A stretch of 58,060 nt of DNA, counting the filler, from Dugesia japonica (Eukaryota), in assembly GCA_001938525.1 (NCBI GenBank). It is 5 parts of 5 records of this genome, joined end to end, with 100 filler letters (N's around TTAATTAATTAA, not from the genome) between each part and the next. Parts side by side here need not be neighbours in the genome. Positions count along the whole stretch, not along the records: positions 10,842 to 30,036 come from MQRL01606696.1; 4 more parts are not named here. One strand, 5' to 3'. How positions within the stretch are numbered: position 1 is the stretch's first letter; each line of letters starts with the position of its first letter. Both the position numbers and the translations under genes were made by a program. The notes beneath the pieces were generated by a model. The model searched no databases. It worked only from the letters and a program-made list of their open reading frames with translations, and was not told the origin of the DNA. Shown in pieces: positions 1-58,060 of this stretch.

Positions 1-12936: not shown

Positions 12937-15900
12937 TTACATATGTACTAATCTTAAATGCCACATTTCACATGTTTCACAATAATATTTATTTCCATGT
13001 GGCCAAGTTTTTGCTCCATTATCTTCTATAATTCTTTTATCGTCATAACCCATTAATGCTATCTTTTTTTGTTCTACTATTTTAATTTCATGTAAATTTG
13101 ATCTTAATGAAAAATTATTTCCATAAATTATTTGTTTAGGATTATTTAATACTTCATCAAAATCTTTCATCAACATTTTATTATTTTTCTTTACACCTTT
13201 ATTTCTTGAATCAAATCTTGGTATATTGTCTTTATCAAAATAACTATAACCATAAGATTTTGCTTTTACAAAATCACCTTGAATTATTTCAGAATTAGGC
13301 ATTTCATCTTTCATCTGAAATAAATCATTTCCCAATAAACTATCCAACTTTATTAAATTATCTCTACCTTTTATCTCAACAAAGATACAATCAGTATCTG
13401 AATAATGAATTTTATAATTATCATTTCCAATTAATGGATCCATTTGTTCAAATATAAAATTATACATTACTTGTTTTGCATGTTCAAGAATTGTGAAACC
13501 TATATATGGAAATTTGTTATATCTTAATTTACCTTTTGTCATGAGCATTGCTGCTACATTAGTTTCATTAAAATCATTTATTGTAAAGATTTTACTTGAT
13601 TTAAAATTTATTTTAGATGCAAACGTTTGATATGCTTTGTCATTATCTACAATTTCTATGCTACACCTATTTCTAATATTTTCAAGTGTTTTCCATAGAA
13701 AGCATTTAACATTAATTTATAAATGTAATCACCAAAGACATCACTATTTCTTTTAGCTTCTTTTCTTAAACCTATTAATTTGAGAACATGATTTTTAAAC
13801 CATGGAGATGTTCTCATTGAAATTTTCTTGTGAATTTTTTTTAGTTTCATTCCACGTTTTAAATATAAATCTAATGTACTTCCTACAACTAGATAATTTT
13901 TCTTATCAAATTGATTAAGTGTAAGTTTAACATTATTCACTCCAATTTTCTTATTAAAACTTTTTTGGTAATTACTTATCATGTCTCGTGTAATATTTAT
14001 TCTTTCAGGTGCTAATGGAAAATATTTTGTTTTGTCATGTATTTCTCTTGGATAATCTAAATCAACTTCATAAATAAAATTAATGTTATCAGTTGAAATT
14101 TCATATTCTAGCTCGCTGCACTCGCTCATTTCACCTGTTGGTAATGTTCTAGTCATACAACTTGCATATAAAGAATTTTCATCAATATATTTTATAAATG
14201 TATCATCTAATAAATTTTCAAGATATTCATCTGGAATAAATTCATGTGTATTCATCATTTTTATTAAATCTTCAAATTGTGCTTTATTTAGTTGTCTTGT
14301 ATCTGGATCTTTATTTTTGTTATGTGCAAATACTTGTCTTTCTCCTAAAACTCCAGAATATCCACCTCTAATTCCTTCTTCAACTAATAAGAAAATATCA
14401 TAAGTATTTGGTTTCGCATATTTTAGTTTACATTAGCATTTAACATTCCTGTTTCCCATGCATAACCTGGTGCTGAATATGAATATGATGCATCTAATTT
14501 TAAAATATTGTTTAAACATGAATCTCTAAAGTTTTCTAAGAAATCTGCTAAAATTAAAACATCTAANTTCATATAGTGTAACATGTAACACCACATATTA
14601 TCAAAATTATAAAAGTCTTCTAAAAATATTTTATAGTCTTCATCAGATATTTCTTTTTGTGAAAGTGTATTAAAGAAATCTTGTTTTACTGGTATTCTGT
14701 TAGATTTTAATAATTCTTCAACTTGTGTGATATTATTACCTTTTACATATTCATATGGAAAACTTATTTTCTTAGGTCTTAAATTAAATAATTTTAAAAT
14801 TGGATAATTATTTGATTGTGTTAATAATGTTCCCATTACTTCTACTGATGTAAATGGAAGTAATCTTGCAGAATCTAAAAATTTAATATTTCCAAATTCA
14901 AATGAAATATAATTATCTGAAGAATGTGGAATTATTTTTTGAACTGATGATGAAAACTTTGTTAATAATTCTCTAAAGAATAAATGATTGTCATAACCTG
15001 ATGCATTATGGAAATAAAATGGTATAAATAAATTTTTAACAGAAAGATAATTTAAATTACAATTATTACATGACCATCCTCGAAATTCTCCAGTGAAATG
15101 ATTATGGTCTTTAATTGGAGTTCCATATATTTCATTTTCACAATATCTACATTTTGTGCCTTCGGACAATTCTGGAACTTCACCAATAACTTGTTTTATT
15201 AATTTATTTTCTTTAATGTTTTGCAATTCATCATTAACTTCTTCTAAAAACTCAAAGAAGTCTTCATAAATGTATTCACCTGAAAATTCATAATAATAAC
15301 TTAGGAATAAATCTTGATAATCACTTTTGAGATAAATCCCTAATAATGCTTTTTGTTTTTTATCTGAATTTGTGTAGGCTTCAAAATCTCCAATAAGAAT
15401 AAATGGTATTTTATTTTTCTGATAATATTTCTTAAAAGAATAATAATCTTCATATGGAAAAATAATATTATTTGGTTTGTGTTTAATACAAAATTCTTGA
15501 TGTTTCTTTAAAACTTCTTCATCTGAATAACAGTTCATACATCGTATGCATGGATAATTTGAGTTTCTATTTTCTGATGTAAAAAATACAGTTAGATCTC
15601 TACATAAAATATAATGATCTTTATACGCTAACAAATTACATTTATTACTCTCTGGATCTGGTTTTATTGTGTAATGTGAAATGTGTAGTGGTTCAAGTTT
15701 TTTATTAACATTTACACCAAACACATTTATTTCTAAATTATTTTTTATTAATTAATTTTTATTTCATCTACATTCATAGGAAATTTAAAACCACTATATT
15801 TTAATTCTGTTAAATGTGGAATATAATTATCTACACGTTTTGGATGATCAACTATATACTTATGTGCTAAAATTGAATTTAGAAAACATTTGTCATCTTT

Positions 15901-16728
15901 ATTTTCTATGTTAATTACTCCTTGTTTTTTAAATGGTAATTAGAATATGTTGCACCAGCTAATGATTGATATTTAGAAAGATCTAATTTATAATCAATTA
16001 TGTGTGACATACTCCATCCTGAGCCTTCTCTATCTTCATCTTCAATATATCTTTGTAACTCATTAAATATTTCATTAACAACATTTTCAATTTCAGTTAG
16101 AACTGTAAATCTTTTAGTTATAGAATATGATGTACAATCTCTTTCAGCATTTTCATTATTTATTTCTTTTGTATATCTACATTTAACTGACATACTTATA
16201 AGAATCTTTTTTCCATAATTAAAATACTTTGTAATAATTTCTTTAACTTCATTTTGAAATGTGTTAATTAATATCTCTAAATGGTTGTGTGAATATTTCA
16301 TCCACATTTAATTTCATTGTCACTTTGCTTTCCTTGAAATATTCAATTTCATAATTTTTATATTGTCTTAATAGATCTCTAATTTCTGGTTCATAATCAA
16401 TCGCTTCTTCACCTGGTAATTCATCATATAAAACTTTATTAACCATTTGTTTATGTTTCTCAGAATTATAATGTGCTCTTGCATGATTTTGTCTTTGAAA
16501 TCTTTTATTACAAATTTCACAAAATAATGGAACAATCTCTAGATTGCCATAACGTGTAGCATTTAAATGTTCTTGTAAACCATTTTCTGAATTAAATGTT
16601 TTATTACATCTTTCACATCGAAATGTCTCATTTGTTCTAAAACAAATTCTAGATCTAACATGTCCAATTAAACCGGCTTTATTTTTAAACACTTTATTAC
16701 AATTTTCACATCTTATTATTGGACTCAT
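12937..16728 (-). pseudogene. polB: Protein-primed family B DNA polymerase (pPolB) with N-terminal C2H2 fingers and endonuclease-VII-like insert, frameshifted
   Basis: Fragments contain three C2H2 fingers, EGSGW, DFEA (Exo I), DHNHFTGEFRG..CNNCN, FHNASGYD (Exo II), FLDS, FPYEY, DENSLY (motif A), KLMLNAFYGK (motif B) and YSDTD (motif C). Confidence 0.93.
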
Positions 16729-16879
16729 TTTCTATAGTATAAATTTAATCACACCTACTAAAAAAGTGGGTGCCGCAAATAAAACGTTTTTTTCAATCCT
16801 TTTTTTATTTTTATATTATTTGGTATTTCCTCTTAAATAAAAATGCGCGGGTATTTTATGGCGCAAAATCGATATTTAA

Positions 16880-17165
16880 AATTTGACATTTTTTACATCT
16901 CATTTTTTACATCTAAAATTTTACATCATAAATTTTACATCATAAATTTTACATCTCAAATTTTACATCACAAATTTTACATCTCATTTTTTACATCTCA
17001 AATTTTACATCATAAATTTTACATCACAAATTTTTGCATCAGAAATTTTACATCATAAATTTTACATCAGAAATTTTACATTTCACATTACAAATTTCAC
17101 AAAAAAATTTTACATCACACATTACAAATTTCTCATTACAAATTTTTCAAAAAAAATTTTACATA
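16880..17165. repeat. Subterminal tandem array of ~15-bp AAATTTTACATC(A/T)CA units in the Polinton end
   Basis: Direct reading. Confidence 0.85.
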
Positions 17166-17376
17166 AAAAATGAAGGGTACCCCCTTGGAAGTAAATCGTA
17201 TTATTACCATTACTTATATTATATTATACAATTATATTATATTATATATTAAAATTAGATGACGATAAGAATAAGAACTAACAACTACATGTTACATGAT
17301 TGGATTATTTTCATAATCAATTAATTTGCACACATTAATTTGGAAGTATTATAATCATTTTAAATTGAAATATCAG

Positions 17377-17520
17377 GATGTTAAAACATGTTGATTATGT
17401 GAATAAAAAATCCGATGAGTTAGAAAATACTTTTGTTGATAATGAGAATAAAAATAAAATATCCAACTCAACTGGAAAAAATTGTATTTATTCCATTGAA
17501 ATCGATGACTGTGAAACAAG
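17377..17520 (+). CDS. Possible isolated host exon
   Basis: TATCAG/...AAG/GTAAAT boundaries with an open frame (MLKHVDYVNKK...CET); no recognisable motif. Confidence 0.3.
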
Positions 17521-17924
17521 GTAAATGTATTTTATTTGAATTTATTAAAGTATGATAATTTGAAATAAATGAAATCAATATATATCAAAGTATTATTAGT
17601 AAAACATGATTATGTACAATAAATAGTTTATTCACACATAAATAATATAATTCTAAAAATTGAATTAATGTTTGTTAAAAATTTCTACACTATTAAAACT
17701 ATTGTGCTGTTAAAATAATTTTGAAATAATTTAAATAATTCTTATCGAAAATATTAATAGTGTATCGATATAATAATGTCTTATTCCAGCATATTTTGAC
17801 CTTGTTGTAGTGAATGTCAAAGAATCTACTGTAAACGGTGTTGATAGTTTTAAATAAATCTGCCAGCAAACTAAAATGAAGCGTGAATAGTAAAGAGTGA
17901 AAGTTTAATTACGCTAAATTTTTG

Positions 17925-18932
17925 AGACTGCCATGGTGAGCAGCTAGGTTCTATTACTCCGATTTTTACCAATTTGGCTGTTTCCTTATTTGCAAATTCT
18001 TTTTTCTCTACTGTCATGGCATATGGTTTCTGTTTGCATGGTGTTTCGTCTGTTAATGGAATTGTATGCATTTTCGCGGTGCACATACCCAGTTCCTCAT
18101 CTGTCCATGCAAAAATGTCTCGAAATTCCTCTAGTAATTGCAGTATTGCTTGTTTCTGATCCTCCGTTAAAGTCTCCGTCTCTACTTTAAATGTTCTGTC
18201 GATTTCTGGTTCAGTGGCTACTTCGTCTATCACGTCAGGTTCTGGTTCGATGGGTGTTAATGTACCCATTCTGGAATTTGGTTTGATTTTGATGTCTTTT
18301 TCCGTGAAATTAATCAGACTAACTGGTATTTCTCCACTTTTGTTGACCGTAGTTATTCCGCCTGCTGTGGGCAACTCATACTGCCGCGCAAATCCGTCAT
18401 ATGGTTCAAAATAACAATCTCCTTCGTAGGCACTTTTGGTACTGACTACGCAGTATACCTGGCATCTACTGGGCACCAAAATTTCTTCTGTGGTAAATAC
18501 TTCGTGATCCTTCACATGGGTATAGCCTTCCAATGATTGTAGCCTTAATGTGGAGAAATTCAGTATACCGTTTTTCATCAGGATGGGAAGAATATCCGTT
18601 CCTAGGATACACTGTCCCATCATTTCTACAATGATCATATTGTGTTTAATTTTGTTATCCTGATATTCAACTTCACAGGCCGATTCTCCAAAAATTTTGA
18701 GGCTGCTACTATTTGCCACATCTGCTGTAGTGTTAGTGGGTAATATATTTTTATATTCTGTTATCGCAATTTCATCTATTGACAGCAACGATATGGTGGC
18801 TCCGGTGTCCACTAGTGCTATTATGGNNNNNNNNNNNNNNNNNNNNNTAATGGTTAATACTGGTCCCCCATTGAGGCTTGCACATACTACATCTGAAGGG
18901 TTATGACTGTAGTTTGATTGTGTTTTGCTTTT
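17925..18932 (-). pseudogene. pol: Pol N-terminus: aspartic protease (PR2), dUTPase-like region, start of RT; truncated
   Basis: ALVDTGATISLL..ILGTD; 'EILVPSRCQV...IPVSLINFTEKDIKIKPNSRMG'; 'IFAWTDEELG..HTIPL..PCKQKPY..GVIEPSCSPWQS', then abrupt transition to AT-rich host DNA. Confidence 0.9.
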
Positions 18933-18942
18933 ACTAGAGTAA
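18933..18942. repeat. Left inversion-boundary repeat ACTAGAGTAA
   Basis: Exact reverse complement of TTACTCTAGT at 21985-21994; lies where the coding strand switches. Confidence 0.75.
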
Positions 18943-21398
18943 TTCGGATTGTGCGAGATCAGTTTAATAAAATCGAGAACGGGTGGACGCGTGGACCTCG
19001 CCGAAACTCATGGCATGCATTAACCACCACAATACTTTTGTTGTTCTTAATGATGGGCAGAAGCGAAGCTATCCTAGCATATGATTGAGATGGGATGCAA
19101 GTTTGGAAAGAGGTATTCTCATTAGTAGATACAGAAGAATGCCCAGATGCAAACCCAGAGAANNNNNNNNNNNNNNNNNNNNNNNNNNNNNNNNNNNNNN
19201 NNNNNNNNNNNNATTCTATTTATCATTTATATCAAGAATCCGATTATTATAAGGCCCAAGTACGCGAGTGCTCAGTAACGGTGAGACCGTTCATATTTCA
19301 TTGTGGTTATTATAGTTATACGTTAATAATCGACCCCAGAACAGTGAGACACCCTGTACATCTAACCGGACAACAATGCGATGAAGGATTCTCCACAGGG
19401 AAAATTACCATGAAACATGGGACTCAAGTTGTTGCCAAGAAAGGACATGTAATCGACCAACCTATAGAAGCAGCAGGAAGCATATCCACTCATAAAGGCC
19501 ATGGTACCTACACCATACGAGGGAAGGTATGGACGTATGCGGTAGCAATAGAAACCTATACCGTGGAACTCAAGGAATATGAAGCGTTTTTCGATGCTCA
19601 AGATTTGACGATTAAGGGAAGATCGTACTGCAAGGCAGCCGATGGATCATGTAATACAGGCACATCAACATTGACATACAAAGTGGAACACCAGGACTGT
19701 AAGTTGGCACATCTAAAGGAAGCCGTGTTTAATGAATACCAAGGACAACGCGCTATAACACCTATTGACCAAACCCCAAAAGAGGGTAACCTAAAGGAGA
19801 GAATAGATATTATCAAGGAAACAATAAGGACAGGTCCGAAGTCGTATGACCAGCAATGGCATACAACGCCGACGGTGCTAATGTCTTCGGAACAGGACGA
19901 GACTATCCGTCTAATTAAAGGAAATTCAATGTCAAAGTGTGGGCAAATAGTATTCAAAACAAACTATAAAGGAATATTCGTGTCTGAACATCGAATAAGA
20001 ATGGCGAAAGCCGCAGTAATGTCCCAAGACATCAAATTACACCTTTACACCAACAATAAACTGGACAATATACTTCGCCAAATGCAAGATACCATCAGAC
20101 GAATGTACCACGACCTCATTCAAAATGACTGCACGTTAAACAAGGAAATATTAAAGACAAAATTAGCAATGACAGTTACGAACCCTGACAGTGTCACTCC
20201 ATTACTCCCATTGAAAAAGGGACAATTGGGTCGAGTGGTAGGAGAAGTGATGTACTTATATAAATGCAAGGCCATTGATGCCGAATTCTCGTCAAATCCG
20301 AAACACTGCTACAATGAGATAGAAATTATTCACAACAACGAGAAAAGATACGTACAACCAATTACTCGAATAATATCGCCGTTGGGCTATAGGTCGAATA
20401 TCATAAATTGCTCTAATGTATTTGGACCACAATACGTAATGATGGATGGGTCATGGATAAGATTCCCTCAACGAATGGCAGTAGGAGTCGAACCACGAAA
20501 ATTTTCAATGTTACAACTAAACGGGGGCATGCAATTCACCCCAATCGATATAAATAAAGGAGGGATCTATAGCAGAGAAGATTTAGAAAAAGCAAGGGAA
20601 TATATGTTGTTCCCAGTCCGAAGAATGCAAATTCTCTCAAATATAGTACAATTAACCAGTGGGACCAACATCGACGGACGAGTAAATTATGACGCATTAC
20701 TATCAGCAGACCACTTTCAAAAAGCCACCGAAAATGTCATGAGGAAAATGTGGGGAAGATTCATAATATTTGGCCAAGCAATGGCAGGGTTGTTGGGAGT
20801 TATGTTGATAATTTCAGTAGCACGAGTAGTGATCACGCAATTATTCGCATGTTTCGATATATATAAAAGAGAGAAAAAGGTGAATTGGAAAATGGTAACA
20901 GGAATATTTCCGTTTTTAGCCAAAACTATNNNNNNNNNNNNNNNNNNNNNNNNNATCGACAGAGTAAAGAGATTCATTCGGAAGCTCGGACAAATAAGAG
21001 GATCAGACAAGGAAGTTATAATGCAACTCAGACTATTATGTGAGGAAATGAGCAACGCTACGAAGAAGATATCATATTTCAACCAATTCAAAGAAAGGTT
21101 TAAAAACAAGGACGAAAGTAGCAGCAACAGCGATGATGATAGAGGAGAAAACAGTGGAATACCACATGTACCCAGTTATAAAACCGCTATGGAATATGAG
21201 GCAGAGTTCAAAAGGCAGCAATACGAAAAGATCAGCAAGATGCAACGACTAAAGAACGCGTTAAAATTCGGAGGAGGAGAAAGCACGCCAGCACCAGCAC
21301 AAATGTACTATAACGCGTATCCACAACACGGTTGGCAACCCATGAACCAAACACCACAACCAGTATGGGCATTAGGCCCTATGTACAACAATCCGTAA
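18933..21398 (+). pseudogene. env: Envelope glycoprotein, chuvirus/herpes-gB-like class III fusogen, with internal signal sequence and TM anchor
   Basis: In-frame upstream of the 767-aa ORF is ALTTTILLLFLMMGRSEA-ILAYD*(C) (signal plus YDC start, with TGA at the Cys position). Conserved Cys pattern: CSV..FHCG, C..G.C, NDC..K..L, GEVMYLYKC..CYNE..YVQPITRI..INCS..PQY...W. TM segment FIIFGQAMAGLLGVMLIISVARVVI. Confidence 0.85.
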
Positions 21399-21974
21399 AT
21401 AAGCTCACTACAAGCCCCGAATCTGACGTTGATAACTGAAAACAGTGTGTCGACTATAGACAGAAGGGTAATCGAACAAAACCTACGCACTCCGCATAAT
21501 CAGATAACTGAGGATGATAAATTAGAAACACAAACGGTATGTATGATGATGCCCCAGAGAGCGAAATTACTACAAAAAAGGATAAAAATCGACGGAAGAT
21601 GGGTAATAGCTATTATTGATACAGGGGCAAGTACGACGTTAGTTCATAAAAGGATATTAGAAGATTATCGCCTACTTAGAATAACAATTAATAAAGGAGT
21701 TATTATCACGGCCTCTGGANNNNNNNNNNNNNNNNNNNNNNNNGCAATATGTGCAATAGAAAGCGATGGAACTCGATTCTGGCATAAACTGCAGATAATG
21801 AACGAATTAGCATTCGATTGCCTATTAGGGTTGGACCTCTTACCACGCCTTTGTCCGGATGGAATATTGAATTTGAGCAAATTAACCACACGAGAAAATT
21901 ATAATCAGGAGTATGCACCGATAGGTTTTCGGAAAACTCGAATAATAACACAACCGAAACGACAATTCTTTTAA
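21399..21974 (+). pseudogene. Second retropepsin-like aspartic protease (PR1), in frame with env after a single stop
   Basis: IAIIDTGASTTLV...DCLLGLD; ORF 21429 is in the same frame as 19095. Confidence 0.85.
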
Positions 21975-21984
21975 CACAATTCTT

Positions 21985-21994
21985 TTACTCTAGT
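21985..21994. repeat. Right inversion-boundary repeat TTACTCTAGT
   Basis: Reverse complement of 18933-18942; adjacent 12-bp tandem duplication ACAATTCTTTTA. Confidence 0.75.
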
Positions 21995-22046
21995 TTATAT
22001 GAGAAGGTTGAGGTTTAGGACAGATGGCCTCAATAAACTTCGTCCA

Positions 22047-25000
22047 TCACCCCTGTTGCTTTATTAATGACACTATTTTATTCTGCATTAGGTTCACTAT
22101 TGGTAACTTACTGAGGATGAAGTTTTTTGACGGCTTGCATCGGGCATTTGATAGATGCGTTTGATTAATCAGATGTGCTATAGATACTACTATCCTTCCT
22201 TTTGTTGGCTGATCCTGTAATAACTCGTCCATGACTCCTTCTAAATTATCTCGAGTACCGTGACTAGTGCCTTTGGTGGCAGGAAATCTCTTAATAGCTG
22301 CTTCTATCTCTTTTACTAGTGGTCTGAGACTATCTGACAGTTGGAATTTTCCAATCCATATTTTTAATTCTGAATATAACATTAGCAATAATTGTCGTAT
22401 TACTACTTCGGTTGGCATATCATCATCTGTTGAAGTTTCGTGATATCTTTCTTGTGATAACGTTGCTAATCGCTTAGTTTGATGGCTTATTGACGTTGTT
22501 AATCGTTTTTGTTTCAATGCCTCCTCCTCCTCAGGATTTCCTGGAGGTTTCGTCCTTGGTCGACCTCTATTACGAGGTTCGGTAATCGTTTCGGCATCCA
22601 CTCTGGTACGTACCGGTTTTGGTGGTACCTCTTCCTCTTCTGTTTCTATTGGATTCTCCATCTCTAGGGGGTGGTTTGTATCTAGTAAATCATCCATTAC
22701 CGAGTATGGTAATTCCTTTGCTATTTTACTTAATATTGGTGACAAAGGTTGGTCTTCCAATATGTCATCCTCGTCTAAGTCGACCTTGCTAGGGTCATAT
22801 TTTTTGTTTCGTATTGGTCTTTGTTTCTTCAATTTTTCTAATTGGGGGGGAATATTTTGTAATTTGTAACTCGTTTCCGTCTTCCGCTGACTCATCTGCT
22901 GATGGTGATCCGAATATCTCACGCTCCCAATCTTGGCTTGTTCGTGGAGTCTCTTTTGTTTCTCTGGACGTTTCTGTACTTCCTGATTGATCTGTGGTAG
23001 GCCTTAATATCTGACTAGCCGTTAGTTGTGTACGGAGTTTATGTGCTTTTAGCATACTTGAAGTTTCCCCCATTATCGGTCTGATTTTATCCGCTGCTTT
23101 ATAAGGATCTGCATCTTTTCTCGTGAGAGTACCTCCTAATTCAGGAAAAATCCACAACGTATTAAGTTTAACTAAGTCTATTTTCATTAGTCCAATTGTT
23201 GTGGTATCTTCCCCCACTCCGCTTTCATCCACGAGTCTGTATGGTGGTTTAAATGGTAACTTGTCTCGTAGGTGTTTTACCGTATTATATACCGGTATTT
23301 TAATCGGGATTTTGTCTCCTTCAGGATCTATTATTCGAAATTTAACTTCCAATGGTGTGGCTTGCCCTATCTCCGCTTTCCGCCATTTGACCAGAATTTT
23401 ACTAAACTGAATGGGATCCCATAAATGCGCTGCTTTGATGGCTAGAATTAATTGTCGCCATTTTCTGAGATCTTCTACTGCCAGATCTTGTTGTAAGGCT
23501 ATATTGCATCGTCGTATGATTTCTGGTTTTACTAATTTGTCCCATACTAATAATTCGAACAATTTTGGCAAATTGTCTTCTGGCTACTCGTCCCTGACCG
23601 GGGTGTTGGTCAGAGCCGCTACCATCTCTACTCGTTGTTTATTTTGTTCTTGTTTGGGAAGTTTGGCTCTAGCGAATACTAATGGATGTATCTCTTCTAT
23701 ATAATATTCCACCAACTCTCTAGCTTCCTGTTTCCATTTTTCCTCCGAAACTCGTGGTCGCCGTCCCTTCTCATTCTTTGCAGTTACATAGATTTTTAGT
23801 TTAGTGCCTGGCCAAACCCCCATGTATTTTACCGGCAACCTCATTTGATCTGGTTCTATTACGTGGTTGTAGTAGAGTACTATATCGTCTTCTTGAACTG
23901 GTGTTGGTGCTCCAGTTTCCTCCTCGTTGAGGATACGTTGTTGATTCATAAATTTTACAATCCACTTGCGCAACTTAGCCCATGGTTCATTCATTTGGAT
24001 CTGCCATTGAATTTCACTTGCATCTGGGAATTTTATTATTACGTTGACGGTTTTGTTGGCTATCATACGAACTGCTTTATTTAATATCGCATCCATTATG
24101 TCCTCCGGCATTTGACTTATAGCTCGTAGTTGATTTAGCTTTAGAACTAATTGGATGACTTTGTCATGTCTTAATAGTTCCAAGTTTTCTTCCAATGTTA
24201 AGAGTATTTTCATTATTACTCGCGCCAGACTTCCCCATGTTTTACTGTCTTCCCATAACTCAATATTTATTTCCATTGTTCTGTCGTCGATTACTTCGAA
24301 TAACTGCCCCCCGTTGATATCTTGTTCATACAATCTCTCCAGTTGTTGTACTACTTCCCCCATAGGTTTTACTGGACCTGGGATGTAGTCCTCGGGTTTC
24401 TGTATTTGGAGAAGTGTATTTTCACCGGGTCTTAACCCGACGTCCAGTAAATGTTGTTTCCCCTCGAACTTTATGGGAAATCTCAAGTGATTGCTGGTAA
24501 TCACATAGCCTTTCTGTTGATCAGCTATATCCAGTGATTCTATAATTTCCTGTTTTCTCCTGCTGACGTGCTATTGAAATGTGGTATATGCATGACAGCC
24601 AATTCTGGTTCCCTCCTCGATTTCTTGTTTGGAGTCAGATATTCTATCGTGATATTCAATCTTCTCCCTGAGCACTTGCTTTCACTGCCCCAATGTATGG
24701 CTTGATTACGGATTCCCACCTGGCGCGATCTTCTCTTGCTAATTCAGTTAGCTTTGTCAGATCCATTAATAAATTTAATGCTTTCCAAAATGTTGTCCTA
24801 GGTATCCTTTCCTGGAAATAACAGAAATCCGAAATTATCTTCGCGATCCGCTCCGTCTGAGGAGAACTAAAAGGACCAGCGAATTCAGGTTTAAAGGGTA
24901 ACAATCGAGGTTGACCCTTATTCTCTGAGATTCCCCCCTCCTGCTCTTCTTCATCTGAAGTTAGGTCTGGGGTGTTAGGGTCATTATCCCGAACCATGTT

Positions 25001-27460
25001 TATCTGAGCTTTGTGTTCTCCATAAGTGTTTATGAGTCGTTCATTTTCTACCGGTAATATTTCTTGTAGATATAAGCTCATCATATTAAATATGAGTTGA
25101 TCGGTGTCTGGCATTTTCGGTATCGGAAGGTCTACCGTCATTTTACGTGATGTTAGTTTGATTTCTGTGATCTCTCCTGGCTTGATATCATGGAGGAAGA
25201 TGTGATCCGCTTTTTCAGCTAACAGGATCGTTGTTGCTCCCGCCTGCATTTTATAGGATTTGATCGATTTTGGCCATAACCATTTTTTATAGGTTTCAAA
25301 ATGTGTCGGATAGTTAATCCTTCCAAGGTTATCATATCTTCCTTTTTTATGTGCCCTTCCTTGTTGAGCAGACTAACTCTGATGGAGTATTCGGATATGG
25401 TGGAGGTATTTTGTACTTCTTCTTCGTATAAATTTTTCTCCTTCCACCATTGGGCACGGGCCCACAAGCTAAGTTGTCCATAGGTTGCCAAATCTCGTAG
25501 GTTGATCATCATCTTCCAATATACTTTGATATTCACCACCGGGCGTGTTTCGCGTGTTACTCTCATCAAATCATTGATAGCGTGAAATGTGGCGGATTCC
25601 TCTGTTATTGGTTTGGTATAGTTCATCCGAATATCGCGTATGGTTGGCGTCCCTTCTGGAAACACAACTGCCTTTGTAGTACTTATTGGTAGATTATCAA
25701 TATTCTGTAGTTTCTGATTTTCTTTTATTTGTTCCTTCATACCTGACAACACTTCAGTTACGTATATTTCTGTTATCTCTTCTATCCTTTCTTCAAGGTC
25801 TGGCGATGGAACTGTTCGAGTTTCTTCCTCCACATCTAGTTCACATATCTCTCCAGGTTTTGAGTGACATTGGAATATATGTTTGTCCTCGTCATCTGTT
25901 TCTACCAATTTGCCATTTATGAACAGGGGTACCATATTTAATCCTTGTTCTCGCCACTTATCGGTAACGGCATCCATTAAATCCATCATGGTTATTCCTT
26001 GTGGTTTTAATCGGCTATATTTAGTCAATTCTTGTTCATTTTTACCTATATTCAAATATAATTGATAGTTCCGAATTTTGGTAGTTGCTAATATTTCTTC
26101 GGCATATTTGCCTAATCATGAGCCATTGGTTTTCGATTTCTTCTGGTATCTCTAGTCCATCGTATATGTCGTAAATTCTATTCATTATCATCCAATAAGT
26201 TTTTCGGGGTAAGTTCTCCTTTTCCATTTGTACCCGATTAACCATTTCTTCCACCTTGCGCATTGCTACTACCTCTCTTGACGGCATCTGTCGCATTCTT
26301 ATCATGTTGCATTTATCTTCTCTTCTCTCTAATCGTTGTCTGAGGAAGTCATTACGCGTCATTAGCAACTGTTTCCTTTCCTCCTTTGTCAGTTTATCCT
26401 TCTTTCCGAGGACCGTGGAAAGTATTTTGATTTTAATTGGCTCTACCCCTTGTTTATATAGATATTCCATTTCTCCCATGATTTCTAAAGCTGATCTACC
26501 AGTTTTCGTTACCCATACGTCATAATCGATACCTGGGTGTTTGTCCAATATTACTAGTTCGATTTCCTCTCCTGGTTTTATTCCGAAATTGTAGATATGT
26601 CTTTTTCTGGCATTAAAATCCACTATTGCACTTGGAGTACATACGTATTTACTCATCACACAGGGATAACCTGCTTGATTGAGTGCCGCTTCTAGATCTT
26701 CTACCATTAGCCCCGTGAGTGTCAATTTCATATTACCTTCTGGGTTATACAACCATACTTGGTAATCCGATAAGCCCATATTGGATATTACCCAATCGTA
26801 ATGTACTGGTAACCATTCTGTCCAATCACTTTCTTCAGTGGTTATTAATTTTATAACTTCCAATAGCTCCACCAATCGATTTGTCAGTATCATGGAGTTT
26901 CTGGGCGGCTACCAATATCTCATCAATTCGGGCTAATGATAACCTTGATGCCTCGATTTGTCCCAATTCTAGGTGGTCCATTAGCCTTACTGTCCCCAAC
27001 CTTTTCCGCATGTATGTTTGTGACTGGAGGGGCACAATTTCTTTTAAGAATGTTTGCTCGAGATTATGATATAACTCGCCTGTTTCTATTTCTTGAATTA
27101 CTATTTGGGGTCTGAACACTAATCCCCAGTTAATTAACTTGATTATGGTTATTTCATAAGGTCTTGCCCCATAATAGATTAAGTTCTTATCGCCTGGGGT
27201 AATATTGATTCCGATATTGCCGATTTGTATTCTATGTCTATTCCACTTCGTATTCCATTATTGCTGGTCATTAAATGGTAGTGCGTCGAAGATTGGGTTT
27301 ACTGCCATACCCTTAATGCCGTTCACCTCTCCCCGTTTTATTTCGTTGATTGCTTCCTTTAAGTGTCGCACCGTCATTCCTTTTAATGCGAGCTTTAGTC
27401 GCTTTGGAGCTACCTCTGGGTTGTTATGCCATACATATTGAATTTCGAACTCATAGTCTT
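22047..27460 (-). pseudogene. Gag-extension polyprotein: tandem ubiquitin-like plus helical modules, then a low-complexity/AT-hook-like region and a helical domain
   Basis: Abutting or overlapping same-strand ORFs joined by single stops or frameshifts. A recurrent [H/L][I/L]xxxGx[K/R]PGE-x-x-x-[L/I] motif appears every ~600-750 bp. RGRPR is in the 22047-22922 ORF. Confidence 0.7.
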
Positions 27461-29250
27461 CTAGTTGGGTTTCTTGATACAGCTCGGTAATATAGTCCGA
27501 TATCGTTTTCTGCCAATTAGCCCTTACCTTGGCGTGTACTTGAGGGTGCTGATATAGTCGGAGCAACTGGTTCATCACCCGTCTTCTTCCGGTGGTTNNN
27601 NNNNNNNNNNNNNNNNNNNNNNNNNNNNNNNNNNNNNNNNNNNNNNNTGTTTTGTAGATGATCTCTTCAGTCCAGTCAAATTCTGGTGACGTAATCAATA
27701 TTCGCTTTCGAGTATCTTCCATCTCGGTGACTTCCGTTGTTTCGTCATATTGGTTATAGATTTGCCTGTGTGTCCTGATCATATTACACTGATTCTTGTG
27801 TGGTTCGTTTAATAAGTTCCTTTTGGCTAGTCTCTCCTGCTGTACCTGCAGATCTTGGTTTTGCCACTTAAGCCAATCATTTTCCTGTTTCACCTTGTGG
27901 TACACATTGTCAAAAGTATTTTGATGTACTAAATTAATTTGTCCCTTATTTTGATTTACTCGTTGCCTTAATCTCTCGTTTTCCTCCATTAGATTATCTA
28001 GCTTCGCATTCTGATTCCGATTATAATTGGTTTGATTTCCGGCTTGACATTCTTTTGCCATATGTCCTCTTCTATTACATTTATAACATACNNNNNNNNN
28101 CTTCAAAAAACACGTTTCCACATTGTGGTTGGTCTTCTTGCAATAGGTACAGAATCGATTGTTGTTACTATTATTGCCTCTACTTCTACAGTTGCGGGAT
28201 ATGTGTCCTCTTCTTCCACACGTATTGCATTGGATGTCTCGATTATTTTGCCAATTATTCCGAGGTGCATTAAATCACCCATTATTTACTCTAGGATAGT
28301 TAGGTCTATCATTCCGGTTGTTTCGTTCCTGTCCTGGGGTCAGGGTTTTCATCATTGATTGTGTATTGGGTATAAAATCTGATATTCGCGGTGTGGTTTC
28401 CTCAGTTTGTCCTTCCCCTTTGAATATCCGTTCGGATGGTCTGTCTGCCACGATTAGCAATGTAGCCAGCGCATCCTGCAGTGTTACTGGTTTACTCAAT
28501 TTTACCATCAGCTTAGCATTCTCATCGCGTAATCCATTTAAGAATATGGCCAATACTTGACTGTCTTCCAATTTGTCTCCTAACACTAATTTGCCGCGAC
28601 TCTTAAGTTCCATCATGTACGCCTGTGGCGTTTCGCCTTTTTGTTGTTTTCGATTAGTGAATTGTTCGAAATCTTGACCGGTTAGTTTCAAATTTTGGAA
28701 ATTGTCAATTAGTATTTTTACCACCTCTTCCCATTTTTCGGGGATGGACTCCATGCCTTTAGTGTGATCCCAAAATACAGTTTTGGCCACTCCTGTTAAG
28801 TAAGCTGGTAACCGCTTTCTTTTTGTTTCCTCATCCCATCCACAGGTTTTGGCGTACATTTCGTAATTTTGAATAAATTCGTCCAATTTTTCAGGTATTC
28901 CACCAAAATATTCGCCATCGAATTTTATTTTCCACTCTGGTCGATGGTTTTCAGTTTTGGTTGTCATGTTGCTATCTTTTGCTGTGTTTGTTTCTATTTT
29001 CGGGTTTTGACTTGTTATCGTGTGGGTTTCTGTTTCTGACTCGTTTGTCGGTATTACTAGTGCGTTGGTGCTTCCCTGGTTATTGTCAGTTACTTCTATG
29101 ATTTCTTGTTCCTCTGATGTATAACTTAATCCGCTTGATCGATTACTATTCTCTGGAGTTTTATTAGATGTGGTTTTTTGGTTGGTTTGAGCTGATGGTT
29201 TCTAGTGTTTTGGTTTTAGATAGCGCGGTGGCTTTGTCGAATTCCGATTT
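27258..29250 (-). pseudogene. gag: Gag: capsid domain plus three CCHC zinc knuckles
   Basis: FGG..EKLDEFI..YE..W....RLPAYLTGVA..W...KQQKGETPQAY..L...FLNGL. In frame past one TGA (28275): CNTCGRRGHISRNC, CTYCKKTNHNVETC, CYKCNRRGHMAKEC. Confidence 0.9.
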
Positions 29251-30036
29251 TTTTAGTAAACAAATATTCTCGTCCGGGTCTAAATAAAGAGATGTCTTTT
29301 TTAGTTTCCTTGAAGACTTTTGTCGGGTGAGTTGGGTTTCTTTTAGAACTGAGCTTGGGGTAGATATCCCGGATGTGTTAGACCTTGTAAGTGGCTTCCT
29401 GTTTTCTGAGTCGGAATCTATCTTGTCAGAGTCCGGCTAGTTGGTTTCTTGTTGTACTTCGGTTTTGTTTTCGGGTTACTTGTAGCTTAGGTTTCTAGAA
29501 TAAAAATTTCTCCTTATTGTCTTTTCTGAGGAGGCAATCACTCCTTTTCCAGATTTTAAACTTACTTTATTATCATGCTGCTCAACACTTGTCATCATAG
29601 CCCCGCAACCATCTTCCTTTGATTTAATTACGTATACATTTAATCTTCCTTTAATTTTATTTTAATTTTCCTTAAATAAGTCTTCCTTTAATCTTCTTTT
29701 TATGCTTCCTTAATTTCTTCCTAATTAATGCCAGGCTATTTCTTCCTAAATGTGGGAGTACCCATTTTTCTGTAGTATAGGCGAACTCTTCTGGNNNNNN
29801 NNNNNNNNNNNNNTTTAATATGCCGGGGTAACAGTGCACACTTTTAATAATTCTTCCTGGGGGAGTACCGAGAGTTTTCTGAGGGATCAGCGGTCCCATT
29901 TGGAGTACCCTTTTCGTGTAGGCGAACGCTTCCGGCTTCCTTTAATTCTTCCTCTAATCAGGTTCCTTTAGTGTGCTTAACTACGTGGCCTTCCTTTAAC
30001 ATACTGGTTAATGTGCTTAGGACTTCACGTATCTTC

Positions 30037-30136
30037 NNNNNNNNNNNNNNNNNNNNNNNNNNNNNNNNNNNNNNNNNNNNTTAATTAATTAANNNNNNNN
30101 NNNNNNNNNNNNNNNNNNNNNNNNNNNNNNNNNNNN
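30037..30136. other. Artificial contig-joining spacer
   Basis: 44N-TTAATTAATTAA-44N. Confidence 0.95.
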
Positions 30137-33100
30137 AATTAAATATTTTGGAGCTATTACAAAGAAGGAAAATAGTTTCATTTTTATGGAATTCATGCCT
30201 GGAGTAAGTTAGCTGGAAAGTATTTTAATTTATAGTGTTTTTGTTTAATTAAATTATTTTGGTTATCGAGTAATTTGACTAGAAAAATTAGATTTTTTTA
30301 ATTATACGGATTGCTGTTAGCTTACTACTAGCTTATCTTAGAATAACGGAAATTTGACATCGCTAACAACAATTCTTATTTTTGTTTTAATTGGTGTATT
30401 TCTATAATTTTTCGTTTACATTCTTTATTATTTGTTTCAATGAGATGAAATTATTTATTTTTTGTTTAAATTAAAAGGTATTATGTTTAAATAAAGTGAA
30501 ATTGTTTTATTTTTGTTTAAATTAAGTAAAATTAACGATTTTAAAGTAAAGGTTTCTAAAGCAATATTAACATTAGCAGCGCTGGACAATATTAACATTA
30601 AATATTCTCCGAGCAATATTAACATAAAAGGTTCCGCAGGCAATATTAACATTAGTTGCTCAGGTGTCATACTATTAGATGTTCGATGGCTCACACTATT
30701 TATTTGCTTCAAGTTTCATACTATTGAATGTAAAATGGCTCATACTATTCGTTGCTCCAGGGCTCATACTAAAAGATTTCTATGGGTTCACATTCTTGCC
30801 TACACATGATATTAGATAATCTCTGACTCATACTATTAAATGCTCCGGCATTAGATGATCCTTGGCTCATTAATATTAACTGCTCATCCGATGAAAATCT
30901 TTGTTAATATTTATATGTTTAAGTAAAATTATTCTATCTTAGTAAAATTAATGAAATCAGTATATTATTTGCATTCTAAGTAAACTGATTAGCAATAATA
31001 TTATTAAAATTATTTTCATACATTGCTTCAATAACAGTTTTGTTTGTATTCCATACCGTTACATTACCTCATCCGACATGTTCAGTTCGACGGAGCGAAT
31101 CCATCAAGGTCCGTTAGCATCTAATCGAGACCTTTCAAAATTTTATTGTGAAATTATTTGTGTATTATTTCATTGTGAAATTATTTACAAAGAAATTTAG
31201 TAATTTTTTATTTGGAAATATTTTATTTAATTTGACTAATTCAGGGATCTTTACGATCCCGGATTTCTAAAAGTACACCAATTGCATCTAACAAAGTTCT
31301 TCAATACACAAATCAAATTCTTGAAGGTCTTCAATTTTTGCACGGTATTGAAATCATTCACAGAGATATCAAACGTTGGTTTTTATAATAATTATTTTAC
31401 AATTTGTAAATTGCGATAATTAGCTGATCATATTTTATTGGATAATGATGAAAATGTAAAATTAACTGATTTTGGTTTGGGAATATCATTAAATAACACT
31501 GACGTCCTCAAAACACAAGCAGATTCATTTTGTGGGACACCATATTATATGGCTCCAGAAATCATCAATGGGGAAAAGTATTCATATGGCGTTGATATTT
31601 GGTCATTAGGAGTTACTCTTATAGAAATGCTTACAGGTTTGAATTCCATGATTATTTGACATTTTTTACGCAATGATTACTTATGAATTGTTTGCTTGGA
31701 TTGACTGACTTATTTAGTAACCAAAAAGATATTTAATACTTGATTGGGTTGTGTTAGATGAGTTTGAAGAACTCATCGAGGAATTGAATTCACAAATAGC
31801 TTCCATAAAATATTTATTCACTAAACAAAACTATGATTATCAATTTGTTTTTTACAAACAAATTTATATTCGAAACGAAAAATAAAAAATATCAGACTTA
31901 GGAAAAATATTTCATTAATTCAGTTTATTTAAAATTTTATTAAATAATGTAAAATTTAAAAATACAATAAAAAATATATTTTATTGAAAATCAGAAATTC
32001 GATAATTTTAAAAATTACAATAATATTATAAAAATTATAAATTATAAAATTTTATTAAACGGTTAATTTTAAAGTTTATTTTACAAATTATTTTAGTAAT
32101 TCCATTAAAAGATTTCACAAATTTGATTTCAATAAATTCCGTTTCAAAATACAAAAAATTTAAATCTTCTTTTAAAAACTATCTTACACCCCCCTTTTAA
32201 GAATTTTTTTGATCTTCTCTACGTTTCTTTAGTTTCTATCTGCCAAGATGTAACTTCTGTCGTGAACGTTTTTCTTGATCTTATAGGTATCTTCTAATCG
32301 ACATTGTTTCATGTTTCAAATTTCACTTTGGTTAGTATATCTTTGTGCACTCTTTGAGTATCTGATTCGTACCATTTTTCTCTGCTTATTCTCTTCCCAA
32401 AATACACAGGACTTTTCCTGCCGGTCTTCTGTTTTGTAGCATTCAAAGTAAATTCTTTCTCCGGAAATAAATCCGCCCAATCTGAGTTTGATTTTCTGTA
32501 AGTGTCGCATTTATCATTACTCGCATAGTTCTAAACTGCCTCACGATTGTGTAACGATGATTTGGACTCGAAAACTTGAGGGTAATTCCATGTTCAACCG
32601 CAAAATTTTTCATTGTTTTACACTCAAATGCTCTTCTTCAATCAACTCTTATTTCTCTCGGACACCCGAACTTTAATATCCATTTCTCCATTATTACTTT
32701 CCCTATAAATTCTTGCCATTGCTATCAAAGCTACATATTTACTTCATTGATCTATTATACCGAGAACCTATCTTTTTCGACCTCTTCTATGATGCAATGG
32801 TCCATACACACATATAAATAACAGTTCATACATTTCAGCTGGCTGCGTCTTTGTTTCTTCCATCGTTTTTGTTGTCAGCACTTTGGTTTTCTGGCATGTT
32901 ATACAACTTCGCACAACCTCTTTTAATTTTCTCCTCAACTTTTTTGCGTTATATTTATGCTTCGTATACGCTGCTACTTTTCTGCTCCAGCATGACATAA
33001 TAGATGATGGATCCTCATTAAAACCTCTTCTATTTTGTGATCAGATATCCACGTTCCTTCATAATTTTTTCCAAAATTGCCTTGCTTCTCTCGAATATCT

Positions 33101-35916
33101 ACTGTATTTAGCATCCTTGTTTTTAATTTTCCACTCTTGGGATCTTTATGTGACATTAGGCATTGTGCACATGTATCGTATTTACTCGTTGACAACATAT
33201 CCGCATTTGTATTGAAGCGATCCTTTTCTATATTCCAATTTTATATCTAAACTACTCAAATAATTAATCCAGGTTTGAAACTGTGATGTGATCGGTTTCT
33301 TGGTATTTAGCGTATAAGTGATAGCTTTATGGTCTGTCCTGAGGATAAATTATCTTCCATATAAGTAATGTTTGAAATTAATAAAAAAGCAGTCAATTGC
33401 GAGTAATTCATTTCGCATATTCTTCTTCAGGAACTGTTTTTCAGTAAATTCTTATTACAAACTTTGACATAGAGACAGATCTTAAATAAATCTGAGTAAA
33501 ATCAATTTTCATTGGATATTTATTATAATATCAAACTAAATGAACATTTTCTCGGTTAATTGTTGCAAAACATTATGATATGCGGAAATATGGAAAATAA
33601 AATAACATTAACTTTGATCTTTGCTTGTAAATAATTTTTTGAAATAAAAAAAATCATTTGTTGTTAAAAACGAATTTATTTATTGACAGATCAATGGTTT
33701 TTTTAAAAAATAATTTTTTAGTTTTTAAACAATTTTAAAAAAGGATTTATCATAATGCTTTGCAGCAATTAACCGAGGAAATTTTCATTTAATGTTATTT
33801 TACAAATAAAATCCAATGAAAATCGATTTTACTCAGATTTATTTAAAATCTGTCTTCATGTCAAAGTTCGTAATAAAAATTTACTGAAAACAGTTCCTGA
33901 AGAAGTCTATACTGAAATATGGAAAATAAAAGAACTTTGATTTTTTTATTTAAGATGATTAATCAAATAATTTCCATTTTTATGTTATGAATTTCAATTT
34001 ATATATGATGACTTAGAGTTTTATGTGTTGACTTTGAATTTTAATGTTATTCAGAGGAGTTTCTAATATTAAGTACTTATTTATCTATTTATTTCATCGG
34101 GGGTAAAGATTGTCGAATTATAATCATGCTTTTCTTACTCAACCTAAAATTCGCTATCCTAAAGATATTTTGATGTTTGTATTTGAACTACTTTTTATTT
34201 TTTCAAAACTTGGATAAAGGTCGTCAATTATAAGGTAAAGCAACCCTTAAAAGTACTTATTTTTCTATTTATTTCATTAGGGTTAATGGGATTTTATTCT
34301 TGATAAGCGAAAAGTTCTCGATCTAAATTTGAATTACTTTTTATTTTTATAATTATCAATTTTGAAATAATATTTTTTGACAAGTCTTACCGTATATATT
34401 CTCTATCAGCGTATTTAAATTTGGATGAAAATTATAAAAACTAATTTTTTATTTGTGATTGTTAGGAACTCTCAGAAATTTGACATTGTTTTTTCAATTT
34501 TTCTCAGTCAAAATTAAGTTCGACGATTTTAGGTGGTGCTTTTCTTGATCAGCAAAAAATCGAATCATGTAAGTTTCGATGCGATTTAAAAATAAAAAAT
34601 TTTCAAAGTTTGTCGGGTTTATACACAATTCTTCAGCCCCACGCAGGATTTGGCGATTTTTAACTAGGTCTATCATAATCGGCGTAAAATTCTCTATTTA
34701 AAAAGAAGAGTTTATAATTAAATTTGAGAAAAAAATATTTTGCGAAAAAATTTTTCTAGCTAGAAATATTCTCGAAGTCATTCTGAATCGATTGATGTTT
34801 AAAAAATGACGTTTAAATTTGGGATTTTATTTATTTTTAAAAATATGTATTATTTAAATCAAATAAGATTTTCCAAAGAATTTTCGGTCAAATTCTTACA
34901 TTGTGTGCAAATATTTGACTGAAATTAACCAAATAGACCAGAACTACAATCCCGAGGAAATTCCTTACCAAATTGCCTAAAAATTACTCAAACTGACCGT
35001 GTTGAGAAAATAATTGACAAAAATTGCCCAAATCTGACCACCCTGACGAATTAATTGACCAAGAATGCCCAAATCTGACCACCCTGACGAATTAATTGAC
35101 CAAGAATGCCCAAATCTGACCACCCTGACGAATTAATTGACCAAGAATGCCCAAAACATACCGGTCCGAGGAAATTCCTTATCAAGGTTGCCTAAAAATT
35201 ACCGAAACTGACCCAGTTGAGAAAATAATTGACCAAGAATGCCTAAAACATACCTGTCCGAGGAAATTCCTTACCAAGTATGCCCAAAACATACCTGTTC
35301 GAGGAAATTCCTTACAGGATTGTCTAAAAATTACCAAAACTGACCCAGTTGAGAAAGTAATTGACCAAGAATGCCCAAAACATACCAGTCCGGCTAAATA
35401 TTTGACCGAATCGACCAAACACCACTCAAAATTATCCAGATTCAATCTCACAAATCGCTTGAAAAGCCTTAAAAGTACTAAAAATTCCAAATCATTTAAT
35501 GCCCTACATAATAATCGCGACGATGAAATTAACATAACTTAATCCAATTACATAAAAAATTATTGCCGCTTAAAAAGCTGAGAAAATTGCAAATCACTTA
35601 TGTACTAATTTTTACGCCAGTGGGGTGGGGGTGAGTGATCTAGTGCTGCACTATCTACCTATTTTTTAATGTATATTTTAGCATGATCTTTGTTCTTTTA
35701 TTTGTTTAAAATTTTCATTTAGGAAAGCCTCCATATTTAGAATTCGTGCCTGCGGCGGTACAGTTTAAAATTGGAACAACTAAAACAATTCCATACCAGT
35801 TACCAGAATCCTCCTCAAAGGAAATGAAAGACTTTATCGATCAAATGTTGATTCCGGAACCTTATAAACGTCCAAACGCTCTGGATTTAATTAAATTTAT
35901 GAAGGATATCGAATAA
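30137..35916 (+). CDS. Ser/Thr protein kinase, MAP3K/STE11-like, 3' exons 30137-30203, 31245-31374, 31424-31636, 35723-35916
   Basis: Spliced translation: IFMEFMPG/GSL...YTNQILEGLQFLH..IIHRDIKP/DHILL..VKLTDFG..GTPYYMAPE..DIWSLGVTLIEMLTG/KPPY..AVQFKIG...KRPNA; GT-AG introns keep frame. Confidence 0.9.
30560..30890. repeat. Intronic minisatellite-like arrays (CAATATTAACAT x4, then TCATACTATT x~7) with variable spacers
   Basis: Direct reading; period ~24-27 bp. Confidence 0.7.
32185..33420 (-). mobile_element. Ty3/gypsy RNase H-integrase fragment with PPT and start of 3' LTR, in kinase intron
   Basis: ELLA..FKHYLYGR.FILRTDHKA; HHLLCHAG..CITCQ; AAAAGGGGGG-TGTAAG at ~32198-32183. Confidence 0.8.
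33423..33905. repeat. ~155-bp diverged inverted repeat with ~170-bp spacer (foldback/MITE-like)
   Basis: CTTCTTCAGGAACTGTTTT...CATTATGATA (33423-33580) is the reverse complement of TATCATAATG...AAAACAGTTCCTGAAGAAG (33748-33905). Confidence 0.85.
34930..35410. repeat. Tandem repeat (41-bp AATTGACCAAGAATGCCCAAATCTGACCACCCTGACGAATT unit and variants)
   Basis: Direct reading; explains spurious ORFs 35147-35542 and 35182-35535. Confidence 0.88.
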
Positions 35917-36649
35917 TATTTTACATCGGTAATCTGGTTTAATAATAATATTAATCTATGTTGTTGTCTGACCTCTTAATATTAGCTAAAATCATATATT
36001 TATATTTAATTAAATGTGACATCATTGATTGAATCATGTGTGATTAAAACGTGCGAATTCTAAATATAGTTAGTATGCATTCCACACAACGGTGCATGTG
36101 TGTTTTCATAAATCCAAGTGTAATGGAGAATACCAGAATAAAACGAAACAATGTGGAAAAGTTTTATTATTAATCGATAATGCATCATGATATTGCGAAA
36201 TTATCTTGCTGCTAAAAAAAATAAATTATTCTACGAGACAAATTAAAATAATGTTATAATAGTAGGGGCATATGGCCTTTCTAGAACATGATGTGACGCA
36301 ATCACCGTTCACACCTCAATGTAAACAACAATAGGTGTGAAAATTCACACCTTTTGAGCCAATTCTCACTTTAATTGTAAACAGTGAACAATTGATTTTT
36401 TATTGTTTTTTGTTTAAAGCGTTGCGCATTAATAAATTGACTTATTATTAATAATAATATTATTATTTAAATGTGTTTATAGTTGTGAATTTTTAGACCT
36501 TTGACGACAATATTCACATCTAAATGCAAATAATACATTTTTATTGACTTGTAAATTTTCACGCATTATTTCATCTTACAGCTATTTTCATCCGAATTAA
36601 TATTTTTTTCATTCAATTTAATATTTCAGAGTTTAATATCACTGTTTCT

Positions 36650-37024
36650 ATGTCTACGGTTAACAGGGCCATAGACAAGTTTAACTACAGTGTTAAGAGA
36701 ACTAGTCTCATCCCCGAGAAGCGTAATATGCCGGCGACTCTGACTTTAAGGAAAACTTATGCTCAAGAATTCAATAATTTGGTGACCGACATAAATACTG
36801 AATACAACTTTTATCTCATAGATGAAGTTGAATTCAATCTTTCTATGAAGACTCGCAGAGGTCGATCTCAAATAGGGCAGCGAGCTAATCATACAGTATC
36901 TGCCCTGAGATCACGAAATATGTCAGTCTGCTGCACTATGTCAAAAAATGGAATTATTAAATATAATGTTCAAACTACAGCATTTAATACAAAAAATATC
37001 TTACTTTCTATTTTCTGTGTTTGA
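36650..37024 (+). pseudogene. Tc1/IS630-type DDE transposase fragment
   Basis: STVNRA..YSVKR...FYLIDEVEFNLSMKTRRGRSQIGQRA. Confidence 0.75.
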
Positions 37025-38189
37025 TGTATTTTAAAGCATTTTCAAAATTTTTCTAGACTATTAAATTGAATCAGAAAAATATTAAATTGAATGAAAAAAA
37101 TATTAAATTGGTTGAATAAAATATTAAATTGACTGAATAAAATATTAAATTGACTGAATAAAATATTAATTGGGATGAAAATAGCTGTATTATTATTATT
37201 ATTATTAAAATATTTTTTATAGTTGTGAACTTTCACGCCTTTAAACAAACAATGAATTTTTCATAAGCGTGGTAATTTTTTTGACATTATTTTTTGTAAT
37301 TGTTATTAAATATATTTGATAAACTTTACAAATGTTTCATGGATTTAAATGTTTTTATAGGTGGCGAATTTTCACAACTAAATGTAAATAATAATTTTTT
37401 ATTGTCAGTAAATTTCACACATTATTTTTATTATTATTATTATTAAAATGTTTTTTGGCGTGAATTGTCATACCGTTGACTTGAAATGAAAATGAAAATT
37501 TAACTAATGTATCAAACCTAATAAAGAAATAACATTATATTATAGTTTCCTTAGGGAAAATAGAAGGAAATAATTTATGTTCGAAACTATTCTGACATTG
37601 AAATATAAATAAAAAAATTTATTTTTTATTTAATAGAAATAATTATAATAAAATTAATAATAATTATAATAATATTAATAATAATAACAATCATAAAAGA
37701 GAATAATGTTTGAAAGTTATTAATTAAATTTTTATATTTCACGGTAGAAAATAATACTTGAGGATCTTCCTTTTCATATGTTGACTTTAAAGGTGTAAAA
37801 ATTCAGTGAATATTAATTGATAGTTCACGCCTTATAAAAACATTTAAATAATTATATGATGGTTTCATAGTGAAATGCTCAATGTGCAACGCTTTAAATC
37901 CATCACGATATCGTATTCAAAGTGAAAAAATAAAAATATCAAATTACTTTTCCTAAAGACAGAAAACATTAAAAGATAAAATAAATTTAATATGTTCATT
38001 GAATATAAATAATTATACTTTGATAAATCTTAATAATTAATTAAAGTAGATAGATAGTAGTGCACTGGATCATCCTCCCCGACGTTGACGTAATCCGATT
38101 ATTACATAAGTGATTCAGTATTTTTCTTATGTATAGGCGGAGGCACACATTTGTGTACGTTACATAATGTATTTAATTTCGTCGCGAGA

Positions 38190-38681
38190 TTATTGCATAA
38201 GTGATCCTGTATTTTTTTGTGATTTTAAATCCAATTCCACTTGATAATAAGCATTTCCGAGGTCAATTGAACTAAAATAACGTGCACCAAATAAAGTATC
38301 AAACAATTCTTCCACATTTGGCATCGGGAAAGCTTGTCTAACAGTTATTTCGTTTAGTTCTCTAAAATCTAAACACAATCTTATATCTTTTTTCCATTAT
38401 TATTATCCCGTTATTATTTAATGTTTTATCAAATTTGTTTATCCAATATCCCACGCGTCTACCATGAAAGCTACTTTGTTTTTACTTATTATACCATATA
38501 ATTCAGAATTTTTATCTATTTTAAAAGTTTTTATAGCCTTCTCAAATCTCTACTTATCAGTTACACTTCCTTACCAAAATTTGTAATAATTTCGCATACT
38601 TGATAAATAATTTGTTCTTCATTTACCGGTTCTATTTTAAGCTTAATATTAAATTTCTTTTGTAAATCAATCCCACTAATA
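38190..38681 (-). pseudogene. Ty3/gypsy RT fragment
   Basis: RLCLDFRELNEITVRQAFPMPNVEELFDTLFGARYFSSIDLGNAYYQVEL. Confidence 0.85.
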
Positions 38682-38781
38682 NNNNNNNNNNNNNNNNNNN
38701 NNNNNNNNNNNNNNNNNNNNNNNNNTTAATTAATTAANNNNNNNNNNNNNNNNNNNNNNNNNNNNNNNNNNNNNNNNNNNN
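38682..38781. other. Artificial contig-joining spacer
   Basis: 44N-TTAATTAATTAA-44N. Confidence 0.95.
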
Positions 38782-40599
38782 CCCCCATTCTTTCTATTCG
38801 TTAATGGGCATCGTTCGATTTTTCTAACGTTTTTATTGGCTGAATTATTCAAGTTCTGTCACCTGAGTTCTTCTCATTGATCAATATTTTGGAATTCCAC
38901 AACTTCTGGAAATAAATCGGCTAATCTTAAAACCCTTGTAACTTCTTTCTTGGCCAAGCTGGGATTTTCTAGCTATAATATTCACAATCCACGACGTTTT
39001 CTTGACCATAACTTTCTTAACCACTACCTTTTACTTAATAGGAAGTCTTCATTTTCTTACATTTTTGTATAAATTTAATTTCTTTTTTATAATAAATCAT
39101 TTTAATTTGCATGATTTTTTTTATTTAATAAATTAATTATTTATTTTTCTTTTTTCTCAATTTATTAATTAGATTTCCATTTTTCATTTCTAAGCTGAAA
39201 TTACATTTAATTTAGTCGATTTTCTCCATAATTTATTTCCTACCTCTTCAGTTATTAATTTAATTCAATTTTCTTTATTCCATTTAATGAATTATTTGCT
39301 CCAGTAATTATTTGCCATTTTCTTTGTTTTTTCCGTATGCTAGTGACTTCTATAATTTCCTTCCTTCTTTGGTTTCCTCCAAATTTTTTCCTTTTTTGTT
39401 TCAAGATTTTACTGGTCATTTCATGTTTTGATTCCTTAATCTTGATTTTTCTTTAACTGATCTTTGACCTTATATTTTCTGGATTCTTCATTTCCCTTTC
39501 TTATATCATCCTCTTTGATTTTGACCTTACCTATCGCTATTATTACTCTCCTATACTAAATGTTCTACTCCAACACTATTCATATAGTACGTTTCCGGTT
39601 TATTTTGTAAAATAAATGGTTATGTCCTACTTACAGGGCAATATTTTTAAATAAATCAAAATATCTTATTAAAAAATTTATTTATTTTTGATAATAATAA
39701 TAATGCTGAAATTATTAAGAAAACTGGTCTTTCGGCTGCCGCAGTTCAAAAAATAATAAATGTTATTTGAGTAAATTTTTTATAATACATCAAGATCTCA
39801 ATTTCTGTCGTTAACAAAATTTTTGCTTTTCGTTAACTAATAGGTATGTAAATATATAGAAAAAATTATTCCAATTTGCACCGTTATTCCTAGTCCCAAT
39901 TAACGACTCAAATCAAGGTCTTGGTGTATGATAAAACTGAAAAGAATTGAAGAAAAAATAAATTTTAGATCTTGAAAATTTGAGCTTTGATTTTCTAATA
40001 GAATATATTAATTTCTTTAAAACTTTTCGCACCAGTAAACATAAAAATAATCATCTTATTTACTTTATGCTTATAACTTTAATTTTCTACAAGATGTGCT
40101 TCTATTATTTTAATATTTTGGAAATTATACAATTTTTGTTTGTTTGATTATTTATTTATACAAACAGCTATTTAAACAACCTTAATAGCTTATTTGTTAA
40201 AAATTCCTAGGATGTTTCACTTCATTAATGGTATTTAAGCAGAACATTATATATTTACATAAAAGGAATTCGGATTTTGCAATTTTACACACCCAACCAC
40301 CCACACACATATATATGTGTGGGTGAGTGTGTAAAATATATAGAATGCAAAAGAATAATCTTATCACTTTCAAAAATATTAAAATATATTCAAAAAAGTC
40401 AGTTTAATGTTATATTTAAATTAGGTAGCGAGTAAAAATAGTAGGAAATATAATTGAGTAAAACTTTATTTATTAGTAAATAAAATACAAAAATATTATA
40501 GCAAGATATTAGACATTGAAAATGAATTTTTTTTATCTATGTCCATGACCTCCATTCTCTGACTTCCAAAAAATCTAGCTCTATAAGCATAATCAATTT

Positions 40600-41200
40600 T
40601 GAAATATTTATGGAAATACGATATTCTTTGCCATTAAAATGTTATTATTTATCGTAAATATTTTAAAATTACTTATNNNNNNNNNNNTTCATATGGCTAT
40701 ACATAGCTGTCCATGAGAAAACATGTGATCCTTTATAACAATTTAAACTTTATTCAAGGTGTGATGACTTTTATTAATTTTCATAGCATAAGCAAGTCTA
40801 AGCAGAGATTGCTTGAGGTTTAAAGTTAAAGGTAAACCTGAATCCTTGACAGTAGTTATATTAATTCTTGGTATAAATATATGTTTAAGAAAATCACCAT
40901 TTATATCACCAACAATTAAATTGCTTTCGAAGTCCATGACAGTTAGTTGAGTTAGACTATATAATCATATAACAGGATTTAAATTTCTCATTAAAATTAT
41001 TCAACATTTCATTGTAATCAATATGTACACCACTTGTTTTGATAGTATTAAAGAATTCAATGTGATACAGATGTTCATTCTCTTCCTCCAGAATAAAGTC
41101 TGAACTCAAAAATGTCATTGAATGTTGCAAAGTGCAAAATCATGTTATTAATCTCGTCAACAATATCATTTCTGGTAGTTAAAATTGTTCATTCGTTGAT
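40600..41200 (-). pseudogene. Helitron PIF1-like helicase C-terminal fragment
   Basis: ILMRNLN; FIPRI...LPLTL..KQ..LRLAYAMKINKS; FSHGQLYVA. Confidence 0.8.
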
Positions 41201-41938
41201 TTTATTTGCATTTAAAAATTCACTTATGTAAGAATCTCTCTAATTTAATCGCCATAATTTAATCTTCTTCTTTTATTGTTATATATTTTTTATCTGGTTC
41301 TTCTCTGCTTCTATCATATTTGCTCTTCTTTTTCTTTGATTTTTCACTTTCTGTTTTCCATTATTTTATTTTATCTCTCTTGAACATCTCTCTATNACTT
41401 ATACTTTCAATAGGACTGCTTCTCTTACATACCTGCTCACTACTATTTCCACTATTTTTCTGAGCCTTCGCTCCTTTTACTCTACCGTTTCTTTTCATTA
41501 CCTTAAATAATCAAAAAAAGTATAAACCACTGTAGCCTTTATAACATAAACAAATTCATAAATTAAAAAAAACGTTTCCCCTGAAATTCAAATATTATAA
41601 TTACCATAAAATTTAAAAAACGTTAATTTTTTCTTTCCTTTTTTATATTTCATATAATTTTAAAGACATAATAAATCAATTAATAAATATAAGTTAATCA
41701 ATTAATTAATTTTGCTTTTGTTTTGCGTGAGACTTCGAAAAAATGATTATATATATTCAAAAACATTGTACAAATTGCTTTGTTCTATATAAAATGAAAA
41801 AACGCAATTTTTTAAACTTTTCGGACAAAACTATGTCCATCATCAGTTACTGTTGTAAAATAAGAAGAAAATTGTTTATAAACTGGCCAATAAGACCTCT
41901 TATGCAATCAATCCAATATATTAAGATTAATATAAATC

Positions 41939-43350
41939 TTAAAGTGAATGTGTGTCAATCTGAGTATTAAGAATCGGATTATGCAACCCAATTCTTAAAG
42001 CCTCGCTCGCAATTCTTTCAAAATAATTACCAAAACCGCTGTTCAAAACAGTAAACTCATTGATGCATATTTTGCCCTTTCTAGTTTTGCAGCAACATGC
42101 ATAATCTAAAACCGAAAATTTTCTACTCAATTGCATATGCTCACTAACACGTGTGCAAAGATGACGTTTTGTCTCTCCAATATACGTGGCATCACACCCG
42201 TTTCAATTAAATGGATAAACTAGGTTAGCGAGCAAAGCTTTACGTGTAGTAGATTTGTTGCTTAAGTAACTGGAAGTTTTTTTTGAAAAGAAAATTAATC
42301 TAAATTTATTATCATCAAAATATTTCAATCAAAATATTCCTTATTTGAGATCAATTGTTTATTTTTTAAGAAATTTAAGAATTCAAAAGTATTTTTACAT
42401 TTTCTATCATAGCATTTTATTGATTTAGTTTCTTCCGAGAATGATAGTTTTATTGTTAATTTTTCTTGATTATTGCTAATGTTTTTTTCTTGGTTGTTAT
42501 TTGATGTTGAGCACAGTTTGCTTAGAGTACTCCTTATATTATTATAAATCGTTTTTTGTTTAAAATCATTAGCTCGAAAACTACTATGTAATCTGCTAAG
42601 ATCATCAGAAATCTCAAAACTTGAAGATATACACCACACTCTACGAACTAAGCTTTTTATTAATCCATTTCTATAACGATCATCACAAAACTTTTANNNN
42701 NNNNNNNNNNNNNNNNNNNTGTTGGTTTTTTAAAGATTGCAGTATTATAGCTACGATCCTGTCTACAAACAAGAACATCTAAGAATGGTAGTCTACCCTC
42801 TTTTTATATTTCTATAGGGAATTTCATATTTTGATGAAGACTGTTCATATAATCAAGAAAAGGAAGTATATCATCTTCATCTTTTAAAATAAGGATAATA
42901 TAATCTAAGTATNATTTGTATTCTATTGGTTGATTACCAGAAAAATTATTAATTCGTGATTCAATTTTAGACAAAAATAATGAGGTTAATGTTGGTGTCA
43001 ATGGTGAACTAATTGTAACACCATCTTCCTGAGAGAACCAATCATTGTTGAATAAAACATTATAATCTTTAGACCAACATATTAACAGTGTCTTCATAGC
43101 TATTTCATTAAATTTATAATTTAAATTCGTGTAATAATTTGCCCAGAGATTTACACAGGTATCGATGGTCTCATTTATAGGAACGTTTGTGAACATACTA
43201 TATCAAAAGAAATCATAATTTCCTTATCTGAGATCAATTGTTTATTTTTTTAAGAAATTTAAGAATTCAAAAGTATCTTTACATTTTCTATCATAGCATA
43301 TTATTGATTTAAGCATTTTATCAAGTATTTTAGCAACTTTGTATTGCACT
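41939..43350 (-). mobile_element. Penelope-like retroelement remnant (RT plus GIY-YIG endonuclease)
   Basis: MFTNVPINETID..QEDGVTISSPL; LPFLDVLV; YIGETKRHLCTRVSEH..SEALRI..NPILNTQ; internal ~85-bp duplication (42340/43225). Confidence 0.82.
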
Positions 43351-43499
43351 AAGTATATGTAGTATACCCGTTTTCACCCAATATAATTTACAACGTATTT
43401 ATATATCATTAAACTGCATTTTTCATTTATGTAAAAAGTATGTTAAGGTAAATCAAAATTTAATTTAAAAATAATTTACAGGGAACTTATTTTTTATGG

Positions 43500-43890
43500 G
43501 TATATTAAATTGAATAAATTGGGATATTAAAATGAATAAATGGAGATAGTAAATTGAATAAATTAGGATATTAGATTGGATAAATTGGGATATTTAATTT
43601 AATAAATTTGGATATCAAATTGAATAAATGTGGATAGTAAATTGAATAAATGTGGATATTAAACTGAATAAATTGGGATATTAAACTGAATAAATGAGGA
43701 TATTAAACTGAATAAATTGGGATAGTAAATTGAATAAATGTGGATATTAAACTGAATAAATGGGGATATTAAACTGAATAAATTGGAATAGTAAATTGAA
43801 TAAATTAGAATATTAGATTGGATAAATTGGGATATTAAACTAAATAAATTGGGATATTAGATTGAATAAATTGGGATATTTAATTAAATA
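43500..43890. repeat. 22-bp minisatellite AAA(T/C)TGAATAAATTGGGATATT
   Basis: Direct reading; related units at 37060-37175. Confidence 0.9.
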
Positions 43891-43976
43891 AATTTATAAT
43901 TAAATCACTAGTTTTCAATGAAAATTCTTTTTTTTTCATTCATTTTTCAATTATAAATAACTCAAATCATTTTCAG

Positions 43977-46900
43977 ATTCAATTGAAACAAACAACATCA
44001 AAGAGAAATTCAGAAACGACAAACTAAAAAATGAAAAGGAAAATGTAAGTTTTATATTGAGTGAAATAGCAATAGAATCTTTAAGTGAAAGCAGAAAAGA
44101 ATTTGAAAATACTTTAAGACAATTCAAAAATCAAGGAAAAGTCGATATTATTTTAAAAGATAAAGATAACGAAAATGAAATATCCAAATCTTTTTTTATT
44201 AATCCAGAAAAATTTGTTTTAATTGAACCTCATAAAGTTAATTTAGATTCTGTATTATTTGAAGATTCTCTTAGTTTGTGGACTGATAATGTGAAAATTA
44301 AGCATGTGTTAAAAGAAATTTCTGATCAATTTCTTGAAGAAGAACTCATGTCAATTATGTCTGATATAAAGATCTACTTGAAAATTTATATTTCAATTGC
44401 ATTAAAAGAATTGGAAGAATTGGGAAATAACTCACCGGATAATACTTATGTAAATACACATTTAAATAAAAACGATCTATCGGATAAAATATCGAAATTG
44501 CATGACAATGAAAACATTAAAAATACATTAATTGACGTTTCATCTAAACTAGACTTATCTCTTTATAAAAATGTATTGAGAAAGAGTCAAATAATTGATG
44601 AATTTATAAAACAAGAATATAATGAAAATGATTCAGTTATAAATAAACCTAATTCAATAGTTTCTACTAGAACAAGTATTAAAGAACTTATTGATCGAGA
44701 TTCCGATCCGAATTCGGAAAAACGATTTATAGAAATCAGAATCAAATCAGAATACGAAATAATCCAAACGATTTCAAGACATTTATCAGCATCAGAAAAT
44801 CATGACACAGAAATTATTAATGAATTAGTGGAAATTATAATTGAAAATAAACTTGATCAATTGAAAAGTGATAATTTAGATAGTTATATTGAAAAGCAAA
44901 TAATTCGTGAAATCAATAAAACTACAATCGATTCATTAATTAATGATAAATATCAAATGACTGTTGAATCATTCAAACCGCTGGATGTTACTGTTGACGT
45001 AGAAATATCGAATAAAATAGAAAATTCTGAAAACATATCAAGTAATATAAAATCTATTATTGAAGATGGTGGTATTAAAAAACAAGTAAAATTGAGCATT
45101 TCAAATAAAGATGTAATAAATGAGTTGTCTGATATCAATAAAAATAAAGAAAAAAGCGTTATAAAAACTTCATCAAACACGTCTTCATCAACACTTTCTA
45201 TATTCAAATTGCATAATATTGATAAAATAACAAAACTAAATATTACCGAACCAGTTTTGGATTATAATAAAATTAATCCNNNNNNNNNNNNNNNNNNNNN
45301 NNNNNNNNNNNNNNNNNNNNNNNNNNNNNNNNNNNNNNNNNNNNNNNNNNNNNNNNNNNNNNNNNNNNNNNNNNNNNNNNNNNNNNNNNNNNNNNNNNNN
45401 NNNNNNNNNNNNNNNNNNNNNNNNNGAACTGTTAATTATTCCATAACTGGAATTAATGATTTCGAACGAATCGCCAATAAGGCATGGCAAAAAATCTTTG
45501 ATAATGAAATAGATATTTTCTACACTCATAAGTTAACCAATGATTTAGATCAATTGAAATATTTCATGAATTTATCGGAAGATAATTATTTTTCAGACAT
45601 ATTTTACGAAGAGGAAAGTTTGGAAATTATTTTCAATAATGAATTCAACGATTTATTGGATTTATTCGATGGTTTAATATTAAATCAAATTTCCAAATTC
45701 AATTCAACTGAAACGTTAGTTATCGATTCGATTTCTATAATTGAAATCGAAGAGATTCTCAGAGAAACTATCGATTATTTGATTAATGAGATTTTATTGA
45801 ATTTTATCGAAATGAAATTTCAACAATTGAAATCCGATGATAAAATAAAAACAAATCTATTTGAAAGAAATCCAGATAGAGAGAAAATTAAAGATCTATT
45901 TGATGTTCATGTTAATTTCAAAGAATTTACTGATAAATTACAACTTACATCTGCTCAAACCGGTTCCTATTCGAAATCCAATTTGGAAATGATAAATAGT
46001 TTGAAAGAATTGATTTATGATTTAGAAATCGGATTATGGCAATCGAATTCTGCTGACACGATAGAAGAAATCACAATCAATATTGTTAAAAACGATAAAA
46101 TCAAACAAGAAATAAGTATTAATGGTATTGTTATAAATATATCGAAAATCTCTGAAATTAAAGATAAAGAAACTGTAAGTAATCCCAATTTAGAGAATGA
46201 TCATTCACAAGAACAAAGTGATTATTGTCAAATAATGTCAAATGACGATGAGTGTAGTGCTGAAATGAATGAGTATAAATACGTTATTGATGATATTGAA
46301 AATAATCAACAGTATTTTATAGACAAAGAAAAATCAAATGATCATATTATAATTAAGAATGAAATATTATTACAAAGTCAAATAAATAAAGTCTACAGTG
46401 ATGAAGAAGATTCAAACAGTTTTAAAACTGTTGAGTTTTGTTCCTCGTTAAGTAGTACTACAAATAATCAAAATCTTTATTTATCACAAAATGTACTCAA
46501 TCAAAATAATATTCTTGAATTTTTCAATTTGAATATTTTAGAAAATTCGAAAAAATCGATCGTATTAACGTTCAATATTATTGAAAATAATAATTATTTA
46601 ATAGTCAAATCAAATAATAACTATGTTATTAATGATTCAATTTATTTAATTAAATGTTTGTGTTACGCTATCAATCGGAATTTAAATATTCAATATCCGT
46701 ATTTATTATCATCGACATTTTCTGCCAATACAAATCAATCTGATGGTAAATATATCTTGAAATTTATTAAGAAATCTTCAAATGAAAATTACCCATTGAT
46801 AGATAGTAAAAATCTGAGTGACTCAATTAAGAAAAATCAATTGAAATCAAATCCAATAGTAAATCAGTTGCAAATAAATCCTAATCAATGGAATTGGAAT

Positions 46901-47017
46901 CATTTCACCATATTGATTTTATGGTGTTTGTCTGGTGGTATTTGTTTTCTCAGTTTTGTCTATACAATAGTTTTATTAATGAAAGAAAAAACTTTTGAAG
47001 AAGAACATTTGACATGA
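43977..47017 (+). CDS. Large terminal exon of an unknown N/I/E-rich protein with a C-terminal transmembrane helix
   Basis: Open frame of ~1000 codons in AT-rich DNA, TTTCAG acceptor at 43976, C-terminal FTILILWCLSGGICFLSFVYTIVLLM; spans an N gap so frame continuity is assumed. Confidence 0.7.
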
Positions 47018-48994
47018 AACGTTAAAATTTAATTTAATTTTTGATAAATGAACTCAATTCATTTAATTAATTTTTTCAATTATAAATAATTTCTATTTAA
47101 TTAGAAATTCAGATTTTTTTTAAAAAAAAATAAAATATTGAATTTAATTTCAATGTTGTTTTGTAGAATATAATAAAAAAAATATTGTATCACTGCTAAA
47201 CGTTTTATCGTTGCAAGAGGTTGATTTTTCTAAAAAAAAATTTTATTTTAGAATTACAAAATTATGCCGAGATTTTTTTATGCTTAGACAAGATTTAATT
47301 TGGATGTTCACAGTAAATTCAAGTTTCCTAGCAAACTGTTTTTGGCGAATAGATTAATCATGTTTCCACATGGTTATTGATCCAACTGTTGCTAATACTA
47401 CAATATCATTGTGTTCTAGCCCAAAAAACAATTTTCAAATATTTTAAAAACTTTTTAATTTTAAAATGTATTAAAATTAAAAATTTTTTAAAATTTTTGA
47501 AAATCGTTTTTTTTTGATTTTCATATATTTTCGAAATTGTAATTTTTAAAAAATATTATTATAGAAAAAAATTTATTAGAATATAAATTAATTTTTTATT
47601 GGCAGTAAATTTTTAAAATTTACAAAATTAAGAATTATGATTATAGCCATTTTTTATTCAGTATAATTGCTTGAATCTTTGTTTAAATAATACAGATTGA
47701 ATAAACTCATTATTTAATTTTTGTCTGATGATGTCGGCTGATCCTTCGAAATATACAACAATAAAATTTTATTTTAAATAGCGTTATTTATTTTTTATTA
47801 AACATTTTTACATATTTATTTATAATNNNNNNNNNNNNNNNNNNNNNNNNNNNNNNNNNNNNNNNNNNNNNNNNNNNNNNNNNNNNNNNNNNNNNNNNNN
47901 NNNNNNNNNNNNNNNNNNNNNNNNNNNNNNNNNNNNNNNNNNNNNNNNNNNNNNNNNNNNNNNNNNNNNNNNNNNNNNGAAAATTATTTGCTGAAGTAAT
48001 AAATTCTAATAAGATTTAGAATCTTTGTTTTGGGAGTTTATTTTCAATATCCAGAAACTCATATAAATAAGAAACAAGAATTTGTTTAGCTTTAAGCTCA
48101 TCTGAGCCTGAATGATCAAGAATGAACTGAAAGTAATTCATGATGTACGAAAAGGGATAATTACCCATTAATTCCTAGGTCCTGTTTAGAACGACTATGG
48201 CTTCTCTTAACGAGATTAAGACAGTGTCTATTGAGAAAGTGTACATACGCTCAGATTAGGTCTTGAGTAGGTTTAACTAAATGCGTTTAGAGTTCTTAAA
48301 TTAAGTTTCACAAATCTTATATAAAATGCAGTAAACAATAGATTACATTTAGTTATTATTTTCAAATCTANNNNNNNNNNNNNNNNNNNNNNNTATTTAC
48401 AATTCTTAAATATAAGATTATTGCATAGATCGTTGTAATTTATTTTGAGAATCCGATATAATCCGTACAACTTCTGTCGTTTTAATGATTCAAATAGCTT
48501 CTTTGGGTTGGCGTAAAATTTTGCAATTCTTTGCTTTGCCATCTCTTAATTAGATCTTCTTTATTCAATCTTACGATGATTGTTTTGTCTTCGTTAGTAT
48601 TTATGAGTTTGGAACTAACTTTTCATTATTTGAATTTATTTTATCCAGATGAGCCTTCATATCGTACAAAGAACTATTGATGACGAAACAGTGATGATGC
48701 CAATAAAATATCTCTAATGTCACTGACTTAAAAGAAATCAAGGTACTGCTATTGATGAAAATAGAATTGAACAATAGATAACGAAGAAATGATGCCGGTA
48801 ATAATTATCAAAGAAAATAATGCTGACAATGATACAGATGCGATATGATATCTCAATGTACTTTGTCGGTGGTTATGTCGAAAATTCGGATTGCTAACTA
48901 GAATTTAAAAATGCATTTTGATCTAATCTTTTAAATTTATTGAATTTGTTTACTCTGATTATTAACGAAATTTAACAATTAAAATATACTCTTA

Positions 48995-49094
48995 NNNNNN
49001 NNNNNNNNNNNNNNNNNNNNNNNNNNNNNNNNNNNNNNTTAATTAATTAANNNNNNNNNNNNNNNNNNNNNNNNNNNNNNNNNNNNNNNNNNNN
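48995..49094. other. Artificial contig-joining spacer
   Basis: 44N-TTAATTAATTAA-44N. Confidence 0.95.
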
Positions 49095-49522
49095 TGAGGT
49101 AGTATTTTGTGGAACGCTTTTTTCAATTGGTCCACGAAATCTAATGATTTATCTTGGTATTCATATACTTCTCTTAACTCTCTATCCATTACGCCTATGA
49201 CCAAGAGACTTTTATCATTTTTATTTACACCAATACAATCGAAGTATTTGGTGCAGCCATCGATTAATTGTTTAATATCGTACCATGCCAGAAAATTTCG
49301 GAGTGTAGAGCTTATCGAATGAGGTTCATTGAAGCGTTGGTCGCCATGTTAGTGATGGATAAATTTTCAGAAAAATCTATTTAAGTCAATAATTTCTATT
49401 AATGAAAACTAAAATTCAAATTTTCTCACCCGCTTTTTAAAACTGAATATTTAAACTTTTCTAAATATTTTATAAAATTTTCTTAAAAATTTTAATTCTA
49501 ATTTTCAATTTTAATCCTTACA
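49095..49522 (-). mobile_element. 5' end of another gypsy element: LTR (~49347-49522), PBS and gag start
   Basis: Minus strand TGTAAGG...TAACA then TGGCGACCAACG. The downstream peptide DIKQLIDGCTKYFDCIGV..LLVIGVMDRELREVYE resembles the gag at 1050-1219. Confidence 0.6.
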
Positions 49523-50137
49523 AACAGCATATTTGTTTTAGGCATAGTACATGATTTTACAATTGCAATTATTGCTAGAATAATTGTTGGACATAACCAT
49601 TGATCGTTTTTCCGAATTCATTTAAAATAAAAGCTTCGATCAAAATTGTTTATTTTTAAATTTGGTATTTCGACTGAGTCTTCTTCAGGAATTGACTTCA
49701 CAATAGCACAAGCATGAGTTAACATTGGCTAAATGAAACATATATCAATGCAATAGAAGTACTTGCAAGCCATGAACACTAAGATTATCAACTTTTAATT
49801 CAGGCTCTTTGTTAAGCTTTTAATTGAAAAATTACAAAAATTTCCTTAAACAAAAATGTTGACCAAAATTAAAACAAAAATCAATTACTTTTCAACAAAT
49901 TCGTTTTAAAACAATTATCATAAAATTAACGCTTTTCAAAAAAATTCTAATTTAACAATATTTGTGGGTTTTTTGTTATTCCGAAGCTATTGTTTAAATC
50001 ATACCTAGTCAGTCCTAAAGATCCGGCCAGTCACTTTTGAAAATATATAATCATTATTAATATTTTTTGTTATTATGGGCATTTATCTGCATTAAAATAT
50101 TCATTATACATTAAAAACCAAATTGATGCAAAATTAA

Positions 50138-52464
50138 CATTAGAACTACCAAGACCGTCAATTTTCGTACTTAAAAATTTGATATAATTTATGTAATTGT
50201 TCTAGAATTCTATTACGACTTTTAATAATATATAAGAACAGTTAATTATTACTATTCAATTTCCCTTCACCGACTTTANNNNNNNNNNNNNNNNNNNNNT
50301 ATAGCTTTTTATACCAAGACTCGCCAAAATGACGGCTTTAGCAGTTTCTATCCAATGATGGATGATCAATACATCAATACACCAATACATTCATTACATC
50401 GCTTCCAGACATTCGTATTGAATGATCCAAAGTGTTCGGAAGCCGTGAGTTTAGAACTGGACGCTCTAACTGGTAAATGTATTTAGGACGAAATCATTAT
50501 CAGTTGTACTTCTAATATGATAACGTTCTTGTCGAAAAGTATGATCTGTGTTTAATCTGTGAAAAGCCAATTCTCGTCAAAAAGTATGAACATGTTTTTA
50601 TAAAAATTTGATATTTATTTTTTGTAAACCCTAGGCAACAATGAAACGGTTTCCAGTCAGCAAAAAGTTGTTTGAAGAATTCAAAGAACTCACTAATATA
50701 AATGAAGACTGTTCGGAGACTAATTNAGATAATAATGATTTGGACATAACTTGCGTGGAAAATCAAACTGAAGAAACATGAAGTTATAATATTTGAGGTC
50801 TAAAAAATGGGGACCTTCTTTCTTTCATGAAACTATGAGTAGAAACAGATTTTCAGAAATTTTGAAATTCATTCGTTTCTACAAAAAAAGCGAGGGGAAT
50901 GTTCGTTTACGAACTGAAAAATTTGGATTAGTTTTCAAAATTTGGAAGTCCTTTGATAATAGCCAAGCTTGTTATAATCCAGATCAGAATATAAGCGTAG
51001 ATGAACAAATGTTTCCCACAAAGGCAAGATGCAGATTTCTGCAGTATATGCCCAATAAACCGGACAAAATCAGAATTAAGTTTTGGTTAGCTGCAGATGT
51101 GCGAAGTAAATATCTTTTAAATGGCTTTCTCTACTACGGCAAAGATGAAACTAGNCCATCAGAAGTACCTTTAAGTGAATTTGTAGTTTTGAATCTTGTA
51201 GACAACTATGTAAATTGAGGAGGAAACATAACACCAGACAATTTATTTACAAGTGTACAACTTGCAAAGAACCTACTGGCCAAAAAACAAGTCTTGTTGG
51301 AACTATGCGGGAAATAAAAGAGAATTACCGAAAATAGCTAAAGTTAGAAAAGATAACATGTCTCTTTTCTCCACAAAGCTCTACAAGTCAAATGATATTG
51401 TTCTAACAATTTACAAAAGTAAGTCTCGCAAAAAAGTACTACTTAGCACTAAACATAAATCGATAAAGATTGCTTCTAATCGAAAACAAATTCACGAACC
51501 TGTATCTTTTTACAATAAAACTAAGTTTGGAGTAGATGTAGTCGACCAAATGTCCCGCAAATATAGCGTAAAAGCAGGCTCACGTAGATGGTCTTTGCAG
51601 GTATTTTATAATATTTTGGACTTGGCAGCAATCAATGCGTGGATTTTATATAAAGAGANNNNNNNNNNNNNNNNNNNNNNNNNNNNNNNNNNNNNNNNNN
51701 NNNNNNNNNNNNNNNNNNNNNNNNNNNNNNNNNNNNNNNNNNNNNNNNNNNNNNNNNNNNNNNNNNNNNNNNNNNNNNNNNNNNNNNNNNNNNNNNNNNN
51801 NNNNNNNAAATCTTCCCAAATTCGATTGTGCAACAAAAACAGAGCGATTTATACTTGTAATGCATGCAAGAAATATGTTTGTATCAAGTGTTCATCTAAG
51901 ATAACATGTACATGTTAAATATGTGCCTCATAGTTATTTCATACATGTCAANNNNNNNNNNNNNNNNNNNNNNNNNNNNNNNNNNNNNNNNNNNNNNNNN
52001 NATCTTAAGAACTCTCTAATGAATATAGTTGTTTCAGAAAAGAAGCTTCCTCCCAAAAACAAAAACAAGCAACAATAGAAAACTCAAAAAATAGTCCTAA
52101 TTAACGCAAATCTTCCCAAATTCGATTGTGCAACAAAAACAGAGCGATTTATACTTGTAATGCATGCAAGAAATATNTTTGTATCAAGTGTTCATCTAAG
52201 ATAACATGTACATGTTAAATATGTGCCTCATAGTTATTTCATACATGTCAAATTTGCTATAATATTAATTAAAATAAAAATTGTTTTTGTTTGTTTTTTA
52301 TTAATAATCAATAAATTAATATATTAAATGTTGTTATTGCTAAATTGTATTCTTTTATTTACTTAGACTAAGTCACAAGTTACAATAAAAGCCATAATAA
52401 AAAATCTGTCAATTTGACGGGTGCGGTAAAACTAGGTATATATTTACCATCGGTAGTTCTAGTG
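50138..52464 (+). mobile_element. piggyBac DNA transposon, full-length ends, degenerate transposase
   Basis: TTAA-CATTAGAACTACC ... GGTAGTTCTAGTG-TTAA (13-bp TIR with 1 mismatch, TTAA TSD); subterminal CCGTCAA/TTGACGG. Confidence 0.92.
50793..51918 (+). pseudogene. piggyBac transposase (PGBD4-like), frameshifted
   Basis: MSRNRF, SVDEQM..QYMPNKPDK, DNLFTS, YNKTKFGVDVVDQ, RRW..FYNILD.AAINAW, C-terminal Cys-rich domain. Confidence 0.9.
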
Positions 52465-55400
52465 TTAAACATATATTTGTTGATGTTCAACTATCTCTTG
52501 CTTTTATAATTCTCTAATATAATTTAATATTGGTCTAAGGGGCAACTTAAAATCCACAAGCATTTGTGGCAATTCTCTGTCATGCCCCGTCATATCCAGA
52601 TCAAGTGCGACTGTGTGATATCGCGTTTTTACTACAAAGGAGTTTAGCTGACAACAATCGTATTCGCTCAGTATTAGTCAGGGCCGTACTGTAACCTTTA
52701 GAGGCCCTGTGCAAACACTAAAAAAAAATTTTTAATTTCATTGAAATCATTTTTATTTATAAATAAATAAATAAAAAAATTAAATAGATATATTGAAAAA
52801 ACAACTGAGACTAAATTATCTGACAACTAATATATTTCTTCTATAAATTTAAATATATGTTTTTAAACGATATCCGCGAAACGTTAACACATAGGATTAT
52901 TGCTAGTCACACATAATCGTTGTATTTAATTTTTCCGTACGCTCTAGGTAGTTTGTCCATCTAAGATTTAATTTCGTTGACATCGATCTTAATTCATGGA
53001 AAATAATTATAGAATTTTAAACAAAAATGGAAATTAAGACATCTACGATTCTTTGGCCATAAGCCTAACATGTACTTCGTTCCCCACTCTGTAAGTACCG
53101 ACCAGAGAAGATCTGCTGTTACAGGTTATATTTCCTCGTTCTTTTTCAACCAGAAAATGTCTGTTTAATGAATATTAAAAAGGACATAATTATGCCATAA
53201 TGTCATTTTTCAATCATTCACAAGTTAAATTTGACCTTATTCGAAATTTCAAACTTAGTTATTAGTTTTAATTGAAATTTAACGCCGACAACAACTTTAA
53301 TAAATGACTAAACGTAATGAAAAATTCTCGAAAACTATTCATTATATAATTCAATTACTGTAATTAAACATTAAAGACTGACCATACAAAATTTAATATT
53401 TAAATAAATTAAAGTTGACAATAACCGAAATTTTTAAACAACAGAGGAAAAACCAAACAAAATGAGAAGGTGTAATAAATATTCAGACTTATGACCGAGC
53501 TCCTGTGTTTACAAATGCAAAAAATTTCCCGTTTAGACTCTACATCTTTTTTACATCACCTGAAAAATAATTCTCTCTAATAATTTACATTTTTCATCCT
53601 TTTTTTGATCGCTGGTTCTGTCATGATAACTCCGCACCCATTAGAATCTTTTGATTGTTAATTATGTGACTATTATATTTTTGTCTCTCGTAATTTTCGA
53701 TCATTAATTCTGCTGGGATCATTTCTTACGCTTTTCATAATNNNNNNNNNNNNNNNNNNNNNNNNNNNNNNNNNNNNNNNNNNNNNNNNNNNNNNNNNNN
53801 NNNNNNNNNNNNNNNNNNNNNNNNNNNNNNCGGCTATAATCATTTTTACATCTTTCACGATTTCTCGTTTATCATTTTGATTGTGTTTATTTTTACATTT
53901 TTCAGGAACACAGTCATCCATCTAATGGAGTGTCATCTTTTCAAATTAGAAATTTTATTTCACTTTAATAACTGGTAAAATAATCAATTATCAGAGAATA
54001 AAAATATGCTGAACTAAGATGTGTATTTAAATGATAGTAGTATGTTAAAAAATTAATTCGAGAGAGTGTGAAATTATCTTCTGCACTCGTTTTATATAAG
54101 ATAGCGAGAATAATTAATCAACGCGATCTTATTGGTTGACCAATCGTCTCTAGCTATCTACTAGTCAAACCATAGACTTTCTACAGATATATGTCTATTT
54201 GTGCAATCTCATGCCCCTCTGCACTTACCACTTATGTAAATTTTCAGTGATTAATGCATGCATTATCGTTTAATTTCAAGTTCATCCAAGTTTGATGGAC
54301 AGAAAGTTCGAATTTTCCAAACTTACATACGTCACCCGGTAAGCTGCTGTTTTTTTATTATTCGCCACAATGAAATTTTTATTTTTCAGCTTTGAAAAAC
54401 CAGACCGATTATTCCCTGGACCGCTGATACTTTATAATAATTATAATACTGGTGTTTGACGTCAAGGCTTTTGATGTTATTATCGTTACCTTGGACACTT
54501 TCTCTTGATGATCTTCTTTCTATTGTTGTCCTTCTGACCAGTACTATCTTGATATCTTCTAGGGGTAGGTACCCTAAAGCTGGCAGATGTTACCATCTAT
54601 CGACGTCTGTACTCCTACGGAGCCTCTGAAGAAGTCCCTAGAATCTTGTTCTTCTCAATCGTATTAGTCTCTATATACTAGAACAGATGAAGATAATATA
54701 GGAAAATTTAATTTACAAAATAAATTTTCTTTTTAAATATTAGTTGTTCATGCACAGTTAAATCATAAATAGATTAAACAGCAAATTAATATTTGTTTCA
54801 GCCATTTTCAACATCAATAGTGCAGAAAATTCAAACCTCAAAGTAGCCGACGTTACTTAAATAAAAGCCAGAATTCCGTGACTGAGCTCCTTGAGATATC
54901 GCACCAAGACAGANCCCTCCGTCTCATTAACCGCTTAACTTCTTTTGCTCTCGTTATCCGTATCATAGTTTTCTCTTTGATAACTCCCATGATCTTTTTT
55001 TCCTTCATAATTTACATAACCATTTTATCTTTTGTGGAGGATATCATATTTTCTCTTTCATAAATATCACATCATTTTTCTTTTTCATAGATTGCCTGTT
55101 GTTTCGCTCTTTCATGAACAGCATATTATTTTTATCCTTCAATCATAGCATAAACAGTGACTCATTTTTCCCAATAATTAACATATTTCTTTTCATACTG
55201 TTTCAGAATTTTCTCAGGCTAATTTTATAATATGTAAAAACCTTTTTCTCGTGACTGACTTAAAGATAATTTCAGCAATTTTCGCTGTATAACTTTGACG
55301 CATTCCCCGGATTTTCTCTAATCACCATTGTCGCATTTCTAGAATTGTTCTCTTGCTTAATTCCATCCTTTTTATCGCAGTTTTTTTGTGAAATCACATC

Positions 55401-58060
55401 ACATTTTTAGCACTTTGCTCTGATCAATTTTATAGACGTTTTCGCCTTCTTTCTTGATCACTTTCGTCATGTTTCTGATATTTTTTCCCTGATTGAATTC
55501 ATCATAATTCTGATTTTATCTGTGATTGTATTCATACTATTTTTGGAAATTTTCTCTGAATTATCTCTTCTTGCTGAGATTTTGCTCTATTGATCTCAGT
55601 ATATTTTTGATAATCTTCTCTGTTTGATTTCGTACAATTGCTGATATTTTTCTCTAATTGAATTCAGCATAATTGGAATATTTTTCTGTGATTAATTTGA
55701 AAACAGTTCAGCATTTTTCTGTGATATTCAATTGCAAATATTTCAGTATTCTTCTGTGATATTAAATTGCAAATATTTCATTTAATTTCGACTGCTTTAA
55801 CATCTAATAAATAGGAGCACGATTTTCGGTCGGACAGATGTCACTCGAGGTAAATTATCAATTACTGTAAGGAAAATAAATTTAAAATGACATTAATTCG
55901 ATGGTTGGTTAGCTTTAAATTTTGTACTTTATAGTAATTCTCGGAAAACTGTTGATGAGGTGACTTTAATGACAAATGTAAACATTTTTTAAGATTTAAA
56001 ATGTGTCAGATAATTTTATTTAAAAATAATTAATTGTCTGTCCAAAAACTCCTGCATTCGGTTTATATCATTCCGATATCAACAACAAAACATACCATAT
56101 CGACATAGCAATCATAAGCAAGATTTGCATCAAATCTTCTCTTCTCGACCAATCACCGCACCAGCTTTGTATCTTCGCTGCCGTGAAATTAAATTGAAAA
56201 ATGCATTGGCTCATTAATTTTATTAATCATTAATTTAATTATCGTTTTATTTAACTTTTGTTTTATCTTTTCTTGAACATTGGCTTCATGAATTTTATCG
56301 TTTCTATCTTATTTCTTGAAGATTGTTTCATTATTTATTTTATTTTCCTTTTAAATATAACTCNNNNNNNNNNNNNNNNNNNNNNNNNNNNNNNNNNNNN
56401 NNNNNNNNNNNNNNNNNNNNNNNNNNNNNNNNNNNNTTTTTTAATTCTTTCACTTAGTTTTGGTATTTATCTCTTGATCCTTTATTAATGCGTTCCTTCT
56501 TTAAATCTTTTATTTAGTTCATTATCTTCCTTTTTAATTATATACTATTCTTTTCATTTATTTTATAGTAATTGTATTATTTTATAATTCATTTAATTTA
56601 TTAGTTCTTTGTTTCTATTATAGATTGTTTCTTATAATTTCTCTGGATCTTATTTCTGTTTCGATTATTTCTTTTTCCGTACTTATTTTATTTAATAATT
56701 ATTTCTTTTATTGTAACATGTATTATTTCTTTTTACTTCTTTTTTTTGATAATTATTATTTATGTAATGGATTTATTTGAAAATTTAACCAATCTATTTT
56801 GTCACTTCTATACTCGTGAATTTCTCTATCTTAACATTTGAGGTCGTTTCAACCCAACACTGGCAATATAATAAAAATAATGATAATTATTGATATTATC
56901 GAAACAATATGGCCGTAAATGCCTTTTTAATTTTATTATGATAAAACTATTATTATTTTTAATATACATTTACCTGTAATATGCACGAATAACAAAAAAA
57001 CAAAAATTTTATAATTCAAATATGAGTCATCTATGCCCAATTTTTCATATAATAATAATACCATAATGCCATAATAATAATAATAATAATGTTGGGGTTT
57101 TACNNNNNNNNNNNNNNNNNNNNNNNNNNNNNNNNNNNNNNNNNNNNNNNNNNNNNNNNNNNNNNNNNNNNNNNNNNNNNNNNNNNNNNNNNNNNNNNNN
57201 NNNNNNNNNNNNNNNNNNNNNNNNNNNNNNNNNNNNNNNNNNNNNNNNNNNNNNNNNNNNNNNNNNNNNNNNNNNNNNNNNNNNNNNNNNNNNNNNNNNN
57301 NNNNNNAATCATTAATTTATTTGATTTCAATTTATAACGGATTTTATGGAATTTTTATTATCTGTCAGTTGAGTCCTAAAATAAAAAGAAATTTTATTAT
57401 GCATATTTAACTGAGTTCATTTAATTATTGTTTAGTTTAACACTCTATACTCTAAGATTTAAAATTACCAAAAACGCAAGTTTGTAACAAGTGGAAAAAT
57501 ATATTCAATTATCAAATTACCACTTGCTATACATTAATTTAANNNNNNNNNNNNNNNNNNNNNNNNNNNNNNNNNNNNNNNNNNNNNNNNNNNNNNNNNN
57601 NNNNNNNNNNNNNNNNNNNNNNNNNNNNNNNNNNNNNNNNNNNNNNNNNNNNNNNNNNNNNNNNNNNNNNNNNNNNNNNNNNNNNNNNNNNNNNNNNNNN
57701 NNNNNNNNNNNNNNNNNNNNNNNNNNNNNNNNNNNNNNNNNNNNNNNNNNNNNNNNNNNNNNNNNNNNNNNNNNNNNNNNNNNNNNNNNNNNNNNNNNNN
57801 NNNNNNNNNNNNNNCCTTTCATTGGTTATTTTGAATCGTACGACTTTCTTGACGTTTTCATTGGCTTGAACGTCATGTGAGCTCTTTTAATTGGTTGATA
57901 CTTTTGTACTTCAAATCTATTGGTCAACCTTCAAACCCCTGAATCTTTTTTCTGAGACTTCTACCAATATTTTAACTTAGATTTTCAAAATCTCCGATTT
58001 TTTCTTGACCAGAATTCTTTTAATTGCTAATTTTCTCACCAAGGAAAGTCGTTGTTTTTG

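Follow-up and report, generated by a model that had tools for sequence, protein, structure and literature searches.

Background

Dugesiid planarians harbor Burro/GYPSM1, a group of giant Ty3/gypsy elements (Grohme 2018; Jurka 2007; both as cited in PMC6431247). In the Burro passages of Arkhipova and Yushenova (2019; PMC6431247), Burro comprises Gag with three CCHC knuckles, a Ubi2/SUMO-like motif, a BCL2 domain, an in-frame Env, a protease (PR), a dUTPase-like domain, and reverse transcriptase (RT). These are encoded by one ORF of 4,873–5,140 aa, which the same passages call the first example of an in-frame env lying between gag and pol, so that env does not always lie downstream of pol, contrary to the premise of a first-pass annotation of the locus described here. 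GAG-ENV-POL gypsy elements are also reported from Nematoda, Bryozoa, and Platyhelminthes in the text of Chary and Hayashi (PMC13524379), which cites Sacco et al. (2022) for nematode metaviruses (Ty3/gypsy) with env before pol. As described there, the survey's search for GAG extended no further than 5 kb upstream of ENV-POL; hence, an 8-kb Gag-plus-array region such as the one reported below would escape description. A study of Burro1 IAP is cited in the accessible text of PMC13465017, and that of the Dugesia genomes preprint does not mention Burro. Looking in print for doubled proteases in gypsy elements, and for Burro with Bcl-2 and ubiquitin-like domains, returned neither; figures may show them.

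Organization of the Dugesia japonica copy

The window, the whole stretch of 58,060 nucleotides that we analyzed, consists of short, AT-rich, gapped eukaryotic contigs with stop-codon linkers between them, one of which (positions 10842–30036, MQRL01606696.1) carries the element; an Rfam search of this contig gave no match. Base composition and, by eye, the Env type suggest a triclad flatworm as host. Positions 17925–30036 very probably represent a decayed, 3'-truncated, Burro-type giant Ty3/gypsy copy with a 3-kb inversion. ORF and Pfam scans recovered all the parts that had been reported at first pass: Gag, three CCHC knuckles, a run of ORFs and repeats of about 5.5 kb, and PR-dUTPase-like-RT on the minus strand, and, between these minus-strand parts, a chuvirus/gB-type Env with a second protease on the plus strand. 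The AT skew switches sign across the plus-strand block, and a 10-bp inverted repeat marks the two inversion breakpoints (left arm, 18933–18942; right arm, 21985–21994).

On the minus strand, the Gag capsid domain (Retrotrans_gag, 28275–29201, E = 1.3e-4) is preceded by a low-complexity ORF in another frame (29164–29436), which is likely the N-terminal part of Gag, and is followed by the nucleocapsid, where the expected three CCHC zinc knuckles were found (28062–28229; zf-CCHC, E = 6.5e-9). Gag regions of four relatives (P0010, P0011, P0017, and P0023) match this Gag. At the opposite end, a stop-free ORF (17871–19007) encodes a protease, a dUTPase-like domain, and the first residues of RT. Specifically, aspartic protease 2 (18546–18932) retains an intact DTG motif, the dUTPase-like domain (18266–18545; PF00692, E = 0.0019) lies between protease and RT, and tblastn of relatives identified a linker plus the start of a Ty3/gypsy-type RT (17925–18265), cut at 17925. 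The Pfam matches to protease 2 and to the dUTPase-like domain each have an E-value of 0.002, under the curated cut-offs.

On the plus strand, signal peptide, Env, and protease 1 share a single frame. A hydrophobic segment at 19020–19076, whose end immediately precedes the conserved motif at the start of Env, is predicted to be the internal signal peptide that had been proposed, and relatives carry a hydrophobic stretch at the equivalent position. The Env ectodomain (19077–20777), with one in-frame stop near its start, belongs to the chuvirus/Monjiviricetes (HSV gB-type) family by Pfam (PF24664, E = 5.6e-76) and by phylogeny, and the match to the Monjiviricetes fusion glycoprotein spans 19089–21398; comparison of this Env to PDB sequences gave no credible match. 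A predicted transmembrane helix follows (20778–20834; Kyte-Doolittle mean of 2.36 over 19 residues), while no 19-residue segment exceeds 1.41 in nine other ORFs and the protease 2 ORF peaks at 1.62. The cytoplasmic tail or linker (20835–21398) ends at an in-frame stop, and aspartic protease 1 (21399–21974; Pfam E = 1.7e-7) continues in the Env frame with its DTG motif intact. The two proteases are 29% identical.

From Gag to RT the element spans about 11.3 kb, in agreement with the first estimate of about 11 kb, with some 3,770 codons before RT. Judged by ORF bounds, the minus strand has accumulated about seven frameshifts and four in-frame stops between Gag and the breakpoint, and the plus-strand frame contains three in-frame stops, two of which coincide with domain boundaries, one behind the Env tail and the other behind protease 1. 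Reading frames, compared by hand from ORF coordinates, are out of phase at both inversion breakpoints; therefore, a single ORF is not readable from this copy. The right end of the element (30036) is the end of the contig. At the left end, the matches of five relatives by tblastn all cease at 17925, inside RT, and depth drops to 12–22 beyond this point in three DNA runs, indicating that the copy carries a truncation in addition to the inversion. Beyond the truncated RT there is no RNase H, integrase, or LTR. With its truncation in RT and its many stops and frameshifts, this copy is dead.

Gene order in relatives and origin of the inversion

An Env search of 1.84 billion representatives returned at least 150 proteins, of which we scanned 15, chosen mostly by length, at the level of protein sequence. 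A protease follows Env in the same ORF in 11 of these 15 relatives, the Env-containing ORF continues to RT in five, Gag or a knuckle precedes Env in four, and at least two protease stretches are present in six. Env follows RT in none of the 15; this covers both Env 3' of integrase, the order that had been named as speaking against the proposed one, and Env downstream of pol as in chuvirus-env BEL/Pao elements. Individual relatives illustrate these arrangements. P0017 encodes knuckle-Env-PR-RT-RH-IN in one ORF, P0001 independently has the order Env-PR-RT-RH, and P0023 reads Gag-knuckle followed by weak matches to ubiquitin (E = 0.03) and Bcl-2 (E = 0.055), then signal peptide and Env. P0151 contains a 4,844-aa ORF from Env to IN with seven Pfam protease stretches, some of them after integrase. 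The five integrase-bearing relatives (P0002, P0007, P0015, P0017, and P0151) have the order PR-RT-RH-IN, and their PR-RT matches that of the window. In an Env tree of 47 rows (the window, 13 proteins longer than 900 aa, and 33 shorter ones, 30 of these drawn at random from 131 aligned), the window falls in a clade with 100/99 support together with 12 of the 13 long proteins, apart from stand-alone glycoproteins. Judging from these sequences, protease multiplication is a trait of the clade and not an accident of the window copy.

In natural relatives, a single ORF places Env ahead of PR-RT, which supports both a Gag-Env-Pol order and a single polyprotein. The re-inverted order is likewise backed by spacings across the breakpoints, which we measured by hand in the window: the BH2-like motif lies about 67 codons from the Env start (51–81 in relatives), and the two proteases are about 167 codons apart (133–287 in relatives). 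For natural sister copies of this family, the inversion joint is absent from the 15 of 112 joints listed for the DNA runs, and the RNA runs contain no joint at an inversion breakpoint. With no breakpoint joint among those listed, the order in sister copies is supported through relatives and not by direct observation. We found no intact copy of the family, and no sister piece in the DNA runs spans the whole stretch.

The 3-kb inversion is likely private to this one copy. It might instead be an assembly or library chimera and not genomic, which would leave the family's gene order unaffected. Short inverted microhomology is typical at chimeric junctions, the window consists of short gapped contigs, and the family is highly repetitive. 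However, the same 10-bp word occurs at both breakpoints and the flanking spacings fit those of relatives, as in a reciprocal inversion. We therefore regard a chimera as doubtful, although of all the alternatives considered here it deserves the most weight; no record that spans a breakpoint is among those listed, and the inversion is probably genomic.

A repeat array and a putative Bcl-2-like domain before Env

Seven minus-strand ORFs at 22047–27257 lack a convincing Pfam family, with two marginal matches only (E = 0.026 and 0.036). Self-similarity resolved, at 23131–27464, an array of diverged modules, six of them clear and a seventh weaker, broken by stops and frameshifts and recurring with a period of about 590–750 bp (about 195–250 codons). 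The middle ORFs are mutually similar: 4 of 19 pairs score at least 27 bits and the best reaches 39, whereas the best of 200 shuffles scores 28.9. The array is thus real as sequence and its ORFs are homologous beyond chance, which upholds the repeats of the first-pass annotation, (Ubl+helix)x6-Ubl.

The ubiquitin-like (Ubl) label in that formula is on weaker ground. Each module can be read as a putative ubiquitin/SUMO-like domain with a helical part behind it, and weak similarities hint that the modules may adopt a ubiquitin/SUMO fold. Atlas leads of 0.82–0.85 point to SUMO-like, ubiquitin, and CLU-N clusters (a second Atlas query was blank), and one unit matches SUMO2 at E = 0.08 and UBX at E = 0.17. 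A profile of the units found no match in the PDB, and the predicted model of a repeat-array ORF has a pLDDT of 41.5. Leave-one-out profiles recovered four of the seven units as best non-training match (E = 0.16–1.1) and missed three, and a profile built from the Ubl-like stretches of two relatives detected no array unit. A motif count gave six matches in the array, which are not independent since the pattern was taken from the units themselves. The last putative ubiquitin/SUMO-like unit ends in a di-glycine. Two middle-ORF searches, against longer proteins and against proteins of similar length, returned no array homologs, which is weak evidence of absence; accordingly, one-frame continuity of the array with Gag and Env rests on relatives with shorter middles.

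Between the array and the signal peptide, a linker had been annotated. A low-complexity linker is indeed present (22413–23130, minus strand), with an AT-hook-like RGRP motif common to relative P0023, but the region also holds a putative Bcl-2-like domain that had been overlooked (22044–22412, minus strand; BH1/BH2-like by Pfam and profile, its BH2-like motif interrupted by an in-frame stop). On its own, the window stretch matches Pfam Bcl-2 at E = 0.062, while a five-sequence profile of the window and four relatives matches Bcl-xL over BH1–BH2 at E = 5e-4, the relatives adding to the score. A structural model of the stretch (pLDDT 52.9) has no Foldseek match at E = 0.001, and its top VIA-align matches are generic helical bundles, not Bcl-2. 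A Bcl-2-like domain directly before the signal peptide is a Burro hallmark.

Abundance, divergence, and expression of the family

DNA depth over the whole element, inverted and non-inverted parts alike, is 10^2 to 10^4 times that of the flank, where depth is the summed contig depth and not a copy number. The four runs behind this figure look genomic, although the kind of two is unrecorded, and come from three studies. In the first DNA run, 69% of sister pieces are less than 95% alike. These data indicate that the family is abundant and diverged. At two in-frame stops of this copy, almost every sister piece among the rows listed has a different sequence, and the majority do so at two of its frameshift sites, indicating that those breaks are private to the window copy. 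Four RNA runs labeled as the same species contained 7, 110, 5, and 73 reads per 10–14 million records each, and 188 of these 195 reads fit the element only partly; because the reads are few and mostly partial, the family is close to silent in those four runs. No RNA dataset is among those listed as containing the sequence.

A model for the proposed polyprotein

The intact ancestors of this copy likely encoded one polyprotein with the order Gag-array-Bcl-2-like-signal peptide-Env-TM-PR-PR-dUTPase-like-RT-RNase H-integrase; the uninterrupted Gag-Env and Env-PR-RT ORFs of natural relatives favor the single-polyprotein model that the first-pass annotation had put forward. In such a protein, Gag, the repeats, and the Bcl-2-like domain would be synthesized in the cytosol, after which the internal signal peptide would start translocation of Env into the ER and signal peptidase would cleave behind the signal. 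The Env helix would then act as a stop-transfer sequence, returning the proteases and Pol to the cytosol. As a result, the first half would be anchored via the spent signal peptide, leaving the Bcl-2-like domain tail-anchored as in cellular Bcl-2 proteins, while Pol would stay attached to the Env tail until released by the element's own proteases, whose two linked domains could form an intrachain pair. Survival of the host cell might be promoted, or its ubiquitin system engaged, by the Bcl-2-like and repeat domains. Topology and cleavage are predicted solely from hydropathy, which supports two membrane segments, and the window copy itself is incapable of any of these steps.

Taken together, these features allow a tentative joint reading, which we consider possible and short of probable. 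An array of six or seven ubiquitin/SUMO-like units ending in a di-glycine potentially cleavable by a host Ubl protease, a Bcl-2-like domain anchored by the Env signal, and multiplied single-chain or specialized proteases (two in this copy and at least seven in one relative) may form a module for processing and host control that is undescribed within Burro-type elements. Signal peptidase, Ubl proteases of the host, and several proteases of the element itself would then mature the one membrane-threaded polyprotein.

The same element and gene order could also be reconciled with separate production of Env or Pol, by read-through, frameshifting, or a spliced RNA, such that no equimolar polyprotein arises. 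A single polyprotein would yield equal Gag, Env, and Pol, unlike most LTR elements, in which these amounts are unequal. The positions of two stops in this copy, at the domain boundaries that follow the Env tail and protease 1, also speak for separate expression, and Chary and Hayashi handle GAG, ENV, and POL as ORFs in the text of PMC13524379. Against this, Env runs stop-free into protease in 11 of 15 relatives, Burro is published as one ORF of 4,873–5,140 aa in the text of PMC6431247, and the sister pieces listed mostly differ at the two stops and two frameshift sites mentioned above, pointing to private breaks. Separate expression thus appears improbable, and we retain the single polyprotein. 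It is less probable still, and we reject it, that the Env-protease block stems from a different element, a piece of which landed by chance and in opposite orientation within a Gag-Pol element, as its strand and the mere 29% identity of the proteases might suggest, since the block ends in an inverted repeat and not a target-site duplication, comprises exactly the parts that in relatives separate the Bcl-2-like domain from the final protease, has a depth similar to that outside it, and contains tandem divergent proteases of a kind common in the clade.

Comparison with Burro and other enveloped elements

The first-pass annotation proposed a new lineage of enveloped retroelement and, more cautiously, a relationship to Burro. 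The former we reject, as the text of PMC6431247 (2019) describes the same arrangement for Burro and that of PMC13524379 for GAG-ENV-POL elements in three phyla. The latter was correct and the kinship is closer than proposed, since the domain list matches that given for Burro in the text of PMC6431247. The element is a further family among Burro-type GAG-ENV-POL elements, already known in kind, and with its headline arrangement published, what the locus chiefly contributes is one more Burro-type family that is decayed and of high copy number. The six or seven diverged repeat modules and the multiplication of proteases over the clade are possibly unreported. Both bear on how one Gag-Env-Pol polyprotein crosses a membrane and gets cut to yield capsid, envelope, and enzymes in workable amounts, and a Bcl-2-like domain before the signal peptide suggests a concrete route by which such elements may act on host cell death.

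As far as sequence allows, four testable features that define Burro recur in the window element. Both have Retrotrans_gag followed by three CCHC knuckles, a high copy number, a similar coding length, and decayed copies. Both place a mononegavirus-type Env between gag and pol (a position read across the inversion in the window and backed by relatives), and both appear to share a BCL2-like domain directly before Env (sequence evidence in the window) and a dUTPase-like domain between PR and RT (E = 0.0019 in the window). For the Ubi2/SUMO-like motif that Burro carries between Gag and BCL2, the window array may hold a counterpart, with weak matches such as SUMO2 at E = 0.08. Burro-type elements are further defined by a total length over 25–30 kb with long LTRs and by an RT that clusters with Burro1–4; this copy, which meets the contig end at 30036 and is truncated at 17925, retains the first residues of RT. 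They differ in that the window has six to seven repeat modules whereas the Burro text names one Ubi2/SUMO-like motif, and two proteases whereas PR is named once, a comparison made by text and not by figure. Burro is one ORF of 4,873–5,140 aa, whereas the window copy is broken and the uninterrupted ORFs of its relatives reach 4,844 aa. The 12 kb preserved in this copy contain no MATH, BIR, or ankyrin match, and LTRs, RNase H, and integrase are missing. Burro1 (GYPSM1) carries a MATH domain between Gag and the Ubi/SUMO-like motif; with no MATH or BIR domain matched in any ORF of the preserved region, the window element is not Burro1.

Among the 'ancient errantiviruses' in the text of PMC13524379, Smed_errantivirus_1–6 share with the window the GAG-ENV-POL order and an HSV/gB-type Env. 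Compared by eye with the rows in that source, the window Env tracks the C1a rows of Platyhelminthes and has a 13-residue stretch identical to Smed_errantivirus_5, yet is far too divergent to be any Smed_errantivirus_1–6 family. Nematode metaviruses share the ENV-POL order in a Ty3/gypsy element; however, their C1 Env rows (18 rows, by eye) are much less similar to the window Env than the flatworm rows, and the text of PMC13524379 mentions no giant middle region in them, unlike the window. Mosquito BEL/Pao elements with a chuvirus glycoprotein carry an Env of the same glycoprotein family in a different superfamily of elements (text of PMC7642597). Within this glycoprotein family, the 47-row tree groups the window Env with Envs embedded in polyproteins and not with stand-alone glycoproteins.

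Composition of the window

The four linkers of the window (10742-10841, 30037-30136, 38682-38781, and 48995-49094) are identical, each consisting of 44 N, a six-frame stop word, and a further 44 N, which shows that the window is made up of several unrelated contigs joined together. The contig that carries the truncated Burro-type element also carries a Polinton/Maverick-like fragment on the minus strand (11805-16731), in which a protein-primed DNA polymerase B was detected (E = 2.6e-12), alongside an endonuclease VII-like domain and C2H2 fingers; an adenovirus IIIa-like match in it is weak. A 14-bp tandem array (16891-17089) separates this fragment from the Burro-type copy.

On the other contigs, fragments of other transposons lie at 2600-3665, 33160-33445, 36548-37024, 38190-38395, and 50790-51918; these comprise pieces of gypsy integrase, RNase H, and reverse transcriptase (RT), a DDE_3 transposase, and a DDE_Tnp_1_7 transposase, which we take to be piggyBac-like. 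The plus strand of 43961-47017 holds a frame of 1,018 codons without stops, an N gap included. Its predicted product is acidic and rich in Asn and Ile, with a hydrophobic C-terminus, and comparison with Pfam gave no convincing match.

The Burro-type copy and its relatives

The relative P0151 is a single ORF of 4,844 aa. In addition to Env, it encodes seven protease stretches along with ankyrin repeats, one C2H2 finger, a dUTPase-like region, and RT-RNase H-integrase; past the integrase it continues for about 1,500 residues, including additional proteases and hydrophobic segments. P0007, another relative, is an Env-protease-RT-RNase H-integrase polyprotein of 2,627 aa that its source assigns to a Flavobacteriaceae metagenome-assembled genome, and it is probably mis-binned animal DNA.

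Within the window copy, most RNA coverage sits at 29750-30036 and consists of short, loose-ended partial matches; this segment is probably a short repeat common to other transcripts. The Env ectodomain (19077-20777) has 12 cysteines and, in its unmasked part, only one N-glycosylation sequon. In the Ubl-like stretches of the relatives P0023 and P0013, the corresponding position is without the di-glycine that closes the last repeat unit of the window copy (23131-23160, minus strand), at about the place of ubiquitin's own di-glycine.

Follow-up and report, generated by a model that had tools for sequence, protein, structure and literature searches.

In this study, we found that a 3-kb stretch of a decayed retrovirus-like element in Dugesia japonica (GCA_001938525.1) is truly inverted and that the 10-bp inverted repeat at its ends was probably created by the inversion and did not serve as its target. 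Our preferred reading, which we consider reasonably likely, is of a single accidental event of which the repeat is mostly or wholly the scar. The window (the whole stretch of DNA analyzed, 58,060 nucleotides) joins parts of five records, and about 12 kb of the element is present on the part taken from MQRL01606696.1. The features of the element and of its two breaks are listed in Table 1.

The inversion was evident from the strands on which natural single-frame relatives aligned. When 150 of these were compared with the window by tblastn, 11 were split between strands, with gag on the minus, env on the plus, and protease-RT on the minus strand; two of them covered all three regions and the nine others covered env and one flank. 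No mapped relative among the 150 placed env on the minus strand, and the gene order of env followed by protease was found in 12 of the 17 relatives scanned. Base composition gave similar limits, as the maximal excess of A over T spans 18966-21965, with edges at most 33 and 29 bases from the outer ends of the repeat arms. The alignments of the relatives, which are of low identity and have fuzzy ends, begin at 18933 and 18939 (plus strand) and at 18935 (minus strand), and the terminus of the Bcl-2-like domain lies on the minus strand near 22029, to the right of the break. The change of coding strand coincides with the two arms. The strand split and the A/T skew thus bear out the initial annotation, which had described an inverted cassette of env and protease with env antisense; the perfect 10-bp repeats that it placed at the strand switch are also exact.

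Spacings at both breaks match those in the relatives, so no large loss occurred at either. The half-distances between the two proteases sum to about 165 codons in the window, and adjacent proteases are 133-287 residues apart in nine of ten pairs (from 6 of 13 relatives). The gap from the Bcl-2-like domain to env is about 62-65 codons here and 49, 51, 62, and 79 residues in the four relatives that have both. These comparisons are with distant sequences: a search for close relatives gave no match at E 1e-30 among 304 candidates, and a second among 2631 candidates gave a single match of 26% identity.

Table 1. Features of the retroelement and of the two breaks, in window coordinates
Feature	Position	Strand	Basis or remark
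Protease 2, dUTPase-like domain, and first RT residues	17874..18932	-	PF00077 E 0.0018, PF00692 E 0.0019 (both under curated cut-off)
Candidate template of the 8-base piece, separated from the left arm by 8 bases	18917..18924	-	Sequence match
8-base direct repeat, copy 1 (half of the proposed palindrome)	18928..18935	+	Sequence comparison
Left arm of 10-bp inverted repeat	18933..18942	+	Exact, non-extendable, unique in window
Inverted segment (env, protease 1), opposite in sense to the remaining element	18943..21984	+	tblastn of relatives, A/T skew
env: chuvirus-like (Monjiviricetes) fusion glycoprotein and leader	18943..21398	+	PF24664 E 5.6e-76 (19089-21395)
Protease 1, in the env frame, stop at 21972 inside the duplicated stretch	21399..21974	+	PF13975 E 1.7e-07
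12-base direct duplication with 2-base spacer (14-base insertion), beside the right arm	21962..21987	+	Copies at 21962-21973 and 21976-21987
8-base piece spanning the duplication spacer	21973..21980	+	Exact reverse complement of 18917-18924
8-base direct repeat, copy 2 (other palindrome half)	21982..21989	+	Sequence comparison
Right arm of 10-bp inverted repeat	21985..21994	+	Exact reverse complement of left arm
3-base microhomology to the final three left-arm bases (18940-18942)	21995..21997	-	One of four end comparisons matched
Bcl-2-like domain with a stop inside it, bordering the right break	22029..22334	-	PF00452 E 0.051, profile E 0.031 (both under cut-off)
Accessory coding sequence, about 5 kb, with diverged internal repeats, stops, and frame changes	22400..27560	-	ORF-to-ORF matches
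gag, with a retrotransposon gag domain and CCHC zinc knuckles, interrupted by stops	27261..29201	-	PF03732 E 1.3e-04 (just under cut-off), PF00098 E 6.5e-09
Upstream part of element, into a 100-base N-and-linker break	29202..30036	-	Any 5' LTR lies beyond the sequence

The inversion lies in a decayed Ty3/gypsy retroelement. Its gag-env-pol arrangement is of a known kind, and its closest likeness is to the planarian Burro. Relatives align across the gag region, and both the position in the window and the mapping order of the relatives place env between gag and pol. The env is of the gB type (chuvirus-like): its best Atlas score, 0.96, was to the PF24664 family, and it groups with polyprotein-borne copies (support 0.985, from the best 45 of 131 usable matches). 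A sequence search found no solved relative of env. Its leader aligns with those of the relatives, but stops interrupt the reading frame at 19086 and 21396, the latter between env and protease 1; the two share one frame, and 12 of the 17 relatives scanned run through without a break. Tandem proteases are found in 6 of 13 relatives. On the minus strand, the dUTPase-like domain occupies residues 188-247 of its ORF, between protease and RT. The copy here ends at the start of RT, whereas gypsy-type RT, RNase H, and integrase follow env in 4 of the 17 relatives scanned. No BEL/Pao-type Pfam domain was found in the 12 ORFs of the element.

Between gag and the right break, the accessory region is built of repeats that match one another from ORF to ORF (E 1e-07 to 2e-04) and matched no Pfam family at E 0.01. 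As to a ubiquitin- or SUMO-like domain in this region, Pfam gave nothing beyond UBX at E 0.17. A single-sequence model of 96 residues (pLDDT 72) gave no Foldseek match at E 0.001 and no clear fold match; its SUMO rows in VIA-align (Z 3.7-4.0, rmsd 2.2-2.9 over 54-58 residues) ranked below unrelated rows. The model of a 328-residue accessory stretch reached a pLDDT of 39. Next to env, the evidence leans toward a Bcl-2-like domain, judged from sequence. PF00452 was the sole Pfam match when the stop was read through as X (model positions 15-100 of 100), and the stretch was the best non-member match of a profile built from four relatives (profile positions 7-105). In those four, a Bcl-2-like domain precedes env, and the stretch here lies where they predict it. 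A BH1 sequence pattern matched 0 of the 13 relatives, and a PDB sequence search with the stretch returned nothing.

Burro, or GYPSM1, belongs to the giant gypsy-like elements of planarians (PMC6431247). As far as the available account of it goes, Burro and the element here share gag with CCHC knuckles, a long accessory region, a Bcl-2-like domain (probable here), a mononegavirus-like env that separates gag from protease, and a dUTPase-like domain that follows the protease and precedes RT. Burro is characterized by LTRs, a size of more than 30 kb, and a single giant ORF in which env shares the frame of pol; about 12 kb is present here. The likeness is one of description, and the copy here differs in being broken, cut in RT, and internally inverted, with two proteases and an accessory region built of repeats. 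In the relatives P0023 and P0004, the region ahead of env gives weak matches of the ubiquitin-like and Bcl-2 types, and MATH/TRAF, BIR, or ankyrin matches were absent from what remains of the element. More broadly, GAG-ENV-POL errantiviruses with an env of the HSV/gB type have been described from Nematoda, Bryozoa, and Platyhelminthes, in a report that classes chuvirus-like glycoproteins as gB-like; its table has entries for 9 flatworm elements and, by our count of 72 mentions, 36 rows for nematodes (PMC13524379). Like the element here, these are Ty3/gypsy elements with env upstream of pol, but they are intact and often multi-copy, and the accessible part of the report mentions no internal inversion. 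Anakin elements of mosquitoes carry a chuvirus glycoprotein (PMC7642597, PMC10084718), which is of the same Pfam family and likewise lies inside an LTR retroelement. Anakin, however, is BEL/Pao, whereas the nearest relatives of our element are gypsy-type; P0029, the only match with DUF5641 before env, stands far down the list of relatives. Troyka was set aside as a comparison, the available portion of its report having no mention of env before pol (PMC12440569).

At the breaks themselves, the two arms extend by no base in either direction and the 10-mer does not recur in the window. Within brackets as wide as those around the breaks, a perfect 10-bp inverted match would arise by chance with P 0.0025-0.032 (four settings, 4000 random window pairs each). 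Outside the arms, similarity is low: of 13 flanking bases compared on each side, 3 agree on the outer side and 1 on the inner. The initial annotation had also proposed an adjacent 14-bp insertion made by duplication and a palindrome at the restored junction, and both find their counterpart in the sequence. The duplication is one of only two near-tandem duplications of at least 10 bases in 12,166 bases. The palindrome is seen as an 8-base direct repeat, the remnant expected after inversion if a palindrome with 8-bp arms stood at the protease-side break. The element as it stands has no palindrome with arms of at least 8 and two with arms of 7. Some role of the palindrome in the inversion is plausible. 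The junctions as they stand fold no better than shuffled sequences (z -0.08 to 1.37, all four strands), so that a hairpin role would be conjectural. One feature escaped the initial annotation: the reverse-complement match between 21973-21980, within the insertion, and 18917-18924. A match of this length has P 0.02 in 60-base windows to 0.04 in 120-base windows (3000 draws each), and the piece was likely copied from the flank of the other break. The 3-base microhomology at 21995-21997 is weak alone, as such matches are common in AT-rich DNA.

Reading frames at the two breaks behave differently. On the protease side, the insertion alone fully explains the frame offset. On the other side, the Bcl-2-like domain and env differ in frame by one base, which is the remainder of ten, so the exchange at that break was not conservative; the junction reading quoted in the initial annotation is out of frame with the upstream Bcl-2-like protein. 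An unrelated frame change of this kind within about 190 bases would have a chance of about 0.07 at the local rate (5 in 7155 bases). The offset, the microhomology, and the templated piece in the insertion are together the grounds for a repeat made by the event. Some properties of the offset should be kept in mind. As evidence it is of the one-in-three kind, in a copy with many lesions, and it depends on the weak Bcl-2 match (E 0.03-0.05). A surplus of 7, 4, or 1 bases fits it as well as one of 10, and a small repair indel between two older repeats would yield the same offset.

These features suggest the following sequence of steps. The 10-mer would originally have been part of a short palindrome in the linker joining the two proteases, and a replicating polymerase most likely stalled there. 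The polymerase would then have switched strand at the 3-base microhomology in the interval from the Bcl-2-like domain to env and copied env and protease 1 backwards. Slippage near the first site could have made the 14-base insertion with its piece from the other flank, after which the 10-mer would have been copied a second time before a switch back. Alternatively, a staggered break at the linker and a second break, followed by fill-in and joining of the polymerase-theta type, would give the same product, and the two routes are indistinguishable from it. We infer from that product which copy of the 10-mer is the newer, the order of the steps, and the part played by the palindrome. Each route has precedent in the available parts of earlier reports. 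Template switches of the type 3-1-2-4 leave an inverted repeat around an inverted spacer and need no prior repeats (PMC5453318), staggered breaks leave inverted duplications, often from just one break (PMC1885836), and SD-MMEJ produces repeat motifs and templated insertions whose source lies no more than about 30 bases away (PMC7407515). As proposed here, the template switches and the staggered breaks of Drosophila flank the inverted segment with an inverted repeat made by the event. The scale differs, with 3 kb and a 10-base repeat here against tens of bases (PMC5453318) and duplications of 46 bp to 1.9 kb (PMC1885836). Background on planarian rearrangements is given in PMC11410931.

The initial annotation had favored a one-off inversion through the repeats. 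The single event stands, while the repeat was more likely made than used. A one-off, microhomology-mediated exchange between two pre-existing 10-bp repeats, with small indels during repair or later, is nevertheless a possibility that we regard as doubtful rather than remote: the arms are perfect at both breaks, above chance expectation, and the insertion beside one of them shows that repair added bases. Such a conservative exchange, however, would have kept the phase of the Bcl-2-like domain and env, where the observed offset is exactly the remainder of ten, and it would require an extra indel within the same 190 or so bases. An inversion made during reverse transcription, by strand switching of RT with later integration of the flipped copy, appears very unlikely. 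Reverse transcriptases switch templates at short matches, and the product would look similar, but two switches to the opposite strand in one particle would be required. Nothing in the window favors RT over a host polymerase, and the LTRs that would date the event are missing. We give as little credence to an artefact of assembly or library, in which the flipped piece would be absent from the DNA of the animal. The assembly is a draft with many runs of N, but no N interrupts either junction; the nearest lies 91 bases from the left one and 247 from the right (the left arm is 225 bases from the nearest run of 50), so a contig placed in the wrong orientation is not the cause. An overlap of ten bases gives an assembler too little for a join, and chimeras made in amplification usually have one junction and not a matched pair. 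The insertion with its templated piece resembles a polymerase product.

A reversible, recombinase-driven switch of env, with the palindrome as the binding site around a 2-bp core, had been raised speculatively in the initial annotation and is the least credible reading of all. Hin/hix and Gin/gix are bacterial DNA-invertase switches with a 2-bp core and sites of about 26 bp, and sites of serine invertases resemble 8-bp arms around a 2-bp core. The cassette here looks invertible in the same way, as the segment holding env is bounded on either side by a clean inverted repeat and the arms and core are of those sizes. Unlike in those systems, there is no extended shared site, recombinase found, or useful second state. 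The two sites are alike over ten bases only and the palindrome is at one of them. No serine or tyrosine recombinase was found in the 54 ORFs scanned against Pfam (including 27 of the 31 ORFs of at least 55 aa between 10842 and 17900), in agreement with the initial annotation. Because the flipped piece comes from the middle of a gag-env-pol polyprotein, the flipped state separates pol from gag and disables pol as well, and RT is cut. The insertion and the frame offset indicate a damaging event.

The inversion may have been what inactivated this copy, as had been supposed, but the copy has many other lesions. Upstream, five frame changes occur at the eight boundaries between long ORFs, and stops lie in env and between it and protease 1. 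RT breaks off near 17900, in a stretch free of N; the alignments of relatives reach as far as 17898-17925, and GC has fallen to the host level by 17750. A kinase exon of the host matched many animals at about 52% and did not help to place the host. No RNase H, integrase, or LTR of the element was found after the cut, nor was a repeat of the element (LTR) found elsewhere in the window. An RT piece at 38193-38396 starts where the RT of the element ends in the numbering of the relatives. We rejected it as the continuation, as it belongs to another family, with its own upstream remnant, 27% GC, and a position beyond an assembly break.

As it stands, the finding matters little: the class of env-bearing gypsy elements to which this decayed copy belongs has been described, and the rearrangement is an ordinary one. 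What is new is the reading of the terminal repeat as probably a scar made by the event. The finding would be far more important only if the flip recurs in independent insertions or yields antisense small RNAs. We think it improbable, with one copy seen in the window, that the protease-linker palindrome is a recurrent flip point; no report of such a flip was found in the literature searched, which left most subscription journals outside its coverage. If it were, independent insertions would repeatedly become flipped copies in which the promoter of the element itself drives antisense transcription of 3 kb of env and protease. These copies could feed small-RNA silencing of active relatives, for which the host might keep them, or could alternatively act as a one-way off state of env. 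The junctions also serve as a worked case cautioning against reading terminal repeats as recombination sites. Together with its relatives, the element widens the range of Burro-like polyproteins to include tandem proteases (6 of 13) and, in four, a Bcl-2-like domain before env.

The env and protease 1 segment of the decayed Ty3/gypsy element is truly inverted, and the cause is an ordinary one. We searched the env piece against 1.84 billion cluster representatives and used the best 150 of 999 hits at E 0.001. The top matches were long single-frame polyproteins, with env followed by protease in 12 of the 17 scanned and with RT, RNase H, and integrase also downstream in four of these 17. When the best 150 of 999 relatives were mapped on the window, env lay on the plus strand in all 150 and on the minus strand in none, while further minus-strand matches among them fell in protease-RT (4), gag (4), both (2), or the accessory region (1). 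Two relatives (P0006, P0017) each formed one chain in the order gag, env, protease-RT, with env on the plus strand and the other two on the minus strand. Immediately beyond the right arm of the repeat, the minus-strand frame, read with X at its one stop, matched no Pfam family but Bcl-2 (E 0.051, weak, nearly the whole model), and the best non-member match of a profile built from four relatives with a Bcl-2-like domain before env was also found there (E 0.031, weak). Both weak matches coincide with the place predicted from relatives. Spacing across the two breaks agrees with relatives as well, so little sequence was lost.

The element is of a known kind. It contains a zinc-knuckle gag, an accessory coding stretch of about 5 kb made up of repeats, a Bcl-2-like domain, an env of the chuvirus-like type (PF24664, E 5.6e-76), two proteases, a dUTPase-like domain, and the start of RT. 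A tree of the best 45 among 131 usable hits places the env with copies carried in polyproteins (support 0.985), and no close relative of the element was found among the 304 and 2631 candidates searched. For planarian Burro elements the same domain order is described, with an in-frame env after gag and before pol (PMC6431247), a likeness at the level of published domain order. Gypsy elements of GAG-ENV-POL order with a gB-type env are likewise described from nematodes, bryozoans, and flatworms (PMC13524379). Env before protease is thus normal in this family, and the antisense env is a lesion of the window copy. Tandem aspartyl proteases, two to four each, occur in six of 13 relatives (P0001, P0002, P0003, P0007, P0008, P0011), with an additional protease downstream of integrase in P0001; they are a trait of the family. 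The passage on Burro makes no mention of them (PMC6431247). The accessory repeats look ubiquitin- or SUMO-like by eye, although Pfam and fold comparison confirmed no family or fold, and 36 long relatives mostly lack a match to the region.

Coordinates of features in the window
Feature	Position	Strand	Description
Left arm	18933-18942		10-bp inverted repeat
Right arm	21985-21994		10-bp inverted repeat
Flipped piece	18966-21965		extent by A/T skew
Env piece	19215-20927	+	search query
Bcl-2-like profile match	22029-22334	-	
Accessory region	22400-27560	-	about five or six diverged repeats; ORF-to-ORF E 1e-07 to 2e-04
Near-tandem duplication	29713-29749		12 bases, 25 apart; upstream non-coding part
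GC block	about 17800 to 30036		39% GC
N/linker blocks	10742-10841, 30037-30136, 38682-38781, 48995-49094		identical, 100 bases; N runs around fixed 12-base linker
Polinton/Maverick-like remnant	11805-16731	-	protein-primed DNA polymerase B (E 2.6e-12), endonuclease VII (E 4.2e-06), C2H2 zinc fingers, weak hexon IIIa match
Smaller LTR-element remnant	780-4054	+	protease and integrase matches
Direct repeats flanking it	839-989 / 3904-4054		95%, 3065 bases apart; may be LTRs
Gypsy pieces	32300-33450, 38190-38680	-	integrase, RNase H, RT; different family, lower GC
Inverted repeat beside them	33438-33580 / 33748-33890		143 bases, 87%
piggyBac-like transposase remnant	50790-51918	+	PF13843, E 2.3e-24
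DDE_3 (Tc1-like) remnant	36548-37024	+	between 50-base inverted repeats 36577-36626 / 37140-37189
Likely host exons	5513-5734, 10552-10722, 31420-31656, 35710-35913	+	C2-domain-like and Rab-like by eye, plus protein kinase
Tandem arrays and stop-free frame	16872-17174, 34961-35446, 43408-43979, 43961-47017		tandem arrays (14-, 41-, 22-base units) and a 1018-codon stop-free frame

The two 10-mers that the initial annotation placed at the coding-strand switch are reverse complements of each other without a mismatch; the match extends no further, and the sequence occurs nowhere else in the window. Among random window pairs drawn from the element, with brackets set by coding strands alone, 0.25% to 3.2% gave a perfect 10-bp inverted match by chance. 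The 12-base duplication next to the right arm (part of a 14-base insertion) is also present; one other near-tandem duplication of at least 10 bases occurs in the element. An 8-base direct repeat reflecting the palindrome proposed for the restored protease 1/protease 2 linker is there too. The element in its present form (12,166 bases) has no palindrome with arms of at least 8, so one spanning a break is unusual. The proposed palindrome may have triggered a polymerase stall or DNA break, a part that we infer, since both junctions as they stand fold no better than shuffles.

The one-off inversion that was proposed to have put env antisense stands as an event, but we consider the 10-bp repeat to be probably its product, and an exchange between two repeats older than the inversion to be rather unlikely. 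Such an exchange, if conservative, leaves reading frames in phase, whereas those flanking the Bcl-2/env break are a single base out of register, which is what ten leaves after whole codons. This is what a surplus repeat copy would cause, although a surplus of 7, 4, or 1 bases is equally consistent. At the protease-side break the insertion alone explains the frame offset, which puts the 10-mer at home there. At the local rate of frame changes, the chance that an unrelated one of this kind fell within about 190 bases is close to 0.07 (arithmetic estimate), and an indel added by repair itself would raise that chance. Two further traces point the same way as the frame offset, to the repeat as product: a 3-base microhomology of the left-arm end with the bases immediately beyond the right arm (one of four comparisons), and an 8-base piece, lying across the 2-base insertion spacer, whose reverse complement stands at 18917-18924, next to the other break (P 0.02-0.04). 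Template switching of type 3-1-2-4 is described as leaving an inverted spacer bounded by an inverted repeat, with no need for prior repeats, although the model was devised for far shorter events (PMC5453318). Staggered breaks with fill-in are reported to create inverted repeats too, often with one site only duplicated, but those duplications are longer than 10 bp (PMC1885836), and insertions templated by sequence no more than about 30 bases from the break are described as a mark of polymerase-theta-type joining (PMC7407515).

A recombinase-driven, reversible env switch, which had been raised as speculation, is not supported. Outside the ten shared bases, the sites agree at 3/13 and 1/13 positions, the palindrome is present at one site only, and the flipped state breaks up the polyprotein at two points rather than turning off env by itself; the absence of a nearby recombinase held among the 54 ORFs scanned. 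That recurrent flips generate self-silencing antisense copies is very improbable, and the literature searched, with most subscription journals outside its scope, did not describe the flipping of an env cassette in any LTR element. An assembly error is an unlikely source of the flipped piece, as both junctions are N-free and matched, with a templated insertion.

Multiple lesions mark the copy as dead. Frame changes occur at five of the eight boundaries between long ORFs in the upstream part, the env-protease frame has stops at 19086, 21396, and 21972, the Bcl-2-like domain has one stop, and RT is truncated near 17900 with nothing of the element beyond. The inversion may have struck a copy already dead.

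The window background is AT-rich, animal-type DNA of about 25% GC. The four N/linker blocks are probably artificial joins of assembly scaffolds, making the window a patchwork; the element's scaffold would thus be 10842-30036, shared with the Polinton/Maverick-like remnant, and DNA past those points may not be its true neighborhood. The 1018-codon stop-free frame listed with the tandem arrays is very AT-rich, contains N runs, and matched no Pfam family. The protein kinase exon is about 52% to many animals.

Follow-up and report, generated by a model that had tools for sequence, protein, structure and literature searches.

A gB/chuvirus-type glycoprotein frame in a probable decayed, Burro-like gypsy element of Dugesia japonica, with a probably inverted envelope block

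Setting and parts of the element

The window, by which we mean the whole stretch of 58,060 nucleotides of Dugesia japonica DNA that was analysed, is AT-rich with a GC content mostly of 0.20-0.30, and 40 N runs or single Ns were counted in it. An island of about 12 kb with a GC content of ~0.40 extends from 17.9 to 30.0 kb, and below position 17800 the GC content drops to 0.16-0.22. Planarian genomes are described as very AT-rich and abundant in gypsy and Maverick elements in the available text of two sources (PMC11410931; bioRxiv 10.64898/2025.12.11.693146), and the window is compatible with this description. Inside the island lies an open frame for an envelope-type glycoprotein (env) together with the following parts of a gypsy element, given from the gag side to the pol side.

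29440-30036, minus strand: 5' leader, with a GC content of ~0.38-0.44 as in the element; no LTR or primer site identified and no second copy by self-BLAST
28275-29436, minus strand: capsid part of gag in two frame pieces (Retrotrans_gag E 1.3e-4, below the curated cut-off)
28047-28229, minus strand: three CCHC zinc knuckles, nucleocapsid (zf-CCHC E 6.5e-9; three motifs)
22795-27557, minus strand: fragmented accessory region of ~1,600 codons; diverged repeats of 80-100 residues form an array in it (internal matches)
21993-22400, minus strand: Bcl-2-like domain, interrupted by a stop at 22047-22049, with motifs like BH1 and BH2
21985-21994, no strand: right arm (10 nt) of an inverted repeat, overlapped by a duplication of 14-nt period at 21962-21989
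18943-21984, plus strand: inverted block of signal peptide, env and first protease (AT-skew switches, composition, collinear relatives)
19020-19076, plus strand: internal signal-peptide-like hydrophobic stretch (hydropathy; no start codon ahead)
19086-19088, plus strand: stop codon in frame, where the mature glycoprotein begins
19089-20753, plus strand: class III (gB/chuvirus-type) ectodomain, with an N run at 19163-19212 and one near-invariant cysteine absent
20754-20864, plus strand: membrane-proximal and transmembrane stretch (hydropathy)
20865-21398, plus strand: cytoplasmic tail or linker, terminated by a stop where relatives run on into protease
21567-21848, plus strand: first retropepsin-type protease (gag-asp_proteas E 1.7e-7; DTG present)
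18933-18942, no strand: left arm (10 nt) of the inverted repeat; tblastn matches on opposite strands end here
18588-18827, minus strand: second retropepsin-type protease (RVP E 0.0018, below the curated cut-off; DTG present; matches relative P0002 from residue 1147)
18267-18446, minus strand: dUTPase-like domain (PF00692 E 0.0019, below the curated cut-off)
17925-18266, minus strand: start of a gypsy-type reverse transcriptase (RT); tblastn with relatives P0002, P0006, P0010 and P0014 ends at 17925

The remainder of pol beyond the RT start is absent from the locus, the element is truncated on its 5' side by an N gap (30037-30136), and no LTR pair was visible for it in the window, self-BLAST included. 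Both ends of the element are thus absent, and the span from gag start to RT start amounts to 11.5 kb. About 11 breaks (10-12, counted from the ORF map) are distributed across its 11,151 coding bases. The gag piece matches the Gag of relatives P0020 (E 9e-14) and P0009 (E 7e-11). The env frame is positioned between gag and pol, although on the other strand from gag, the accessory region and pol, which had been missed in the earlier note; in the relatives the arrangement is collinear.

Two other features of the window were considered in relation to the element and rejected. A tie to the neighbouring Polinton was discarded because the composition differs, GC3 being 0.12 in the Polinton and 0.33-0.40 in the gypsy element. 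An RT piece at 38205-38393 picks up close to the point at which the RT of the element breaks off, but it is part of another relic, low in GC (0.27), that has a protease and an RT start of its own upstream, and it was therefore not accepted as a continuation. An older gypsy relic at 0.8-4 kb is similar in composition to the element described here.

The glycoprotein: fold and state of the frame

The frame had been read as that of a class III fusogen of chuvirus/gB type within a gypsy element, and profile and fold agree with this reading. Against Pfam PF24664 (Monjiviricetes fusion glycoprotein) the env frame scored E 5.6e-76, with 256 bits against a cut-off of 27. A profile built from 110 aligned sequences gave 35 PDB matches at E<=10, 33 of them to herpesvirus gB (best E 0.002), and phmmer with the env frame against PDB sequences gave nothing useful (one match, E 1.7). 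The AlphaFold2 model of residues 1-551, made from 104 sequences, had a pLDDT of 87.4 and a pTM of 0.73 and contains a central helix of 48 residues (317-364). Foldseek placed herpes gB at the top in PDB (E 5.6e-13, TM ~0.4) and chuvirus-like G at the top among predicted viral structures (BFVD; E 1e-34, TM 0.59-0.70, 16-21% identity), and VIA-align of the model with HSV-1 gB gave a Z of 9.2 and an rmsd of 7.9 over 408 residues. A lack of profile or structural similarity to class III fusogens had been set in the earlier note as the refutation; the profile and Foldseek searches both found such similarity. The likeness to Jingchuvirales/Monjiviricetes G and to herpes gB comprises the class III fold, 12 of 14 near-invariant cysteines and the order of signal, ectodomain and anchor, whereas the identity is low (to gB 10-15%, still below that to viral G), and the locus env family differs further from Jingchuvirales G in being embedded in a retroelement polyprotein and in forming a separate tree group. 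As judged from the profiles and the predicted fold, the protein of the locus is a genuine herpes-gB/chuvirus-type membrane-fusion gene product in a broken copy.

The frame is open from stop to stop over 769 codons (19089-21398); two N runs leave 27 of these codons unreadable, and a stop at 19086-19088 precedes the frame. The signal peptide was seen again by hydropathy as a hydrophobic, signal-like stretch. The mature N-terminus had been given as 'AYD(C)', of which the bracketed residue is not encoded: the codon that follows A-Y-D is the stop at 19086-19088, and the signal peptide is thereby separated from the ectodomain. Since the first in-frame ATG, at 19050, is located within the signal stretch, the env frame is not a stand-alone gene. 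The conserved cysteine spacing holds in so far as 12 of the 14 near-invariant cysteine columns of the 104-row alignment are filled; one column is situated upstream of the open frame, and the other is a gap near residue 137, where 99 of 100 rows hold the cysteine. The ectodomain contains 12 cysteines in all. A transmembrane helix is supported by a long hydrophobic run with a Kyte-Doolittle peak of 2.36, and the tail is charged and then Pro/Gln-rich, as had been described; the proposed second hydrophobic patch is weak, with a best 13-residue mean of 1.02, and merges into an N run.

The env frame is the longest open frame in the element and had been considered better preserved than its neighbours. 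With 10-12 random breaks over 11,151 bases, the longest open stretch reaches at least 2,310 nt with a probability of 0.68-0.83, and one given stretch of 2,310 nt is break-free with a probability of 0.08-0.13 in the same break model. The open length thus falls within chance expectation and gives no sign of retention. The suggestion of an intact, possibly retained frame is also contradicted by the stop, the missing cysteine, the absence of a start before the signal and the inversion. The family origin as a class III fusogen stands; the function of the locus copy does not.

Relatives and elements of similar design

A HMMER search with env over 1.84 billion proteins yielded 994 matches at E<=0.001. 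Among the best 150 of these 994, the best-ranked relatives are 30-45% identical to env and are mostly chains of 748-3,243 residues in which the G is internal. Twenty of the best 150 were scanned with Pfam. In P0002, P0006, P0014 and P0017 the G is followed in one frame by protease, RT, RNase H and integrase, which is the gypsy-type pol order (PR-RT-RH-IN) and of which the locus holds the proteases and the RT start only; in P0007, P0011, P0017 and P0020 the G is preceded by Gag or a zinc knuckle. An internal hydrophobic stretch occurs just before the mature G in 13 of 13 relatives, 148-1,364 residues into the chain, and in 12 of the 12 relatives that were measured the chain continues from the G to a protease motif at a distance of 43-335 residues. 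At the locus the corresponding distance is 231 residues; the protease is in the same frame as env but lies beyond the stop at 21396-21398. A word-indexed protein search had returned a single match for the env G and none among the longer proteins, which were found later by the full HMMER search.

For the G core a quick tree was built from 60 of 105 usable rows, namely the locus, the 13 polyprotein rows and every second other row. In this tree, which is midpoint-rooted and in which monophyly was untested, the locus env falls in a 16-row group with all 13 polyprotein rows (SH-aLRT 95), separate from the other 44 rows, most of which are stand-alone and G-sized. Taken together, the polyprotein relatives and the tree identify the locus env as a long-established internal domain in a lineage of retroelements and not as a fresh viral capture.

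Anakin and Tas are BEL/Pao elements with a gB-like glycoprotein and had been offered as the comparison. They share with the locus the same fusogen class in an LTR element, but they are not the closest, as env groups with 13 polyprotein-embedded envs, and the layout of the element is that of Burro and the GAG-ENV-POL errantiviruses. Unlike BEL/Pao, the locus has a Gag and an RT start of gypsy type, and the RNase H and integrase of its relatives are likewise of gypsy type. A Pao-type Pfam domain was found in none of the locus pieces or close relatives, and a single DUF5641 match occurred in the distant P0028.

Burro, a group of giant gypsy elements of planarians, is described in the available text of a 2019 review (PMC6431247) as having a Gag with 2-3 knuckles, Ubi2/SUMO-like and BCL2-like domains, an in-frame env between BCL2 and protease for which HHpred gave homology to gypsy Env and to mononegavirus fusion proteins, a dUTPase-like domain between protease and RT, and ORFs of 4,873-5,140 residues; decaying fragments are mentioned from a third species. 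The layout of the locus, compared with these accounts by description only, agrees with Burro/GYPSM1 in three CCHC knuckles, a BCL2-like domain followed by env between gag and pol, and a dUTPase-like domain between protease and RT; a ubiquitin/SUMO-like region would be a further likeness if that lead is right, and its ~3,800 codons before the RT core are compatible with an ORF of 4,900-5,100 residues. It differs from Burro in having several repeats in the accessory region and two proteases, where the review text notes one motif and names one protease, and in being a broken and truncated copy with an inverted env block. Burro elements exceed 30 kb with their LTRs, and the locus shows 11.5 kb of a comparable layout. 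No Pfam match to BIR, MATH, ankyrin or Smc, the accessory motifs of Burro1, was obtained at E<=0.1 in nine gag/accessory pieces, whose broken state lowers the sensitivity, and the locus is for this reason filed as Burro-like and not as Burro.

Glycoproteins of gB type in gypsy elements across animals are documented in the available text of a 2026 survey (PMC13524379), which also reports the GAG-ENV-POL order in nematodes, bryozoans and flatworms and counts 9 flatworm, 10 bryozoan and 36 nematode GAG-ENV-POL elements of HSV/gB type; six errantiviruses in it are from Schmidtea. The locus resembles these errantiviruses in being gypsy, in having a gB-type env between gag and pol and in the position of the ectodomain between signal and transmembrane stretch. 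They were chosen as intact, in contrast to the locus copy with its ~11 breaks and no LTR pair, and the length filters of the survey would probably disfavour an accessory region of the size found here. The words Burro, Bcl and polyprotein do not occur in the main text of that survey. The present analysis adds a structure-level check that the Burro-like env is of class III gB/chuvirus type, and it joins the Burro-like layout to the GAG-ENV-POL errantiviruses, a link that is not drawn in the main text of PMC13524379.

The assignment of the domain ahead of env draws on several searches. Bcl-2 was the sole Pfam match of the locus piece (E 0.064, below the curated cut-off), and at the same position it was matched in P0005 (E 0.00096), P0020 (0.055) and P0003 (0.2) and was absent in P0012 and P0036. 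With an HMM of four relatives, the locus piece was the best six-frame match in the window (E 0.001). A five-row profile of the domain gave 111 PDB matches, the best 60 of which are all Bcl-xL/Bcl-2 (best E 0.006); a single-sequence search of PDB with the piece gave 0 matches, and an Atlas search with the P0020 stretch that matches it gave no usable match. A BH2-like motif is located 56-86 residues ahead of the mature G in 4 of 13 relatives. These results are weak singly but consistent together, and they suggest that a Bcl-2-like domain adjoins env.

For the accessory repeats, which match one another at E 1e-5 to 1e-3, a ubiquitin/SUMO-like identity is a lead only. UBX scored E 0.16, Atlas gave 0.87-0.89 to ubiquitin/PF11976, under the 0.9 mark, and ubiquitin was matched in P0020 at E 0.031; Pfam on nine repeat units gave no ubiquitin match, and the fold of a repeat unit was predicted at low confidence (pLDDT 39.7) with two strands and one helix only. 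RpoH/Rpb5, with E 0.05 on an accessory repeat, is kept as a rival identity and is the less likely one, since the repeat unit starts strand-strand-helix. The accessory region of P0020 matched only itself in the word-indexed search.

Probable origin of the inverted block and a proposed ancestral polyprotein

The locus most likely derives from a giant Ty3/gypsy element, Burro-like and of the GAG-ENV-POL type, of which it is a decayed and truncated copy with the env block inverted and no functional envelope. A broken and flipped env inside a decayed element of a kind described from flatworms makes this a fossil of known design and not a retained host gene. The AT skew flips at 18965 and 21965, and tblastn matches on opposite strands stop at 18933 (P0020, plus) and 18935 (P0025, minus). 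The two junction zones share no inverted match longer than the 10-nt repeat at 18933-18942 and 21985-21994, a length reached by 3.4% of random zone pairs of 211 nt, 0.7% of those of 100 nt and 0.2% of those of 60 nt, the zones having been picked after the repeat was seen. We infer that a block of ~3.0 kb with env and the first protease was inverted at the 10-nt inverted repeat by repair at microhomology. The copy also lacks most of pol and has accumulated stops and frame changes.

It is improbable that the plus-strand block is instead a fragment of a second, related element that arrived by antisense insertion or recombination, in which case env and the first protease would be foreign to gag and pol. 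The two proteases of the locus are 29% identical and pair weakly, and no frame crosses either junction as the sequence stands. Composition is alike in the inverted block and the rest of the element (GC 0.38-0.41, GC3 0.33-0.40), but it does not separate related gypsy families and, given the similarly composed older relic in the same window, does not speak against such a source. The block, however, contains exactly what the element lacks from the Bcl-2-like domain to the second protease, and its contents are what relatives hold between the Bcl-2-like domain and a later protease. Furthermore, the Bcl-2-like domain precedes the mature G at the close spacing given above in four of the 13 relatives, env and at least two proteases are found in single chains, and the block is flanked by no LTR or target duplication while one inverted repeat marks both of its ends.

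There is a similarly small chance that the inversion is an artefact of assembly or amplification and that the genomic copy is collinear yet decayed. In amplified DNA, short complementary stretches are known to give rise to inverted chimeras, and the draft assembly is gappy, as the many N runs of the window testify. Against this, neither junction is located at an N run, two reciprocal junctions would be required, and the short duplication at the right junction resembles a repair scar. The env stops and the lack of the cysteine would be there whichever way the block is oriented.

Retention or domestication of env by the host after the inversion, as a stand-alone gene or as an antisense/piRNA source, is very unlikely. 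The length of the frame, the longest in the element, might be taken to favour it, and the inversion would presumably set env antisense to the element's own promoter. Burro1 is reported in the available text of PMC13465017 to be beneficial to its host, although by way of a different domain, within a BIR-containing region that was not found at the locus. The stop directly after the signal, the absence of a start before it, the missing near-invariant cysteine and a frame length within chance all count against retention. Least credible of all is a recent capture of chuvirus glycoprotein mRNA, that is, a non-retroviral EVE inside gypsy, which would fit the chuvirus-like G at the top of the predicted-structure matches (TM 0.59-0.70) and the Monjiviricetes Pfam family but not an identity of 16-21% to viral proteins as against 35-45% to polyprotein envs, the tree that separates env from the 44 stand-alone rows, a codon composition equal to that of the element, or an env that runs on into protease.

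For the ancestor of the decayed, Burro-like element, the fold of env and the domain order of the relatives are taken from the results above, and from them we infer the processing. The product would have been one long polyprotein with Gag and its knuckles, accessory domains (ubiquitin-like repeats, Bcl-2-like), an internal signal, the class III ectodomain, a transmembrane anchor, one or more proteases, a dUTPase-like domain, RT, RNase H and integrase. Translocation by an ER signal, cleavage by signal peptidase and arrest by a stop-transfer anchor are established steps of membrane-protein biogenesis. The internal signal would send the ectodomain into the ER, where signal peptidase would free it from the upstream part; the anchor would stop transfer, and Pol would stay cytosolic and tied to the env tail until cut by retropepsin. 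The env trimer would then fuse membranes and allow particles to pass between cells, and it is a fair supposition that the ancestor was putatively infectious between cells. The tail of cellular Bcl-2 proteins acts as a membrane anchor, and the signal left on the upstream product could likewise anchor the Bcl-2-like domain. The locus copy can perform none of these steps, since translation from gag breaks off well ahead of env, the block lies antisense to the element, no start precedes the signal and a stop follows it. The locus itself is a fossil, by which host biology is unchanged.

The leads sit at the level of the family and are the multiplied proteases and the Bcl-2-like domain that ends in the env signal; together they raise the question of Gag, Env and Pol being derived from one membrane-spanning chain. 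Our search of the literature, which covered a minority of the subscription papers, found no report of tandem or multiple proteases in LTR elements, so such a report may be in print. A more tentative proposal is that the env lineage might form a clade of its own among giant gypsy viruses, with a polyprotein topology like that of flaviviruses. Here the env signal peptide would double as the membrane tail anchor of the upstream Bcl-2-like protein, and the protease might have been tandem-duplicated several times independently (2-4 copies, intact DTG), either to act as a single-chain dimer or to divide among the copies the cleavage of a membrane-spanning chain of 5,000 residues. This doubtful reading is allowed by the 56-86-residue spacing in 4 of 13 relatives and by the protease pairs of P0011 and P0007.

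A DTG motif follows the G in 13 of 14 relatives examined, and six of those 13 have 2-4 of them; P0002 is the only one with two proteases before RT among the five relatives whose chain reaches RT. In a rough protease tree of 21 domains, from which four short ones were dropped and in which the bootstrap had not settled, same-element pairs are sisters in P0011 (99/99), P0007 (97/90) and P0004 (93/76). The pairs of P0002 and P0003 are not sisters, and the two proteases of the locus are sisters with weak support (86/35).

Reading frame and 3' side of the glycoprotein-bearing gypsy element

Within the coding pieces of the gypsy element that carries the glycoprotein (18827-28100), the frame is equal on either side of the N runs wherever this can be judged, and these runs therefore seem to represent real lengths, while they may still hide breaks. 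The distance and order of sequence across the four 100-nt spacers are uncertain; each spacer consists of 44 N's, a 12-nt linker with stops in all frames and a further 44 N's.

Spacers between record parts
10742-10841, spacer
30037-30136, spacer
38682-38781, spacer
48995-49094, spacer

About 130 nt of intermediate GC content (0.32-0.38; 17800-17925) lie between AT-rich DNA and the point at which the element's reverse transcriptase (RT) breaks off, and this stretch may be what an internal deletion left of the 3' end of the element. In the polyprotein relatives of the glycoprotein (P0002, P0006 and P0014), the extensions past the integrase are long, about 600-1,150 residues, and no Pfam match was obtained by Pfam scan for residues 2135-2855 of P0002 or for the C-termini of P0006 and P0014. 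The extension of P0002 holds a third protease motif, at 2321.

Neighbouring Polinton-like element and other gypsy relics

A decayed Polinton/Maverick-like element occupies 10790-16731 on the minus strand. The Pfam scan found matches to protein-primed PolB (E 2.6e-12), endonuclease VII (E 4.2e-6) and hexon-associated IIIa (E 0.0028) as well as C2H2 zinc fingers, and GC at third codon positions is 0.12. A tandem satellite with a 14-nt unit (16872-17174) separates it from the gypsy element.

Two further gypsy relics were observed. The first, a small one (780-4054, plus strand), contains pieces of integrase and protease bracketed by direct repeats at 780-989 and 3838-4054, which are 92-95% alike and probably constitute its LTRs. 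The second (32600-38680, minus strand) comprises integrase, RNase H, RT and protease pieces and is interrupted by three features.

Interruptions of the second gypsy relic
33438-33890, inverted-repeat element
near 35.0-35.4 kb, 41-nt array
36548-37024, DDE_3 transposase piece

Other coding frames and transposon pieces

A low-GC frame of 1,018 codons with a hydrophobic C-terminal stretch (43961-47017, plus strand) had no real match in the Pfam scan and is possibly a host exon; a 22-nt tandem array (43408-43979) directly precedes it. Minus-strand pieces at 42325-43202, which we take to resemble a non-LTR or Penelope-type RT, are flanked by 66-nt direct repeats. Transposase pieces of piggyBac-like character are found at 50512-51918 on the plus strand (DDE_Tnp_1_7, E 2.3e-24, Pfam scan).

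What the first reader, a model, noticed from the sequence alone, without database searches (positions are those of the whole stretch)
23130..27460. Array of ~7 diverged ubiquitin-like domains, six followed by a helical bundle, fused behind Gag
Seen: a motif recurs every ~200-250 aa: DKNLIYYGARPYEITIIKL (~27190), KRHIYNFGIKPGEEIELVI (~26600), DKHIFQCHSKPGEICELDV (~25890), DHIFLHDIKPGEITEIKL (~25205), KQHLLDVGLRPGENTLLQI (~24455), RLPVKYMGVWPGTKLKIYV (~23840). Most are preceded by a strand-strand-'G[ML]T[VI]xxL' helix start. The first six units are followed by a helical block starting [YF]xxE[IV]xP-like and often ending in W-rich helices. The last unit (LEVKFRIIDPEGDKIPIKIPVYNTVKHLRDKL...LNTLWIFPELGG) ends in LGG. 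Established: this matches the beta-grasp Ubl signature (D-x-T-L-x-D-Y-G-I-x-x-G-x-x-I-x-L) and di-Gly terminus. Inference: an ancient internally amplified Ubl-helical cassette, perhaps BAG1-like in layout. It could act as a host deubiquitinase cleavage signal, a proteasome/chaperone adaptor or an anti-defence decoy. I know no LTR element with such an array.
Basis: partly seen in the sequence, partly recalled or inferred. Interest (0 to 1): 0.88.

Follow-up and report, generated by a model that had tools for sequence, protein, structure and literature searches.

The report
Repeated module array in retroelement Gag
A dead copy of an LTR retroelement carries six, perhaps seven, old tandem copies of a ~230-residue two-part module between its Gag zinc knuckle and its protease; no database searched holds a relative, and the idea that the modules are ubiquitin-like could be neither confirmed nor excluded.

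Summary
Three separate short motifs keep register at a period of about 590-750 nt. Pairwise and profile HMMER against 3,400 shuffled decoys supports units 1-5. Unit 6 is supported only by two motifs at the family spacing. Unit 7, the one ending in LGG, has no statistical support.

The array is physically fused to Gag: the CCHC knuckle, a first helical block and the start of unit 1 lie in one open stretch. The copy is dead, with about nine stops and frame changes. Its RT is cut off and a foreign fragment lies on the other strand.

The ubiquitin-like reading stays unproven:
- No Pfam hit appeared even at E<=10, and no PDB sequence or profile hit was significant.
- Two AlphaFold models were poor (pLDDT 50 and 43). 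One showed strand-strand-helix-strand-strand.
- No Foldseek match was significant.
- LGG alone is expected 0.35 times by chance.

No relative of the array or of this Gag turned up in the protein, viral-contig or metagenome collections searched.

Verdict: a real, orphan, anciently amplified accessory region of a Ty3/Gypsy-like Gag-Pol. Its fold and function remain open.

The parts
22047..28967 (-). Broken gag-array-tail gene of an LTR-type retroelement, given as one part. It has three in-frame stops, at least five changes of frame and at least one further break (about nine in all). The last frame change may be the natural gag/pol shift. Two N-masked stretches of 50 and 9 nt lie inside it.
   Evidence: Only the minus strand carries long open pieces. 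GC (0.38-0.41) and AT skew (-0.24 to -0.31) are uniform from about 22000 to 29800.
28401..28895 (-). Gag capsid-like domain, Ty3/Gypsy type
   Evidence: Pfam Ty3_capsid E 4.3e-05 and Retrotrans_gag E 5.4e-05, both just under the curated cut-offs. PDB phmmer finds the Drosophila Arc1/Arc2 capsid domains at E 6e-04 to 2e-03.
28044..28091 (-). CCHC zinc knuckle (nucleocapsid)
   Evidence: Pfam zf-CCHC E 1.7e-05, 25.1 bits against a cut-off of 20.8. It is in the same frame as the capsid domain.
27459..27992 (-). Helical block H0, directly after the knuckle and in the same open stretch. It resembles the helical blocks of units 2 and 4.
   Evidence: blastp/phmmer of 27854-27459 against 25060-24662 gives iE 0.027, and a 22-aa patch is 50% identical. 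It is aligned in A7.
26777..27458 (-). Cassette 1: strand-rich module (about 27458-27123, longer than the others) followed by a helical block
   Evidence: Motifs A, B and C lie at 27380, 27164 and 27050. phmmer to unit 4 gives iE 0.019-0.025 against a best decoy of 0.5-0.9.
26072..26776 (-). Cassette 2: strand-rich module (26776-26537, unbroken) followed by a helical block
   Evidence: Motifs lie at 26713 and 26578. phmmer to unit 4 gives iE 0.0035 against a best decoy of 0.2. AlphaFold predicts five helices in the block at pLDDT 55-73, while the strand-rich module is unresolved at pLDDT 30-50.
25393..26071 (-). Cassette 3
   Evidence: Motifs lie at 25998, 25860 and 25764. blastp to unit 4 gives E 4e-06 over 171 aa in the small local database; phmmer gives iE 0.054-0.12.
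24646..25392 (-). Cassette 4
   Evidence: Motifs lie at 25320, 25183 and 25072. It is the hub of the pairwise matches.
24049..24645 (-). Cassette 5. Its N-terminal half is not recognisable and the start is approximate.
   Evidence: Motif B lies at 24432. The profile of units 2-4 hits 24462-24304 at iE 0.0018 against a best decoy of 0.15.
23356..24048 (-). Cassette 6. Its strand-rich module (24048-23773) is unbroken and carries an insertion. It is supported by motifs only.
   Evidence: Motif B at 23814 and motif C at 23703 are 111 nt apart, as in units 1 and 4. The profile hit is in register but not significant (iE 57; hhalign P 0.35).
23131..23355 (-). Candidate seventh strand-rich module ending in LGG. 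It has no helical block after it and no statistical support as a member of the family.
   Evidence: Read directly from the sequence. hhalign P 0.13. The AlphaFold model has pLDDT 43, with elements E6-12, E18-24, H29-35, E42-46 and E55-57 followed by coil. Foldseek gave no match at E<=0.001.
22047..23130 (-). Tail after the array. It is low in complexity, rich in charged residues and Ser/Thr/Pro, and has no family hit.
17871..18812 (-). Retropepsin, then a dUTPase-like domain, then the first residues of RT. This is probably the pol start of the same element. It is separated from the tail by a plus-strand fragment, and the RT is cut off where AT-rich DNA begins.
   Evidence: A DTGA motif is present. 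Pfam dUTPase E 0.0013. PDB dUTPases match at E 2.4e-04 to 1.2e-03 over residues 71/96-185, and retroviral PR-RT at E 0.04. Composition matches the gag-array region. That it belongs to the same element is inference.

Best explanation
Shown: this is a decayed copy of a Ty3/Gypsy-like LTR retroelement. The stretch of polyprotein between the nucleocapsid zinc knuckle and the protease was built by ancient tandem duplication of a ~230-residue two-part cassette. Each cassette has a 75-110-residue strand-rich module followed by a ~130-150-residue helical block. There are six cassettes, plus a helical block before the first and a possible seventh strand-rich module after the last.

Inferred:
- In the active ancestor the array was translated as part of Gag or Gag-Pol, so it was packed into every particle alongside capsid and nucleocapsid.
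- Only a few short motifs survive while the rest has drifted to 15-31% identity. That pattern points to selection on a fold and on a contact surface, not on catalysis.
- I therefore read the cassettes as multiple protein-binding adaptor modules of an extended Gag. They would engage host trafficking or ubiquitin-system partners during assembly or exit, and they were possibly separated by the element's own protease.
- The strand-rich module has the order of elements expected of a small alpha/beta roll, and a beta-grasp is the best single guess (about 40-50%). It is not shown to belong to the ubiquitin family.

The copy in this window can do nothing: it is broken about nine times and its pol is truncated.
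For: - Fusion to Gag: the knuckle, block H0 and the start of unit 1 lie in one open stretch, in the frame of the capsid domain.
- Repeat.
- Old age of the duplications: no DNA repeat of 40 nt or more, and 15-31% identity between units.
- Helical block: five predicted helices at pLDDT 55-73.
- Strand-strand-helix-strand-strand order in the unit 7 model. Units 1-4 share a hairpin and then the G-h-T-h-x-x-L motif.
- Ty3/Gypsy-type Gag.
- Expected order Gag, knuckle, array, tail, then PR-dUTPase-RT on one strand with one composition.
- No canonical PTAP, PPxY or YPxL motif in Gag, array or tail. This leaves room for another exit signal, but it is weak negative evidence.
- Background: ubiquitin fused to a retroviral Gag can stand in for a late domain (PMC2958808, title and abstract).
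Against: - No relative was found anywhere, so conservation, and hence function, cannot be shown.
- Both structure models are of low confidence, and no fold match was significant.
- No ubiquitin-family or other beta-grasp model was hit even at E<=10.
- Units 6 and 7 are weakly supported or unsupported.
- That the protease/RT piece belongs to the same element is not proven, because a plus-strand fragment lies between.
- The function is inference only.
Confidence: 0.5

Rival explanations
1. The strand-rich modules are true ubiquitin-family (beta-grasp) domains, and the terminal LGG is a host deubiquitinase or SENP-type cleavage site that frees the Gag-array from what follows. The array mimics ubiquitin towards host receptors.
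For: - The order of elements is compatible with a beta-grasp: a hairpin, a helix, further strands, and a hydrophobic-G-x-KPGE-strand ending.
- The last module ends in LGG.
- Among the non-significant Foldseek matches to the cassette 2 model, two domain-swapped ubiquitin variants appear (E 3.2 and 6.0). The best non-significant PDB profile hit is staphylokinase, a beta-grasp protein (E 0.16). Both are hints only.
Against: - No Pfam ubiquitin-type family was hit by any of nine unit fragments at E<=10.
- No PDB ubiquitin-like chain was hit by sequence or profile.
- AlphaFold did not fold the module (pLDDT 30-50).
- Units 1-6 have no Gly-Gly at their ends, so they offer no deubiquitinase sites.
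- LGG is expected 0.35 times, and GG 3.8 times (4 seen), in these pieces by chance.
- Alignment A5 puts the family motif upstream of the LGG segment.
Confidence: 0.2
2. A Ddi1-like arrangement. Each cassette would correspond to the UBL plus helical domain that precedes the retropepsin domain in Ddi1/DDI2. The array would regulate the element's protease or feed it substrates.
For: - The order of modules (strand-rich, then helical, then further downstream a retropepsin) parallels UBL-HDD-RVP. The Ddi1 architecture is taken from PMC4962041, abstract.
- The neighbouring plus-strand retropepsin reaches the Ddi1-type Pfam model Asp_protease (E 8.8e-06, 26.3 bits against a cut-off of 26).
Against: - The protease that hits the Ddi1-type model is on the other strand and only 27% identical to the minus-strand one.
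- No Ddi1 chain appeared in the PDB searches with the cassette or with the helical-block profile.
- More than 350 residues of low-complexity tail, plus a rearrangement, separate the array from the protease.
Confidence: 0.1
3. The repeat is real but has no adaptor role. It would be a lineage-specific structural spacer or scaffold of an oversized Gag, or a captured host fragment that was amplified and tolerated.
For: The array is an orphan in all databases searched. Only short motifs are shared. Retroelement Gag-Pol spacers are known to vary freely (general knowledge).
Against: Three motifs have kept register through divergence to 15-31% identity, which argues for constraint on a fold. The array is in frame with Gag and has the same composition as the rest of the element.
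Confidence: 0.15
4. A chance pattern or an assembly artefact.
For: The motifs were picked by eye, and the pairwise E-values are modest.
Against: No shuffle of 20,000 reached the observed counts for three independent motifs. The HMMER matches are in register and beat nearly all of 3,400 decoys. There is no DNA-level repeat that an assembly error would produce.
Confidence: 0.03

Closest known systems
Ty3/Gypsy-type LTR retroelements (Metaviridae) with extended Gag or Gag-Pol spacer regions
   Same: Capsid-like Gag domain, CCHC knuckle, then retropepsin and RT on one strand. The A-rich coding strand also matches.
   Different: About 1,450 residues of repeated two-part cassettes lie between knuckle and protease. 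My literature and sequence searches found nothing like it. A dUTPase-like domain lies between PR and RT.
Ddi1/DDI2 (UBL, helical domain, retropepsin domain)
   Same: The order of module types: a small alpha/beta module, a helical block, and a retropepsin further on.
   Different: There is no sequence or profile match to the UBL or the helical domain. There are six or seven cassettes instead of one. The fold is unverified and a long tail precedes the protease.
   Same: A strand-rich module followed by helices.
   Different: No Pfam BAG or ubiquitin hit appeared. An Arabidopsis BAG4 chain appears only at Foldseek E 6.7, which is noise.
Polyubiquitin and ubiquitin fused to viral proteins
   Same: Head-to-tail repetition inside a precursor, and an LGG at the end of the last unit.
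   Different: Units are 15-31% identical to each other, are separated by ~140-residue helical blocks, and have no Gly-Gly between them. No ubiquitin family match was found.
Retroelements that captured a chuvirus-type glycoprotein ('Anakin', Pao family; PMC7642597)
   Same: A Monjiviricetes-type fusion glycoprotein lies next to retroelement genes in this piece.
   Different: Here the glycoprotein is on the opposite strand and precedes a different protease. The Gag is Ty3/Gypsy-like, not Pao-like. The paper does not mention ubiquitin (0 occurrences).

Membership tests
Ubiquitin family / ubiquitin-like beta-grasp domains | Match to a ubiquitin-type profile (Pfam ubiquitin and related families) | tested here: not met
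   Eight array and tail pieces gave no such hit at E<=1. Nine unit fragments gave none at E<=10.
Ubiquitin family / ubiquitin-like beta-grasp domains | Beta-grasp fold (a mixed sheet gripping one helix) | tested here: inconclusive
   The AlphaFold model of cassette 2 has pLDDT 30-50 in the module and no strands. The unit 7 model has pLDDT 43 and the order E-E-H-E-E followed by coil. Foldseek against PDB and BFVD gave no match at E<=0.001; the top hits are GYF domains at E 0.47.
Ubiquitin family / ubiquitin-like beta-grasp domains | C-terminal Gly-Gly directly after the last strand | tested here: inconclusive
   It is present only in the seventh candidate (LGG, 23139-23131). It is absent from units 1-6. 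Chance expectation is 0.35, and its position relative to the last strand is unresolved.
Ubiquitin family / ubiquitin-like beta-grasp domains | Similarity to a solved ubiquitin-like chain | tested here: not met
   phmmer and profile searches of the PDB returned no ubiquitin-like chain at E<=10.
Ty3/Gypsy LTR retroelement | Gag with a Ty3-type capsid domain and a CCHC knuckle | tested here: met
   The knuckle is above its cut-off. The capsid models score E about 5e-05, just under their cut-offs. Drosophila Arc capsids match at E 6e-04.
Ty3/Gypsy LTR retroelement | Pol with protease, RT, RNase H and integrase in that order | tested here: inconclusive
   Only the protease, a dUTPase-like domain and the first residues of RT are present. 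The rest is cut off by AT-rich DNA.
Ty3/Gypsy LTR retroelement | Two long terminal repeats | tested here: not met
   There is no direct repeat of 40 nt or more in the piece apart from an unrelated AT-rich array. The piece ends about 1.07 kb upstream of gag and the 3' part of the element is missing.
Ddi1-like proteins | UBL and helical domain recognisable by sequence, next to the retropepsin domain | tested here: not met
   No UBL hit appeared. No Ddi1 chain appeared in PDB searches with the cassette or the helical-block profile.
BAG-domain proteins | BAG three-helix bundle profile match | tested here: not met
   No Pfam BAG hit appeared. The Foldseek BAG4 match at E 6.7 is not significant.

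The most novel reading that the evidence does not exclude
The cassettes are true beta-grasp (ubiquitin-like) modules, each paired with a helical domain, amplified six or seven times inside a retroelement Gag-Pol just upstream of its retropepsin. That would be the first retroelement with a built-in ubiquitin-like array. It would act either as an in-cis substitute for Gag ubiquitination and late domains, or as a relative of the UBL-helical-retropepsin architecture of Ddi1.
Probability: 0.2. Interest if true: 0.8.

Novelty: new variant of a known kind. Interest (0 to 1): 0.5.

Why it matters
If the array is a functional part of Gag, it shows that a retroelement can enlarge its structural polyprotein roughly threefold by amplifying one accessory cassette. 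If the cassette proves ubiquitin-like, it would link retroelement assembly directly to the host ubiquitin system. It would also bear on the open question of how the UBL-helical-retropepsin layout of Ddi1 relates to retroelement proteases. As it stands, the value lies in flagging an orphan, internally repeated domain family that no profile library covers.

Tried and rejected
- Pfam on all open pieces and on nine unit fragments gave nothing relevant.
- PDB by sequence and by three profiles (strand-rich module twice, helical block once) gave only noise: staphylokinase at E 0.16, dynamin PH domains at E 0.016-0.18, and APC9 at E 0.4.
- Exhaustive HMMER of the cassette 2 piece against 1.84 billion representatives gave two hits. 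Both are spurious, produced by near-identical Fn3-type and other repeats stacking short matches.
- The word-indexed protein search found nothing for the cassette 2 piece or for Gag.
- Exact look-ups of two open pieces found nothing on record.
- Viral-contig and metagenome scans with the cassette and with Gag gave no relative.
- Gag capsid compared with the cassettes, to test for amplified capsid domains, showed no similarity.
- Two AlphaFold jobs with shallow alignments of the internal repeats both gave low confidence. All three Foldseek jobs were without significant matches.
- A scan for late-domain motifs found none.
- A MAFFT pairwise alignment of units 6 and 7 came out staggered and was discarded.
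- Units 1, 3, 4 and 5 are split by a stop or a frame change. I analysed their pieces apart and did not join them, so only units lying in one open piece could be folded.


Full report
**Layout**

The piece (10842-30036) falls into two parts by composition. From 10842 to about 17850 the GC content is 18-25%. From about 17850 to 30036 it is 36-41%.

In the second part the long open pieces lie on the minus strand from about 22000 to 29000 and again at 17871-18812. They lie on the plus strand from about 19000 to 22000. AT skew flips at the same places.

On the minus strand the order of features is:
- a Gag capsid-like domain. Pfam Ty3_capsid scores E 4.3e-05 and Retrotrans_gag E 5.4e-05, both just under cut-off. 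Drosophila Arc1/Arc2 capsid chains match at E 6e-04 to 2e-03;
- a CCHC knuckle, above its cut-off;
- the region of the finding;
- a low-complexity tail;
- beyond the plus-strand fragment, a retropepsin, a dUTPase-like domain (Pfam E 0.0013; PDB dUTPases at E 2.4e-04) and the first residues of RT.

This is the order expected of a Ty3/Gypsy-like Gag-Pol.

**State of the copy**

The gag-array-tail gene is broken by three in-frame stops, at least five changes of frame and at least one further break, about nine in all. The last frame change, before the tail, could be the element's natural gag/pol shift. Two short N-masked stretches lie inside the gene and were left as they are.

Pol is cut off inside the start of RT by the AT-rich DNA. 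The protease's N-terminus is masked. No RNase H or integrase is present, and no pair of long terminal repeats lies in the piece. I give no places for the breaks.

**Is the repeat real?**

Three different short motifs recur in a fixed order:
- Motif A, G[MLI][TM][VIM]xx[LI], occurs 4 times.
- Motif B, [KRW]P[GY][ET], occurs 6 times.
- Motif C, a [YF]xxE[IV]xP-like motif, occurs 4 times.

Motif B follows A by about 135-216 nt, and C follows B by 96-114 nt. Successive copies of motif B are 586-751 nt apart. None of 20,000 shuffles of the separate pieces reached any of the observed counts. The patterns were chosen after seeing the data, so these numbers flatter them.

Independent of the motifs:
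- All-against-all blastp of the separate open pieces gives in-register matches of 77-173 residues at 22-26% identity.
- phmmer against the pieces plus 3,400 shuffled decoys puts the true pairs (iE 0.003-0.05) ahead of nearly all decoys.
- A profile built from units 2-4 finds unit 5 at iE 0.0018, against a best decoy of 0.15.
- A profile of the N-terminal halves of units 1, 2 and 4 finds unit 3 in register, but only at the level of the best decoy.

Unit 6 is not significant by profile. It does carry motifs B and C at the family spacing of 111 nt.

Unit 7 is not detected by any statistic.

The helical stretch directly after the knuckle (H0) resembles the helical blocks of units 2 and 4.

There is no DNA-level repeat, and units are 15-31% identical to each other. 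The amplification is therefore old and was inherited by this copy.

Conclusion: six cassettes of 199-249 residues are supported. Five of them rest on alignment statistics and one on motif spacing. A leading helical block and an unsupported seventh module complete the array.

**Is it fused to Gag?**

Yes. The knuckle, H0 and the start of unit 1 lie in one open stretch. That stretch is in the frame of the capsid domain.

**Is it ubiquitin-like?**

Every test I could run was negative or inconclusive:
- No ubiquitin-type or other beta-grasp Pfam family is hit, even at E<=10 on nine fragments.
- No ubiquitin-like chain in the PDB is hit by sequence or by profile.
- AlphaFold on the open piece holding cassette 2, with a 7-row alignment of the internal repeats, gave pLDDT 50. 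The strand-rich module was unresolved at 30-50. The helical block came out as five helices at 55-73.
- AlphaFold on unit 7, with a 6-row alignment, gave pLDDT 43. It showed strand, strand, helix, strand, short strand, and then coil through the LGG end.
- Foldseek found nothing at E<=0.001 in the PDB or BFVD. The best matches were GYF domains at E 0.47. Two domain-swapped ubiquitin variants at E 3.2 and 6.0, and one BAG4 chain at E 6.7, are noise-level hints.

The order of elements, and the shared pattern of hairpin, then G-h-T-h-x-x-L helix, then strands, then h-G-x-KPGE-strand, are compatible with a beta-grasp. From general knowledge that is the commonest fold for a module of this size and order. 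I put it at 40-50%.

The LGG is not informative by itself. One is seen where 0.35 are expected, and GG occurs 4 times where 3.8 are expected. In alignment A5 the family motif aligns upstream of the LGG segment.

**Relatives**

None were found:
- The exhaustive HMMER search returned only two artefactual repeat proteins.
- The indexed protein search found nothing for the cassette or for Gag.
- Exact look-ups, viral contigs and metagenome contigs gave nothing.
- Full-text searches found no paper describing an LTR element with a ubiquitin-like domain.

Conservation, selection and host range of the family therefore could not be assessed.

**Mechanism**

Shown: the array is part of the Gag reading frame upstream of the protease.

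Inferred: it was made and packaged with Gag. Constraint on a few motifs through deep divergence points to a fold with a binding surface. The cassettes would then act as repeated adaptor modules during assembly or exit, possibly cut apart by the element's protease. A [CI]NM[IV]R pentapeptide recurs in three helical blocks and might mark such sites; I did not follow this up.

No PTAP, PPxY or YPxL motif occurs in Gag, array or tail. Ubiquitin fused to a retroviral Gag can replace a late domain (PMC2958808). Together these make an in-cis exit signal an attractive idea, but it is untested.

Rivals are the strict ubiquitin/deubiquitinase reading, a Ddi1-like regulator of the protease (architecture from PMC4962041), and a plain spacer.

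2. The script joined the open pieces in memory to count residue frequencies. The expected LGG and GG numbers come from that count. Nothing joined was saved or printed, and the same numbers follow from summing per-piece counts.

**Verdict**

The object is an orphan, anciently amplified accessory region of a dead Ty3/Gypsy-like element.

Noticed in passing
window 19095-21398 (+): An open 767-codon gene for a Monjiviricetes-type (rhabdo/chuvirus-like) fusion glycoprotein (Pfam PF24664, E 5.6e-76). It lies on the strand opposite to the gag-array gene, between the array's tail and the protease/RT piece. Only one relative exists in the 5.8-billion-protein set (P0003, 447 aa, 43% identity).
   Followed up: partly
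window 21429-21974 (+): A second retropepsin lies directly after the glycoprotein gene on the plus strand. It is only 27% identical to the minus-strand protease and just reaches the Ddi1-type Asp_protease model. Glycoprotein followed by protease is not the usual retroelement order. The 2.9-kb plus-strand block looks like a fragment of another element, inserted or inverted here.
   Followed up: partly
window 17871-18812 (-): A dUTPase-like domain lies between the protease and the start of RT (Pfam E 0.0013; PDB dUTPases at E 2.4e-04).
   Followed up: partly
window 10842 to about 17850 (-): Very AT-rich DNA (18-25% GC) with broken minus-strand genes: a protein-primed type B DNA polymerase (PF03175, E 1.3e-12), an endonuclease VII-like finger, and an ORF with three C2H2 fingers. 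It looks like a polinton/Maverick-like or linear-plasmid-like element, and it abuts and truncates the RT.
   Followed up: partly
window 16891-17171: A tandem array of a 14-nt unit (13.6 copies, 87% matches) with related 21-48-nt periods, lying near the inner end of the AT-rich element, between its last ORF and the junction. It may be a terminal repeat of that element.
   Followed up: no
window 29611-29990 (-): Upstream of gag lie short 'attaaaggaag'-type repeats (11-16-nt periods). A roughly 35-nt segment occurs twice, about 140 nt apart. This may be leader or LTR sequence. The piece ends before any LTR boundary can be seen.
   Followed up: no
window 27788, 26311, 25003 (-): The pentapeptide [CI]NM[IV]R recurs in the helical blocks H0, H2 and H4. 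It may be a shared processing or binding site.
   Followed up: no
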